Origin: Candidatus Saccharimonadota bacterium
GTDB taxonomy: Archaea; Micrarchaeota; Micrarchaeia; Micrarchaeales; Micrarchaeaceae
Assembly (NCBI GenBank): GCA_963705375.1
Contig: OY970071.1
Coordinates: 1,140,001-1,172,000, forward strand
Reading direction: 5' to 3'
DNA length: 32,000 bases
Shown: piece after piece, positions 1 to 32,000 of the stretch
How positions within the stretch are numbered: position 1 is the first letter of the stretch
Layout of the letters: every line of letters starts with the position of its first letter
Notes under the pieces: generated by a model
Seen by the model: only the letters and a program-made list of their open reading frames with translations
Databases searched by the model: none
What the model was told of the DNA's origin: nothing
Position numbers and translations under genes: made by a program

Positions 1-153
1 TCGCAATTTCTTAAGCATCTCTGGCGTAATCTTGTGCGTGTCTGCCTGAACCCTTATTATTCTTGTGACTGACACCTGGCTGCCACCCATCCAACCAAGT
101 ACTACGCCTGCCATGGTACTTATATCTTGCTGTTATTTTTGCGCTCGGGCAGT

Positions 154-495
154 CTATTTGTTCCTTAATAAGTCGAAGCAGATATACTTCATCATCGCAG
201 CTCTCGAACTCTCTGCCTTTTCTTCTGCTTTTTCTAGCTCCTCCTTGCTAAAATTTACCGCCAACCATGCCTTTTCATTTCTTTGGTATTTTGCCACGGT
301 CATAGTGTCCTTTGACAGCCACCACTTGTTCTTTCCGTATTTTCTAATTGCCATTAACGCCTCTTCTCTATCTTTATTTGATAAGGCGTCCCACTCTTTC
401 AATACTCTCTCCTTCTTGTCTTGCGGTAACCTTTTCCATTCCCTATCGCTCATGGCTAACGGATGCCTGGGCTCATTGACTGTTTGCATGGGCAT
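154..495 (-). CDS. hypothetical small charged protein (113 aa)
   Basis: The ORF has a K/E/W-rich, protein-like composition. The overlapping + strand ORF 65..595 is S/F/L-rich, as expected for the antisense of a K/E-rich gene. An A/T-rich box (aaaatataag on the - strand) lies about 40-50 bp upstream. Confidence 0.5.
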   Translation of the reverse strand: MPMQTVNEPRHPLAMSDREWKRLPQDKKERVLKEWDALSNKDREEALMAIRKYGKNKWWLSKDTMTVAKYQRNEKAWLAVNFSKEELEKAEEKAESSRAAMMKYICFDLLRNK

Positions 496-894
496 AAATC
501 ACACTACATACTATGTTCCTTTTCAAATACTTATATTTTGCCTAGTTCTGGCTGGCCTACTCTTATTTGCACGAGTTTTGTTGATTAAAGTATGAGAGAT
601 CACGTATTACAATATCGCAAAATTGTGCAAACATACTGCCACTGGACACAATGCTTAAAAATGAGTGTAAATAGAACCAGTAGTAGTGGTGATATGAGCA
701 ATATTTTGAAGGCTGCAAACAAGAGTCCTGACGAGATGAAGTGGTGTCTTCGCTCTACTGCTAGCGTGACTGACTTCCCACATGGCCAATTGGAACATAA
801 TTTTAAACTACTGCGATTGGAAGCTGTACGGAATCTGCCACACATGCGGAATCATGGGCCCGGCAAGGGTTAGCTGTACAAAACTAGTCTCACA

Positions 895-921
895 AAGGCA
901 GGTATATATATCTGGAAATAT
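895..921 (+). promoter_or_regulatory. TATA-box-like promoter motif (aaggca..atatatatctggaaatat), copy 1
   Basis: The 18-mer atatatatctggaaatat (904-921), preceded by aaggca, sits about 47 bp upstream of ATG 968. An identical 18-mer occurs at 11129-11146 upstream of another + strand gene. Confidence 0.55.
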
Positions 922-967
922 AGACCGTATCTCTGTGACGAATTAACTATTCGTGCCGGTCGATAAG

Positions 968-1657
968 ATGTCATCAAAGCAAAACGAAAAAACAGATGGT
1001 GCGCAGCAAAGAGAAATGGCACAGTTAGAGATAACTTCTACGCAAAACGACGTTACCGGATATGCTATGTTTAGCCTTCTGGCCGATGGTGCTAGAGCGG
1101 TTGCCGACAACAATTTCACCGATGCCGAGCTGAATTCCCCCGAATGGCAAGAGCATCAAGACTCTTATCCGAGATGGGTCACACCTATAGTTGTCAATGA
1201 AGCTCCAGGCATTCCGATTGGGGAAACCGTAGAGTATCAAAATGCGACATTCAAGGTGCCTGAACAATTCCGAGGCATGACTGATGTTATCCTGGTGCTG
1301 TCTATAACTTCCGCGACAGAGCTGGATGGTAAGTTAGTCCTTGTTGGGGATGTATCAAAGGTTCTAGACTATCCAAGAGCAAAAGGCTGGTATTCGACAG
1401 ACGAAGACACTGGCATACCTATAGCTATCCCAAAACGATCCGCTGCTGAAGGTGCTCGTTATTTGCTGCGATCTTCTGGCGCATACGTAGGTCCTATTGC
1501 CCGCGACTTTGATATCGTCGGCTACTATGACAAACGATACGTCGACATTAGTGCAAATCTAGACGACGAGTTTAAGGTTGCCTTTGTGGAAGGAGTGCCT
1601 CAGTCGCATGCAGACGAGGATGTGCCTGCTGGATCGCTATTACGGAATAATAAATAA
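968..1657 (+). CDS. hypothetical protein (about 229 aa, no recognisable motif)
   Basis: The ORF track gives 953..1657 from a GTG. ATG 968 (MSSKQNEK...) is the first ATG and sits downstream of the TATA-like motif. The composition is protein-like and I recognise no family. Confidence 0.65.
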   Translation: MSSKQNEKTDGAQQREMAQLEITSTQNDVTGYAMFSLLADGARAVADNNFTDAELNSPEWQEHQDSYPRWVTPIVVNEAPGIPIGETVEYQNATFKVPEQFRGMTDVILVLSITSATELDGKLVLVGDVSKVLDYPRAKGWYSTDEDTGIPIAIPKRSAAEGARYLLRSSGAYVGPIARDFDIVGYYDKRYVDISANLDDEFKVAFVEGVPQSHADEDVPAGSLLRNNK

Positions 1658-1682
1658 GGCTCTTGCATCGCCTTTGCACTTC

Positions 1683-2843
1683 TCATTGAAACTCTGAAGC
1701 GATCTTATCTAGGCCCGCTTTTATTTCCTCTTCAGGAACAGTCAAGGATATCCTGAAGAACTCCCTGTAATCGCCGAATGCGGTGCCTGGCGTTATTGCG
1801 ACTCCCTTGTCCAGCAACCTGAATGCCAATTTCTCAGAGTCTGTGTTGCACTTAGGAAAGAAGTAGAACGGAGCATCAGGCTTAGAGAACTCTAATCCAG
1901 CTTTGGATAGTATTGACGTTGCCAGCTCGGCACGCCTCGCATATATGTCGCGCATACGTCCGGAAATCTCTTTTTTGAGCTCTAGGGCTCTTATCGCTGC
2001 TTCTTGGATGAAAGACGGCACGCTGGTTATGGTCATCTGGTTCAGCTTCGAGATGCGCTCTATCAGGCCGCTGTCTGCTATCACATAGCCTATGCGCCAC
2101 CCGGTCATTGCGAATGTCTTCGAGAAGCTGTGCACCAGTATCTGGTCCCTGTCTATGTCCATTATGCTTTTTTGTTTCTTGAAGTTTATGTCCGAATACG
2201 TTTCATCCGAAAGTATCCTCACTTTTTTCTCTCTAGCGATTGCTGCTATCTCTTCCAGCGTTTTAGACTCGATGATTTTGCTTGTCGGATTGTTAGGGCT
2301 ATTAAGAATTATCACTCGCGTATCGTTGTCTATCATATTTTTAAGCGCGTCGGCGTCTATGCGCCAGTCTTTCTCAAACGATGTTTTTAGAATCTTGACC
2401 TGCATGCCCAGCTCATTCGCGGCAAGCCCATAGCTCGTCCAGTATGGAGATGCAACTACGACGTTGCCTCCGCGCTTGGCTAGACCTTGCATAGCCGCAA
2501 AAATGGCCCACTTCGAACCGGGCGTCACCATTACGTTTTCAATTTCGGTTCCGTATTCCTCTGCAAGCTTCTTTCTCAGGGATGTTAGACCAAATGCCGA
2601 TCCATACTTCCCAGCGCCTGACTTCATCGAACTTATTGCAGCCTCGATTATCCTATCGTCTGTCTTCTGATCCGGGTCTCCCACATTGAATTTTATTATT
2701 TTTTTACCTTCGCTCTCAAGCTTGTGGACTTTTTCACTTATCTCATACAGCATACATGCACCTATCTTCTCTAGTGAGTTCTCTAAAAGAACGCTTATAA
2801 GCGTGTTGCGTCTATCCTTTGCTTTTGGCACTCTCTTCAGCAC
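1683..2843 (-). CDS. class I/II PLP-dependent aminotransferase (aspartate/aromatic type)
   Basis: Signature segments are present: NVGDPD, NSPNNPT, and SFSKTFAMTGWRIGY (PLP-lysine motif SxSK). Length is 386 aa. The 5' end overlaps the stop of the upstream pheA/tyrA fusion by 32 nt. An alternative start at M31 (2753) is possible. Confidence 0.9.
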   Translation of the reverse strand: MLKRVPKAKDRRNTLISVLLENSLEKIGACMLYEISEKVHKLESEGKKIIKFNVGDPDQKTDDRIIEAAISSMKSGAGKYGSAFGLTSLRKKLAEEYGTEIENVMVTPGSKWAIFAAMQGLAKRGGNVVVASPYWTSYGLAANELGMQVKILKTSFEKDWRIDADALKNMIDNDTRVIILNSPNNPTSKIIESKTLEEIAAIAREKKVRILSDETYSDINFKKQKSIMDIDRDQILVHSFSKTFAMTGWRIGYVIADSGLIERISKLNQMTITSVPSFIQEAAIRALELKKEISGRMRDIYARRAELATSILSKAGLEFSKPDAPFYFFPKCNTDSEKLAFRLLDKGVAITPGTAFGDYREFFRISLTVPEEEIKAGLDKIASEFQ

Positions 2844-4494
2844 GAATCGCGTCGCTGAGCCTTTTCATCTCTTCTGCGAATGCCGTCTCATCGTGTTTTT
2901 TCACCAGCTCGTAAAGCCTCTTTGCATTCTCTATGAACTTTCCTTCTGCATCAAGTACTCGCGGAAGGATCATTTGCAGGTTTGCATAGAATACGGGGTC
3001 GCTCTCGGATATGTTCTCTACCAGGCCGAGGAGGCGCTTGAAGCTTGATGGCATTGATTTTCTGAGCTCTCTGAAATCGAAGTCCATCCACGTTTCTCCT
3101 ATCGCTATGCCCACGAAGTGCGAGAGCGCAAGTGCAATCGACATCGTGTTGTCGTGTTTTGACGGGCTCATGATTTCGACGTGGAATCCCCTGTTTTCCA
3201 GCCATGCCTTGAACTCAATCGCAGTTTTCTCCTCTTTCTGGCTCGCGGGCGTCAGTATGAAATTCTGGTTGTTGCTGTCTGCCTTTGGTCCGAAGAGAGG
3301 ATGCGTTCCAAGCACTGTCGCTTCCTTGAGATACTTCTGCATTATCCTGACAGGTTCGCCCTTTGTGGATGTCATGTCCATCACTATCTGGTCGCTTCGT
3401 ATGAATGGCGAAATCTCCTTCACTACCGCTTCGAAATCATTAAACAGCACAGAAACAAAAACGATATCAGACTGCTTTACTGCTTCGACATTGCTGCCTG
3501 CAACCTTGACTTTCAGCTCCTTTCCAAGCTGCACGACTTTGCTTTGCGTCCTTCCGCTTGCGACCACATCAAAGCCCTCATTGACAAAGAACCTGCAGAA
3601 CCATCTGCCCATGCCTCCTGCAGCTCCTATCACTGCGATACGTTTCTTTCCGAAAAGTCCGACCTTCTTTTCGTTGGAAAAGGTGCTGCCTGCTTTTGGA
3701 TACGAACCTATCACCTTGATGGAATCTGTCTCTTCGCTAAGCTTCAATAGCGCCTTCTTGATGTTTGGGTCTTCCGAATCGCCTTCAATGTCGATATAGA
3801 AGCGGTACTCCCACGGCTTTCCTATGATCGGCCTTGATTCGAGCTTTGTCAGGTTTATGCCGTTTGCAGAGAACGCCTTGAGCGCGTTGTACAACGATCC
3901 AGGTTCGTTCTTCACAGTGAATGTGGCAGAGGTCTTGTCTTTCTTCGCGCTTGGTTTAGACCAGGATATTATGAAGAACCTGGTGAAGTTGTTGCTGTCT
4001 GTTTCTATGTTCTTCCTGATTATCTTCATGTCGTAGATTTTTGCGGCTAATGAGCTTGCTATCCCCGCAGCGTCCGTTGCCCCACTGTCCTTTACAAACT
4101 TGATGCTTCCTGCCGTATCGTAAACAGGAATCTCCTCCAGCCCTCTTTCCTCGATGAACTTCCTGCATTGTCCCAGCGCCTGTGGGTGTGAATATACCTT
4201 TCTAATGGCCTTCAATTCGACGCCCGGGTTGGCTATAAGGCAGTGCTCAACTCTCAAGATCACTTCTGCGTAAACTCCGATTTCTGACTTGGTGAGCAGG
4301 TCATAGTTCTGGCCAATACTGCCTTCCAGCGAGTTCTCTATCGGCACTATGCCAAACTCTGCAAGGCCTTTTGCCACTCTGTCAAAAACATCAGGGAAAG
4401 TTTTGCATGGCAGCGTTTCCGCTTTGTCTCCAAAGTACTGCAGTGCAGCCAGTTCGCTGTACGCTCCATGCTCTCCTTGAAATGCGACTTTCAT
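2812..4494 (-). CDS. pheA: bifunctional prephenate dehydratase (with ACT domain) / prephenate dehydrogenase fusion
   Basis: The N-terminal half shows MKVAFQGEHGAYSE, TRFF and LTKLESRP, which are PDT plus ACT hallmarks. The C-terminal half shows IAVIGAAGGMGRWF (Rossmann GxGxxG) and HPLFGP, which are TyrA hallmarks. Confidence 0.9.
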   Translation of the reverse strand: MKVAFQGEHGAYSELAALQYFGDKAETLPCKTFPDVFDRVAKGLAEFGIVPIENSLEGSIGQNYDLLTKSEIGVYAEVILRVEHCLIANPGVELKAIRKVYSHPQALGQCRKFIEERGLEEIPVYDTAGSIKFVKDSGATDAAGIASSLAAKIYDMKIIRKNIETDSNNFTRFFIISWSKPSAKKDKTSATFTVKNEPGSLYNALKAFSANGINLTKLESRPIIGKPWEYRFYIDIEGDSEDPNIKKALLKLSEETDSIKVIGSYPKAGSTFSNEKKVGLFGKKRIAVIGAAGGMGRWFCRFFVNEGFDVVASGRTQSKVVQLGKELKVKVAGSNVEAVKQSDIVFVSVLFNDFEAVVKEISPFIRSDQIVMDMTSTKGEPVRIMQKYLKEATVLGTHPLFGPKADSNNQNFILTPASQKEEKTAIEFKAWLENRGFHVEIMSPSKHDNTMSIALALSHFVGIAIGETWMDFDFRELRKSMPSSFKRLLGLVENISESDPVFYANLQMILPRVLDAEGKFIENAKRLYELVKKHDETAFAEEMKRLSDAIRAEESAKSKG

Positions 4495-4627
4495 AATCTC
4501 TCTGAGTTATTTTATGGACTGCCGTCTTTGAATACCTTTGCCTACCGTTATCTATGCATTCGGCCGATAAAAAATTTGTCATTCACGAATTATGGTATGG
4601 CATTATAAGTGTTGCCTTATATGTTTA

Positions 4628-4740
4628 AGCAGCGGACGGCTGGGTTCGGATCCAGTCAATGTCAGGGGAAAGTGGTGAAATTCCACTGCTGTGCCGCAAC
4701 TGTAATCCCATCTTGATGGGTAAGCCAGGCTGCCTGAGTC
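4628..4740 (+). promoter_or_regulatory. candidate cobalamin (B12) riboswitch aptamer
   Basis: The + strand reads aggggaaagtGGTGAAATTCCactgctgtGCCGCAACTGTAAtcccatcttgatgggtaAGCCAGGCTGCC. This contains GGGAA, GGTGAAATTCC, GCCGCAACTGTAA and a shortened B12-box-like AGCCAGG..CTGCC. There is a cccat/atggg hairpin, and gcagc (4630-4634) is complementary to gctgc (4729-4733), a possible P1. The element sits directly 5' of a B12-binding-domain ORF. Confidence 0.7.
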
Positions 4741-4747
4741 CAATGCA

Positions 4748-6712
4748 ATGTCCACGAGCATGGTATGGATGAACGTATCTAAAACTGCTGATTCTTGCTT
4801 GAAAACAGCATACACATCTTCCACTAAAACAGATGTCGACCAAGTCGGAACTCGTTTGGAGTGTGCATGCTGCATGGGAACGGCAAGGGCCGATTCCAGT
4901 TTTGTGCGTTACATATCCGATTTCGTGAATCGCGATTCTTGGGCGATTATAAAAAAGAACATGCCAGATTCCTCCGATGCCGAAATGGCGGAAATAATAA
5001 ACCGTATAAAAACGCTCGACACTATTTTTGCTGGCAACCTGCTTGTAGCCCTTGATGCTACTTCCGATGCAGGTGTGCTTACGAGTGTGAAGTTCCTCAA
5101 CGCTGCAAGCACCTATAATCCGGATATAGGTGATGCTCTTCTGTATGCGATAAGAAGGACAAGCAATGTCGACGCGCTTACCGATTACAGGCTTTTTACA
5201 AGTAATGCAGCTAGCTTCTTCAACAAATCAGGTCCTGAAGCTGCAAGCGAGTGGTTCTATTCTATCGGTCTTACAAGAAACGTTGACGTGCTCACGAGCG
5301 ATCGCGTTTTGAGTGATGCTGTCTTGGCCGTGATAAACAAGGACGGCCGTCTTGCAAGCGAATACTCTCTTGCTGTCGGAGTTACCGGAGACCTGGACGC
5401 ACTTGCGAATACTGGCTTATTGAATTCTCTGAAAGGTCTGAAAGAGCCCCTGCGCGCTGAGGTTCTGTCCGGAGTGTGGTACACAAAAAGTGCAGGATGG
5501 ATAACTCCTGCAGTTGTGGGCAAAATAGGTACTGGAGAGTTGGACGTGTGGAGGGATTTTGCCCGGGCTCCTGCCAACATGGGGCTGCCTCGCGTTGTCT
5601 TCGTGGGCCTCAATGACGGCCATAATCGTGGTTCTAAACTCATCGCGCAGTCCATGCGCGATTCAGGTTTTGATGTTATCTATCTGGATGACGCCTCGTC
5701 CGAAGAAATCGTCCGCATAGCCAAGAAGGAAAGTGTCAGCGCTATAGGCTTCAGCCTGATGGCCGATTCGTACCGTCACACCATGGATGAGGTATTGAGG
5801 CAACTCGGTGCACAATGCGAAAGTGCAGTGACTGTGTTTTGTGGGGGTACTGTCTCACAGCGTACGTCTGATTGGCTGCAACAAGTCGGCGTGCACCTGT
5901 TTGAGAGGGGTACATCCGAGAATGCGCTCATAGGCTTCCTGAAAGGTTCCACGCAGTTGCACCACCCTCCGTTGCCATATGTGCCTGATAATATTGGCCA
6001 GCGTGCTGTTTCGTCCGGCCACCAAACACCATTCAACGCTTATCTGCGCTCAGAGAACGTATTCGGAGCACCGTTTGCATTGTCCGACATTGATGATGAA
6101 CAGAAGAAGACTGAAAAAACGATTGCGCGTGTTGTCGCAATTGATAGGGCGTCTGTGCAAAATGCGCATAAAAATGCTTACAAAGACGCCATGGTCATAG
6201 GTAGTAATGCGATATCTCTGGATATTGTAGTCGCCAGAATGCCAAACTCCCAGGCGATGGTGGTGAAAGCCATGCCAGCTTCTTTGTTTAATGAAGAGTC
6301 CATACTGGCAGCTGCCGCTGCCAATACTGGCGTACACCTCAAAACTGAAGTATACGGTGTCCACGAACAAACCAATATTGTGCATTATGCTGAAGTCAGG
6401 TCTTATACTGGGCCTGGCGCCGTACCGATCTCGATGCAAATGTGCGGTCATGATGCCGGCGCAACTCTGACCACGACGCCGCTCCTCGTGATTCCCTCCT
6501 CGTCGACGTTCAGACTATGTAACAGTCCTCGATATTTGGAACTCGTCAATGTATCTGCATCTGCCCTTCGTGGTGATACGGTATTCGCTGGTCGTACGTT
6601 ACCTGCAATATCTCCATTTATGCCTGCAGCAAAACAGCACCTTGCAAAGAGAAGCCTCAGGATGTCCGAACGCATCATACACATTATCCGAAGGTTCAAG
6701 AGGTTTTCTTGA
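4748..6712 (+). CDS. B12-binding-domain protein with a repeat-containing N-terminal region and an unknown C-terminal half
   Basis: The central segment RVVFVGLNDGHNRGSKLIAQSMRDSGFDVIYLDD...IGFSLMADSY...VFCGGTV matches the methylmalonyl-CoA-mutase-type cobalamin-binding Rossmann domain with the DxHxxG motif. The start is uncertain: 4748 is the longest ORF, and in-frame ATGs at 4874 and 4961 are alternatives. Confidence 0.75.
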   Translation: MSTSMVWMNVSKTADSCLKTAYTSSTKTDVDQVGTRLECACCMGTARADSSFVRYISDFVNRDSWAIIKKNMPDSSDAEMAEIINRIKTLDTIFAGNLLVALDATSDAGVLTSVKFLNAASTYNPDIGDALLYAIRRTSNVDALTDYRLFTSNAASFFNKSGPEAASEWFYSIGLTRNVDVLTSDRVLSDAVLAVINKDGRLASEYSLAVGVTGDLDALANTGLLNSLKGLKEPLRAEVLSGVWYTKSAGWITPAVVGKIGTGELDVWRDFARAPANMGLPRVVFVGLNDGHNRGSKLIAQSMRDSGFDVIYLDDASSEEIVRIAKKESVSAIGFSLMADSYRHTMDEVLRQLGAQCESAVTVFCGGTVSQRTSDWLQQVGVHLFERGTSENALIGFLKGSTQLHHPPLPYVPDNIGQRAVSSGHQTPFNAYLRSENVFGAPFALSDIDDEQKKTEKTIARVVAIDRASVQNAHKNAYKDAMVIGSNAISLDIVVARMPNSQAMVVKAMPASLFNEESILAAAAANTGVHLKTEVYGVHEQTNIVHYAEVRSYTGPGAVPISMQMCGHDAGATLTTTPLLVIPSSSTFRLCNSPRYLELVNVSASALRGDTVFAGRTLPAISPFMPAAKQHLAKRSLRMSERIIHIIRRFKRFS

Positions 6713-6960
6713 GAAAATGCAAAGGCCGTGTAGGTAATACTGCCTGCGCGAAGTCCGTATTGAAAGAATTTGCTCTTGCAGCTCTTTAGCAAAAGCGCAA
6801 AAATGTACCAGGTGTAACGGTCTGAAACTCGTAATGTATGACGGTAAAATCTGGCATGTTGTTAGAAAGCTTTTTATATGTTGATGGTAAATACTTTTTT
6901 CGCTGCAAACATGGGAAAATGCTTTGATGCGTATCCTGTAAACCCTATTCTCATCCACCC

Positions 6961-6993
6961 AGGCGTATGCTTTTGCATACGCCTATTTTGTTT
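6961..6993 (+). terminator. perfect 10-bp stem / 4-nt loop hairpin followed by a T-rich tract
   Basis: aggcgtatgc-tttt-gcatacgcct (6961-6984) is followed by attttgttt. Only the + strand reading has the T-run after the stem. Confidence 0.4.
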
Positions 6994-7054
6994 CATATAC
7001 TGGCGCAGCATATGCTGTGTTGGTTTAGGCTGCCTGGAAAAGCATGTGCAATTC

Positions 7055-7627
7055 CTATTGTTTTTGAGCAAAAGTCAGATACGCAGTGTGCCATACTCCT
7101 TTTGTTGACGGGCGCATGCCCTCCTTCCTAACCAGCATGTCCCTCGCTATTATTTCGAGCACCAGCACGTTCCTGAAATTGAGCTTCTCAAGCTTCGAAA
7201 CGAAGCTCTTCACCTGTTCCATGTGCGGCAGGTACCCGCATATGAATCCGTTCTGCTTCAGCGCCTTGTGCGCGTTTCTCACTGCCTTCTCAGAGCCCGC
7301 AAAGTCCAAAGTTACAAGATCCACCTCTTTCTCATCTATCTTCTTGGTCACATCGCCGAGCTTGAGCGTGAGGTTGTCTAATCCTTCATTGTTCTTGTTC
7401 TTCTCCGCTATCTTCATGAAGTCCTCTCGTATATCATAGCTCGTGACGTGCTTTGACACACGTGCCAGTGAGACCGCGAGCCATCCGCTGCCAGTGCCTG
7501 CATCGACGCAGACGCTGTTCTTGTTCACTCCGGTGTATGCGAGTATGACTCCTATGTCTTTAGGCAGTATTACCTGCGGACCTCTCTTCAATCGTCTATA
7601 CGGTTCTGGTATGAACATTGTGCTCAC
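7055..7627 (-). CDS. trmI: SAM-dependent tRNA (adenine-N1)-methyltransferase, TrmI/Gcd14-like catalytic domain
   Basis: Motifs: RGPQVILPKDIGVILAYTGV, VDAGTGSGWLAVSLA (SAM motif I), LDFAGSEKAV, GFICGYLPHMEQV. The start overlaps the topA stop by about 30 nt; M4 at 7618 is an alternative start. Confidence 0.8.
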   Translation of the reverse strand: MSTMFIPEPYRRLKRGPQVILPKDIGVILAYTGVNKNSVCVDAGTGSGWLAVSLARVSKHVTSYDIREDFMKIAEKNKNNEGLDNLTLKLGDVTKKIDEKEVDLVTLDFAGSEKAVRNAHKALKQNGFICGYLPHMEQVKSFVSKLEKLNFRNVLVLEIIARDMLVRKEGMRPSTKGVWHTAYLTFAQKQ

Positions 7628-9866
7628 TTTTTTGTTTCGGCTTTGCGCGCTTTTTCGCTGACGCCTGCTTGCGCGGCTTCTTCTTCGTTGCTTCGCCTTT
7701 GGCTTTCGGTGCGGCCTTCTCCCCGGTTCCGGCTGTGGCGCCTTTAGGCCTCTCTTTCTTTGGAGCTATATCTTTTGGTGCTTTTGAGGCTTTTTCAACA
7801 GCGGGTTTGGCCGCTGCGGCCTCCTTGCCGTCAGCTTCTGTGTTGCTCTTCCATCCTTTCTTTGTTATGCACTTCGAGTCGAGGCACATCTCGAAAACGC
7901 CCTTCGACCGTCTTATGACTTTCACTATTGGGGTATGGCAGTGCTCGCATATCTTTCCTGTTGGGTCTATCTTCGCATTCTGTGGCAGCGAGTAGGTGAC
8001 TGTGCATTTCGGATAGTTTGCGCACGCCGCAAACATCTTGCCGATCCTTGACCTCTTGATCACCAGGTTCCCTCCGTCAACAGGGCACTTTCCAAGAATG
8101 ACCTCGTTCTCCTGCAGCACTTTGCTCATCGCTGCTGCTATCTCTGTCTTGTTCTTGTCAAACACCTGCAGGGCGCTCAGCAGCATCTGCTTGCCCTCCT
8201 CTATCACTTCCTTGGAGTTCTTCTCCCCCTTCTCTATCTTCTCCATGTCTTCCTCAAGCGTTTTCGTGGTATTCTCATCAACTATCATTGGCGAGTATTC
8301 CTTCAGCGCGTTGAACACGCTCATGCCGAAATCGGTGACGTGTATGCTGGTGCCCTCTATATAGCCGCGCTTGAACAGGGTGTCTATTATCTGCGCGCGC
8401 GTCGCCTTTGTTCCCAGCTGCCTCTTCTCGAGCTCGGCAATGAGCATCGCCTTGCCGTAGCGTTTCGGCGCCTGCGTCATCAGTTCATTGAGGTATGCTT
8501 TTGCAACTTCAACGATCGAACCTTTCTCAAATACGGGCAGCACTTTCTCATCAAGCCTTGCATAGCTGTAGAAGTCCAGCCAGCCCCTTTCGAGCACCGT
8601 CACTCCGTTAGCGGCATAGCGTTCGCTGCCCGCTGCGACGACCGCCTTTGTCTTCAGCAGCTTCGCATGCGCGGCAAAGCACGCAAGGAATCTTTTCGCT
8701 ATGAGGTCGTAGAGCTTTGCCTCTTTTACTGAGAGGGCTTTGGGCATAACGCCCGTAGGATAGATTGCAGGGTGCGCCTCGTCATTCTTGAAGCCTTCGT
8801 TTGGCCTGAAGCGTTTCTCCTCTATCAGTCTTTTTGCCAGCGCCGCGTAATCAGGGTTCTTTGCAAGTTCTCCTATTATCTTCGGAAGGCCCAGAGTCGC
8901 CGGCAACTTCTGTGACGATGTTCTAGGGTATGAGGTGTATGTCTTCTCGTAGAGCGTCTGCGCGATGGCCAGCGTCTCCGTCGGGTCTATCCTGAGCGTT
9001 CGGCTCGCTTCGAGCTGCAGGCCTGTCAGGTCGAACGGCGGGTAAGGCCTGAGCAACTGCTCGTTCGATTCTACAGACTCTACCGATGCATCTTTGGCAT
9101 GCTGCTGCGTTGTTTCCAGCGCGCTGTCTGCCGTTTCCTTTTCGAATATGTCTCCGCGTGTGTTTGCAAACTCGACTCCTGTGATTGATGCGGATACGCG
9201 CCAGAACGGTCTCGGCACGAATTTGGCTATCTCCATCTCCTTCTGGGCAAGCATTGCGAGTGACGGGCCCTGCACGCGGCCTATGCTGAGCGTGCGCTTG
9301 AACCTGCTTCCTTCCAACGTGCTGGTGAGTGCCCTGCTAAGGTTTATGCCCCACAGCCAGTCTAGAGTGTGGCGTGCCTCTCCAGCATAGAAATTGTTCA
9401 TGTCCATGGGCATTATGTTTTCGTAAGCGTTGATGAGGTCCGGTATGGTCGTCGTCGAGAACTTCATGCGCTTCGCATTTCCCATGCCGGAGCAGAGGAA
9501 CCTTATTATGTTGACGCCTATGACTGTGCCTTCCGTGTCATAGTCGCATGCATTGATGAACGTGCTGGCTTTCGACGCGAGCTCCCTGAACACATCGGCA
9601 TATTTTTTTGTATAGTATGCTTCTTTGTTCACTTCATAGGATGCTGCCCAGGTCACGTCAAGCACAGGGTAGCCATGCTGTGCTCCGACCTGCCTTATCG
9701 TGAACAGGTGGCCCACGGCCGCAGCTATGTAGATTTTGTCCTTGTCGCCATCGATCTCATAATAGCTTACGCCGTTCAGTATCTGCCGTTTTTGGCGGTT
9801 GTTGCCAAGGGCTATTGCCAATCGTAAAGCGACGCTTGGTTTTTCCGCAATGATTAGAATGGCCAT
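7596..9866 (-). CDS. topA: type IA DNA topoisomerase (TopA / topo III-like) with zinc-ribbon domains and a Lys/Ala/Pro-rich tail
   Basis: Evidence includes a Toprim N-terminus (MAILIIAEKPSVA, DYDTEG) and an active-site segment TSYPRTSSQ. There are two Cys4-type ribbons (CPVDGG...CANYPKC; CEHCHT...CLDSKC). The C-terminal roughly 80 aa is K/A/P-rich. Confidence 0.95.
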   Translation of the reverse strand: MAILIIAEKPSVALRLAIALGNNRQKRQILNGVSYYEIDGDKDKIYIAAAVGHLFTIRQVGAQHGYPVLDVTWAASYEVNKEAYYTKKYADVFRELASKASTFINACDYDTEGTVIGVNIIRFLCSGMGNAKRMKFSTTTIPDLINAYENIMPMDMNNFYAGEARHTLDWLWGINLSRALTSTLEGSRFKRTLSIGRVQGPSLAMLAQKEMEIAKFVPRPFWRVSASITGVEFANTRGDIFEKETADSALETTQQHAKDASVESVESNEQLLRPYPPFDLTGLQLEASRTLRIDPTETLAIAQTLYEKTYTSYPRTSSQKLPATLGLPKIIGELAKNPDYAALAKRLIEEKRFRPNEGFKNDEAHPAIYPTGVMPKALSVKEAKLYDLIAKRFLACFAAHAKLLKTKAVVAAGSERYAANGVTVLERGWLDFYSYARLDEKVLPVFEKGSIVEVAKAYLNELMTQAPKRYGKAMLIAELEKRQLGTKATRAQIIDTLFKRGYIEGTSIHVTDFGMSVFNALKEYSPMIVDENTTKTLEEDMEKIEKGEKNSKEVIEEGKQMLLSALQVFDKNKTEIAAAMSKVLQENEVILGKCPVDGGNLVIKRSRIGKMFAACANYPKCTVTYSLPQNAKIDPTGKICEHCHTPIVKVIRRSKGVFEMCLDSKCITKKGWKSNTEADGKEAAAAKPAVEKASKAPKDIAPKKERPKGATAGTGEKAAPKAKGEATKKKPRKQASAKKRAKPKQKSEHNVHTRTV

Positions 9867-9887
9867 GTGATACGCCGTACGCGGCGC

Positions 9888-10121
9888 TCACGCGCCCCGT
9901 CTCCTTTTTGTGGCACTTGTTTTTGTTGTCTTTTTTGCGCTTGCAGACACTGCCGTACCTGTCTTTGAAATCAGCCATGCATTTATGAAGCCTACCGCCA
10001 TTGCGATTATGACTGTGATGTAGAACGCGATGTTTGCGCCACGGTATATAAATATGCCTATCGCTAATATCGCAAGCACAATCGTGAGCACTGAGAGCAC
10101 AAGCTCATTTGTGTGTTGCAT
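9888..10121 (-). CDS. small 2-TM membrane protein with a basic C-terminus (77 aa)
   Basis: There are two clear hydrophobic helices and then a KKTTKTSATKRRRGA tail. The gene lies 21 nt upstream of topA on the same strand. Confidence 0.5.
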   Translation of the reverse strand: MQHTNELVLSVLTIVLAILAIGIFIYRGANIAFYITVIIAMAVGFINAWLISKTGTAVSASAKKTTKTSATKRRRGA

Positions 10122-10136
10122 ATAATCGGTGTTGTG

Positions 10137-10493
10137 ATGCGTATTGCTTTGGTTATGTTTATAACACTTATCGCTGCGCTGATCACGTCTTTCTCTCAGC
10201 TCCTGTTCAAGAAAGGCATCAAAAGGCGCATCAACTCTTTGAAAGAGATGCTCGGCCTTGCCAGGAATCCGCTTGTTGTTCTTGGAGTTATGGGTTACTT
10301 CACCGGCCTCGCAGTGTATCTTCTTGCCCTTTCGAACGCGCCGCTCTCTTTGGTTTATCCTGTGTTCGCGAGCACATTCATCTTTATTGCTGTGATATCT
10401 TTTGCATTGCTAAAGGAAAAGTTCAGCGTGCTAAGGACTGCGGGTGTGGCTGTGATATTCCTTGGCATATTCCTTGTGTCTTTGACAATATAG
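10137..10493 (+). CDS. half-size EamA/DMT-family 4-TM membrane protein
   Basis: MRIALVMFITLIAALITSFSQLLFKKG...VYPVFASTFIFIAVISFALLKEKF...GVAVIFLGIFLV is a single EamA-like repeat. The ORF track starts at GTG 10113; ATG 10137 fits the first TM better. Confidence 0.7.
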   Translation: MRIALVMFITLIAALITSFSQLLFKKGIKRRINSLKEMLGLARNPLVVLGVMGYFTGLAVYLLALSNAPLSLVYPVFASTFIFIAVISFALLKEKFSVLRTAGVAVIFLGIFLVSLTI

Positions 10494-10587
10494 TGGTTGC
10501 CTGACCGAAAAATCGACAAACATATCGCTGCTCGCATTTTCCACACTGCTAGGTGCTATAGGTCAGTTCTTCTTCAAGTATGCGTTC

Positions 10588-10830
10588 ATGCACAGCAGCG
10601 TTTTCATGGTGCTGCTTGCGGTCGGTATTGTCTCGTACCTGTTCTCCACGGTCATCTATTTCTATGTGCTCAGCAGAGTCCATCTGAGCTTCGCGTACAG
10701 CATGGGCGGACTGAGCTACATATTTGCGGTAATCCTGGCTGCGCTTTTCCTGAACGAGTCCGTGCCATTTCTCAGGTGGGTTGGCGTCCTTACAATAGCT
10801 TTTGGAGTTGTGCTGATAGGGCTTAGCTGA
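10588..10830 (+). CDS. second half-size EamA/SMR-like membrane protein (partner subunit), start unresolved
   Basis: YSMGGLSYIFAVILAALFLNESV...WVGVLTIAFGVVLIGL is EamA-like. An additional in-frame hydrophobic segment (NISLLAFSTLLGAIGQFFFKYAF) extends upstream to about 10501. It contains no ATG, GTG or TTG codon. Confidence 0.6.
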   Translation: MHSSVFMVLLAVGIVSYLFSTVIYFYVLSRVHLSFAYSMGGLSYIFAVILAALFLNESVPFLRWVGVLTIAFGVVLIGLS

Positions 10831-10848
10831 GCAGAACCATAGGGTTCG

Positions 10849-11111
10849 AGTCTGGGACATAAGTCAACCATTATTTTGGCACTCTACCTTTTCAGGTCTT
10901 CTATATTATCTCTGCCAAAATCTTTATCGTTTTGCATCCAAATTATATTGACCAGAGCAAGGCGGATCAGTAATAATGTCCGTTCTGTCGTCAAAGAACG
11001 ATAGAAAAAGGTCGTTTAGACCGAGTGAACCCAGAAGGCATCTTAAAACAGCAAGTAGCCTTTTCTATTCTGGTTCTTATCTAGGAGTGAGAAGGACTTT
11101 TGTCCCAGAGT
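10849..11111. mobile_element. MITE-like non-coding insertion (263 bp) with terminal inverted repeats and flanking direct repeat
   Basis: The left end agtctgggacataagtc matches the reverse complement of the right end, actctgggacaaaagtc, at 15/17. An 11-bp direct repeat catagggttcg flanks it at 10838-10848 and 11112-11122. There is no ORF inside. Confidence 0.5.
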
Positions 11112-11122
11112 CATAGGGTTCG

Positions 11123-11146
11123 GAAGGCATATATATCTGGAAATAT
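11123..11146 (+). promoter_or_regulatory. TATA-box-like promoter motif (gaaggc-atatatatctggaaatat), copy 2
   Basis: The 18-mer at 11129-11146 is identical to 904-921. It lies 30 bp upstream of ATG 11176. Confidence 0.55.
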
Positions 11147-11175
11147 TCACATACCCTCAATCCTCTGCTGATGAA

Positions 11176-12132
11176 ATGGAAATTGCTGCTAAAAAGTCCA
11201 AAGGTGTGCATCCTCGTGATGTTGCTCTGCGCAAAGATTCTATCGAAACTGCAATAACCGAAGAAAAGGTCCCAGACAAAGAGGCATTCGGAAATGCACT
11301 TATTGTGCTGGTGTCACAGAGTGGGATTGAAAGAAGGCGTCTTGCCGCGCTCGTGAATATCAGCTACAGCACTATATGCAATGCCATCCATGGTAGGAAC
11401 CTTCCAAGCCAGAAGAACTTAGAGAACCTGCTGTCGCAATTGAATGCGACTGAAGCGCAGCGAAAAGAACTATTGAAACTTGCAGGTTATGATTCAAACC
11501 TTGACATAAGAAAAAAGACCTTTGGCGAAGAGGCCCAAAGACTGGCAACAAAGCACTGCCTTTCAGCTACTGACGTTGGAAAGCGCACAAACCTCGCTCT
11601 AGGCACCATATGCAACATCTTTAAGAATACTTATCCTGCGCGGCTCAGTCCGGAAAATTTAGAGAAGCTTTTTGTAGCACTCGAATCCAGCGGTACCGAC
11701 AGAGCATATCTGCTTAGACTGCTTGCGGGGGAGGTGCCTGTCGATGAAGTGTCTGAAGACAATGAACCGCCAAAGCTCATTGTGCATGTGGTACATGCAA
11801 CTGTTCCGATGAAAGGTATTCCTGAAGAGTATACTCTGGAGAAAGGCTCATTTAGAACTGTATTCCGTTTTGACGATGTCAAGCCGTACTCTCCTGCGGG
11901 CGGGCTGCCAGACCAAGTTCTCCTTATCCGGCGTTATGGTGTGATCGAGAGAGCGGACAAATTTAGGCATGACCACTTCGACGGCAAGATGGTGGATCTC
12001 ATTATATGCCCTGATTCGATAATTCACGAGCTGCAGAAGCAGATATTGCTACAGTTCGATCCTGCTCCTTTTGTGTCGGCTACTCTTGTGCGTCAGAAGG
12101 TTTTGATTTTTGATGTTGACGATGGTTGGTGA
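11176..12132 (+). CDS. double helix-turn-helix (XRE-like) DNA-binding protein with an unknown C-terminal domain
   Basis: There are two tandem segments with an XRE-type HTH pattern: FGNALIVLVSQSGIERRRLAALVNISYSTICNAIHGRNLPS and FGEEAQRLATKHCLSATDVGKRTNLALGTICNIFKN. Each is followed by an ENLExL...L helix. Confidence 0.7.
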   Translation: MEIAAKKSKGVHPRDVALRKDSIETAITEEKVPDKEAFGNALIVLVSQSGIERRRLAALVNISYSTICNAIHGRNLPSQKNLENLLSQLNATEAQRKELLKLAGYDSNLDIRKKTFGEEAQRLATKHCLSATDVGKRTNLALGTICNIFKNTYPARLSPENLEKLFVALESSGTDRAYLLRLLAGEVPVDEVSEDNEPPKLIVHVVHATVPMKGIPEEYTLEKGSFRTVFRFDDVKPYSPAGGLPDQVLLIRRYGVIERADKFRHDHFDGKMVDLIICPDSIIHELQKQILLQFDPAPFVSATLVRQKVLIFDVDDGW

Positions 12133-12360
12133 TGTGTGCCTTCAACCATCTTGGTCCATGATGTGTGCATCTTGAAGTTTGCATCTTTTAGGGTTAGAGG
12201 GCATCATCGGAAGAACATTACCTTTCTATCGACAATAGTTATATAAACTTTAATTTGAAGAAGTCCTTAGGCAAGACCAGTGTCTATCTGAGGTAGTTCA
12301 TATACTGCGGGTAGGCTATCTGTTACAAGAACGCGACGATTTGAAAATGGTGTTGATAGT

Positions 12361-12747
12361 ATGGAAGCTGTAAAGGCCGCAGGCAAGTGCAACGATGATG
12401 CTCCAGACATTCTCCGTATCGAACGATATCAATATGGTGGGCTTGAGGTCGAGCTTAACTTTGACGGAGAACCGTCTTTGATATCAAAGCAGTTCAACGC
12501 AGAAACGATGCTCAGAATAGGTCATTCGGGGTTTACCGAACTTGTCTCCACTGCTCCTGCACAAAGAGAGCAGGTCTTGGAATTCGTAGGTGCTGCTGTT
12601 AAGGAAGTTCTTGACATATTGCCCCAAGAAAGGACATGTGCGGTCGAAGCGTGGTATGTGCGTACTAAAGGCCGAATTGTCGACTTCTTGGATGTACAAC
12701 AAGACTGGTCATCCAATCGCAACAGACTGCTTCGGACACATCAATGA
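12361..12747 (+). CDS. hypothetical protein (128 aa)
   Basis: The composition is protein-like and the overlapping - strand ORFs are shorter and low quality. A ttatataaa box lies about 115 bp upstream. I recognise no family. Confidence 0.5.
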   Translation: MEAVKAAGKCNDDAPDILRIERYQYGGLEVELNFDGEPSLISKQFNAETMLRIGHSGFTELVSTAPAQREQVLEFVGAAVKEVLDILPQERTCAVEAWYVRTKGRIVDFLDVQQDWSSNRNRLLRTHQ

Positions 12748-12774
12748 ATCCTTTTTGCGTCGTCTCTTCTTTTT

Positions 12775-13170
12775 TCAGGACAAGTTCGACTTGATAAGTT
12801 CAGAAAGCTGTTCCAGTGCCTTCTTCTCGCTCATGCGCATAGGAACGCCGAATATTTTCACACTATCGATATAATCGAGCTTCTTCAAAAGCTTCAGGCT
12901 GTATCCGAGATCGAAATCATGCAACGAGTATGCTTTCTGCGTCTGTATCTTTTCTATGTCTGTTATCAGCGTTACCTTCTTGATTTGCTCAACAGCGTCT
13001 ATGATGTTAAGGTCTCGTCCCTCTTTCTCCAGGTTCTCGCTAGGGTCGAACTCCTTGAACTCGAGTTCTGGAAACCTATTCCTCAGTTTTTCGACGAGCC
13101 TCAGAGGCATGCTGTCTTTCGCAACCAATGGATTGCCGAAGACAAGCACCTTGCGTTTGGCTTTGTCCAT
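12775..13170 (-). CDS. hydrogenase maturation endopeptidase-like protein (HycI/FrhD-like)
   Basis: Length is 131 aa. KVLVFGNPLVAKDSMPLRLVEKL...IIDAV...HDFDL resembles the N-terminal GN...D / D / H pattern of Ni-Fe hydrogenase maturation proteases. There are no hydrogenase genes in the window. Confidence 0.6.
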   Translation of the reverse strand: MDKAKRKVLVFGNPLVAKDSMPLRLVEKLRNRFPELEFKEFDPSENLEKEGRDLNIIDAVEQIKKVTLITDIEKIQTQKAYSLHDFDLGYSLKLLKKLDYIDSVKIFGVPMRMSEKKALEQLSELIKSNLS

Positions 13171-13234
13171 GAATGCACGCTCAGGTCATACCTACACTTA
13201 TATTTATTAATCTGTTCGTGTGAATATAGCACGC

Positions 13235-13307
13235 GCGATTGTAGTCTAGTCTGGTAGGACGTAGCCTTGCCAAGGCTATAACCCGGGTTCAAATCCCGGC
13301 AATCGCA
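13235..13307 (+). tRNA. tRNA-Gly (anticodon GCC)
   Basis: Hand-folded cloverleaf: acceptor gcgattg/caatcgc, D stem gtct/ggac, anticodon stem tagcc/ggcta with loop ttGCCaa, T arm ccggg-ttcaaat-cccgg, discriminator A. CCA is not encoded. A TATA-like cttatatttatta lies about 25-35 bp upstream. Confidence 0.92.
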
Positions 13308-13310
13308 CAT

Positions 13311-13431
13311 GGCGGGGTAGCTCAGCCTGGTTAGAGCGCTAGACTCATATGCAAAAGCACTATGAGTGATGAGCCTTCGGCGATGATGCTAAGAAATCTA
13401 GAGGTCGCGTGTTCAAATCTCGCCCCCGTCA
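13311..13431 (+). tRNA. intron-containing tRNA with CAU anticodon (elongator Met, or Ile2 if modified); intron 13350-13395
   Basis: Fold: acceptor ggcgggg/ccccgtc (one G-U pair), D arm gctc/gagc, anticodon stem ctaga/tctag, loop ctCATa. A 46-nt insertion sits after position 37. The T arm is gcgtg-ttcaaat-ctcgc with one mismatch. G1-C72 argues against an initiator. It starts 3 nt after tRNA-Gly. Confidence 0.88.
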
Positions 13432-13563
13432 TATATTGAAGAAGTTCAAATCCCGACCCATAGGGATTTATGTAGTTTTTCGTTACGTTATCGTTACACA
13501 GCAATATTTTCAAGAATGCCAGACCCTCAAAAGAGCAGTATTTGATTATCAGGTGTTTGTGAC

Positions 13564-13929
13564 TCATCGGCCCTTGTAACCTAATATTCTATCGTACTTT
13601 TTATGATCGACTAAGTAGAGCACAATCGCAACCACCTCAATCTCATTTCCTTTCAAGGTGTATAGCATACGCCAGAAATGAGTTAACTCCAGCCTGAATA
13701 GGTTGTTCACGTCTAATATTTTAGGTATCAGGCGTTTTGGTATGTTGTCACCGAGCATAGCATTCTGTTTTAGCAGCTCTATCCTCTGTAGTATGGATCT
13801 CAATAGTTGCATTTCTTCTGAATTACTTACACCTTTGGACCGTTGAATCCCAACGATTCTGTTAAGTCCTTCGAACTCTTCTTTGGCTTGCTCTATTAGC
13901 ACCACTCTTACGGGTCTTGCATCGTTCAT
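13564..13929 (-). CDS. RelE/ParE-like toxin candidate with an N-terminal extension (121 aa)
   Basis: The C-terminal LFRLELTHFWRMLYTLKGNEIEVVAIVLYLVDHKKY resembles the RelE/ParE core pattern (..R.R.G.yRviY......i.il.i.hR..vY). It has a 4-nt ATGA overlap with the upstream small wHTH gene. Confidence 0.55.
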   Translation of the reverse strand: MNDARPVRVVLIEQAKEEFEGLNRIVGIQRSKGVSNSEEMQLLRSILQRIELLKQNAMLGDNIPKRLIPKILDVNNLFRLELTHFWRMLYTLKGNEIEVVAIVLYLVDHKKYDRILGYKGR

Positions 13930-14201
13930 ACCTCCAACCCATGTTCTATAATCTTTTCAAGTTCTTCATGAGGTTTGTATATCCAGAGCACTCCCTTAGT
14001 TGTTATGAGTATCTTGCCGCTCTGTTGTAAGTAGTCCAGTATCTGCAGCAGCGTACTGTGCATAATCTTCTTAGGTAGCCTACGCTTTAGCTCGGATATC
14101 TTTATTACCTCTCCTGCTTTCCGTAGAGTATCTTCGACCATGAGCACTGTAGCAAGCCGGGGGGAATGCATAACCTCTACTTGGACTGTTTGAAGCTTCA
14201 T
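13926..14201 (-). CDS. winged-helix DNA-binding protein, putative antitoxin/regulator (91 aa)
   Basis: ISELKRRLPKKIMHSTLLQILDYLQQSGKILITTKGVLWI has a wHTH pattern. It is translationally coupled to the RelE-like ORF, and a strong A/T-rich promoter region (atatatatactaataagatatataaatatat) lies upstream. Confidence 0.55.
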   Translation of the reverse strand: MKLQTVQVEVMHSPRLATVLMVEDTLRKAGEVIKISELKRRLPKKIMHSTLLQILDYLQQSGKILITTKGVLWIYKPHEELEKIIEHGLEV

Positions 14202-14328
14202 AATAATATATATACTAATAAGATATATAAATATATCTTTTAAGTATCAATCGCATCGCATACAACAGAGCCAGTTGATTAAGCCTTTGTATTTTTAGAA
14301 TAGTTAGCCATCTTTCCATAACAAAAAA

Positions 14329-14373
14329 GGATCGTTCAGCAACTGCAACGTAGTATACTCTGCCACCCCGTCA
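14329..14373 (+). repeat. diverged copy of the att-like repeat ending ...ctgccaccccgtca
   Basis: It shares ggatc, agtat, ctgcc and the terminal ccccgtca, in the same order, with the 58-bp repeats at 15238 and 16214. I estimate roughly 60-65 percent identity with gaps, by eye. Confidence 0.4.
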
Positions 14374-14512
14374 CACATACATCATGTTCAAATACAGAAC
14401 CATAAGCCACAGATACGAGTTACTTAGCTACCTCTTATGCTTGGTCCTCTAGATAACCTATCCGCCAGTTCGCAGAATCACTCCATGCAAACCTGGGCAG
14501 AAGACAAAGAGG

Positions 14513-15085
14513 TCATTCTTCTGTTCTTAATGCTTCAGCAATTTTAGGTGCGGCCATTTTGAAGTCAATTGGAACCCCAACCACCACAGGGGCAACATCC
14601 AGAGGTTCGTTGAACTTCGCATCGAGGTTGAAACGACCTCCAAAATGGGTATTGAGGTCCGCAAGTACCTCCAGCGACAGCGGATTATTTCCTGGAGAAG
14701 CAAAAACTGTCTTTTCAATGCCGCCATCCCCTTCTACCTGCTTGCCATTTTCGAAAGTAATATAAAGTTCTAACTCAGGATTATAAGCAAAAACTATATT
14801 TTTCTCGCCCTTGTCTTTGACGAGCTTGCCTTCATTATCAAAAATATGATATCCTTCTTCCTTAAGACCTTTTCCGGCTAGCCAGAACCATTTTTCCTTC
14901 AATTGCCCCATTAGCCCAGGGTTTCTGTCTATGAGTACAAGTGCTTCCTGATAAGTCATGGCTCTTAGGTGCTTTTGCTGCAAAAGAGCCATAGAATCTG
15001 TGTAATTTGCCTCTGTCTCGGATATGAATACTTCTGTATTGCTTACTTTCTTAAACTGCACTTCAGTCCTTTGTCTAGCAGACAT
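14513..15085 (-). CDS. hypothetical protein (190 aa)
   Basis: It is a long ORF with balanced composition, and the overlapping ORFs are short. I recognise no motif. Confidence 0.6.
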   Translation of the reverse strand: MSARQRTEVQFKKVSNTEVFISETEANYTDSMALLQQKHLRAMTYQEALVLIDRNPGLMGQLKEKWFWLAGKGLKEEGYHIFDNEGKLVKDKGEKNIVFAYNPELELYITFENGKQVEGDGGIEKTVFASPGNNPLSLEVLADLNTHFGGRFNLDAKFNEPLDVAPVVVGVPIDFKMAAPKIAEALRTEE

Positions 15086-15237
15086 TTTAACACATTGTCG
15101 TCTCTATTTATTCAAATACTTATGCTTTCTTTTTGTGTTGTTTGCGAAAGTTTGTTGGAGTGTAAGTAAACTTTCTCTCCTTTCGCCCAGCACTTTTAGA
15201 AGTTGCAAAGTTGCAAGCATGAAGAAATTACCAATCA

Positions 15238-15295
15238 ATAACGAATCAGTAGCCCTTCCGCCAACACAATTCAAGTATGACTGCCGCCCCCGTCA
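15238..15295 (+). repeat. 58-bp att-like direct repeat, copy A (ends cgcccccgtca, identical to the tRNA-Met 3' end)
   Basis: ataacgaatcagtagcccttccgccaacacaattcaagtatgactgccgcccccgtca matches copy B at 55/58. The last 11 nt are identical to tRNA-Met 13421-13431. Confidence 0.8.
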
Positions 15296-15371
15296 GACCT
15301 TCAAACAACGTTAGACAGTAGTATCTTTGCGCAATAGTTAAAAATCCCGAATATCTATTGACTATGATACT

Positions 15372-16154
15372 ATGTGGTCTGCCGAAAGGCTCTGTATTAA
15401 TGCGGAACAGTGGTATGCCCTATTTCTTGAGGCACGCTCAGAAGACGGAGTAAAAGAAGCGGAGTTCATCAAAATTCAAATCAGAAAGCATATGAAAACC
15501 GCTAAGCGAGTGCTTGATGTACCGTGCGGTACGGGCAGAGTGTCTATCCCACTGGCCAAAATGGGTTTTGATGTTACAGGAATCGATATTTCAAAGAACT
15601 ATATCGCTATCGCAAACAAAAAGGCAAAAATGAACAACGTAGGAAAACGAGTAAAATTCATCCAAGGGAACATGAGAAATGTCGAAGAAATTTGCAGTCC
15701 CCTCGAAAGATTCGATGCGTGTGCAAACGTATTTACAAGCATAGGATACGGGACTAAAGAAGAAGACATCACATTCTTTAAATCACTCAGAAAAATAACG
15801 AAAAGAGGAGGTTTGTTCTTTATTCTGGCAACTCAGAATAAAAATGCATTAACTCCACAAAAACCTTACGAAGGCTTGGAGCGGGTCGGAAACATTGTGC
15901 TCATAGATGCGGCACATTTCGATAAAAAGACCTCACATCGCACATCTAATTGGCGATTTTACAAAGATAACGGCAAAACATTGAAACTACTCTATGCGCA
16001 AAAATTTGACGTTCTGCTTTATTCCGCTCAGGAAGTTGGAACTATGCTGGAAAAATCTGGCTGGAAAGTGATAAGTGTATTTAATGCCGATAAAAAGAGG
16101 CTGCCATTAACTAAATTTGACCGTAGATTTAACATAGTGGCAAAAGCAGTATAG
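15372..16154 (+). CDS. class I SAM-dependent methyltransferase
   Basis: VLDVPCGTGRVSIPLAKMGFDVTGIDIS covers motif I plus the acidic post-I residue. Downstream motifs FDACANVFTSIGY and GGLFFI are present. Confidence 0.85.
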   Translation: MWSAERLCINAEQWYALFLEARSEDGVKEAEFIKIQIRKHMKTAKRVLDVPCGTGRVSIPLAKMGFDVTGIDISKNYIAIANKKAKMNNVGKRVKFIQGNMRNVEEICSPLERFDACANVFTSIGYGTKEEDITFFKSLRKITKRGGLFFILATQNKNALTPQKPYEGLERVGNIVLIDAAHFDKKTSHRTSNWRFYKDNGKTLKLLYAQKFDVLLYSAQEVGTMLEKSGWKVISVFNADKKRLPLTKFDRRFNIVAKAV

Positions 16155-16213
16155 AGTATAGGTATGCTTAGTTATCACTGTACTGAAATTCAATCATTAA
16201 GAAATAACAAATG

Positions 16214-16271
16214 ATAACGGATCAGTGGCCCTTTCGCCAACACAATTCAAGTATGACTGCCGCCCCCGTCA
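16214..16271 (+). repeat. 58-bp att-like direct repeat, copy B
   Basis: ataacggatcagtggccctttcgccaacacaattcaagtatgactgccgcccccgtca matches copy A at 55/58. Confidence 0.8.
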
Positions 16272-16335
16272 TTACTAGACTTCTGTCGCCGAGAGACATT
16301 CCAGCAAGAAAAGGTTTGTCGTCGGAAAAAGTGTC

Positions 16336-17088
16336 GTGTTCAAACCACCACCCAAAACCTATGTAATACTGTTGATAAACTTGGTAAAAATTCTGGACTT
16401 AAATATCTGGAACTACGAAGATTTCGCAGAGCGGAAGCCAAAAATAATTAAGCTTATAAAAAAACAGAATCCAGACCTTGTAACCCTACAAGAAGTAAGG
16501 GATGATAGAAAATTTAACAAAAAGGGAAAAGATTAGGCAGAGCAATTAAACGAAAAATTACATTATCCTTATTGCATATTTTACCCTATTCAGAACCTAC
16601 AAAAGATATCGAGAACACCAGAAAAATATAAATTGGGGGCTTTTGAGGGATTGGCAGTATTGTCAAAATATCCTATTATAAAAGTAATAAAAAGAAGATT
16701 AAAAAGGCAGAAGGCGGATAGACATCCGCGTGGAATATTGCATTTAAAGATAAAAGTCAATAAGATATTCGACATAATAATTGTGCATTTCTCGAACAAT
16801 AATATATTTAGCTTGCCTCAACTGCGTGAAACGTTAGATTATGTAAAAAAGAGACAAATTGAACCGATAATTATTGGTGATTTCAATATATTAGAACCAC
16901 AACAAGTATCTAGATTAGCAAAAAGCAAGTACAAAAGTTCCTATACCCATAAACGATACATTTCCTATCCGAGCAAAAAAGAAGTTTTGGATTATATACT
17001 GATTTCTAAAAATCTCAAATTTGAATCTTTTAAGTGTCTAAAAGAAAATGTTTCAGATCACAAAGCATTAATCGCATCTATAATATAA
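16336..17088 (+). pseudogene. endonuclease/exonuclease/phosphatase (EEP) family gene interrupted by one in-frame TAG
   Basis: ORFs 16336..16536 and 16633..17088 are in the same frame and separated only by TAG at 16534-16536. The read-through translation is continuous and EEP-like: KILDLNIWNY...PDLVTLQEV...GKD*AEQLNEKL...FEGLAVLSKYPI...IIGDFN...VSDHKAL. The likely original start is TTG 16381. The segment is visibly more AT-rich than its flanks. Confidence 0.8.
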
Positions 17089-17110
17089 ATGTAAATCTTG
17101 TCGTGAAGAC

Positions 17111-17128
17111 CAAATCTCTCCCCCGTCA
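17111..17128 (+). repeat. 18-bp copy of the tRNA-Met 3' end (putative distal att site)
   Basis: caaatctctcccccgtca matches tRNA-Met 13414-13431 caaatctcgcccccgtca at 17/18. Confidence 0.7.
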
Positions 17129-17362
17129 AAATCGGACTACAAGTAAAACACGTTCAGCTCATCCACGCAAAGAAGCAGATACGATCCTAAGTGCAGTTCC
17201 AGCATTGCTTACATAGACAAGGCAAAGTTCTTGCGGCGATATCGCGCTGCGTCTATCCTTGGGCACGCGCCTTGCCGGCAGGCTTGAGCCACTACTACTT
17301 TAAACAGCATAAAACCAAGACCTGTCGTACAAAAGCTGACCAACAATGCTGCGGCTGCCGAA

Positions 17363-18172
17363 ATGCCTGATGTTATGAAGAAGCTTGAAGAGCTTATGCA
17401 GAACCGTACCGACTTACAAGGCCTAGAAGCCAATGGCTTCGAGGAAGTCGAGTATTTGCTAGCGGATGGTTATGTCCGCCAGATGACGGGGAAAAGTGCG
17501 CGAGATACGAGCAAGGCCAAAGCAGCAGAGAGTTTCTTCAAACCTAAGAAAAAAGACCTTATTGCACTGGCAGACCTTCTCGCAGAAAACGACTGCTATT
17601 CTGTCTTGGATGTCGGGTGCGGTTCGGGCAGGTTCCTTTTATCCTTGTGCGAGCACATAACGCACCAAGTAAGATCTAAATTCAGCAGGCTGGTGCAATT
17701 CAAAGGCATAGACACCGGGTTCTGGGACTGCCCATTACCTACAAGCTGCTTTCCGAACTGCAAATTCGAGTTAAACGGCGTAGAAGCGATGGCCATGGCC
17801 GCAGACATGCCTAAAACAAAGGCAGTTGATGATGGCGGTAAGTGGAAAAAGGGCAGAAAAGCGATGCATGATAAGACGTTTGATGCAGTCTTTTGCATCT
17901 GGATGCCCCAAAATTCAGACTGGAGAGAGTATCTCTGCAAGCTGTCTAACAAGCTCGTCATACTGGTCCTCTCGCAAGATTTCAACACCGGAACAGTTGA
18001 TACATATTCGGGCTGCAAAGAGTTTGGTTTAGAGCTAATAAAGTCGTGGGACAGCAAAGGAAGCACAATACAAGTTCATAAACGGAAGGTTAGGCGTAGT
18101 GAACGGGTTCTCAGTGCTCGCAAGGAAAAATATAGGATACTATCTATCCAATCACATGCTGTGATCGAATGA
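17363..18172 (+). CDS. putative SAM-dependent methyltransferase-fold protein (269 aa)
   Basis: YSVLDVGCGSGRFLLSL is a SAM motif I. The remainder is not recognisable. It has a 4-nt overlap with the downstream membrane gene. Confidence 0.65.
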   Translation: MPDVMKKLEELMQNRTDLQGLEANGFEEVEYLLADGYVRQMTGKSARDTSKAKAAESFFKPKKKDLIALADLLAENDCYSVLDVGCGSGRFLLSLCEHITHQVRSKFSRLVQFKGIDTGFWDCPLPTSCFPNCKFELNGVEAMAMAADMPKTKAVDDGGKWKKGRKAMHDKTFDAVFCIWMPQNSDWREYLCKLSNKLVILVLSQDFNTGTVDTYSGCKEFGLELIKSWDSKGSTIQVHKRKVRRSERVLSARKEKYRILSIQSHAVIE

Positions 18173-18537
18173 ACTGGCTTGTGCTTGCGCTTCTTGCGAT
18201 GTGCCTGTTTTCGGTATCGGACGTGTTGCTGAAAGTTATGGTCACAGACTTATCTACCCCGAAGCTAGGTCTCGTTTCGATATCATCCGCAATCAGCAAG
18301 ATTAACCTAAAGGTGGCCTCAATTGCCGTTCTGGCTGTTGTTTTGGTCATCATCGGAGTGTATTTCATGCTTCTGTCACTGCAGACTGGCGAGGTGGCGC
18401 TGGTGACTGCGGTATTGAGTATGAGCACGGTGGTGGTTGCAGGTCTGGCAATGATATTTCTGGGGGACAGGTTCTCCTTCAAGGAATTACTAGCCATGGC
18501 GCTGGTAATTGCCGGCATACTGCTGCTCATGGTCTGA
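18169..18537 (+). CDS. half-size EamA/SMR-like 4-TM membrane protein (122 aa)
   Basis: There are four hydrophobic helices, and the C-terminal GLAMIFLGDRFSFKELLAMALVIAGILLL is an EamA-type pattern. Confidence 0.7.
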   Translation: MNWLVLALLAMCLFSVSDVLLKVMVTDLSTPKLGLVSISSAISKINLKVASIAVLAVVLVIIGVYFMLLSLQTGEVALVTAVLSMSTVVVAGLAMIFLGDRFSFKELLAMALVIAGILLLMV

Positions 18538-18581
18538 TGACCCTGGCCTTGCTCGAAGCGTGATGGCCAAGTTCTTTTCTA

Positions 18582-18785
18582 TCACGTATCTCTCGGATTC
18601 ACTGGAATGATGATCCACGCAATAAGATAAACCAAGATGCCAACTCCTGAAATCCCGAACAGTATCCACAACAGTCTGATGAATATCGGATCGATATTGA
18701 GATACTCGCCTATTCCGTCACAAACTCCTCCAAGGATTTTATTTTTTCCTGATCTGTATAGCCTCTTTGCATTTTCGTTAGGCAT
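18582..18785 (-). CDS. PspC-domain membrane protein (67 aa)
   Basis: LYRSGKNKILGGVCDGIGEYLNIDPIFIRLLWIL..GVGILVYLIAWIIIP matches the PspC domain signature. Confidence 0.85.
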   Translation of the reverse strand: MPNENAKRLYRSGKNKILGGVCDGIGEYLNIDPIFIRLLWILFGISGVGILVYLIAWIIIPVNPRDT

Positions 18786-18852
18786 TATGTCGCTTGGGCT
18801 TATCTAGCATGCCAAGGTATGGGAATTTGTTTTGGATGTGAAAACGGGGTCA

Positions 18853-18908
18853 ATCCGTGGCTTATCATCAATAAACCACGAACAATAAACGAAACATCCG
18901 TGGCTTAT
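18853..18908. promoter_or_regulatory. pair of 13-bp direct repeats (atccgtggcttat) in a divergent promoter region
   Basis: Exact copies lie at 18853-18865 and 18896-18908. The second abuts the tttatatg TATA-like box upstream of the 18949 gene. A partial inverted copy, aaccacg, lies at 18875-18881. Confidence 0.45.
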
Positions 18909-18948
18909 TTATATGTTTAACTCGTTTGTTATTGCGTGGGTTATATAA

Positions 18949-19749
18949 ATGGCGAAAAAATCAACGAAAACAAAAGCCGATACAAAACCGCTGTATCTGC
19001 CGATCGCAATAGTTTCACTAGCCCTTGCACTTGTATTTCTTGGATTTGTAATACTATGCGCCCTGCCGCAACACCTCTCTTATGTAACCGTATCTGCTAG
19101 CGGAACGGCCTCCGCAACAGCAAAGGAGGCTTTAATGTACATCGCACTAAATGGTACAGGAAATACGACCGCTTCAGCAGCCGCCAACCTGAGCCTGACT
19201 CTGCAAGAGTTTAATACCACTATACTGCCTTTAATCAATAGAAATCTTACATTAATCCAGACTACCTATTATGGCATCAATAAACCTTATCAAACAGGGT
19301 GCTACTTCCTACCCGTAGGGGCCGGAACCGCAATCCCAAACTATTGTATCAACTCTAATGTTACAGGATTTAACGGATATGTCGCAACTGAAGATATACT
19401 GGTAACCTTACCAAACAGCAATAACGTAAGTGCGGCAATAACTGCTTTGTCTAGAATACCCTGCCTAACATTCCAGAGCATTCAAGCAACGCTCTCTGAT
19501 GCGGAAACCGCAATGCTTAATCAGCAAGCGCTATCTCTTGCTATAGCAAATGCAACTGCGCAGGCAAGAACTCTGACTGGCAATGACACGCAGCTTAAAA
19601 TCGAAAATATTACGGTACAGAATCAGTATATCTATCCGTATCCATATGCTGTCAGTGGCGCTTCAACTAGTACAAACGGCAGCTCCGCATTCTATCCTGG
19701 CCAGATAAAGATATCAAAAAGCGTCACTGTCGTATTTTCCAAGAACTGA
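18949..19749 (+). CDS. membrane-anchored secreted protein, SIMPL/DUF541-like, rich in N-glycosylation sequons
   Basis: It has a basic N-terminus plus one TM (LYLPIAIVSLALALVFLGFVILCAL). The A/T/S/N-rich ectodomain has an ALSLAIANATAQARTLTG-type helix as in SIMPL proteins. I count 11 N-x-S/T sequons. Confidence 0.55.
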   Translation: MAKKSTKTKADTKPLYLPIAIVSLALALVFLGFVILCALPQHLSYVTVSASGTASATAKEALMYIALNGTGNTTASAAANLSLTLQEFNTTILPLINRNLTLIQTTYYGINKPYQTGCYFLPVGAGTAIPNYCINSNVTGFNGYVATEDILVTLPNSNNVSAAITALSRIPCLTFQSIQATLSDAETAMLNQQALSLAIANATAQARTLTGNDTQLKIENITVQNQYIYPYPYAVSGASTSTNGSSAFYPGQIKISKSVTVVFSKN

Positions 19750-20043
19750 GTAACCGGACATATAACCTGGCTTGAAGCGTCTCAGTTCTTACGTCTTAGA
19801 ACCTTATGAGGCATGCCCTTACTATGCGCCCTAAGAGGTGGCCCGTATTTTTTGTAAATGAGGTATCATGGGCTTCTAAGTTTCATTTTTGACTCTGGAG
19901 GGCTATGTGTAAATAACTAGAAACAAGGGCAAGGTTATATGCCAACAATTAGGATGGCGAGACAAAAGACAGCAAGCACACCAGAATATTATCCCTTTCT
20001 CTAAAGGCTGCGCACTTACAAAATCTGCTTCAACAATTGAAGT

Positions 20044-20400
20044 TCACATGATCAAGAGCTTCAGGCCCTCTACTTCTTCAAAGTCTTTATCCCGCGTCAC
20101 TAGCAGCTCGTCGTGAGCTATTGCTATGGCTGCTATAAGGATGTCAAGCTCGTTTATCATACGCCCTTTCTTTTTCAACTCCTTGAATATTTTTGCAGAC
20201 CTTCCGGCAGAAACGCTGTCAAAAGCGTACACATTCATGATGTCCAAACTCCCAAGCGCTTCGTTACTTTTTGGAGCTTTTAAAAGTTCATACTCTGTTA
20301 TCGTCGTAGTTGCGATTTGCTCTCCTATTATCTCCAATTTCTCTTGTACGGCTGTGTTGTTGCCTAGCACTTCTATCAGAATACTAGTGTCCAATATCAT
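20044..20400 (-). CDS. vapC: PIN-domain ribonuclease toxin (VapC-like)
   Basis: MILDTSILIE is an N-terminal acidic PIN motif. ...ELDILIAAIAIAHDELLVTRDKDFE carries the C-terminal PIN acidic residues. It has a 4-nt overlap with the upstream antitoxin. Confidence 0.85.
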   Translation of the reverse strand: MILDTSILIEVLGNNTAVQEKLEIIGEQIATTTITEYELLKAPKSNEALGSLDIMNVYAFDSVSAGRSAKIFKELKKKGRMINELDILIAAIAIAHDELLVTRDKDFEEVEGLKLLIM

Positions 20401-20627
20401 GCAAAATACCTGTGTTTGCTGCTTTTTCTGGCTGCCGTTATCTCCTTCGAGAAGGCTTTGGCATCCTCCTTGCTCCAGACTCCCATAAATTTCCTGAGCT
20501 CCTTAACGTCTCCTTTGGTGCCTGCTCGCACTATGAGCTCCTTTATCTCCTCAGAGAACGACTTGTTCTTCTTCATCCGCTTCAGCGTCGAATAGACCTC
20601 ATTGGTAAGGGAAACTATTTTTGTCAT
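20397..20627 (-). CDS. vapB: VapB-like antitoxin (76 aa from ATG 20627)
   Basis: MTKIVSLTNEVYSTLKRMKKNKSFSEEIKELI resembles the archaeal small antitoxin pattern paired with PIN toxins. An atatata-rich promoter lies immediately upstream. The longer track ORF (to 20699) adds an implausible N-terminus. Confidence 0.7.
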   Translation of the reverse strand: MTKIVSLTNEVYSTLKRMKKNKSFSEEIKELIVRAGTKGDVKELRKFMGVWSKEDAKAFSKEITAARKSSKHRYFA

Positions 20628-20785
20628 GATATATGTATATGTATGCATATATAAAAGGCTTATTGGTATACCTAAATCGTCTAACATGAACCAGCACACG
20701 TTCTATTTCTATATTGATATGCCATGTATGAAAATGTTTAAATAACTATACATTCATATACTTAAGTACAAGTATAGGTAGTTGA

Positions 20786-21157
20786 ATGGATAGCCCAATC
20801 TTCGAAGCGCATCGGTTGCTGACGCTTGCAAGGTACATAACGGTGCCTCTCTTTATTCTTATGTTGTTCTCAAAGAGCACATATGCGGCGTCGCAGCTTG
20901 TTACGGAACTTGACAACATAAAGCTTATACTCGTCCAGGTGGGGCCTGCGCTCAGCGCGGTGCTGTTCGTGCTTGCTGGCATCTTCTATGCGATAGGCCA
21001 GATGCTGCCCCCTGATAAGAAGGCCAACTTCCACACGGCCGCGATAAACATAATAATAGGTGCAATCGTGGTCGGCGCTTTGAGTGTTGCGTCTACCTCG
21101 CTGGCCATCGCATCCACCCAGCTTTTGAGCAACTTCACAGTTACGAACTCTGTCTGA
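20786..21157 (+). CDS. VirB2/TrbC-like (CedA1/TedC-like) pilin candidate: signal peptide plus two hydrophobic helices
   Basis: The 123-aa protein has an N-terminal signal-like segment ending KSTYA-AS. Helix 1 is LILVQVGPALSAVLFVLAGIFYAIG, followed by a short polar loop QMLPPDKKANFH and helix 2 AINIIIGAIVVGALSVASTSLAIA. It is the first gene of the ATPase-containing cluster. The function is inferred from topology and context only. Confidence 0.55.
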   Translation: MDSPIFEAHRLLTLARYITVPLFILMLFSKSTYAASQLVTELDNIKLILVQVGPALSAVLFVLAGIFYAIGQMLPPDKKANFHTAAINIIIGAIVVGALSVASTSLAIASTQLLSNFTVTNSV

Positions 21158-21158
21158 G

Positions 21159-22196
21159 GTGAATGTGGTGCTTGCAGATATCGGCGCTTACAATATTGCG
21201 ATAGACCTTGTCGCAATAATGCTTGCCATATCTGGCATCGTCTTGGGCATCGGCTTTGCCGCAGACGACAAGAGGTTGAAAGAGTTCGGAAGGTCCGAGC
21301 TGCAGCAGGCTTTGATAAACGGTGCAATTGTGGGAATGCTGATCTCTGGATTTAGCAGCAATGGACTGATTGCTTTGCTCATCAACAACATTACTTCTAG
21401 TATGCAACTGACGGCAACATGCCAAAGCTTCATGAGTAGCAATTATGCTCTGTGCTTTGCGTACAACTACCTTGTTGGGACCAGTCCGGTGAGCATAAAT
21501 GGCATCGCATATCTTCCGCTTATAGAAACCGCTTTCGGCACACTTGCGGGTACCGTCTCGGTATATGTGGGTCTTGGTCTCATAGGTGCGGTTAAGCTCG
21601 GCAGCGGGCTTGTCGGCGTAAGCCTTGCAGGCATGATGGATCCTATATTGAATCAGCTTGGATATGTGATCGGGGCTCTCGGAGCATCGATAATAAGCAT
21701 CGAGGCCCAGGGAATTCTGCTCAAATTCATCTCTCTTACCGCGGTGCAGATACTGCTTCCTGTAGGAATAATACTTCGCATCACGTACATCACAAGAAGG
21801 ATAGGTGGCGCAATCATGGCTATCGCAATCGGACTATTTGCCGTGCTGCCACTGACATACGTATTAAACGCCGAGCTTGTCGCTGGCTATGCCGGAGCTC
21901 TCAATGATACTGCGGTAAGCACATTTGAACTCAATACGAGCAGGATCGCAAACGGAATGATGGGCAGCACGGCGAATCTCAATACGACCAATGGTGCAAG
22001 CATCTCTTCCATTTTCAGCGGTGCGATGGCTTCGCTTGAGAACATAGCCAAACAACTGCTGAACATCATTGCACAGATAGTCATACAGGTGTTCTTTCTG
22101 CCCGTGTTCGGGCTGATACTCACCGCAATCTCGATAAGGGAACTTGCGAGGGTTCTGGGCTCTGAGGTGAGCTTCGGAAGGTTCTACATGCTGTGA
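21159..22196 (+). CDS. polytopic membrane protein (about 7-8 TM), VirB6/TrbL/CedA-like by position and topology
   Basis: The 345-aa protein has many G/A/I/L-rich helices and a polar N/T/S-rich loop (residues around 235-285). It starts 1 nt after the pilin-like gene. I see no diagnostic motif. Confidence 0.5.
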   Translation: MNVVLADIGAYNIAIDLVAIMLAISGIVLGIGFAADDKRLKEFGRSELQQALINGAIVGMLISGFSSNGLIALLINNITSSMQLTATCQSFMSSNYALCFAYNYLVGTSPVSINGIAYLPLIETAFGTLAGTVSVYVGLGLIGAVKLGSGLVGVSLAGMMDPILNQLGYVIGALGASIISIEAQGILLKFISLTAVQILLPVGIILRITYITRRIGGAIMAIAIGLFAVLPLTYVLNAELVAGYAGALNDTAVSTFELNTSRIANGMMGSTANLNTTNGASISSIFSGAMASLENIAKQLLNIIAQIVIQVFFLPVFGLILTAISIRELARVLGSEVSFGRFYML

Positions 22197-22200
22197 TCAT

Positions 22201-22932
22201 ATGGAGGACTGGACGTTCGTAACGCTGCTTGTGCTCGAAGTAATGGTCACAATCGCAAGCATTGCTACGCTGAATAGGCTGCTCATAGCGGCAAGCCTGA
22301 CTGCAATACTTGCAACAGCGCTGCTTTACAGGCTCTGGTATGTCATAGAAGCGATCATGTTCAAGCACACGCACTTAGTGGAGCTGTTCAACGGGTACGA
22401 GCTGAGCGGTGCAAGAGAAACGGCGGTACGTAAGCGCAACGGCGCATTCAGTGCGACAGCGGCAGCCTTGCTCACCACAAACGCAAAGCGCGGCATGGAA
22501 CTTGAGCGGCTTGAGAGCATCATACAGCAGACTAGAGCACCTTTCAAGTTCGTGCTTCAAGCAGAACGGCTGAGTGCAAAGAGGCTTCTCGATGCAATGC
22601 AGACCAAGGTGAGCATGAAGCGCCTGGAGATGTCAAAGCTCAGCACTTCCTCTGAGAAGAAGCACATCGCGAAGCTCGATGCTCTGAAAAGGGAGATAAC
22701 GGAACTTGAGAAAGAGATAGAAACCGTAAGTGCGAGCGCACCTATGAGGCTCCGTCATTACATAATGACAAGTGCGCTTTCGGAAAACAAATTCACAGCA
22801 TCGGAGCTAGCGCTTTCGCAGCTAAATGAGCTTTCAAGCAAGTTGGGTGCCTTTCTTGGTGCAGAACCCGCGCTTCTTTCAGGTACTGAACTCATCACAG
22901 TCTTAGAACTCGACTCGACGCTGGTAGAATGA
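22201..22932 (+). CDS. membrane-anchored coiled-coil protein (2 N-terminal TM), possible VirB3 / VirB4 N-terminal-domain equivalent
   Basis: The N-terminus FVTLLVLEVMVTIASIATL...AASLTAILATALLYRLWYVI forms two TMs. A K/E/L-rich coiled coil follows (KLDALKREITELEKEIE). It has a 4-nt ATGA overlap with the downstream VirB4-like ATPase. Confidence 0.55.
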   Translation: MEDWTFVTLLVLEVMVTIASIATLNRLLIAASLTAILATALLYRLWYVIEAIMFKHTHLVELFNGYELSGARETAVRKRNGAFSATAAALLTTNAKRGMELERLESIIQQTRAPFKFVLQAERLSAKRLLDAMQTKVSMKRLEMSKLSTSSEKKHIAKLDALKREITELEKEIETVSASAPMRLRHYIMTSALSENKFTASELALSQLNELSSKLGAFLGAEPALLSGTELITVLELDSTLVE

Positions 22933-24026
22933 AAACCGGAATCAATTCCAATGCAAAGTATGCAAGCACGATGATGTGCATGGATGGCATGTCGGAACCT
23001 TCGCTAGAAGATGATTCTGGGGTCTATCTGGGCAAGACGCGCGTGTATCATACGCCGTTCTTCTTGGATACAAGCAAGCTATTGAATCCACATATCGCGG
23101 TGCTCGGCATGTCTGGTGCCGGCAAGACGTATTTCCTTAAGAGCCTTATAGCAAGGAATGCGCTGTGCTGCAACACTAAAGTTCTGGTGCTCGACTGGAA
23201 CGGAGAGTACAGCAATTTGATATCATTTCTTGGAGGGACCGTGTTTGATTCGGCAGTTGTGCCTCCATCTTTCGGTACCATCTCTTCAAGGCAGATTGCC
23301 AGCATAGATCTGTCAGTGCAGAAGAACGATACCGAAAGGAAACTCACTGCGGCACAGCTCCTTGACATGTTGATCGACGGGATGCATAGCCTGCGATTAG
23401 AGAAAGATCTCGGCCGCATAGTGGTGCTCGATGAGGCATGGCGTTTCATCGAGAGTGCAGGCGATATCGGTGCACTGTTTAGGGAGGGCAGAAAGTACGG
23501 AATAGGGATAGTCACCGCCACACAACTTACAAGCGACGTAAGCAAGGAGGTTCTCTCGAATGCCGCATGCACCGTACTCTTCAGATTGCAGAACAGCACA
23601 GATTACTCATTTCTACTAGATGCTGAGATAATCGACGAATTCGAGAAGCAGCGCATTTTGCAACTGAACCAAGGTGCGTGCATGCTTTCCATGGCTATGA
23701 AAGAAAAAAGTGGCCATGTGCGATTTTTCATAGAGCGCATAGACGGCGTTGACACCAAGCTTTACGGTATACGATGTGATGCGATGTATTTGAGAATAGC
23801 AGGATATGAGTTCCAGAAGATCACCGAAAGGCATTTTGCTGGTTCAGACGTACGACAGAAGATAGAGAGCTATATGGGCATCAATGACCGGGAGCTTGAA
23901 GCGACTGCCTTTGTAAAGTTCCTGTTAAAGATCGGATTGCACAGACAAGAGATAGTGCCTTATCTCAGAGCGCTGCGCATAAGCGACGCCATGATCGCAG
24001 AGGTGTACGAGCGTGCAGGACAATAG
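22929..24026 (+). CDS. VirB4/TrbE/CedB-type ATPase domain (FtsK-HerA superfamily)
   Basis: Walker A is GMSGAGKT (nt 23106-23129). Walker B is IVVLDEAWRF, the DEAW form typical of VirB4. GRKYGIGIVTATQ is the RK...TQ motif. At 365 aa it is only about the C-terminal half of a canonical VirB4. Confidence 0.8.
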   Translation: MKTGINSNAKYASTMMCMDGMSEPSLEDDSGVYLGKTRVYHTPFFLDTSKLLNPHIAVLGMSGAGKTYFLKSLIARNALCCNTKVLVLDWNGEYSNLISFLGGTVFDSAVVPPSFGTISSRQIASIDLSVQKNDTERKLTAAQLLDMLIDGMHSLRLEKDLGRIVVLDEAWRFIESAGDIGALFREGRKYGIGIVTATQLTSDVSKEVLSNAACTVLFRLQNSTDYSFLLDAEIIDEFEKQRILQLNQGACMLSMAMKEKSGHVRFFIERIDGVDTKLYGIRCDAMYLRIAGYEFQKITERHFAGSDVRQKIESYMGINDRELEATAFVKFLLKIGLHRQEIVPYLRALRISDAMIAEVYERAGQ

Positions 24027-24657
24027 ACGGTTGCTGTGTTCTTGTTTTCACGTGCATGCACGTTTAGTTTCTAGTCTGGCAGAAGCGGGAAATGCGCTAA
24101 ACTCTTTCCGATGCCTTAAACTGTGCTCTTCAGGAACTAGGCGCGTGTATGTGATTGTCGAGGCGGCAAAGAGAGACCATGAGGCTCTTTTAGAGCTATG
24201 CCGGGATTCGATATCTCTCAAGTTCTTTTTCGCGAAACCAGACCGAAGAGAATACACCGATAATTTGCTTAAGTTTCTCTCCATTCTTGCTTATCTCAAG
24301 GCATTCTATTCTGTAGACTTTGTTGAAGTATATCCTTACATCGTAGAAGCTCTGCACAACGGCTGGTCATTCTCTGTCCTCGATGATCAGTCCATTGATG
24401 ATGTACTGAGCCAGCGTATAGTCGCATTGAGCGGCATAAATGTGACACTCTCGCGAGAGCTCGTCATTCTCTCAAGAGAAAAGAAGATGCTGAATGAGAA
24501 AGCACGGACTTACAGAAGGTTCTGTGCCGAAGTATTAGAGAATGCGCGCTCCATGACCCGAACTGGAGATGCCGGACAGCACGCCGCACTGTATTCTCTT
24601 GGAGTGGGCGATGCTGAAATAAGCGCAGTTGCCTCGTTACTGGCTGAAAAAGAGTGA
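24013..24657 (+). CDS. hypothetical soluble protein of the cluster (214 aa)
   Basis: It is a same-strand ORF overlapping both neighbours (GTG start inside the end of the ATPase gene). No motif recognised. Confidence 0.55.
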   Translation: MQDNRRLLCSCFHVHARLVSSLAEAGNALNSFRCLKLCSSGTRRVYVIVEAAKRDHEALLELCRDSISLKFFFAKPDRREYTDNLLKFLSILAYLKAFYSVDFVEVYPYIVEALHNGWSFSVLDDQSIDDVLSQRIVALSGINVTLSRELVILSREKKMLNEKARTYRRFCAEVLENARSMTRTGDAGQHAALYSLGVGDAEISAVASLLAEKE

Positions 24658-25639
24658 TGTATTGATTGATACTTCTACCAGATTTTTGGCGTGCACAATT
24701 CTGTCGTTGGCTTTCTTAGCACTCCTATTGCACATTTCCGCTGCAGATACGTGCAAAGTGCTTTGCTTGCAAAAAGTCGGAATTAGCGGAAACCATATCG
24801 TTGCGTATGTGCACTACGATGGTTCTGTTCTACACAGTAGACTCGTTGAGGTCGTGCTAAACGATAGATACTTCGCAAGCATTTCAACTAACTATAGTGG
24901 CGTACTGAGCGTGTATGCGCCCTTCTCTTTGGGCAGGAATATGGTGTCCATTGAATATGCTGGAAGCGTTGCAGAGTATCCTATATATTATTTCGGCAAC
25001 TATCTCAGTCTTGCGCTCCTGCCGATCGGGATTGCGTTCTATTTCTCCATCAAACTCATCTCTGAACACATTACCTCAAACAAAGAGGTGATGATTGTCT
25101 TTGACTGCGAGCACGGCGAGTGTCACAATTCGCTAGACAAGAGGCTAATTCAGGATACTGCTGTGCAGTTGTACAAGCGGAACGCCCGCATGCGCATGGT
25201 GAAGGCATTGCCTGTAAGCGTTAACGAGATATCTGCTGCTTTGCACGAGCACTTGGGCTGTCCGAGTCCAATCAACAATGATGAATTCATAGGATCTGTT
25301 TGCGCAGATGTATATCTGGGCGTGCTTTGTAGGAGTGCGATGCCGTATCGTGAAATAGCTGCGAAAAGAATTTACGAGACTGCAATCAACACGGGATCCT
25401 ATGCATTGAAGGACGGCATGTCTGTGTCCTCTTTCTTAAAATCAAATTGCGTCATACACTTCATCGAGATGCATTCCGGCTTGAAGCGCGGGCTGTACGG
25501 TTCAAATCACATATGCATAGCTGTCTCTACGTGCAGCGAGAAGAAAGAGGTTCAGGCCCTTCTTGCAAGGTGCTCCGGCGCATGTGCGTTCATGCTATTC
25601 AACGAGCTCAACGGATTCATGAGTGTGATAGGGTGCTGA
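24629..25639 (+). CDS. bitopic/2-TM membrane protein with a beta-rich ectodomain and a Cys-containing cytoplasmic domain (336 aa)
   Basis: TM1 is FLACTILSLAFLALLLHISAA and TM2 is LSLALLPIGIAFYFSIKLI, with a beta-strand-like segment between them. The TTG start is from the track and is uncertain. Confidence 0.6.
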   Translation: MPRYWLKKSDVLIDTSTRFLACTILSLAFLALLLHISAADTCKVLCLQKVGISGNHIVAYVHYDGSVLHSRLVEVVLNDRYFASISTNYSGVLSVYAPFSLGRNMVSIEYAGSVAEYPIYYFGNYLSLALLPIGIAFYFSIKLISEHITSNKEVMIVFDCEHGECHNSLDKRLIQDTAVQLYKRNARMRMVKALPVSVNEISAALHEHLGCPSPINNDEFIGSVCADVYLGVLCRSAMPYREIAAKRIYETAINTGSYALKDGMSVSSFLKSNCVIHFIEMHSGLKRGLYGSNHICIAVSTCSEKKEVQALLARCSGACAFMLFNELNGFMSVIGC

Positions 25640-25818
25640 TCGAAAGATACTTTGCCAGAATAGGGCTTGCAATATGCCTTGCCATATTGAACATAGGTTC
25701 GCTTCTCATGCTGTTTGGAAATAGCCGCGAGGATTCCGGAATGCGCAAGGTCGGAACAGATGCCGTTGTGGGTGCGCTGCTCCTGGCTTTCATTTCTTTT
25801 ATTGTGTACTTTTGGTGA
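25633..25818 (+). CDS. small 2-TM protein (61 aa) from GTG overlapping the upstream stop
   Basis: VLIERYFARIGLAICLAILNIGSLLMLFG...DAVVGALLLAFISFIVYFW forms two hydrophobic helices. GTG 25633 overlaps TGA 25637-25639 of the preceding gene. The part of track ORF 25447..25818 upstream of this is R/H/C-rich and implausible. Confidence 0.45.
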   Translation: MLIERYFARIGLAICLAILNIGSLLMLFGNSREDSGMRKVGTDAVVGALLLAFISFIVYFW

Positions 25819-25861
25819 TTGCACGTTCAAAAACATAAAGAGCTTCTATCGTAGTGCCAAC

Positions 25862-26110
25862 ATGTATGAGGCACTTTTTGCCTCTTTTGTAGGCGCATTT
25901 GCGATATTTGCCGCACTTCTCGGCATCGAGAAAGCGATGGCTCCATTGTATGCTTTGAATCCCGTTACAATTTACCTGGCACTGCCTGCCGGATTCTGCA
26001 TAGTCTTTGCATACGTTGTCAAGCGTAGAGTCGACATGCCAAGAACCCTTAGGCTAGGGCTTCTTTCTGGTATGCTTCTTTCCCTTGTGCTGATATGCGT
26101 GATCCTGTGA
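25862..26110 (+). CDS. small 3-TM membrane protein (82 aa)
   Basis: MYEALFASFVGAFAIFAALLG...IYLALPAGFCIVFAYVV...LGLLSGMLLSLVLICVIL. Its end overlaps the start of the 761-aa ATPase by 16 nt. Confidence 0.5.
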   Translation: MYEALFASFVGAFAIFAALLGIEKAMAPLYALNPVTIYLALPAGFCIVFAYVVKRRVDMPRTLRLGLLSGMLLSLVLICVIL

Positions 26111-28380
26111 ATGTGAGATTTGATGCATTTAGGGTAACTGCATTGCCAAATAAGGAACCGGACAAAGTATCCTTCTTTGAAATCATCGGAAGGAATGCAT
26201 TTCTGCTTTTGTACGATCTTAGTCAGAAAACCACCTTCTTGTGCATCGATGCGAGCATCTCCGAAAAGAAGGTGAAGGACATACGCCAGTCAATACCTGG
26301 AATCGGATTTGAAAGAACAGAGTGCGCGGTGTTTAACGCAACCATGAGCCTGAAGGTATTGTCGTGCTACAAGAGGCCTGAGCGGATAGAGGAGTCGGAC
26401 GAGCATCACATGCACGACATATTTGATCTTGCCCTTGGCGATGGGTTTGTTGCAGTGGCTTTCCTGCCCGCAAGCGAGAAGGAGCTAGAACGGGCAAAAT
26501 CTTACGTGGAACGGACACTGAGCAGGAAAGAAGTCAGGGAAACGCGCTCTGCCGTGACTGAGATATTCAGCAAGAAATCCAGTTCATCAACACAGCGAGA
26601 TCTGTTCATGGAATCGGAAGAGACTGCATTACTTAACAGCATGTTGAGCTCAATAAACAATGCAATACTGGGCAATAGCCTAGCATACAAACAGTTTTTC
26701 ATCATACCAAAGGAATGCACGGAGTTGCAAGAGTATCTTTCAACAAGATTTATGCTGCTTAACGAATCCGAATGCAACTCTAGTCTTGCAGAGAAACTGG
26801 CGGAGCTTTTTAGCGCGCGAGCATTCCCTCTAGGCACAGATTACCTGAATAACTTCGTGAATTTCTATGGCGCTTACAAACTCAACTATGTTCTGCCCAC
26901 CATCTCGCAAAGCACGAAAAAGGGCATAGCGATAGGCACATTCATGAAGAATGGCGTTGCAGAAACAAATCATGTCGTAAGGATAGAGCAGTCGACAATG
27001 AACCTTGGTTTTATAATAACGGGTTTGCCTGGCAGCGGCAAGACCAAGGAGGCGATGGCAATAATAGATGCTGTGAAGGCTAGCAATAATTGCACACGGA
27101 TCCTTGTAATCGCGCCCACCAACGAATGGGATGGCTTTGCCATTGCGCATGGTATGCATCTGATAAGGCCTTACGTGGACAAGATCCCGATCAATCTCTT
27201 TCGATGCCCTCCGAAAGCGCAGAGGGAAAAATTCTATGAGAACCTTGCCCTTGTACTTGCAAGCGCATCTAATGCAGGACCGTACCAGAACCCTCTGGAA
27301 CAATGCCTGCTGAACGCGTTCAGGAGAATCTACTCAGAAACAGATACTCCAAATCCAATTAACGTGTATGCTGCAATAGAGGACTCGATAATACGGTTCC
27401 ATGCAAAGAAGACAAATGCGGGCATAACGTACACCAAACACGGCGAAAACATAAGATCTGCATTGGAAAATCTACGTGCAATCCTCAGCAAACCAGAATA
27501 CGCTGTGAGTGAAGGTGTACTGATTGAGGAACTTTCAGAGAAAGGAATAATTTTCGATGTATCTGGCGTGAGCAGTGGGAAGAGGGCGTATCTATATGCG
27601 CTGCTGCTGAATCAGATATACGCGATTGCTGCAGAGTTTGACACTGACGGCGATGATGCGCTCAGGCTTCTCATATGCCTTGAGGAGGCACAGACCGTCT
27701 TAGGCAACAAGGAATCGGCAGCAATACAAGACCTTAGGCAACGCATACAGGATTTCCGGAAACAAGGCATAGGGCTCATGCTTCTTGCGCACAACATCAG
27801 CGACATAGAGCAAAGCGTGCGTAGACTCTGTCAGATAAAGCTGTATCTAAAACAGGCACCGGATGTTGCTGCGGTTGCGGCGAAAGACCTCATATTCACG
27901 TATGCCTGCGAAGACGATGTCGTGCTCAAACTAAAGCTCTTGGACTCCCGAATAGGTGCTTTCAGCTACGTTCTGAAAGACAATGGAGAAAAGCTGGCCC
28001 AAGACACGACGTTCATAAGGACCGTAGACTATTCCGACAAATCGAGCTTTCACATCAACGCATTGGATGCCTATGTCCAAAAGAGAGGTCTACGCGTGCC
28101 TGCTGTCATCAACGCAAAATTCAGCATCTTTCTAGACATTGTTGGCGAAGCAAGCAAACTGCAACAGAACACACACTATATGCGATTCAAAAATCTTGGC
28201 GAGGAGCTTTTCATACACACAATAAGCGGTTCCTGCACAATAATGCAAGAACTCATAGAAGGGTCCGAGTACACTATTCAACTCCTAGACAGAAAAGAGC
28301 GCACAATCTGCGAATTCAGGATAAAAGCGTGCCCTGCAATAAACCTGCACATCCGTGCGGAGTCGATAGATATTCTTTAG
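26095..28380 (+). CDS. large HerA/VirD4(TraG)-like P-loop ATPase (FtsK-HerA superfamily), 761 aa
   Basis: Walker A is GLPGSGKTKEAM. Walker B is RLLICLEEAQ, the EEA(H/Q) form seen in HerA/DUF87-type proteins. FRKQGIGLMLLAHNISD follows. The N-terminal roughly 300 aa and C-terminal roughly 180 aa are unrecognised. Confidence 0.8.
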   Translation: MRDPVNVRFDAFRVTALPNKEPDKVSFFEIIGRNAFLLLYDLSQKTTFLCIDASISEKKVKDIRQSIPGIGFERTECAVFNATMSLKVLSCYKRPERIEESDEHHMHDIFDLALGDGFVAVAFLPASEKELERAKSYVERTLSRKEVRETRSAVTEIFSKKSSSSTQRDLFMESEETALLNSMLSSINNAILGNSLAYKQFFIIPKECTELQEYLSTRFMLLNESECNSSLAEKLAELFSARAFPLGTDYLNNFVNFYGAYKLNYVLPTISQSTKKGIAIGTFMKNGVAETNHVVRIEQSTMNLGFIITGLPGSGKTKEAMAIIDAVKASNNCTRILVIAPTNEWDGFAIAHGMHLIRPYVDKIPINLFRCPPKAQREKFYENLALVLASASNAGPYQNPLEQCLLNAFRRIYSETDTPNPINVYAAIEDSIIRFHAKKTNAGITYTKHGENIRSALENLRAILSKPEYAVSEGVLIEELSEKGIIFDVSGVSSGKRAYLYALLLNQIYAIAAEFDTDGDDALRLLICLEEAQTVLGNKESAAIQDLRQRIQDFRKQGIGLMLLAHNISDIEQSVRRLCQIKLYLKQAPDVAAVAAKDLIFTYACEDDVVLKLKLLDSRIGAFSYVLKDNGEKLAQDTTFIRTVDYSDKSSFHINALDAYVQKRGLRVPAVINAKFSIFLDIVGEASKLQQNTHYMRFKNLGEELFIHTISGSCTIMQELIEGSEYTIQLLDRKERTICEFRIKACPAINLHIRAESIDIL

Positions 28381-28458
28381 CATTATTAACACAAATACTT
28401 ACAAAGTGAATGATGGAAGTCGGAGAAGCAAACATGTAGACTTACGGATTATCATATA

Positions 28459-28872
28459 TTATTCCAAGAGTTTAAGCATATCTTCTGTCTTTAATATTTT
28501 AATTACTTTTTGCATTGCGAAATGTTTATCATCGCTCCATATTCCATCATTTTCTACGGCGAGTGCCAGAGCGATGAAGGGCGTATCATCTGGATCGATC
28601 CCATCCATTATTGCTTTTGCAGGGCCAAACCTTTCCTTTATGGCAATATCCTCAACTATATATATTCTTTTGAAAAGTGCAGACATCAAAGTGTCCAAAG
28701 CGTGTTCTGTTATGTGCACTTTGCCAAGTATTTCCTTTTTGTGGCCTTCCAATTCTTTTTTTGTGAATTCTGTAGTTAAAAACTCAAATTTGTTTGAAAA
28801 CAATATCCTTCTGCTTGCAGAATCCTTAATTAAGGCGGCAATAATACGGTTGGTGTCTACGACTATTTTCAT
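28459..28872 (-). CDS. PIN-domain protein (VapC-like toxin)
   Basis: [14 protein letters not shown] is the N-terminal PIN Asp. ...[26 protein letters not shown] carries the C-terminal acidic residues. It has a 4-nt overlap with the upstream small gene. Confidence 0.85.
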
Positions 28873-29090
28873 ACCTCGAACCTTTTGCGGATATCGTGCT
28901 TTATCTTATGCCCTATCTCCTCTGCCTCTTTTTCATTGAGTTCGCTTTTAGCAAGCAATTTATCCATGTTGCGCAGTTCCTCTAGCTTTCTCTTTATGGC
29001 TTGCCGCGCCACTTCGCTCCATTTGAGTTCCTTGTGCCTCTTCATCTCTTTGAACAGCTCTTTTGGCAGTGATAGTGTTATGTTGACCAT
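28869..29090 (-). CDS. ribbon-helix-helix-like antitoxin (73 aa from ATG 29090)
   Basis: [39 protein letters not shown] has an RHH pattern (beta strand then two helices). The aaatatataaag box is upstream. The extra N-terminus of track ORF 28869..29180 is implausible. Confidence 0.7.
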
Positions 29091-29300
29091 GAATATCACA
29101 CATAGTCTTATGTGTAAATAAATATATAAAGTTTTAGTTAAGGACTTATTACAGAAACAAACAAGCTCTGAGAGGCCCATAAATGAGAGTTACTTACCTA
29201 TTGTCCTTCATTGCGGTGATACTGTAAAGGGGCGCGGCTTTACAGGATAAGATCCTTTAATTTAGCGTGCTCTTAGGTTGCCCAAAGACTTGCGAAAAGC

Positions 29301-30917
29301 CTAGAGGTGTATCTGCTTCAGCATTTTCGGCTCGAATCCTTTCAGCTCATCTATCCTATCCATTATTCTTTCCAGTGCCGCATTCTTTGGTTCGTATTCT
29401 TCTTTTATTTTGATGGTTGAGCTGCCCTTGTCGATCGCCAGGCGTTTCCTGTATTCTTCAAAGTGCGCAACGGGATCACTGATGAATTCGGGATTATTGA
29501 TGAACTCAAATGGCAGATCTTTATCGACTGTTGCCATATCCTTTGAGAGACCATCGATAAACTTCTTGAATTCGTTGAGCTCGGATAGCTCCCTTATTGT
29601 TTCTGTCATATCCTCGACAAAGGCCCTTACAGGAATCACTGTCTTGTCATCGTCGTTTTTGTTCTTCAGTCCCCCTGTGATCGAGATATTTTCTACATCT
29701 TCCAGGCCTTTTCCCGTAGTTGCGGATAGTTCTACAAACAGCGTATCCATGCGCCTCTTTGCTCCCTTTACCTTTTCAAGAATTGGCGAGCTCACCGCAT
29801 TGAACAGCGGAAACTCGTTTGTTGTTAGATTACGGTTCCGCCAGTCAAGATTTTCGAAGAAGTCATTCATATCCTTTATGACGTGCCCGACATGTGCGCT
29901 TCTCTCCTCGCTCGCCTTCAGCTTAAGGTATTTCCGCAGTTTTAAGACATTGTCATTGAACTCGCAGGCCATTTTCAGCTCTTTGTCCCGGTGGACCGTG
30001 TCGTCTATGCTCTCTTTTATTTCGAACACTCTTTCCATGTTGATGCCTGCATTTTCCATTGCTTCTTTCTCGAACACATGCACCCTGACCCCCAGGCGCG
30101 CTTCCCTAAGCCTTGGGATTATATTGTTGTTTATTTCTCCTATAAGGACTCTGCTGATGTTATCCTGTATGGCTTTCAGCGCATTTGTCACTTCTGCATC
30201 CAGTTTCGCTTTCGTTTCTGCATTCACCGCATCTGACACTTCTTCATTCGGTACAAATTTAGCAGCATTCCTTGCAGCTGCCTCCAGTCTCATGTTGAGC
30301 ACACGCATATTGCGTCCGTGCGCGAGCGATTCGGTAATTCCTAGCATCTCTTTGTTTATTGTGCAGGTGTGAGGGTTTTCATCAATTTTGGCTTGATCAT
30401 ATTGCAGTACTGCGGCTAAACTCACAATGCCTTGCCACAGAACATGCACTTGCGCGGCGCCCTCAATGCTCAGAGGATCCTTGTCCTTAAAGTGATTCAT
30501 AAGTGTGTAGAGCGGGTTCGTCTCTTCGTTCAAGGAGCCGATCTTCTTATCTGATCTGAGCGTACAGCCGTTCCCTGGCGCTTTCGCCTCTCCTGGTGCC
30601 TCAACCCGTAAGAGCCTGCTGTTCTGGAGTCTGCTGTTTATGTTGCGTATCGGCTGAATCAAGATGGAGCTGCCGAAACTGCATTTTTCGAATGCAGCTA
30701 TCATCTGGCCTATCAGTTCCGGGTCTTTTTTCAGCTTATCGTACTTATCAATGTACTCTTTAAATTCAAGAACTGCTTTTGCGTCATTGCTCTGGAGAGT
30801 CGTCTTGTCCATACTTTCTATGGTCTCCTTTATCTCCGTCAGCCTGGCGAATCTTTGTGTTTCCTGAGCGTCATTGTCCTCTTGTGCGTTCTGCTCTTTT
30901 TGTTTATCTGCGGGCAT
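29301..30917 (-). CDS. large acidic, helix-rich hypothetical protein (538 aa)
   Basis: It is a long uninterrupted ORF with E/K/D/N-rich, protein-like composition. The antisense ORF 29410..30372 is S/F/L-rich, which is typical of an artefact. I recognise no motif. Confidence 0.75.
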   Translation of the reverse strand: MPADKQKEQNAQEDNDAQETQRFARLTEIKETIESMDKTTLQSNDAKAVLEFKEYIDKYDKLKKDPELIGQMIAAFEKCSFGSSILIQPIRNINSRLQNSRLLRVEAPGEAKAPGNGCTLRSDKKIGSLNEETNPLYTLMNHFKDKDPLSIEGAAQVHVLWQGIVSLAAVLQYDQAKIDENPHTCTINKEMLGITESLAHGRNMRVLNMRLEAAARNAAKFVPNEEVSDAVNAETKAKLDAEVTNALKAIQDNISRVLIGEINNNIIPRLREARLGVRVHVFEKEAMENAGINMERVFEIKESIDDTVHRDKELKMACEFNDNVLKLRKYLKLKASEERSAHVGHVIKDMNDFFENLDWRNRNLTTNEFPLFNAVSSPILEKVKGAKRRMDTLFVELSATTGKGLEDVENISITGGLKNKNDDDKTVIPVRAFVEDMTETIRELSELNEFKKFIDGLSKDMATVDKDLPFEFINNPEFISDPVAHFEEYRKRLAIDKGSSTIKIKEEYEPKNAALERIMDRIDELKGFEPKMLKQIHL

Positions 30918-31060
30918 TCAATTACAGTAAATAATTAGTTTATCTAGATATACGCCTTGCTTTTTGATACGGCTTTTGACGTAGGGCTTTGCAGCATGCT
31001 CTATATCGCATGTACCGATATGCCAGAGCAAAGGTATATATTCGTTTAAGGAGCTCAATT

Positions 31061-32000
31061 ATGCTTGTGGGATGTTGCAATCTGGCTATGCAACGTTCGT
31101 TGCCAGGTAGTGGTAAGAATAACGTGGAAATACGTGCGGTAGAGGGTGCGCTGGAGGGGGGTGTGATAAACGGCAATATGTTCAGAATCTTAGCCTTGCT
31201 TTCTCTGTTTGTAGGAATATTCTTTATGTCCGGCGTCGCCGGAGCAGTGACTGTGCCCACATCGATTACTTCCTACCTGCCCATAACGATCCAAAACGCA
31301 CAAACCTATGCGTTCCCATCAAACGCCCAAGTGCCAATTTCTTTTAACGCATTGGCATACCAATCATACGAATCAAACAGCCTCAACAATACCGAATTCT
31401 TCTTTGCGAACGGCACGATAATACCATCATGGCTTGAGGGCAACACTCTTAACGAGAATAATGCGGCAAATACCCTATACAAGAGTGCTAATGTTCTCTT
31501 CTGGTTGAGGATCTATCCAAGCAACAGCTTCTTCTGCGCATCATGCTCAAACACCATCTATCTCGGATTCGCTTCAAAAACCACAAGCATGCTAAGCAGC
31601 ACTATAACCGGCGAAGCACCACAGTTAAGCTCTTCTTATGGCGCTTATGATGACGGTGCAAACGTCTTTGCACTATATGACGACTTTACAGGCACAGCAC
31701 TGAACGCCAGATGGACCGAATGGGACTCATCTGCCGGAACGTTAGCTGTCTCAAACAGCCTTTCGCTCACGGCAACTTCCACTTCGCACGCATTTGGGGT
31801 GTATGTATCATATACTCCGACAACAAATGGAATTGTTACAGAAACATACCTTACTGCTACAAACCCGACTGCAGGATATAGGCTCTTCGAAGGATACGGC
31901 ACTCTTAGCTCATCAACTGCAGAACAGAACGGATATATCGGCAGGCTTGATGGAAATGGCAATCAGGCCCTTTATTTGTCTAGAATGTCTGCTGGAGTCC
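31061..32000 (+). CDS. secreted DUF2341 / ConA-like (LamG) domain protein, 3'-truncated by the window end
   Basis: This open frame is not in the ORF track because it runs off the window; I translated it by hand. It begins ...MFRILALLSLFVGIFFMSGVAGA (signal peptide from ATG 31178), then YLPITIQNAQTYAFPSNAQVPISFN...NNTEFFFANGTIIPSWLEG (DUF2341-like), then YDDFTG..LNARWTEW (LamG-like). ATG 31061 has aaggag 7 nt upstream and a tatata box about 25 nt upstream. ATG 31178 is the alternative start. Confidence 0.7.
   Translation, partial: MLVGCCNLAMQRSLPGSGKNNVEIRAVEGALEGGVINGNMFRILALLSLFVGIFFMSGVAGAVTVPTSITSYLPITIQNAQTYAFPSNAQVPISFNALAYQSYESNSLNNTEFFFANGTIIPSWLEGNTLNENNAANTLYKSANVLFWLRIYPSNSFFCASCSNTIYLGFASKTTSMLSSTITGEAPQLSSSYGAYDDGANVFALYDDFTGTALNARWTEWDSSAGTLAVSNSLSLTATSTSHAFGVYVSYTPTTNGIVTETYLTATNPTAGYRLFEGYGTLSSSTAEQNGYIGRLDGNGNQALYLSRMSAGV

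Follow-up and report, generated by a model that had tools for sequence, protein, structure and literature searches.

In the 5′ leader of the gene for a B12-binding-domain protein, a tiny symbiotic archaeon of the Micrarchaeota (DPANN) carries an RNA (4633-4763, + strand) that probably acts as a functional cobalamin riboswitch on an archaeal mRNA, a reading to which we give a probability of about 0.72. Cobalamin would be bound by the RNA, loop L5 would then dock on loop L13, and translation would be turned off. The element is a known riboswitch family in an unusual host. All positions refer to the window, i.e., the whole 32,000-nt stretch of DNA that was analyzed.

A scan of the window with Rfam 15 returned three matches above their gathering scores: two tRNAs and RF00174, the cobalamin riboswitch aptamer. 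RF00174 matches 4620-4754 (+) with 41.6 bits, relative to a gathering score of 31.5, so that the cobalamin aptamer proposed in the earlier note on this DNA exceeds the covariance-model threshold. The alignment spans model positions 1-189, i.e., the full model, with the large P6 extension absent (5 nt stand in place of 58 model positions), and the E-value of 2.2e-7, which applies to the whole 32-kb window and both strands, places the match far beyond chance. The strings from which the element had been recognized all lie on the + strand in the order given for them, and GGGGAA, GGUGAAAUUCC, GCCGCAACUGUAA and UAAGCCAGGCUGCCUG align to the RF00174 consensus and are invariant in alignment A2. Of the extent first assigned to the element (4628-4740), the location stands and the boundaries do not: the functional unit is longer, running from the TATA box at 4603 to the end of P13 at 4763, with the start codon at 4769. 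The features are as follows.

4603..4608, + strand: archaeal TATA box TTATAA, invariant in six orthologous loci (alignment A2)
4620..4754, + strand: extent of the RF00174 match, covariance-model score above gathering
4633..4637, + strand: P1 5′ strand CGGAC, pairing with 4738-4742
4639..4656, + strand: P2 arm, GCUGG 4639-4643, loop GUUCGGAU 4644-4651, CCAGU 4652-4656
4665..4735, + strand: four-way-junction core, from the alignment to the Rfam consensus
4665-4667 with 4733-4735, + strand: P3, GGG with CCU
4665-4670, + strand: conserved core string GGGGAA
4671-4687, + strand: P4/L4, in which P4 covaries
4674-4684, + strand: conserved core string GGTGAAATTCC
4690-4691 with 4697-4698, + strand: P5, UG with CA, enclosing L5
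4692-4696, + strand: L5, UGCCG
4693-4705, + strand: conserved core string GCCGCAACTGTAA
4700-4702 with 4726-4728, + strand: proximal P6, CUG with CAG
4707-4711 with 4716-4720, + strand: distal P6 hairpin of 5 bp, CCCAU with AUGGG, covarying
4707-4720, + strand: the same hairpin as the string cccat-cttg-atggg of the earlier note
4722-4735, + strand: B12 box
4723-4734, + strand: B12-box-like string AGCCAGGCTGCC
4738..4742, + strand: P1 3′ strand GUCCA, pairing with 4633-4637
4743..4751, + strand: J1/13 linker AUGCAAUGU, 9 nt, single-stranded
4752..4763, + strand: P13/L13 hairpin, CCA 4752-4754, loop CGAGCA 4755-4760, UGG 4761-4763
4769..6712, + strand: predicted regulated gene, 647 aa, with a central mutase-type B12-binding domain; AUG 4769 is the most likely start
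5609..5929, + strand: B12-binding domain (Pfam PF02310, 4.5e-15), residues 288-394 of the 654-aa reading
5615-5632, + strand: DxHxxG motif, D290-G295

The same aptamer was found above the gathering score, at 37-46 bits, upstream of the orthologue on six further contigs (L001, L002/L003, L006, L008 and L009). A DNA pattern derived from the aptamer's 3′ half, when scanned over JGI metagenome contigs, gave seven further loci, all above the gathering score (32-49 bits); over all relatives, RF00174 scores run from 32.4 to 48.9 bits. The gene after the aptamer in L017, L014 and L016 encodes a B12-domain protein homologue; in L014 and L016 an upstream ORF of 25-26 codons stands before it. In L011 it precedes a DUF6580 membrane protein (ECF-S-like), and in L015 a PduO-type cobalamin adenosyltransferase (Cob_adeno_trans) whose gene itself comes after that of a class II ribonucleotide reductase. 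Two loci that look bacterial from their sequence, L012 and L013, have genes for DUF4430 and DUF6580 and carry intrinsic terminators after the aptamer and P13. The aptamer type is thus common to genes that handle B12 (B12-domain protein, DUF6580, PduO-type adenosyltransferase and DUF4430), and its occurrence before these other genes suggests a coherent regulon. No aptamer was detected before the gene in L010, a more distant Micrarchaeota homologue, even at E-values up to 5, and the aptamer pattern had no match in viral contigs; in L005 and L007 the upstream region ends at the contig end, and the sequence present there holds no aptamer. L012 also carries a C-terminal fragment of MurB, as read by eye.

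For the secondary structure we used 13 sequences aligned by MAFFT and not fitted to it. Cells were paired in 98.0% of cases, compared to 26-42% when the 3′ partners were slid by 1-3 columns; both sides changed in 17 of the 36 pairs, and none of 500 shuffles matched any of five measures. All five pairs of P1 change on both sides among the 13 relatives, with GCAGAU/AUCUGC in L011, UUAGAUU/AAUCUGA in L015 and CGAAG/CUUCG in L013. P2 is paired in 100% of cells with changes on both sides in three of its five pairs, P4 has two such pairs, the variable pairs of distal P6 behave likewise, and P13 has two of three. Compensatory changes in homologous upstream regions, which the earlier note had named as a test, are therefore seen in P1, P2, P4, distal P6 and P13. 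The P2 loop has a consensus, G-Y-U-C-R-G-A, that is common to archaeal and bacterial relatives. No variation is seen in P3, P5 or proximal P6, nor in the L5-L13 pairs proposed here, and none of these is informative for covariation; the invariance is partly imposed by the DNA search pattern, which fixed some of the columns. From score, conservation and covariation together, the element is a genuine member of the cobalamin riboswitch family.

Several other pairings were considered and rejected. P1 had been proposed in the earlier note as gcagc/gctgc, i.e., 4629-4633 with 4730-4734; this pairing is not kept in relatives, CGGAC/GUCCA covaries instead, and gctgc belongs to the 3′ strand of the B12 box/P3. 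A second GUCC copy (4750-4753) as partner for the 5′ strand of P1 had seeming covariation in L011 that L015 contradicts, and the P13 hairpin is preferred there. Kissing of the P2 loop (GUUCGGAU) with downstream sequence would leave changes in L001 and L006 uncompensated, and the Rfam structure puts L5 at UGCCG. The minimum-free-energy fold of the single sequence recovers P2, P4 and P6, and its stability does not exceed that of shuffles (z = 0.2); an alternative hairpin in that fold, GUCCA 4738-4742 with UGGAU 4766-4770, lacks its pairing in L001 and L008.

Downstream of P1, the J1/13 linker varies in length and sequence among relatives (roughly 6-10 nt in archaeal-type loci) and leads into P13, which reads CCA-CGAGCA-UGG in archaeal-type loci (with UCA in L011), CCU-CGAGCA-AGG in L013 and CCUU-CGAGCA-AAGG in L012. 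L13 can pair with L5 through UGC/GCA and CG/CG, which makes five pairs with one L13 nucleotide unpaired, and this unpaired nucleotide is the sole loop position that varies (A in most loci, C in L002). By our own count, such complementarity is expected in only about 20 of 4096 random 6-mers. Since the L5-L13 pairs do not vary among the 13 sequences, the proposed kissing loop draws no support from covariation.

Three AUG codons (4748, 4760 and 4769) stand in frame before the conserved protein, and the mechanical ORF listing, 4748-6712, gives the 654-aa reading. L001 has no AUG 4748. AUG 4760, formed by the last nucleotide of L13 and the first two of the P13 3′ strand, is conserved as RNA; read as a start codon, it either lies out of frame or meets a stop at once in L002, L008, L009, L011 and L017. 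In archaeal-type loci except L009, an AUG lies 4-7 nt 3′ of P13 (P13 ends 5 nt upstream of AUG 4769 here) and opens a conserved frame, MNVSKTA, MSIAKSA, MPISRSA or MPISKSA; L009 has no AUG at the expected position after P13. Since the two earlier codons are not conserved as starts and the AUG after P13 opens the conserved N-terminus, AUG 4769 is the most likely start codon, and the 650-aa public gene call (P0001) most likely starts three codons too early, inside P13. No clear Shine-Dalgarno sequence was seen before AUG 4769.

At the other end of the leader, the TTATAA box ends 22-25 nt upstream of P1 in nine of the ten archaeal-type loci. The usual archaeal spacing between a TATA box and the start of transcription is about 26 nt, and from this spacing transcription is predicted to start at about 4630-4633, at the 5′ strand of P1. 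The mechanism that we propose is that the promoter at 4603-4608 would start the transcript almost exactly at P1; that cobalamin, once bound, would cause L5 (4692-4696) to dock on L13 (4755-4760); and that the resulting kissing loop would bury the translation-initiation region around AUG 4769. The constant spacing between P13 and the AUG makes sense for such translational control.

The same aptamer might instead act mainly on transcription or mRNA stability, with loss of the transcript as its main output, B12 either blocking translation only indirectly or leaving the untranslated leader open to archaeal factors for termination or decay. Translational repression works jointly with control of mRNA abundance in env8 and btuB (PMC5028336), and the intrinsic terminators after P13 in the two bacterial relatives indicate that this aptamer type can drive termination. 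Here, however, no intrinsic terminator was found in 4450-5050, and no terminator-like hairpin or T-run lies between the aptamer and the ORF, while the distance from P13 to the start codon is held constant in the archaeal-type loci except L009. We consider this alternative to translational control unlikely.

How much the archaeal copies vary bears on whether they still regulate at all. The ten archaeal-type sequences alone have 83% column identity, with both-side changes in four pairs and 97.7% of cells paired, and for this set the shuffle control is weak on some measures (14 of 500 shuffles for percent paired and 463 of 500 for pair types). Because variation within the archaeal-type set is low, L011, L015 and the two bacterial sequences contribute much of the covariation. 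This modest covariation, and the closeness of the archaeal copies to the bacterial L012 and L013, would fit a recent horizontal transfer in which a bacterial aptamer is kept by descent only and no longer regulates in these archaea. Against such a relic, the flanking proteins are only 35-47% identical while the aptamer core beside them is nearly invariant, which indicates that the RNA is under much stronger constraint than the neighboring coding sequence. Where the archaeal copies differ, pairing is kept, the aptamer is fitted at fixed spacing to both the TATA box and the start codon, and the same promoter type together with the aptamer stands before at least two B12-related genes (those for the B12-domain protein and, in L011, for DUF6580). 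Loss of regulation is therefore quite improbable, and a functional switch remains the preferred reading.

The cobalamin riboswitch class is overwhelmingly bacterial, and the riboswitch would be ordinary if the contig were bacterial or mis-binned. The signals around the aptamer are of another kind. No sigma-70-like site was found in 4450-5050, and the bacterial relatives L012 and L013 have TTGACA promoters instead of the TATA box. A/T-rich TATA-like boxes also stand 15-30 nt ahead of the start codon in many other genes of the window, a position that is expected for leaderless archaeal mRNAs. A tRNA with a CAU anticodon (13311-13431) has a 48-nt insertion in its anticodon loop, immediately 3′ of the anticodon; an intron of the bacterial group I type would be longer than 48 nt. 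ARAGORN missed this intron-bearing tRNA.

The genomic context points the same way. Synteny of the B12-domain protein with a GCD14-type tRNA methyltransferase and topoisomerase IA (TopA) is kept on independent contigs and continues to ribosomal protein S3Ae in L001; FBPase_3 is encoded on L001 and L002. L014, which comes from a 651-kb contig, has products that by eye look like aIF2-gamma, ribosomal protein S6e and a CDC48-type ATPase. In a scan of species-representative genomes, two relatives of the B12-domain protein were found, both on MAGs titled Candidatus Micrarchaeota, and an identical protein is encoded on a 1.2-Mb contig. The archaeal taxonomy of the window rests on such features and relatives, and on this footing the host is taken to be an archaeon (Micrarchaeota, DPANN), in agreement with the archaeal genome suspected at the outset; a bacterial or mis-binned contig is very improbable. 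The aptamer accordingly stands in what reads as an archaeal transcription unit, with a TATA box, a predicted start, no sigma-70 site and an archaeal genomic context. A chance covariance-model match, or a coding region on the minus strand in place of the RNA (a 90-aa ORF, mechanical ORF 4603-4875, overlaps the element, and the single-sequence fold is not unusually stable), is refuted by the homologous matches and covariation, given an E-value of 2e-7, thirteen independent matches above the gathering score, the compensatory changes, and loop indels of 1-4 nt in distal P6 and J1/13 that would break any frame.

The aptamer is flanked upstream by a divergent ORF (2812-4494, minus strand) that encodes a fused prephenate dehydratase-ACT-prephenate dehydrogenase, in keeping with the pheA/tyrA-type gene assigned there before. 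Downstream, a target with a DxHxxG cobalamin-binding domain had been noted, and the leader does precede a B12-related gene: PF02310 is the sole Pfam domain of the ORF (4.5e-15), with the motif D290-x-H292-x-x-G295, and TIGR00640 scores 58.2 relative to a cutoff of 57.45. The domain is closest to the small subunits and C-terminal domains of acyl-CoA mutases, with small subunits as the nearest solved structures (4r3u_C at 3.5e-19 and 2yxb at 2.5e-18), and Foldseek with an AlphaFold2 model recovered the B12-binding domain only, at TM 0.77-0.82 to 4r3u_C and 2yxb chains. The model as a whole is poor (mean pLDDT 49.6, with residues 405-654 disordered). The N-terminal ~280 residues form helical repeats without database matches, and the C-terminal ~250 residues are predicted to be disordered and are poorly conserved. 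The family is small, with eight clusters among 5.8 billion proteins, one of them identical.

No mutase catalytic subunit was found near the gene. Because the same aptamer type precedes genes of uptake or salvage type, comparison with them suggests that this orphan B12-binding protein serves acquisition, storage or delivery of B12 rather than catalysis. The OFF direction of the proposed switch fits for the same reason: the protein would be made only when B12 is scarce, as might suit B12 capture, storage or hand-over in a presumed scavenger of the vitamin. Extended to the other loci, this reading becomes that of a native, functional cobalamin-riboswitch regulon of DPANN archaea, bacterial in origin, rewired to TATA promoters, working by translational kissing-loop control and directed at B12-scavenging targets, for which we see a little better than even odds.

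Riboswitches of any class are rare in archaea. Those listed for archaea by McCown et al. 2017 are the ones for TPP, fluoride, FMN, Mg2+-I and guanidine-II, and cobalamin is absent from the list (PMC5473149), which agrees with the initial view that archaeal examples of the class are at best rare. A later paper, citing McCown et al. 2017, generically calls the Cbl riboswitch widespread in bacteria and archaea (PMC9600662). Full-text literature searches found no published report of a cobalamin riboswitch in DPANN, Micrarchaeota or other archaea; automated annotation based on Rfam may already flag such matches in public records. A cobalamin switch behind archaeal promoters would add a major cofactor class to the archaeal riboswitch list, as a bacterial RNA sensor re-plugged into archaeal transcription signals, and the defined 140-nt RNA would serve for studying how initiation of translation is controlled on a leadered archaeal mRNA. 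In DPANN symbionts there would appear to be B12 sensing, with regulation of proteins that capture or handle the vitamin, including an unstudied B12-binding family of ~650 aa. If the regulon reading is true, this would be the first cobalamin riboswitch to be described from Archaea, and the dialogue of a riboswitch with the archaeal translation machinery could be studied in it cleanly; its targets would include uncharacterized, large orphan B12-binding proteins.

Fluoride is the sole archaeal riboswitch that has been tested experimentally (PMC8241225). That of Thermococcus kodakarensis (crcB), in so far as it is described where cited in PMC8241225, is likewise a bacterial-type class in an archaeon and presumably translational; it differs in ligand and fold and is experimentally validated, whereas the Micrarchaeota element is known from sequence. 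With the RF00174 family (clan CL00101) the element shares the P3-P6 junction, L4 GGUG..A..CC, CCGCAACUGUAA, the B12 box AAGCCAG and a position in the leader of a B12-related gene, and it departs from that family in its archaeal host and TATA promoter and in the missing large P6 extension (58 model positions).

Among the classes of cobalamin riboswitch as defined in PMC7367189 (Cbl-I, Cbl-IIa and the yvrC hybrid, Figure 1D), the RNA is not Cbl-I, since the P7-P11 extension of P6 is absent and distal P6 is a 5-bp hairpin (4707-4720), and it is not Cbl-IIa (env8 type), since in place of the J1/3 T-loop of that class it has an 18-nt P2 hairpin with a covarying stem. The L5-L13 interaction is common to all classes (PMC7367189), and in env8 this kissing loop depends on cobalamin and, as the switch, blocks access to the ribosome-binding site (PMC5028336, PMC6158498). 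In such kissing loops, L13 has to be displayed by a stem-loop, and one or more nucleotides of the helix are always left unpaired (PMC5028336), rules that the proposed L5-L13 interaction matches with its five pairs, one unpaired nucleotide and L13 in a hairpin. The platform follows the same plan as that of env8, with a J1/13 linker of 9 nt here and 7 nt there, then a small P13 near the translation start. The two differ in that the L13 of env8 holds a bacterial ribosome-binding site, whereas no clear Shine-Dalgarno sequence is seen here, and in that the env8 kissing loop has two unpaired purines relative to the one unpaired nucleotide proposed here.

By architecture, the element resembles yvrC of Bacillus subtilis (PMC7367189), which has the same hybrid layout of a P2 loop-stem-loop arm (Cbl-I-like) with a small P6 hairpin (Cbl-II-like); both parts are present here, and both stems covary. 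In yvrC the platform continues into P13-P14 and a poly-U terminator region, whereas here P13 comes directly before the start codon and is followed by no terminator. The P2 arm of yvrC buttresses the binding pocket, and that RNA binds AdoCbl, MeCbl and HyCbl (PMC7367189); the likeness suggests a similarly broad cobalamin selectivity for the Micrarchaeota RNA.

The type of aptamer that precedes the regulated gene was found by DNA pattern in seven metagenome loci; in three of them, L014, L015 and L016, it stands in the following settings:

L014, ~6370-6450, RNA orientation: uORF downstream of the riboswitch
L016, ~885-970, RNA orientation: uORF downstream of the riboswitch
L015, 2671-3368, RNA orientation: aptamer region between class II RNR and PduO-type genes

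In L014 and L016, two archaeal relatives that are GC-richer, the riboswitch is followed by a conserved uORF of 25-26 codons (METHRLFIGMNPARAAERISGSEVRG and MKTICLIIGKDPARTAAPIRGIRGA) and not by the B12-domain gene. The stop codon of the uORF either overlaps with the main start codon or lies immediately next to it; in L014 this start codon has a strong Shine-Dalgarno sequence of the GGAGGTG type. This arrangement suggests translational coupling between the uORF and the main ORF. In L015, the same aptamer and an identical P13 hairpin (the small hairpin 3' of the aptamer) have a gene for a B12-dependent (class II) ribonucleotide reductase on one side and one for a PduO-type cobalamin adenosyltransferase on the other, with an NrdR-like ORF, its translation read by eye, on the opposite strand. 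Because no TATA-like box was found upstream of the aptamer in L015, it may act inside an operon.

The public protein record for the regulated gene, P0001 (650 aa), begins at AUG 4760, a codon within the P13 hairpin. The relatives point instead to AUG 4769 as the true start, giving a protein of 647 aa. A mechanically called 90-aa ORF lies antisense over the entire riboswitch (window 4603-4875, minus strand); coding is excluded, since relatives differ by loop indels. On either side of its B12-binding domain, the regulated protein has an N-terminus of ~280 residues (window 4769-5600) composed of helical repeats in which the motif T-G-N-V-x-A-L-T-D recurs, and a weakly conserved C-terminal half of ~250 residues (window 5960-6712), which is predicted to be disordered and ends in a basic tail. 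Neither region matched a family in Pfam or NCBIfam.

Window 1683-4494 (minus strand) encodes a single 560-aa prephenate dehydratase-ACT-prephenate dehydrogenase fusion protein; the stop codon of its gene and the start of one for a class I/II aminotransferase overlap. An aromatic amino-acid branch is retained here in a small genome of DPANN type. Further features of the window are:

13235-13307: tRNA-Gly(GCC)
13311-13431: tRNA, CAU anticodon, interrupted by a 48-nt intron; missed by ARAGORN
13564-13929: ParE-like toxin ORF
20786-21157: T4SS pilin-like protein (PF18895)
22929-24026: HerA/DUF87-AAA_10 ATPase
26095-28380: 761-aa ATPase with weak CedB/CedD/VirB4 matches

The two tRNA genes are separated by 3 nt. 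The GTGATGA within the intron resembles a box C motif, so the intron might harbour a box C/D guide RNA. GC content falls to 0.40-0.41 across 14-18 kb. The gene cluster at 18949-28380, of which the pilin-like protein and the two ATPases are members, is located downstream of the tRNA pair and the toxin ORF. Together with this low-GC stretch (14000-18000) it may represent an integrated mobile element; the cluster resembles a conjugation or DNA-transfer module.

Follow-up and report, generated by a model that had tools for sequence, protein, structure and literature searches.

An array of small integrase-less modules at the 3' end of a tRNA-Met gene in a Micrarchaeota genome

Comparison with known arrays and site-bounded elements

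Tandem arrays of tyrosine-recombinase elements at tRNA and tmRNA genes have been reviewed in archaea (PMC8371274, PMC6563490) and described as ssrA islands in Dehalococcoides (PMC3146451). The locus described here resembles them in that a single tDNA 3' end is reused, successive elements are set apart by direct repeats of the tRNA 3' end, sequence borne on the element restores the tRNA, integrases are lost after integration, and the cargo is of the defence or accessory type. On the other hand, the units are far smaller (0.7-2.3 kb, with one or two genes) and have just 11 nt of core in common with the tRNA, no integrase trace was detected by tblastn in the loci of 17 of 19 delimited modules, and such arrays are found in many species of one DPANN lineage, with conserved ends that are specific to the family. 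Likewise, the CIMEs and att-site accretion of streptococcal ICEs and IMEs (PMC5704250, PMC7563491) provide examples of att-flanked DNA devoid of integrase or transfer genes, placed in tandem with related elements at a site linked to a tRNA, its mobilisation presumably depending on an integrase supplied in trans. However, CIMEs occur in bacteria, generally one at a time, and span several kb, whereas here up to four or five units stand in series in archaea and mobilisation in trans is putative.

Integrons, in which IntI captures cassettes by attI x attC recombination and which include examples from archaeal MAGs (PMC9668308), share with this locus the addition of units at a fixed proximal site, units of about 1 kb each ending in a conserved recombination site, frequent toxin-antitoxin (TA) cassettes, and closely similar junction repeats within an array (121 nt at 89% identity in locus L094). 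Unlike integrons, the present arrays have neither folded attC sites nor an adjacent IntI, are anchored on a tRNA 3' end, and carry cargo on both strands with its own promoters, while the recombinase associated with them, found next to tRNAs, is a tyrosine integrase of the phage type. Finally, the SSV-type "suicidal" integrases of Sulfolobus and Thermococcales (PMC7253208) also belong to archaeal elements trapped in tRNA genes, with captured genes flanked by tRNA-derived repeats. Those integrases are split by integration into two gene halves at the borders, whereas no halves were found here by tblastn and the integrase of related genomes is intact.

The tRNA-Met gene and the modules that follow it

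The array lies in the 1.2 Mb genome of a member of the Micrarchaeota (DPANN), a tiny symbiotic archaeon, of which a stretch of 32 kb (hereafter the window) was analyzed. Its putative integration target (attB/attL) is a tRNA-Met(CAT) gene on the forward strand (13311-13431; Rfam RF00005, 52.6 bits), located immediately downstream of a tRNA-Gly(GCC) (13235-13307, forward; ARAGORN, Rfam 70.7 bits). The tRNA-Met was not called by ARAGORN in the window because of a 46-nt intron (approximately 13350-13395), and in its RF00005 alignment 48 nt are inserted behind the anticodon. A U.U mismatch is present in the T stem and a G2.U71 wobble in the acceptor stem, and homologues of this tRNA were found in 24 Micrarchaeota loci. 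The final 11 nt of the gene, CGCCCCCGTCA (core A, 13421-13431, forward), were found by sequence search with at most one mismatch four times in the 32 kb, always on the forward strand (expected 0.21), a number reached by none of 100 shuffled windows. A fifth, degenerate copy is present at 14363-14373, and the 8-mer CCCCGTCA occurs on the forward strand only at the five junctions. These results agree with the sequence-only reading, which had proposed that the tRNA end recurs in a single orientation at spacings of 942, 922, 976 and 857 bp, with the last 18 nt of the gene (13414-13431) repeated at 17111-17128 with one mismatch, exact 11-mers closing two internal repeats (15285-15295 and 16261-16271) and a diverged copy ending at 14373. 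This last copy retains only CCCCGTCA, and is supported by a match in its flank and by homology of its arm to L094.

Module 1 starts with a left end (13432-13495, forward) homologous to that of the elements carrying an integrase gene in L018 and L026. It includes a GTTCAAATCC box (13444-13453), a stretch resembling a TATA box and the initial codons of an integrase gene since lost. By BLASTN, positions 13392-13494 matched -39 to +64 of L018 at 80.6% identity, and the local score of 21 against the integrase-element left end compares with a maximum of 14 among 1404 controls. The cargo of this module had been read as a RelE-like toxin plus a wHTH protein. The pair itself was recovered on the reverse strand, with the toxin refined to ParE/YoeB-like (121 aa, 13564-13929; Pfam ParE_like, a weak match at E 1e-3), together with a 91-aa ORF that overlaps the toxin start and encodes its antitoxin partner, a putative wHTH protein (13926-14201). 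The toxin has 210 homologues at E <= 1e-8, the best 120 of which are 48-95% identical, including a 95% identical protein in L094. The pair is homologous to the one in module 1 of L004, and homologues of the antitoxin in L004 and L094 occur in the same pair arrangement. The module ends in a decayed right arm and degenerate core B (14303-14373, forward; core CCACCCCGTCA, 14363-14373), recognized by alignment to the TA module's right arm in L094, to which its upstream side is homologous and relative to which it is about 47 nt short. The 3' flank of core B has a 19-nt in-register match to the flank that follows the tRNA (score 13, reached by 1 of 2548 controls). Identity to L094 is 92.7% in the TA cargo, versus 81.8% in the adjacent chromosomal flank. 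Module 1 is clearly a product of deletion and fusion, in which an integrase-element left end was joined to an older TA module.

Module 2 opens with the left-end box GTTCAAATACAGAACCATA (14386-14404, forward; repeat D4), 12 nt past core B and in register with the box that follows the tRNA. It carries a 190-aa protein of no assigned function (14513-15085, reverse), which had been called an orphan: it indeed has no Pfam match, and only 12 homologues were found. The homologue in L033 comes after a gene for a 153-aa partner that is absent from the window. Module 2 ends in a type-1 right arm with exact core C (15226-15295, forward), and module 3 in another with exact core D (16202-16271, forward). 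Together these constitute direct repeat D1, 70 nt at 89% identity or 58 nt at 95%. A right-arm profile HMM built from other loci, without window sequences, matched both 58-nt repeats (15239-15295, E 2.9e-5; 16215-16271, E 1.5e-4) and nothing else in the window. Between them lies the methyltransferase anticipated for the third interval, a 260-aa class I SAM-dependent enzyme (15372-16154, forward) with solid Pfam support (Methyltransf_25, E 1.2e-17, and others).

Module 4 contains a T-loop-like box in its left part (GTTCAAACCACCACCC, 16338-16358, forward; repeat D2) and an endonuclease/exonuclease/phosphatase (EEP) gene (16381-17088, forward) with Pfam Exo_endo_phos matches on both halves. As proposed earlier, this is an AT-rich pseudogene: its translation is a single reading frame inactivated by one in-frame TAG (16537-16539), and its G+C content is 0.31-0.33 compared to 0.45-0.50 in the flanks. 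The distal junction E (17101-17128, forward) is a decayed copy of approximately the final 28 nt of this gene (tcgtgaagaccaaatctctcccccgtca, matching the tRNA-Met), identified through repeat D11, the core search and composition, and G+C climbs to 0.50 immediately past it. With junctions B and E degenerate and a stop codon in the EEP gene, the array is probably partly fossilised. The absence of a recombinase from the window, already remarked upon, was borne out by Pfam searches that covered every one of the 27 non-overlapped ORFs with a length of 110 aa or more, plus 9 shorter ones, and by tblastn with the L018 integrase, which gave no match in the window.

Arrays and integrases in related genomes

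Across 113 kb of sequence from 21 other non-redundant Micrarchaeota loci, 12 extra copies of CGCCCCCGTCA were found downstream of the tRNA-Met and on the tRNA strand (expected 0.24), and none elsewhere (expected 0.54). The modules measure 0.7-2.3 kb and encode toxin-antitoxin pairs, methyltransferases and similar genes. Because stacks of this kind, made up of other modules, are present in relatives, the tRNA-Met end may well be a lineage-wide docking site for the repeated insertion of small gene packages by a recombinase. The same gene order without the repeats was not found among these relatives. An empty and an occupied site were identified in L002 and L007: they are 98.7% identical at guaA, and the difference between them is a 5,245-bp four-module array that precisely fills the interval from the tRNA core to the guaA flank. 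For the sequence from 17129 onwards, which flanks the window array itself, a search for an empty site found none, as the closest relatives (L013 and L014) reach a contig end or have different genes past the tRNA. In the close relative L094, the tRNA end and both array cores read GCCA instead of GTCA.

Module ends are conserved around variable cargo. The first modules of L007 and L019 share 82 nt at the left end (94%) and 41 nt at the right end (93%), with unrelated interiors of 1434 and 2333 bp. Likewise, the 121-nt junction repeat of L094 stands between unrelated cargos of about 1 kb, and a 37-nt left end, found after the tRNA too, is common to three L094 junctions and L014. Between L019 and L021 the tRNA and the sequence of the next module are identical and the first modules differ. 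A GTTCAA box follows the core at 16 of 37 junctions, compared with 3.2% of controls (P 9e-15). The modules keep their order from locus to locus (VapBC, then RelE), and therefore precise deletions plus tRNA-proximal insertions would suffice without cassette shuffling. In one pair the divergence of the VapBC module is close to that of the flanks (83% vs 81%), which fits vertical inheritance.

Relatives also encode a family of tyrosine integrases of about 400 aa with a C-terminal zinc ribbon, whose gene begins about 45-65 nt behind tRNA genes: the tRNA-Met in L018 and L026, and other tRNAs in L027-L032. These integrases are intact and lie next to attL. No full-length integrase element with both ends was seen, hence there is no direct link between the right arms and the integrase. 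Neither circular nor excised forms of the modules were observed. With the L018 integrase as query, tblastn at E <= 0.1 gave no match in the locus sequences searched, among them the seven loci that, with the window, account for 17 of the 19 modules with a junction at either end (all but the two of L094); this argues against simple recent decay.

Origin of the modules

The earlier interpretation of these repeats as scars of integration at a tRNA 3' end is strongly supported by the arrays limited to one strand and site, the L002/L007 pair, the co-variation of cores with the tRNA end, the integrase at the same site and the left end of module 1. The window carries signs that can be read as both cassette capture and decay. 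On balance we lean towards an array of four integrase-less, att-bounded modules built by repeated site-specific recombination at the tRNA-Met 3' end, most of them non-autonomous mini-elements. In such a process the recombination core would be CGCCCCCGTCA, the final 11 nt of the tRNA, and each incoming element would have to bring a copy of it for the tRNA to be restored upon insertion. A new insertion would adjoin the tRNA and push older modules outward. The enzyme would be a member of the Micrarchaeota-wide integrase family, acting in trans or since lost, because it is absent from the window. Each module would consist of a left end, often with a GTTCAA box about 12 nt past the core, one or two cargo genes, a right arm of 45-70 nt and the core, and most could be inserted and excised by the integrase in trans, like bacterial cis-mobilizable elements.

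A less probable but substantial alternative is that the modules are remnants of independent full-size elements (5-10 kb or more) bearing integrases at the tRNA-Met, from which the integrase and most cargo were deleted, so that no module ever moved as a small unit and TA pairs persist by resisting loss. Module 1 fits this history well, as its left end keeps the promoter and start region of an integrase whose gene is deleted; so do the shortened right arm at junction B, the degenerate junction E and EEP gene, the 190-aa gene lacking the partner present in L033, the conserved order and near-flank divergence of VapBC, and the integrase losses and tandem arrays known from archaeal elements (PMC8371274, PMC6563490). 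However, it would require deletion end points to recur at one place, as in the 37-nt left end and the 121-nt junction repeat of L094, and it has to contend with the missing integrase matches in the loci of 17 of the 19 delimited modules, ends conserved at 92-94% around unrelated interiors, clustered module sizes, and alternative first modules between otherwise identical flanks.

We consider it very improbable that the repeats are not recombination scars but a dispersed repeat (a MITE, a tRNA-derived SINE or an IS200/IS605-type PATE inserted 3' of a target motif), a motif with a role in termination or regulation, or a product of chance. In 113 kb of related sequence, copies occur solely downstream of the tRNA-Met and on its strand; they co-vary with its end and follow its orientation rather than that of the cargo genes, and the copy counts in the window and the 21 loci exclude chance. 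A 17-nt palindrome resembling IS200/IS605 subterminal hairpins comes after some junctions, and L005 has, 5 kb downstream, an ORF whose N-terminal sequence was read as TnpB-like; nevertheless, this palindrome is at no window junction, and therefore no subterminal hairpin is there, and TnpA and TnpB are absent from the window by the Pfam ORF scan. Still less probable is a classical integron or CALIN (an attC cluster without integrase) with IntI-type recombination of folded attC cassettes, despite the mostly single-function units of about 1 kb, the TA cassettes, the repeated site of about 60 nt at module ends and the report of integrons in archaeal MAGs (PMC9668308). That paper mentions neither Micrarchaeota nor tRNA, the GTTRRRY boundary is absent, cargo lies on both strands, the site is set by the tRNA 3' end, and none of about 25 loci has an adjacent IntI. 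As candidate attC sites the window repeats were rejected: they do not fold, their ssDNA folding z-scores ranging from 0.04 to -1.85 with no attC-type bulged hairpin.

Direct repeats of the tRNA-Met 3' end in the window

Rfam models placed two neighbouring tRNA genes in the window, a tRNA-Gly at 13235-13307, the only one of the pair called by ARAGORN, and a tRNA with a CAT anticodon (tRNA-Met, 13311-13431) that ARAGORN misses and that carries a 48-nt insertion past the anticodon, an archaeal-type intron. A sequence-only reading of this region had claimed that the 3' end of the tRNA-Met gene recurs downstream as a series of scars, and the individual copies were confirmed. The last 18 nt have a second copy at 17111-17128 with one mismatch, and the last 11 nt (CGCCCCCGTCA, hereafter the core) have exact copies at 15285-15295 and 16261-16271. 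The two 58-bp repeats that end in these exact cores were likewise recovered, as a direct repeat of 70 nt at 89% identity or of 58 nt at 95%. With at most one mismatch, the 11-mer was found four times in the 32-kb window, on the + strand only, against an expectation of 0.21, and none of 100 shuffles reached four copies. Of the 8-mer CCCCGTCA, the + strand has five copies, each at a proposed junction, and the - strand has one. We refer to these junctions as A (the tRNA end itself, 13421-13431), B, C, D, and E (ending at 14373, 15295, 16271, and 17128, respectively). All five lie on a single strand as direct repeats of the tRNA 3' end, oriented as the tRNA, and bound inserted DNA.

The junctions are unequally preserved. 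Cores C and D are intact and have arms typical of their family, while at junction E the copied 28 nt of the tRNA end have decayed. The diverged junction B is the weakest of the set, and its proposal is independently backed by a downstream box: GTTCAAATACAGAACCATA lies 12 nt past junction B, in register with GTTCAAATCCCGACCCATA 12 nt past the tRNA-Met end, a score equalled in 1 of 2548 control comparisons. About 47 nt of arm that its homologue retains in L094, a locus from a close relative, are missing at junction B, which was not detected by an HMM of the second arm family made without window sequences. In the window tRNA-Met itself, U52 and U62 are mismatched in the T stem and G2.U71 forms a wobble pair; L094, whose tRNA ends at reverse-complement position 8801, has C71. 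The T-stem mismatch is common to the whole gtcgcgtg subgroup of these tRNAs, and might be a scar of the replacement of the 3' end by element-borne sequence.

The junctions delimit four modules, each consisting of a left end, cargo, a right arm, and a core. The gene content previously proposed for them agreed with ORF and Pfam checks, which gave a ParE/YoeB-like toxin with a 91-aa partner in module 1, a 190-aa orphan (14513-15085) in module 2, a SAM methyltransferase in module 3, and in module 4 an EEP gene that forms one reading frame with a single TAG break. The region is richest in A+T at the EEP gene (G+C 0.31-0.33 versus 0.45-0.50 outside). All four modules have att sites on either side and contain no recombination or transfer genes. 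The orphan has a paralogue (P0124, 166 aa, 46% identical) elsewhere on the same 1,209,602-bp contig. At locus L033, a further homologue follows a 153-aa gene in a two-gene operon; this leading gene is absent from module 2, and no att junctions were found in the L033 context.

Recurrence of the arrays across Micrarchaeota

The last 21 nt of the tRNA were used to scan one genome per species, which yielded 12 loci, all from Candidatus Micrarchaeota or Micrarchaeaceae MAGs, and metagenome contigs, which yielded 12 further loci, mostly from peat and bog samples. None of these 24 loci is the window's own genome, and since they are truncated blocks, the array lengths are minimum values. Copies of the 11-mer were found downstream of tRNA-Met, on the tRNA strand, at +1434, +3200, +4117, and +5245 in L007 (distances in nt past the tRNA end), at +862, +1630, and +2342 in L021, and once each in L002 (+1828), L004 (+1149), L005 (+681), L008 (+767), and L019 (+2333). 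These 12 copies occur in 69.9 kb of downstream sequence from 21 non-redundant loci, where 0.24 would be expected; none was detected upstream of tRNA-Met or on the opposite strand of the same loci (expected 0.54). Direct repeats of the tRNA 3' end are present in 8 of the 21 counted loci, and also in L094. The placement of all 12 copies downstream on the tRNA strand indicates that the array is a lineage-wide property of the tRNA-Met gene and not a quirk of one assembly.

Comparisons between loci indicated that these repeats are recombination junctions. In L002 and L007, guaA (confirmed by Pfam) and its leader are 98.7% identical. This sequence directly follows the tRNA in L002, while in L007 a 5,245-bp array of four modules sits exactly between the tRNA core and the same sequence, that is, an empty versus an occupied site. 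Among relatives, none was found in which the tRNA joins directly to the flank that lies downstream of the array in the window (17129 onward), the nearest being L013, where the contig ends, and L014, which has different genes. L094 was reached through a toxin protein 95% identical to that of the window, and over the HycI-tRNA flank the two sequences are 81.8% identical. In L094, CCCCGCCA forms the end of the tRNA-Met and both array cores read CGCCCCCGCCA, whereas in the window GTCA is found in the tRNA and in every copy, so that the array repeat sequence tracks the host tRNA sequence.

The right arms fall into families. The type-1 arm, which includes the 58-nt repeat of the window, consists of AGCCCTTCCGYCA, N5, ATTCA, about 10 nt, and the core, and is also found in L021 (three copies) and L005. 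A profile built from these other loci alone had significant matches in the window only at its two copies (E-values of 2.9e-5 and 1.5e-4). A second family occurs in L007, L019, L004, and L002, and a third in L094. Ends and cargo vary separately: the first modules of L007 and L019 have 82 nt of left end (94% identity) and 41 nt of right end (93%) in common, with unrelated interiors and lengths of 1434 versus 2333 bp. In L094, a 121-nt junction repeat (89%) separates unrelated cargos of about 1 kb, and its 37-nt left part is also found behind the tRNA in L094 and in L014. In L019 and L021, the tRNA and the start of a VapBC module are identical, and between them lies a 2333-bp module with asparagine-synthase-like and diphthamide-synthase-like genes in the former and an 862-bp module in the latter. 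The VapBC module is first past the tRNA in L008, L011 (as in its near-duplicate L016), and L015, but comes second in L019 and L021, and a RelE-type module takes first place in L005 and third place in L021. The toxin-antitoxin (TA) cargo shared by the window and L094, where it occupies the second module, is 92.7% identical, compared with just 81.8% for the adjoining chromosomal DNA.

Beyond guaA there is a second junction with arm and core, so that this housekeeping gene appears to be enclosed by att junctions in both L002 (+0 to +1828) and L007 (+5245 to +7070). At the second junction, L002 has an exact core and L007 a degenerate one (CGCTACCATCA), and the two loci diverge beyond it. Two contigs break at the locus: L013 (CAISDH010000007.1) stops exactly at the tRNA-Met 3' end, and the 34-kb contig of L094 (contig_85544) stops within the array. 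These breaks are consistent with strain-level heterogeneity at this position.

Integrase elements at the same tRNA

At locus L018, a 402-aa ORF starts 45 nt past the end of tRNA-Met and encodes a tyrosine recombinase (Pfam Phage_integrase, 66.7 bits) with a C-terminal zinc ribbon. Behind it are genes that we take, from their sequences, to be PD-(D/E)XK-like, Vsr-like, and Dcm-like. This integrase has over 1000 homologues, each about 400 aa long, and the source names, where given, are Micrarchaeota, Micrarchaeum, Micrarchaeales, and Marsarchaeota. The R, HxxR, and Y residues are invariant among the aligned homologues. In every context examined (L026-L032) the gene starts about 65 nt past an intron-bearing tRNA, which is tRNA-Met in L026 and a tRNA with anticodon TGC in L027-L029 or TGT in L030-L032. 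In these loci and in L018, the next gene is always an ORF of about 200-220 aa without Pfam match, which could be a directionality or accessory factor. Past this ORF lies defence cargo (restriction-modification or an HSP70-like/AAA block), except in L026, where the contig stops right behind the ORF and the opposite flank of the tRNA holds AbiEii genes. No full-length tRNA-Met element of this kind was recovered with both of its ends.

The left end of these elements was recognized in the window. The 64 nt at the start of module 1 (13432-13495) are homologous to it, including the TATA region and the first integrase codons, and the gene itself is gone. The local score was 21 against a maximum of 14 in 1404 controls, and BLASTN gave 80.6% identity over 108 nt. 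Module 1 is the left end of an integrase element fused to an older TA module. The left end of L026 (GTTCAAATCCTCATACCATAGG) also matches the window boxes behind the tRNA and behind junction B. Among distinct junctions, 16 of 37 have a GTTCAA box past the core, versus 3.2% of controls (P = 9e-15), at +12/13 or, if a 17-nt palindrome is interposed, at +28-31. This palindrome (TCGACGTGaCACGTCGA) lies within the first 20 nt past the core in one tRNA subgroup (L002, L007, L008, L010, and L023), so that the box stands at about +29 and not at +12. The palindrome unit of L008 terminates in 23 nt that are a decayed copy of the 3' end of the tRNA, and may thus be a mini-module without cargo.

The earlier statement that the window contains no recombinase held, as neither an integrase nor a fragment of one was found by Pfam searches of its ORFs or by tblastn with the L018 integrase. 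The same tblastn query had no match in the array loci containing 17 of the 19 modules delimited by two junctions; the other two are those of L094, whose cargo ORFs had no recombinase match in Pfam. Viral contigs contained no match to the 24-nt repeat core, the 21-mer of the tRNA 3' end, or the type-1 arm pattern. A looser pattern of core plus box matched 48 times, never with the integrase or the arms, and these matches were treated as chance. A scan of viral contigs for the integrase family returned only provirus integrases of 24-39% identity and no attP information.

Origin of the modules and other features of the window

In the mechanism that we propose, an element carrying right arm-CGCCCCCGTCA-left end would recombine with the 3' end of tRNA-Met. 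After insertion, the tRNA sequence to the right of the crossover would be element-derived, so the element would have to carry the last 11 nt exactly, which would explain why tRNA identity ends sharply at 11 nt in type-1 and type-2 arms. From this end point we infer a crossover near the 5' edge of the core. As new insertions would use the live tRNA end, older modules would be displaced distally and decay. The window displays both sides of this process, with intact cores C and D versus decayed junctions B and E, the fused module 1, and the stop-bearing EEP gene.

Whether modules move as units or are what deletion has left of larger elements can be weighed from the same comparisons. We lean towards the former, in which the modules would be mini-elements mobilized in trans and partly fossilized in the window. 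Their ends are about 90% conserved although the modules searched hold no trace of an integrase, their boundaries recur at one position with sizes clustering at 0.7-2.3 kb, alternative first modules occupy otherwise identical contexts, and TA cargo is closer than the chromosomal backbone. Pure decay, with modules as deletion remnants, carries a substantial but lesser probability. The fusion and deletions within this window, the module order kept across loci, and one pair in which VapBC divergence is near that of the flanks (83% versus 81%) speak in its favour, and both integrase loss and tandem arrays have precedents in archaea (PMC8371274, PMC6563490). The conserved ends with variable cargo and the alternative first modules lend indirect support to excision or integration in trans. 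It is conceivable, though less likely than not, that the mini-elements amount to an integron-like cassette platform anchored at a tRNA of Micrarchaeota. Self-contained cassettes of about 1 kb, each made up of a left end, cargo, a right arm of about 50-70 nt, and the core, would be serially captured at the last 11 nt of tRNA-Met, and a tyrosine integrase encoded elsewhere would excise or exchange them. Such a platform would give reduced-genome symbionts a dedicated route to trade TA and defence genes, and possibly metabolic ones. The guaA gene of L002 and L007 sits between two such junctions.

An integron proper was rejected because the DNA folding of the arms was no better than that of shuffles. 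The arms also lack the inverted-repeat architecture of attC (an R''/L''-L'/R' bulged hairpin), no IntI or attI adjoins the array, and the genes upstream of the tRNA vary by lineage (HycI-like, NUDIX, and others), none being a recombinase. Furthermore, cargo lies on both strands and the anchor is a tRNA; a survey of archaeal integrons mentions neither Micrarchaeota nor tRNA (PMC9668308). IS200/IS605 elements and PATEs were also rejected, as the window has no TnpA or TnpB, its junctions have no hairpins, and the shared core is 11 nt of a tRNA and not a tetra- or pentanucleotide. SSV-type gene capture partitions the integrase, whereas the integrase of relatives at this site is intact, and the L018 query, which is phage-type and not SSV-type, detected no fragment in the window or arrays. 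Tandem reuse of a tDNA site by tyrosine-recombinase elements is a known kind of event, with archaeal cases reviewed (PMC8371274, PMC6563490) and bacterial parallels in the ssrA islands of Dehalococcoides (PMC3146451) and the CIME/accretion model (PMC5704250). The islet shares the tRNA-end direct repeats of tDNA-targeted integrative elements, but these carry an integrase next to att, which is missing inside the element in the window and occurs at its site in the relatives L018 and L026. With CIMEs, the modules share att on both sides and the lack of internal recombination and transfer genes. Very small integrase-less units with family-specific conserved ends, in arrays of up to four or five and recurring across a DPANN lineage, are an unusual combination, and no account of these arrays was found in the searchable literature.

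The genomes of the host-dependent DPANN archaea are very small, and little is known about how these archaea acquire or shed genes. Here one tRNA gene end serves as a recurrent, lineage-wide entry point for small packages of accessory genes in at least 10 independent assemblies. Should a trans-acting integrase prove to mobilize whole modules, there would be a second and structurally different route to integron-like cassette arrays, with a double-stranded tRNA-derived core in place of the folded attC. Even conservatively, these data define a large uncharacterized family of tRNA-targeting integrases with more than 1000 members, offer the combination of tRNA-Met and the 11-mer as a practical marker by which to find the flexible genome in Micrarchaeota, and account for assembly breaks at this tRNA.

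Two other regions of the window were annotated. A cobalamin riboswitch (RF00174, 4620-4754, + strand) scored 41.6 bits against a gathering score of 31.5, directly upstream of an ORF (4748-6712) for a 654-aa protein with a B12-binding domain; riboswitches are rarely reported in archaea. The region 20044-28380 opens with VapBC genes (20044-20639, - strand), continues with a conjugation-like block containing a T4SS-pilin-like 123-aa ORF (20786-21157), a VirB4/HerA-like ATPase (22929-24026; DUF87, AAA_10, TraG P-loop), and a 761-aa P-loop protein (26095-28380), and may be an integrated conjugative element in this 1.2-Mb DPANN genome. No att core adjoins this VapBC pair, whose VapC is a homologue of the one encoded by the tRNA-Met array module of other MAGs.

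Follow-up and report, generated by a model that had tools for sequence, protein, structure and literature searches.

A nine-gene cluster on the chromosome of a tiny, symbiotic Candidatus Micrarchaeota (DPANN) archaeon probably encodes a vertically inherited, minimal type-IV-secretion-like machine, which would make it a third domesticated archaeal relative of conjugation systems beside Ced and Ted, with a parallel in the T4SS on Patescibacteria chromosomes. The cluster lies in the 32,000-nt stretch of DNA that we analyzed (the window, to which all positions refer), and identical proteins are encoded on a 1.2-Mb contig. The original prediction of a conjugation-like or Ced/Ted-like machine was supported by a VirB2-class pilin and two FtsK-HerA superfamily ATPases. 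We found no paper describing this nine-gene Micrarchaeota cluster.

All nine ORFs are co-directional and overlap or abut, and they carry the motifs and topologies first described for them (Table 1). When the start codons follow a gene call made independently on the identical contig, the eight junctions from ORF1 to ORF9 measure +1, +4, -4, -14, +4, -58, -59 and -16 nt, at least as tight as the initial count of six overlapping or abutting boundaries. The region 5' of ORF1 is the presumed operon promoter, judging from its sequence; a bacterial-type promoter scan of it is not applicable to archaea. The cluster has a GC content of 0.48, against 0.45 elsewhere in the window. Toxin-antitoxin pairs bracket the cluster.

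Table 1. Features of the nine-gene cluster (20786-28380) and its upstream region; TM counts for ORF1-ORF9 are from a Kyte-Doolittle scan.
Feature	Position	Strand	Length	Description
Presumed operon promoter region	20700..20785	+	86 nt	AT-rich, intergenic, between divergent vapB and ORF1
TATA-like TTTAAATA	20737-20744	+		Read in the ORF1 upstream region
GGTAG Shine-Dalgarno-like motif	Directly before ORF1 ATG	+		Read in the sequence
ORF1	20786-21157	+	123 aa	Putative VirB2/TrbC-class T4SS pilin precursor
ORF2	21159-22196	+	345 aa	Polytopic membrane protein, about 7 TM
ORF3	22201-22932	+	243 aa	2-TM hairpin and coiled-coil
ORF4 (ATP1)	22929-24026	+	365 aa	Predicted soluble HerA/VirB4-clade P-loop ATPase
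ORF5	24013-24657	+	214 aa	Soluble, coiled-coil segment, orphan
ORF6	24662 (or 24629)-25639	+	325 (336) aa	2 TM, orphan
ORF7	25582-25818	+	78 aa	2-TM mini-protein
ORF8	25760-26110	+	about 95-116 aa	3-TM mini-protein
ORF9 (ATP2)	26095-28380	+	761 aa	Predicted VirB4-like ATPase, soluble

The cluster is not a chance arrangement, since its gene order is seen again in 46 other genomes. ORF9 has relatives in 137 species genomes, almost all of which carry a Micrarchaeota label, and the order ORF1-ORF2-ORF3-ORF4-ORF5-(ORF6/7/8)-ORF9 is kept in the 46 loci that were fetched. Across these same-order genomes ORF9 identity ranges from 35 to 81%, and the components diverge in step, their pairwise identities correlating at r 0.54-0.70. 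Neighbouring genes in the relatives include RtcB (downstream of the cluster in 15 of the 46 loci), GatE/GatD, SufC/SufS and nucleoside-diphosphate kinase, all named from reading the sequences and not from a family search. In about 16 related loci the ORF8-ORF9 pair is present with ORF1-5 not nearby, so the two halves need not always cooperate.

The cluster is chromosomal and not a mobile element, as was suspected when it was set apart from classical integrative elements: its order is kept, its flanks are housekeeping genes, and the scanned window ORFs of at least 90 aa (most of those present) included no member of an integrase, relaxase or capsid family. These observations bear on an alternative in which a conjugative plasmid or ICE happens to have integrated here and the cluster is its transfer module or what decay has left of it. 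We regard such an origin as very improbable. The toxin-antitoxin pairs on both sides would suit it, archaeal conjugative plasmids are likewise without recognizable relaxases (PMC9905601), and conjugative elements within genomic islands were a speculation of the Mia14 genome paper (PMC5498576). Against it, the order is shared by 46 genomes at the ORF9 identities given above, the neighbours are housekeeping genes, divergence co-varies among the components, and the GC content of the cluster resembles that of its surroundings. Moreover, the window yielded neither an integrase nor any gene for replication or partition, 72,556 plasmid records held no relative of ORF9, and no relative turned up in the viral contig collection.

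Profile matches identify ORF1 as a putative VirB2/TrbC-class T4SS pilin. ORF1 itself scores 26.5 bits against PF18895 (T4SS_pilin; E 6.9e-6), 0.1 bit below the Pfam gathering score of 26.6, and among 46 ORF1 orthologues 41 match this profile and 26 match PF04956 (TrbC/VirB2). The protein begins with an N-terminal signal peptide (...STYA/AS), followed by TM1, a basic loop, TM2 and a C-terminal N-x-T sequon. The loop, PPDKKANFHT, is invariant in the orthologue alignment, and the Kyte-Doolittle scan recovers a signal-like segment and two TM segments, a topology that agrees with VirB2. ORF1 is also the best conserved component, with a mean pairwise identity of 53% versus 33% for ATP1.

The two ATPases are supported as members of the FtsK-HerA superfamily, within the HerA/VirB4 clade. 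ORF4 has GMSGAGKT as its Walker A, VVLDEAW as its Walker B, and REGRKYGIGIVTATQ, with further residues R185, E186, R188, K189 and Q199; ORF9 carries GLPGSGKT and CLEEAQ. Among orthologues the Walker A pattern G..G.GK(T) and the acidic residues of Walker B vary little or not at all, and hhalign of ORF9 against ORF4 gave 97.6% across the ATPase core. ORF4 has no N-terminal domain and ends in a small helical C-terminal domain. Its Pfam matches are DUF87 (7e-15), AAA_10 and the TraG P-loop, and its top-scoring profiles are those of NCBIfam CedD (46 of 46 family members, best 2e-27) and CedB (46 of 46, best 1e-23), with the defence-type HerA profile scoring nearly as high. By these profile matches, ORF4 is a predicted short HerA/CedB/CedD-like ATPase.

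ORF9 is built differently: its P-loop ATPase, which has a helical insertion, follows an N-terminal alpha/beta domain (about residues 1-270) and precedes an all-beta domain at the C terminus (about 645-761). A Foldseek search with its AF2 model (pLDDT 85) returned full-length TrwK/VirB4 of R388 as the top five matches (E 7e-15 to 2.5e-13), with HerA next. The likeness of its N-terminal domain to that of VirB4 is suggestive only, because whole-chain TM-scores against VirB4 are low, about 0.33. At the sequence level ORF9 does not match PF03135, the N-terminal domain of VirB4, and its other matches are weak and fall far below every curated VirB4, CedB and CedD cut-off. Size, domain layout and structural match point to a VirB4-like ATPase. 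This reverses the roles first assigned, in which ORF4 was VirB4 and ORF9 HerA/VirD4-like: VirB4 was rejected for ORF4, whose closest profiles are CedD, CedB and defence-type HerA, and fits ORF9 instead.

The HerA resemblance raises another explanation, a DNA-repair, anti-phage defence or viral genome-packaging module that merely adjoins membrane proteins. The best PDB sequence matches of the ORF4 profile are to defence-system HerA (1e-20), ahead of SsoHerA (1e-15) and the VirB4 C-terminal domain (1e-12), and it also matches NCBIfam HerA_antiphage (7e-19) and a PHROG whose annotation is terminase large subunit (4e-16). Yet no NurA, Mre11, Rad50, Sir2, DUF4297 or capsid partner is present, and translational coupling in a conserved order links the two ATPases with six membrane proteins and a T4SS pilin; with VirB4 as the best match of ORF9 and no relative among the viral contigs, we consider this explanation exceedingly improbable.

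ORF2 is a candidate channel or platform protein in the VirB6/CedA position, an assignment based on position and topology. The Kyte-Doolittle scan gives it 7 TM segments, and two invariant cysteines (C88 and C99) both lie in an extracellular loop. The placement in a VirB6/TrbL/CedA-like position and the topology held up, but neither Pfam nor the PDB gave a sequence or profile match, and neither sequence nor fold searches linked ORF2 significantly to VirB6, TrbL or CedA: with the AF2 model (pLDDT 80.5), Foldseek ranked TrwI/VirB6 (7o3v_J) tenth (E 0.56, prob 0.41). The wider ORF2 family also occurs apart from any ATPase gene. Three findings had been named at the outset as contrary to a transfer machine: ATPases grouping with packaging or HerA-NurA proteins, 123-aa and 345-aa proteins unlike VirB2 and VirB6, and a surrounding provirus. 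By our results none clearly applies, the second less surely than the others: packaging ATPases are not the best grouping for either ATPase and NurA is not a neighbour of either, VirB2-class profiles match the 123-aa protein but the 345-aa protein has no significant similarity to VirB6, and no provirus with capsid genes was found around the cluster.

For the remaining five of the nine proteins (ORF3 and ORF5-8) no known relatives were found; they are orphans whose position is conserved. ORF3, in which a coiled-coil domain comes after an N-terminal 2-TM hairpin, has orthologues in the same place in 43 loci and no family or PDB match except coiled-coil noise; it may be a lineage-specific structural component. 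ORF5 has 39 positional orthologues (38 sequences in the alignment) and matched only coiled-coil noise in the PDB. ORF6 has no family match and varies in length among relatives (about 210-340 aa) while keeping its place, and a 58-67 aa 2-TM ORF occupies the ORF7 position in most loci. ORF8 is always directly upstream of ORF9 and overlaps its start, and its place and topology persist even in loci without ORF1-5. By analogy with VirB3 (PMC12102498), we propose that ORF8 is a membrane anchor for ORF9.

Ced and Ted both import DNA and are T4SS derivatives without a relaxase (PMC9905601). The chromosomal Ced system of Sulfolobales (CedA, CedA1, CedA2, CedB, CedD, CedE) resembles the cluster in combining two HerA/VirB4-clade ATPases with a VirB2-like 2-TM pilin, a polytopic membrane protein and small 2-TM proteins (PMC9905601, PMC11868833), besides the CedD and CedB profile matches of every ORF4 family member. 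A second ATPase, initially seen as a departure from Ced, is no difference: Ced requires both CedB and CedD (PMC11868833), and bacterial T4SS pair VirB4 with a coupling ATPase (PMC12102498). Unlike Ced, the Micrarchaeota system belongs to a DPANN lineage, scores far under the equivalog cut-offs (72 versus 600 bits), has a pilin with a cleavable signal peptide where Ced pilins are reported to be unprocessed, and keeps all its genes, five orphan components included, in one operon. The Ted system of Thermoproteales (TedA, TedB, TedC) likewise combines a signal-peptide VirB2-like pilin, a VirB6-like membrane protein and a VirB4-like ATPase, often with an extra HerA-like ATPase nearby and no relaxase (PMC9905601). 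It differs in gene content and order and in its ParA/VirC1 or Rad50 neighbours, absent here; the ORF1 family profile matched nothing in the PDB, where the solved Ced/Ted pilins are only presumed to be in the copy searched.

Among bacteria, Patescibacteria (CPR), ultra-small host-dependent episymbionts, have a phylum-wide, chromosomal, relaxase-less T4SS in which PF18895/PF04956 VirB2-like pilins adjoin VirB4, and which was essential for epibiotic growth in the one strain tested (PMC12102498). Their VirB4, however, is clear by sequence and nested in the MPF-FATA class, and VirB3, VirB6, VirB8 and TrsD homologues are recognizable, whereas in the Micrarchaeota cluster sequence comparison recognizes the pilin alone, and the likeness to VirB4 lies in the structure. 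The inner-membrane complex of bacterial conjugative T4SS (VirB2, VirB3, VirB4, VirB6; TrwK and TrwI in R388) shares a pilin, a polytopic membrane protein and a small membrane protein beside a large ATPase, and supplies the best structural matches of ORF9. In contrast, VirB5, VirB7-B11, a TM-anchored VirD4, a relaxase and oriT have no counterpart here, and the ORF2-TrwI match is not significant.

We propose that ORF1 would enter the membrane via Sec and have its signal peptide cleaved, leaving both ends outward and the invariant loop in the cytoplasm. ORF2, aided by ORF3, ORF6 and ORF7, would form the membrane platform or channel, and ORF9 would dock through ORF8, as VirB4 does through VirB3, and assemble a short pilus or conduit from pilin that it pulls out of the membrane. 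ORF4 would be the second motor, driving the substrate through the channel. We infer that the substrate is most likely nucleic acid, moved without a relaxase between the Micrarchaeon and its host or other cells, with import, as in Ced, the likelier direction for a host-dependent organism. The cluster could instead encode a host-interaction organelle, either a pilus for host adhesion or a device delivering or extracting proteins, lipids or metabolites, a possible but unlikely reading. A surface structure under strong constraint would fit the high identity of the pilin relative to ATP1 and its conserved extracellular sequon, and the operon contains no DNA-processing gene; nor does it contain an effector-like or adhesin gene, which speaks against such an organelle. 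The Patescibacteria system, essential for epibiotic growth, has an unknown substrate (PMC12102498), and nanohaloarchaeal giant surface proteins with VirB4-like ATPase domains have been proposed to secrete effectors (PMC10266531), but Ced and Ted, the closest characterized archaeal systems with the same parts list, both move DNA (PMC9905601, PMC11868833), and the best ORF4 profiles, CedD and CedB, are named for DNA translocation and DNA import, with defence-type HerA nearly equal. As a type-IV-secretion-like machine, the cluster may be how these host-dependent archaeal cells move DNA or other large molecules.

All nine plus-strand genes of the original prediction are present at window 20786-28380. 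With start codons taken from an independent gene call on an identical 9.8-kb public contig, the eight junctions from ORF1 to ORF9 measure +1, +4, -4, -14, +4, -58, -59 and -16 nt, and the nine genes form a tightly packed operon in which translational coupling is likely. The 86-nt stretch 5' of ORF1, which is AT-rich and carries a TATA-like TTTAAATA, is the likely operon promoter. A simple hydropathy scan reproduced the predicted topologies, and the ATPase motifs quoted in the prediction were found in the sequence, with Walker A and Walker B core residues invariant or nearly so among orthologues. The operon probably couples, at the level of translation, a pilin gene and two genes for HerA/VirB4-clade ATPases with six membrane-protein genes.

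Features of the operon, its surroundings and related loci (window coordinates unless a fetched locus, L, is named; topologies from the hydropathy scan)
Feature	Position	Strand	Details
Operon ORF1-ORF9	20786-28380	+	
ORF1 (pilin, 123 aa)		+	signal-like segment, 2 TM
ORF2 (polytopic protein, 345 aa)		+	7 TM
ORF3		+	2 TM, then coiled-coil region
ORF4 (ATPase, 365 aa)		+	soluble
ORF5		+	soluble
ORF6		+	2 TM
ORF7		+	2 TM
ORF8		+	3 TM
ORF9 (ATPase, 761 aa)		+	soluble
Cobalamin riboswitch, Rfam RF00174	4620-4754	+	41.6 bits vs gathering 31.5, E 2e-7
Gene for B12-binding-domain protein	4748-6712	+	
tRNA-Gly(GCC)	13235-13431 (together with the 121-nt tRNA that follows)	+	
ParE-like toxin, further upstream	13564-13929	-	
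Upstream toxin-antitoxin pair	20044-20699	-	VapB and PIN toxin
Downstream toxin-antitoxin pair	28459-29180	-	PIN_2 and small antitoxin-like gene
538-aa acidic protein	29301-30917	-	directly after the downstream toxin-antitoxin pair; no Pfam/PHROG match
Loci with ORF9, no ORF1-5 nearby	L005, L011, L017, L024, L025, L027, L028, L036, L040, L044, L054, L060, L066, L073, L079, L080		
ORF2-family sites away from the operon	L084 196-11355; L085 77-11236; L082 10001-10966		

Among the fetched Micrarchaeota loci, 46 keep this arrangement as a conserved chromosomal unit. When an ORF9 profile was run against prokaryotic genomes, one for each species, relatives appeared in 137 species genomes, and we fetched 80 loci, nearly all labelled Micrarchaeota; homologues of ORF9 and ORF2 lie almost exclusively in Candidatus Micrarchaeota/Micrarchaeia assemblies. 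The order ORF1-ORF2-ORF3-ORF4-ORF5 is kept within 5-5.8 kb upstream of ORF9 in the 46 loci (tblastn), and pairwise identity values for the pilin, ORF2 and ORF4 are correlated with one another (r 0.54-0.70), as expected for an operon inherited as a unit. Five operon loci (L007, L069, L030, L047 and L076) are labelled ‘Acidiferrales bacterium’, ‘Methanothrix sp.’ or ‘Marsarchaeota’; the gene content of these loci suggests that the off-phylum labels stem from errors in binning or naming.

Proteins identical to those of the window sit on a 1,209,602-bp contig, chromosome-sized for the phylum, and the window neighbours, among them topoisomerase I, prephenate dehydratase/dehydrogenase, a tRNA methyltransferase and an intron-containing tRNA, fit a chromosomal setting. 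This last, a 121-nt tRNA beginning 3 nt after the tRNA-Gly(GCC), was detected by the Rfam model alone and missed by ARAGORN, presumably owing to the intron. In relatives, the flanking genes look like ordinary housekeeping genes; reading them from the sequence rather than from family searches, we take them to be RtcB (15 of the 46 loci), GatE, GatD, SufC, SufS, nucleoside-diphosphate kinase and peroxiredoxin. The cluster could also be read as a mobile element, a view that is poorly supported: gene order is conserved beside these housekeeping neighbours, and the window ORFs scanned contain no integrase, relaxase or replication family. A plasmid was rejected, as ORF9 has no match in PLSDB and ORF4 only distant, generic HerA-like ones. 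A viral origin is poorly supported too. PHROG matches fall only on the P-loop domains of ORF4 and ORF9, none of them structural; no relative turned up in viral contigs, nor in BFVD for ORF2; and the window ORFs scanned yielded no family of capsid or other virion proteins. Given the lack of structural PHROG matches and of viral-contig relatives, we rejected a provirus.

The cluster has a GC content of 0.48, against 0.45 for the remainder of the window, and a toxin-antitoxin pair lies on either side of the operon. Elsewhere in the window, the cobalamin riboswitch lies directly upstream of the gene for a B12-binding-domain protein; riboswitches are uncommon in archaea. Type IV pilin-like N-termini (…QSAMEYLMTYGWAILI…) occur within 5 kb of the operon in 11 of the 46 syntenic loci, for example at L026 12890-13378 (-) and L016 1923-4190 (-), and one such neighbour is a 755-aa Ser/Thr-rich protein. 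Type IV (Ups) pili are required by the archaeal DNA importer Ced, so this neighbourhood may be meaningful.

By sequence, ORF1 is a VirB2-class pilin gene. Its product scores 26.5 bits (E 6.9e-6) against Pfam T4SS_pilin PF18895, 0.1 bit below the gathering score of 26.6, and 41 of the 46 orthologues match this family (best 4e-7), while PF04956 (TrbC/VirB2) is matched by 26 of the 46 (best 9e-6). The protein fits the VirB2/TrbC layout of a signal peptide, two TM helices, a short basic cytoplasmic loop and a mature length of ~70-90 aa. Its hydropathy profile peaks over residues 11-29, 48-66 and 84-102; in the alignment, the signal peptide, which varies among orthologues, ends at an A-x-A-like site (STYA|AS), the two TM helices are highly conserved and joined by an invariant basic loop, PPDKKANFHT, and an N-x-T/S sequon is found at the C-terminus. 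No other protein of the operon is as well conserved as ORF1 (mean pairwise identity 53%), which looks unusual because conjugative pilins are usually poorly conserved. The profile of 46 orthologues gave no match at E <= 10 in a copy of the PDB in which Ced/Ted pilus entries were unconfirmed, and, within the same limit, no sequence likeness to the solved TedC/CedA1 pilins was detected.

The roles of the two ATPases appear to be the reverse of those predicted, which had placed the VirB4 hallmarks in ORF4 and called ORF9 HerA/VirD4-like. Judged by its modelled structure, ORF9 is the VirB4-like component of the operon. In a Foldseek search of the PDB, the best five matches to its AlphaFold model (pLDDT 85) are all full-length TrwK/VirB4 from plasmid R388 (E 7e-15 to 2.5e-13), aligned over about 800 columns and ranked above HerA, with a global TM of only about 0.33; the ATPase domain superposes on VirB4 of T. 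pseudethanolicus (Thermoanaerobacter) with a TM of 0.68 and an rmsd of 5.4 A. The 761-aa protein has an N-terminal alpha/beta domain and an extra C-terminal beta domain, and its invariant residues (G310..G313.G315 K316 T317 and E530 E531) form an FtsK-HerA-type P-loop with Walker A and B. At the sequence level its similarities are weak and confined to the P-loop: the VirB4 N-terminal domain PF03135 (CagE_TrbE_VirB) was matched by none of 30 family members, and the best VirB4-type NCBIfam score, 18 bits, lay far under the cut-off of 590.

ORF4 is homologous to ORF9 over the ATPase core (hhalign 97.6%) and is the shorter, CedD/CedB/HerA-related protein. All 46 members of its family match the NCBIfam models for CedD (best 2e-27) and CedB (best 1e-23), with scores far under the curated equivalog cut-offs (for the window's ORF4, 72.3 bits vs 600 and 63.3 bits vs 700, respectively), so we regard it as a relative of the CedD, CedB and HerA families and not a member. 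Its PDB matches are defence-type HerA, Sulfolobus HerA and the VirB4 C-terminal domain. A HerA-NurA repair module or a HerA defence system is poorly supported: the operon and its flanks yielded no NurA, Mre11, Rad50, Sir2 or DUF4297. The C-terminal domain of ORF4 gave only a weak, non-significant helix-hairpin-helix-like match to topoisomerase V in the PDB (E 0.03). About 26 of the 46 orthologues are 440-465 aa long and carry an ~85-aa insertion, predicted to be helical, after the Walker A region (for example, L006 6655-8034), which is lacking in the window lineage (365 aa); a weak match to an Lrs14-like regulator profile (E 0.0035) falls in this insertion region.

ORF2 had been proposed to occupy the VirB6/TrbL/CedA position. 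The position and the polytopic topology hold: the gene begins 1 nt past the ORF1 stop, encodes seven TM segments and keeps its place in the 46 loci. None of the 46 orthologues matched a TrbL/VirB6 Pfam domain, the ORF2 profile found only noise in the PDB, and an AlphaFold-type model (pLDDT 80.5) had no PDB match at E <= 0.001 and no significant BFVD match; TrwI/VirB6 (7o3v_J) ranked tenth, not significantly (E 0.56, prob 0.41, TM 0.27/0.33). For CedA/CedA1 and VirB6/VirB2, the N-terminal region of the membrane protein is reported to be homologous to the cognate pilin; comparing the ORF1 and ORF2 profiles for such a relationship gave no significant match (hhalign prob 0.4%, E 0.15). Because no sequence or fold match is significant, the VirB6/CedA assignment stays positional and topological.

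The ORF2 family extends far beyond the operon: an exhaustive profile search at E <= 1e-3 gave 2,115 representative clusters, and a word-indexed search returned only 13 proteins. No TrbL/VirB6 domain was found in the 67 distant relatives scanned out of these 2,115 representatives. The family includes giant proteins of 550-1,670 aa, at least five paralogues arrayed in tandem away from any ATPase gene and, in another archaeal genome, a single copy among housekeeping genes; neither of the two contexts examined held ATPase genes near the ORF2 relatives. The tandem array is reminiscent of the ‘extended VirB6’ paralogues of Rickettsiales, which also lie in tandem.

The remaining components are orphans. 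A Pfam scan of 83 pooled orthologues of ORF3, ORF5, ORF6, ORF7 and ORF8 revealed no shared family, and the ORF3 and ORF5 profiles found nothing, or only coiled-coil noise, in the PDB. ORF6 to ORF8 are diverged beyond tblastn and conserved by position: relatives encode an ORF6 counterpart of ~210-340 aa with 1-2 TM, and, at the same positions, an ORF7 counterpart of about 60-67 aa with 2 TM and an ORF8 counterpart of about 93-105 aa with 3 TM. ORF8 always overlaps the start of ORF9 and remains with it where ORF1-5 are missing. By analogy with the function of VirB3 (PMC12102498), ORF8 may be a VirB3-like membrane anchor for ORF9.

About 16 loci have an ORF9 relative with no ORF1-5 nearby, sometimes accompanied by ORF5-, ORF6- or ORF7-like genes, and about nine of these have an ORF8-like 2-3-TM gene directly upstream of ORF9. 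Such loci may represent a second system variant or a split arrangement. Because the ORF8-like and ORF9 pair occurs without ORF1-5, the system looks modular, with what looks like a module A of pilin, channel candidate and ORF4 ATPase and a module B of small TM proteins and ORF9 ATPase. In some of the loci lacking ORF1-5, a different, oppositely oriented HerA-like ATPase and other membrane proteins lie close by.

Ced of Sulfolobales and Ted of Thermoproteales are chromosomal, relaxase-less derivatives of type IV secretion systems (T4SS) that comprise a VirB2-like pilin, a VirB6-like membrane protein and a VirB4-like ATPase, and their components have no recognisable sequence similarity to each other (PMC9905601). 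The second ATPase had been taken as a departure from Ced. Ced itself requires two ATPases, CedB and CedD (PMC11868833), and the ORF4/ORF9 set is therefore a likeness and not a difference. Patescibacteria encode a phylum-wide chromosomal T4SS with PF18895/PF04956 pilins and no relaxase, which was essential for epibiotic growth in the single strain tested (PMC12102498). The Micrarchaeota operon shares the logic of Ced, Ted and this bacterial system; in membership tests its sequences fall outside the Ced and VirB4 families, and it has orphan components of its own. Literature searches combining Micrarchaeota or DPANN with VirB4, T4SS and type IV secretion yielded no description of the operon, and the genome paper of the cultivated Micrarchaeon Mia14 lists type IV pili and Sec/Tat, not the ORF1-9 cluster (PMC5498576).

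We infer the following working scheme. ORF2 would form the channel, and ORF8 would anchor ORF9 at the membrane, where ORF9 would drive pilin extraction and pilus assembly; ORF4 could act as the substrate motor. The substrate would be nucleic acid, and the direction of transport import. The original interpretation as a DNA-transfer machine was largely right, except for the ATPase roles and the second-ATPase contrast, with the VirB6 identity of ORF2 unproven and the substrate a matter of inference. The main rival keeps the machine and changes its cargo, assigning the operon to adhesion or to the exchange of proteins or metabolites with the host.

Many biosynthetic pathways are missing from DPANN archaea, which live attached to hosts, and we know of no account of how material crosses between the two cells. 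It is conceivable, if on balance doubtful, that the operon is to DPANN archaea what the essential T4SS is to Patescibacteria, and forms a conduit that pulls nucleic acids or other macromolecules from Thermoplasmatales hosts. In that case, ultra-small episymbionts of the two domains would each have domesticated conjugation machinery on their own, the conduit being a VirB2-type pilus or channel with VirB4-like and HerA-like motors. If true, this would also account for the pili-like connections between ARMAN cells and hosts and for host-to-symbiont gene transfer.

With its recognisable conjugative-type pilin and its pair of translocase-type ATPases, the conserved chromosomal operon offers a concrete, testable gene set for cell-to-cell transfer, and is for that reason of real interest for DPANN biology; cultivated Micrarchaeota co-cultures exist. 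Five orphan protein families emerge from it as well, together with the large, uncharacterised ORF2 membrane-protein family, all blank in current annotation. The operon would be the third lineage-specific archaeal domestication of a conjugation machine, after Ced and Ted, and would take the parallel with Patescibacteria further, pointing to convergence of ultra-small symbionts from both domains on one solution.
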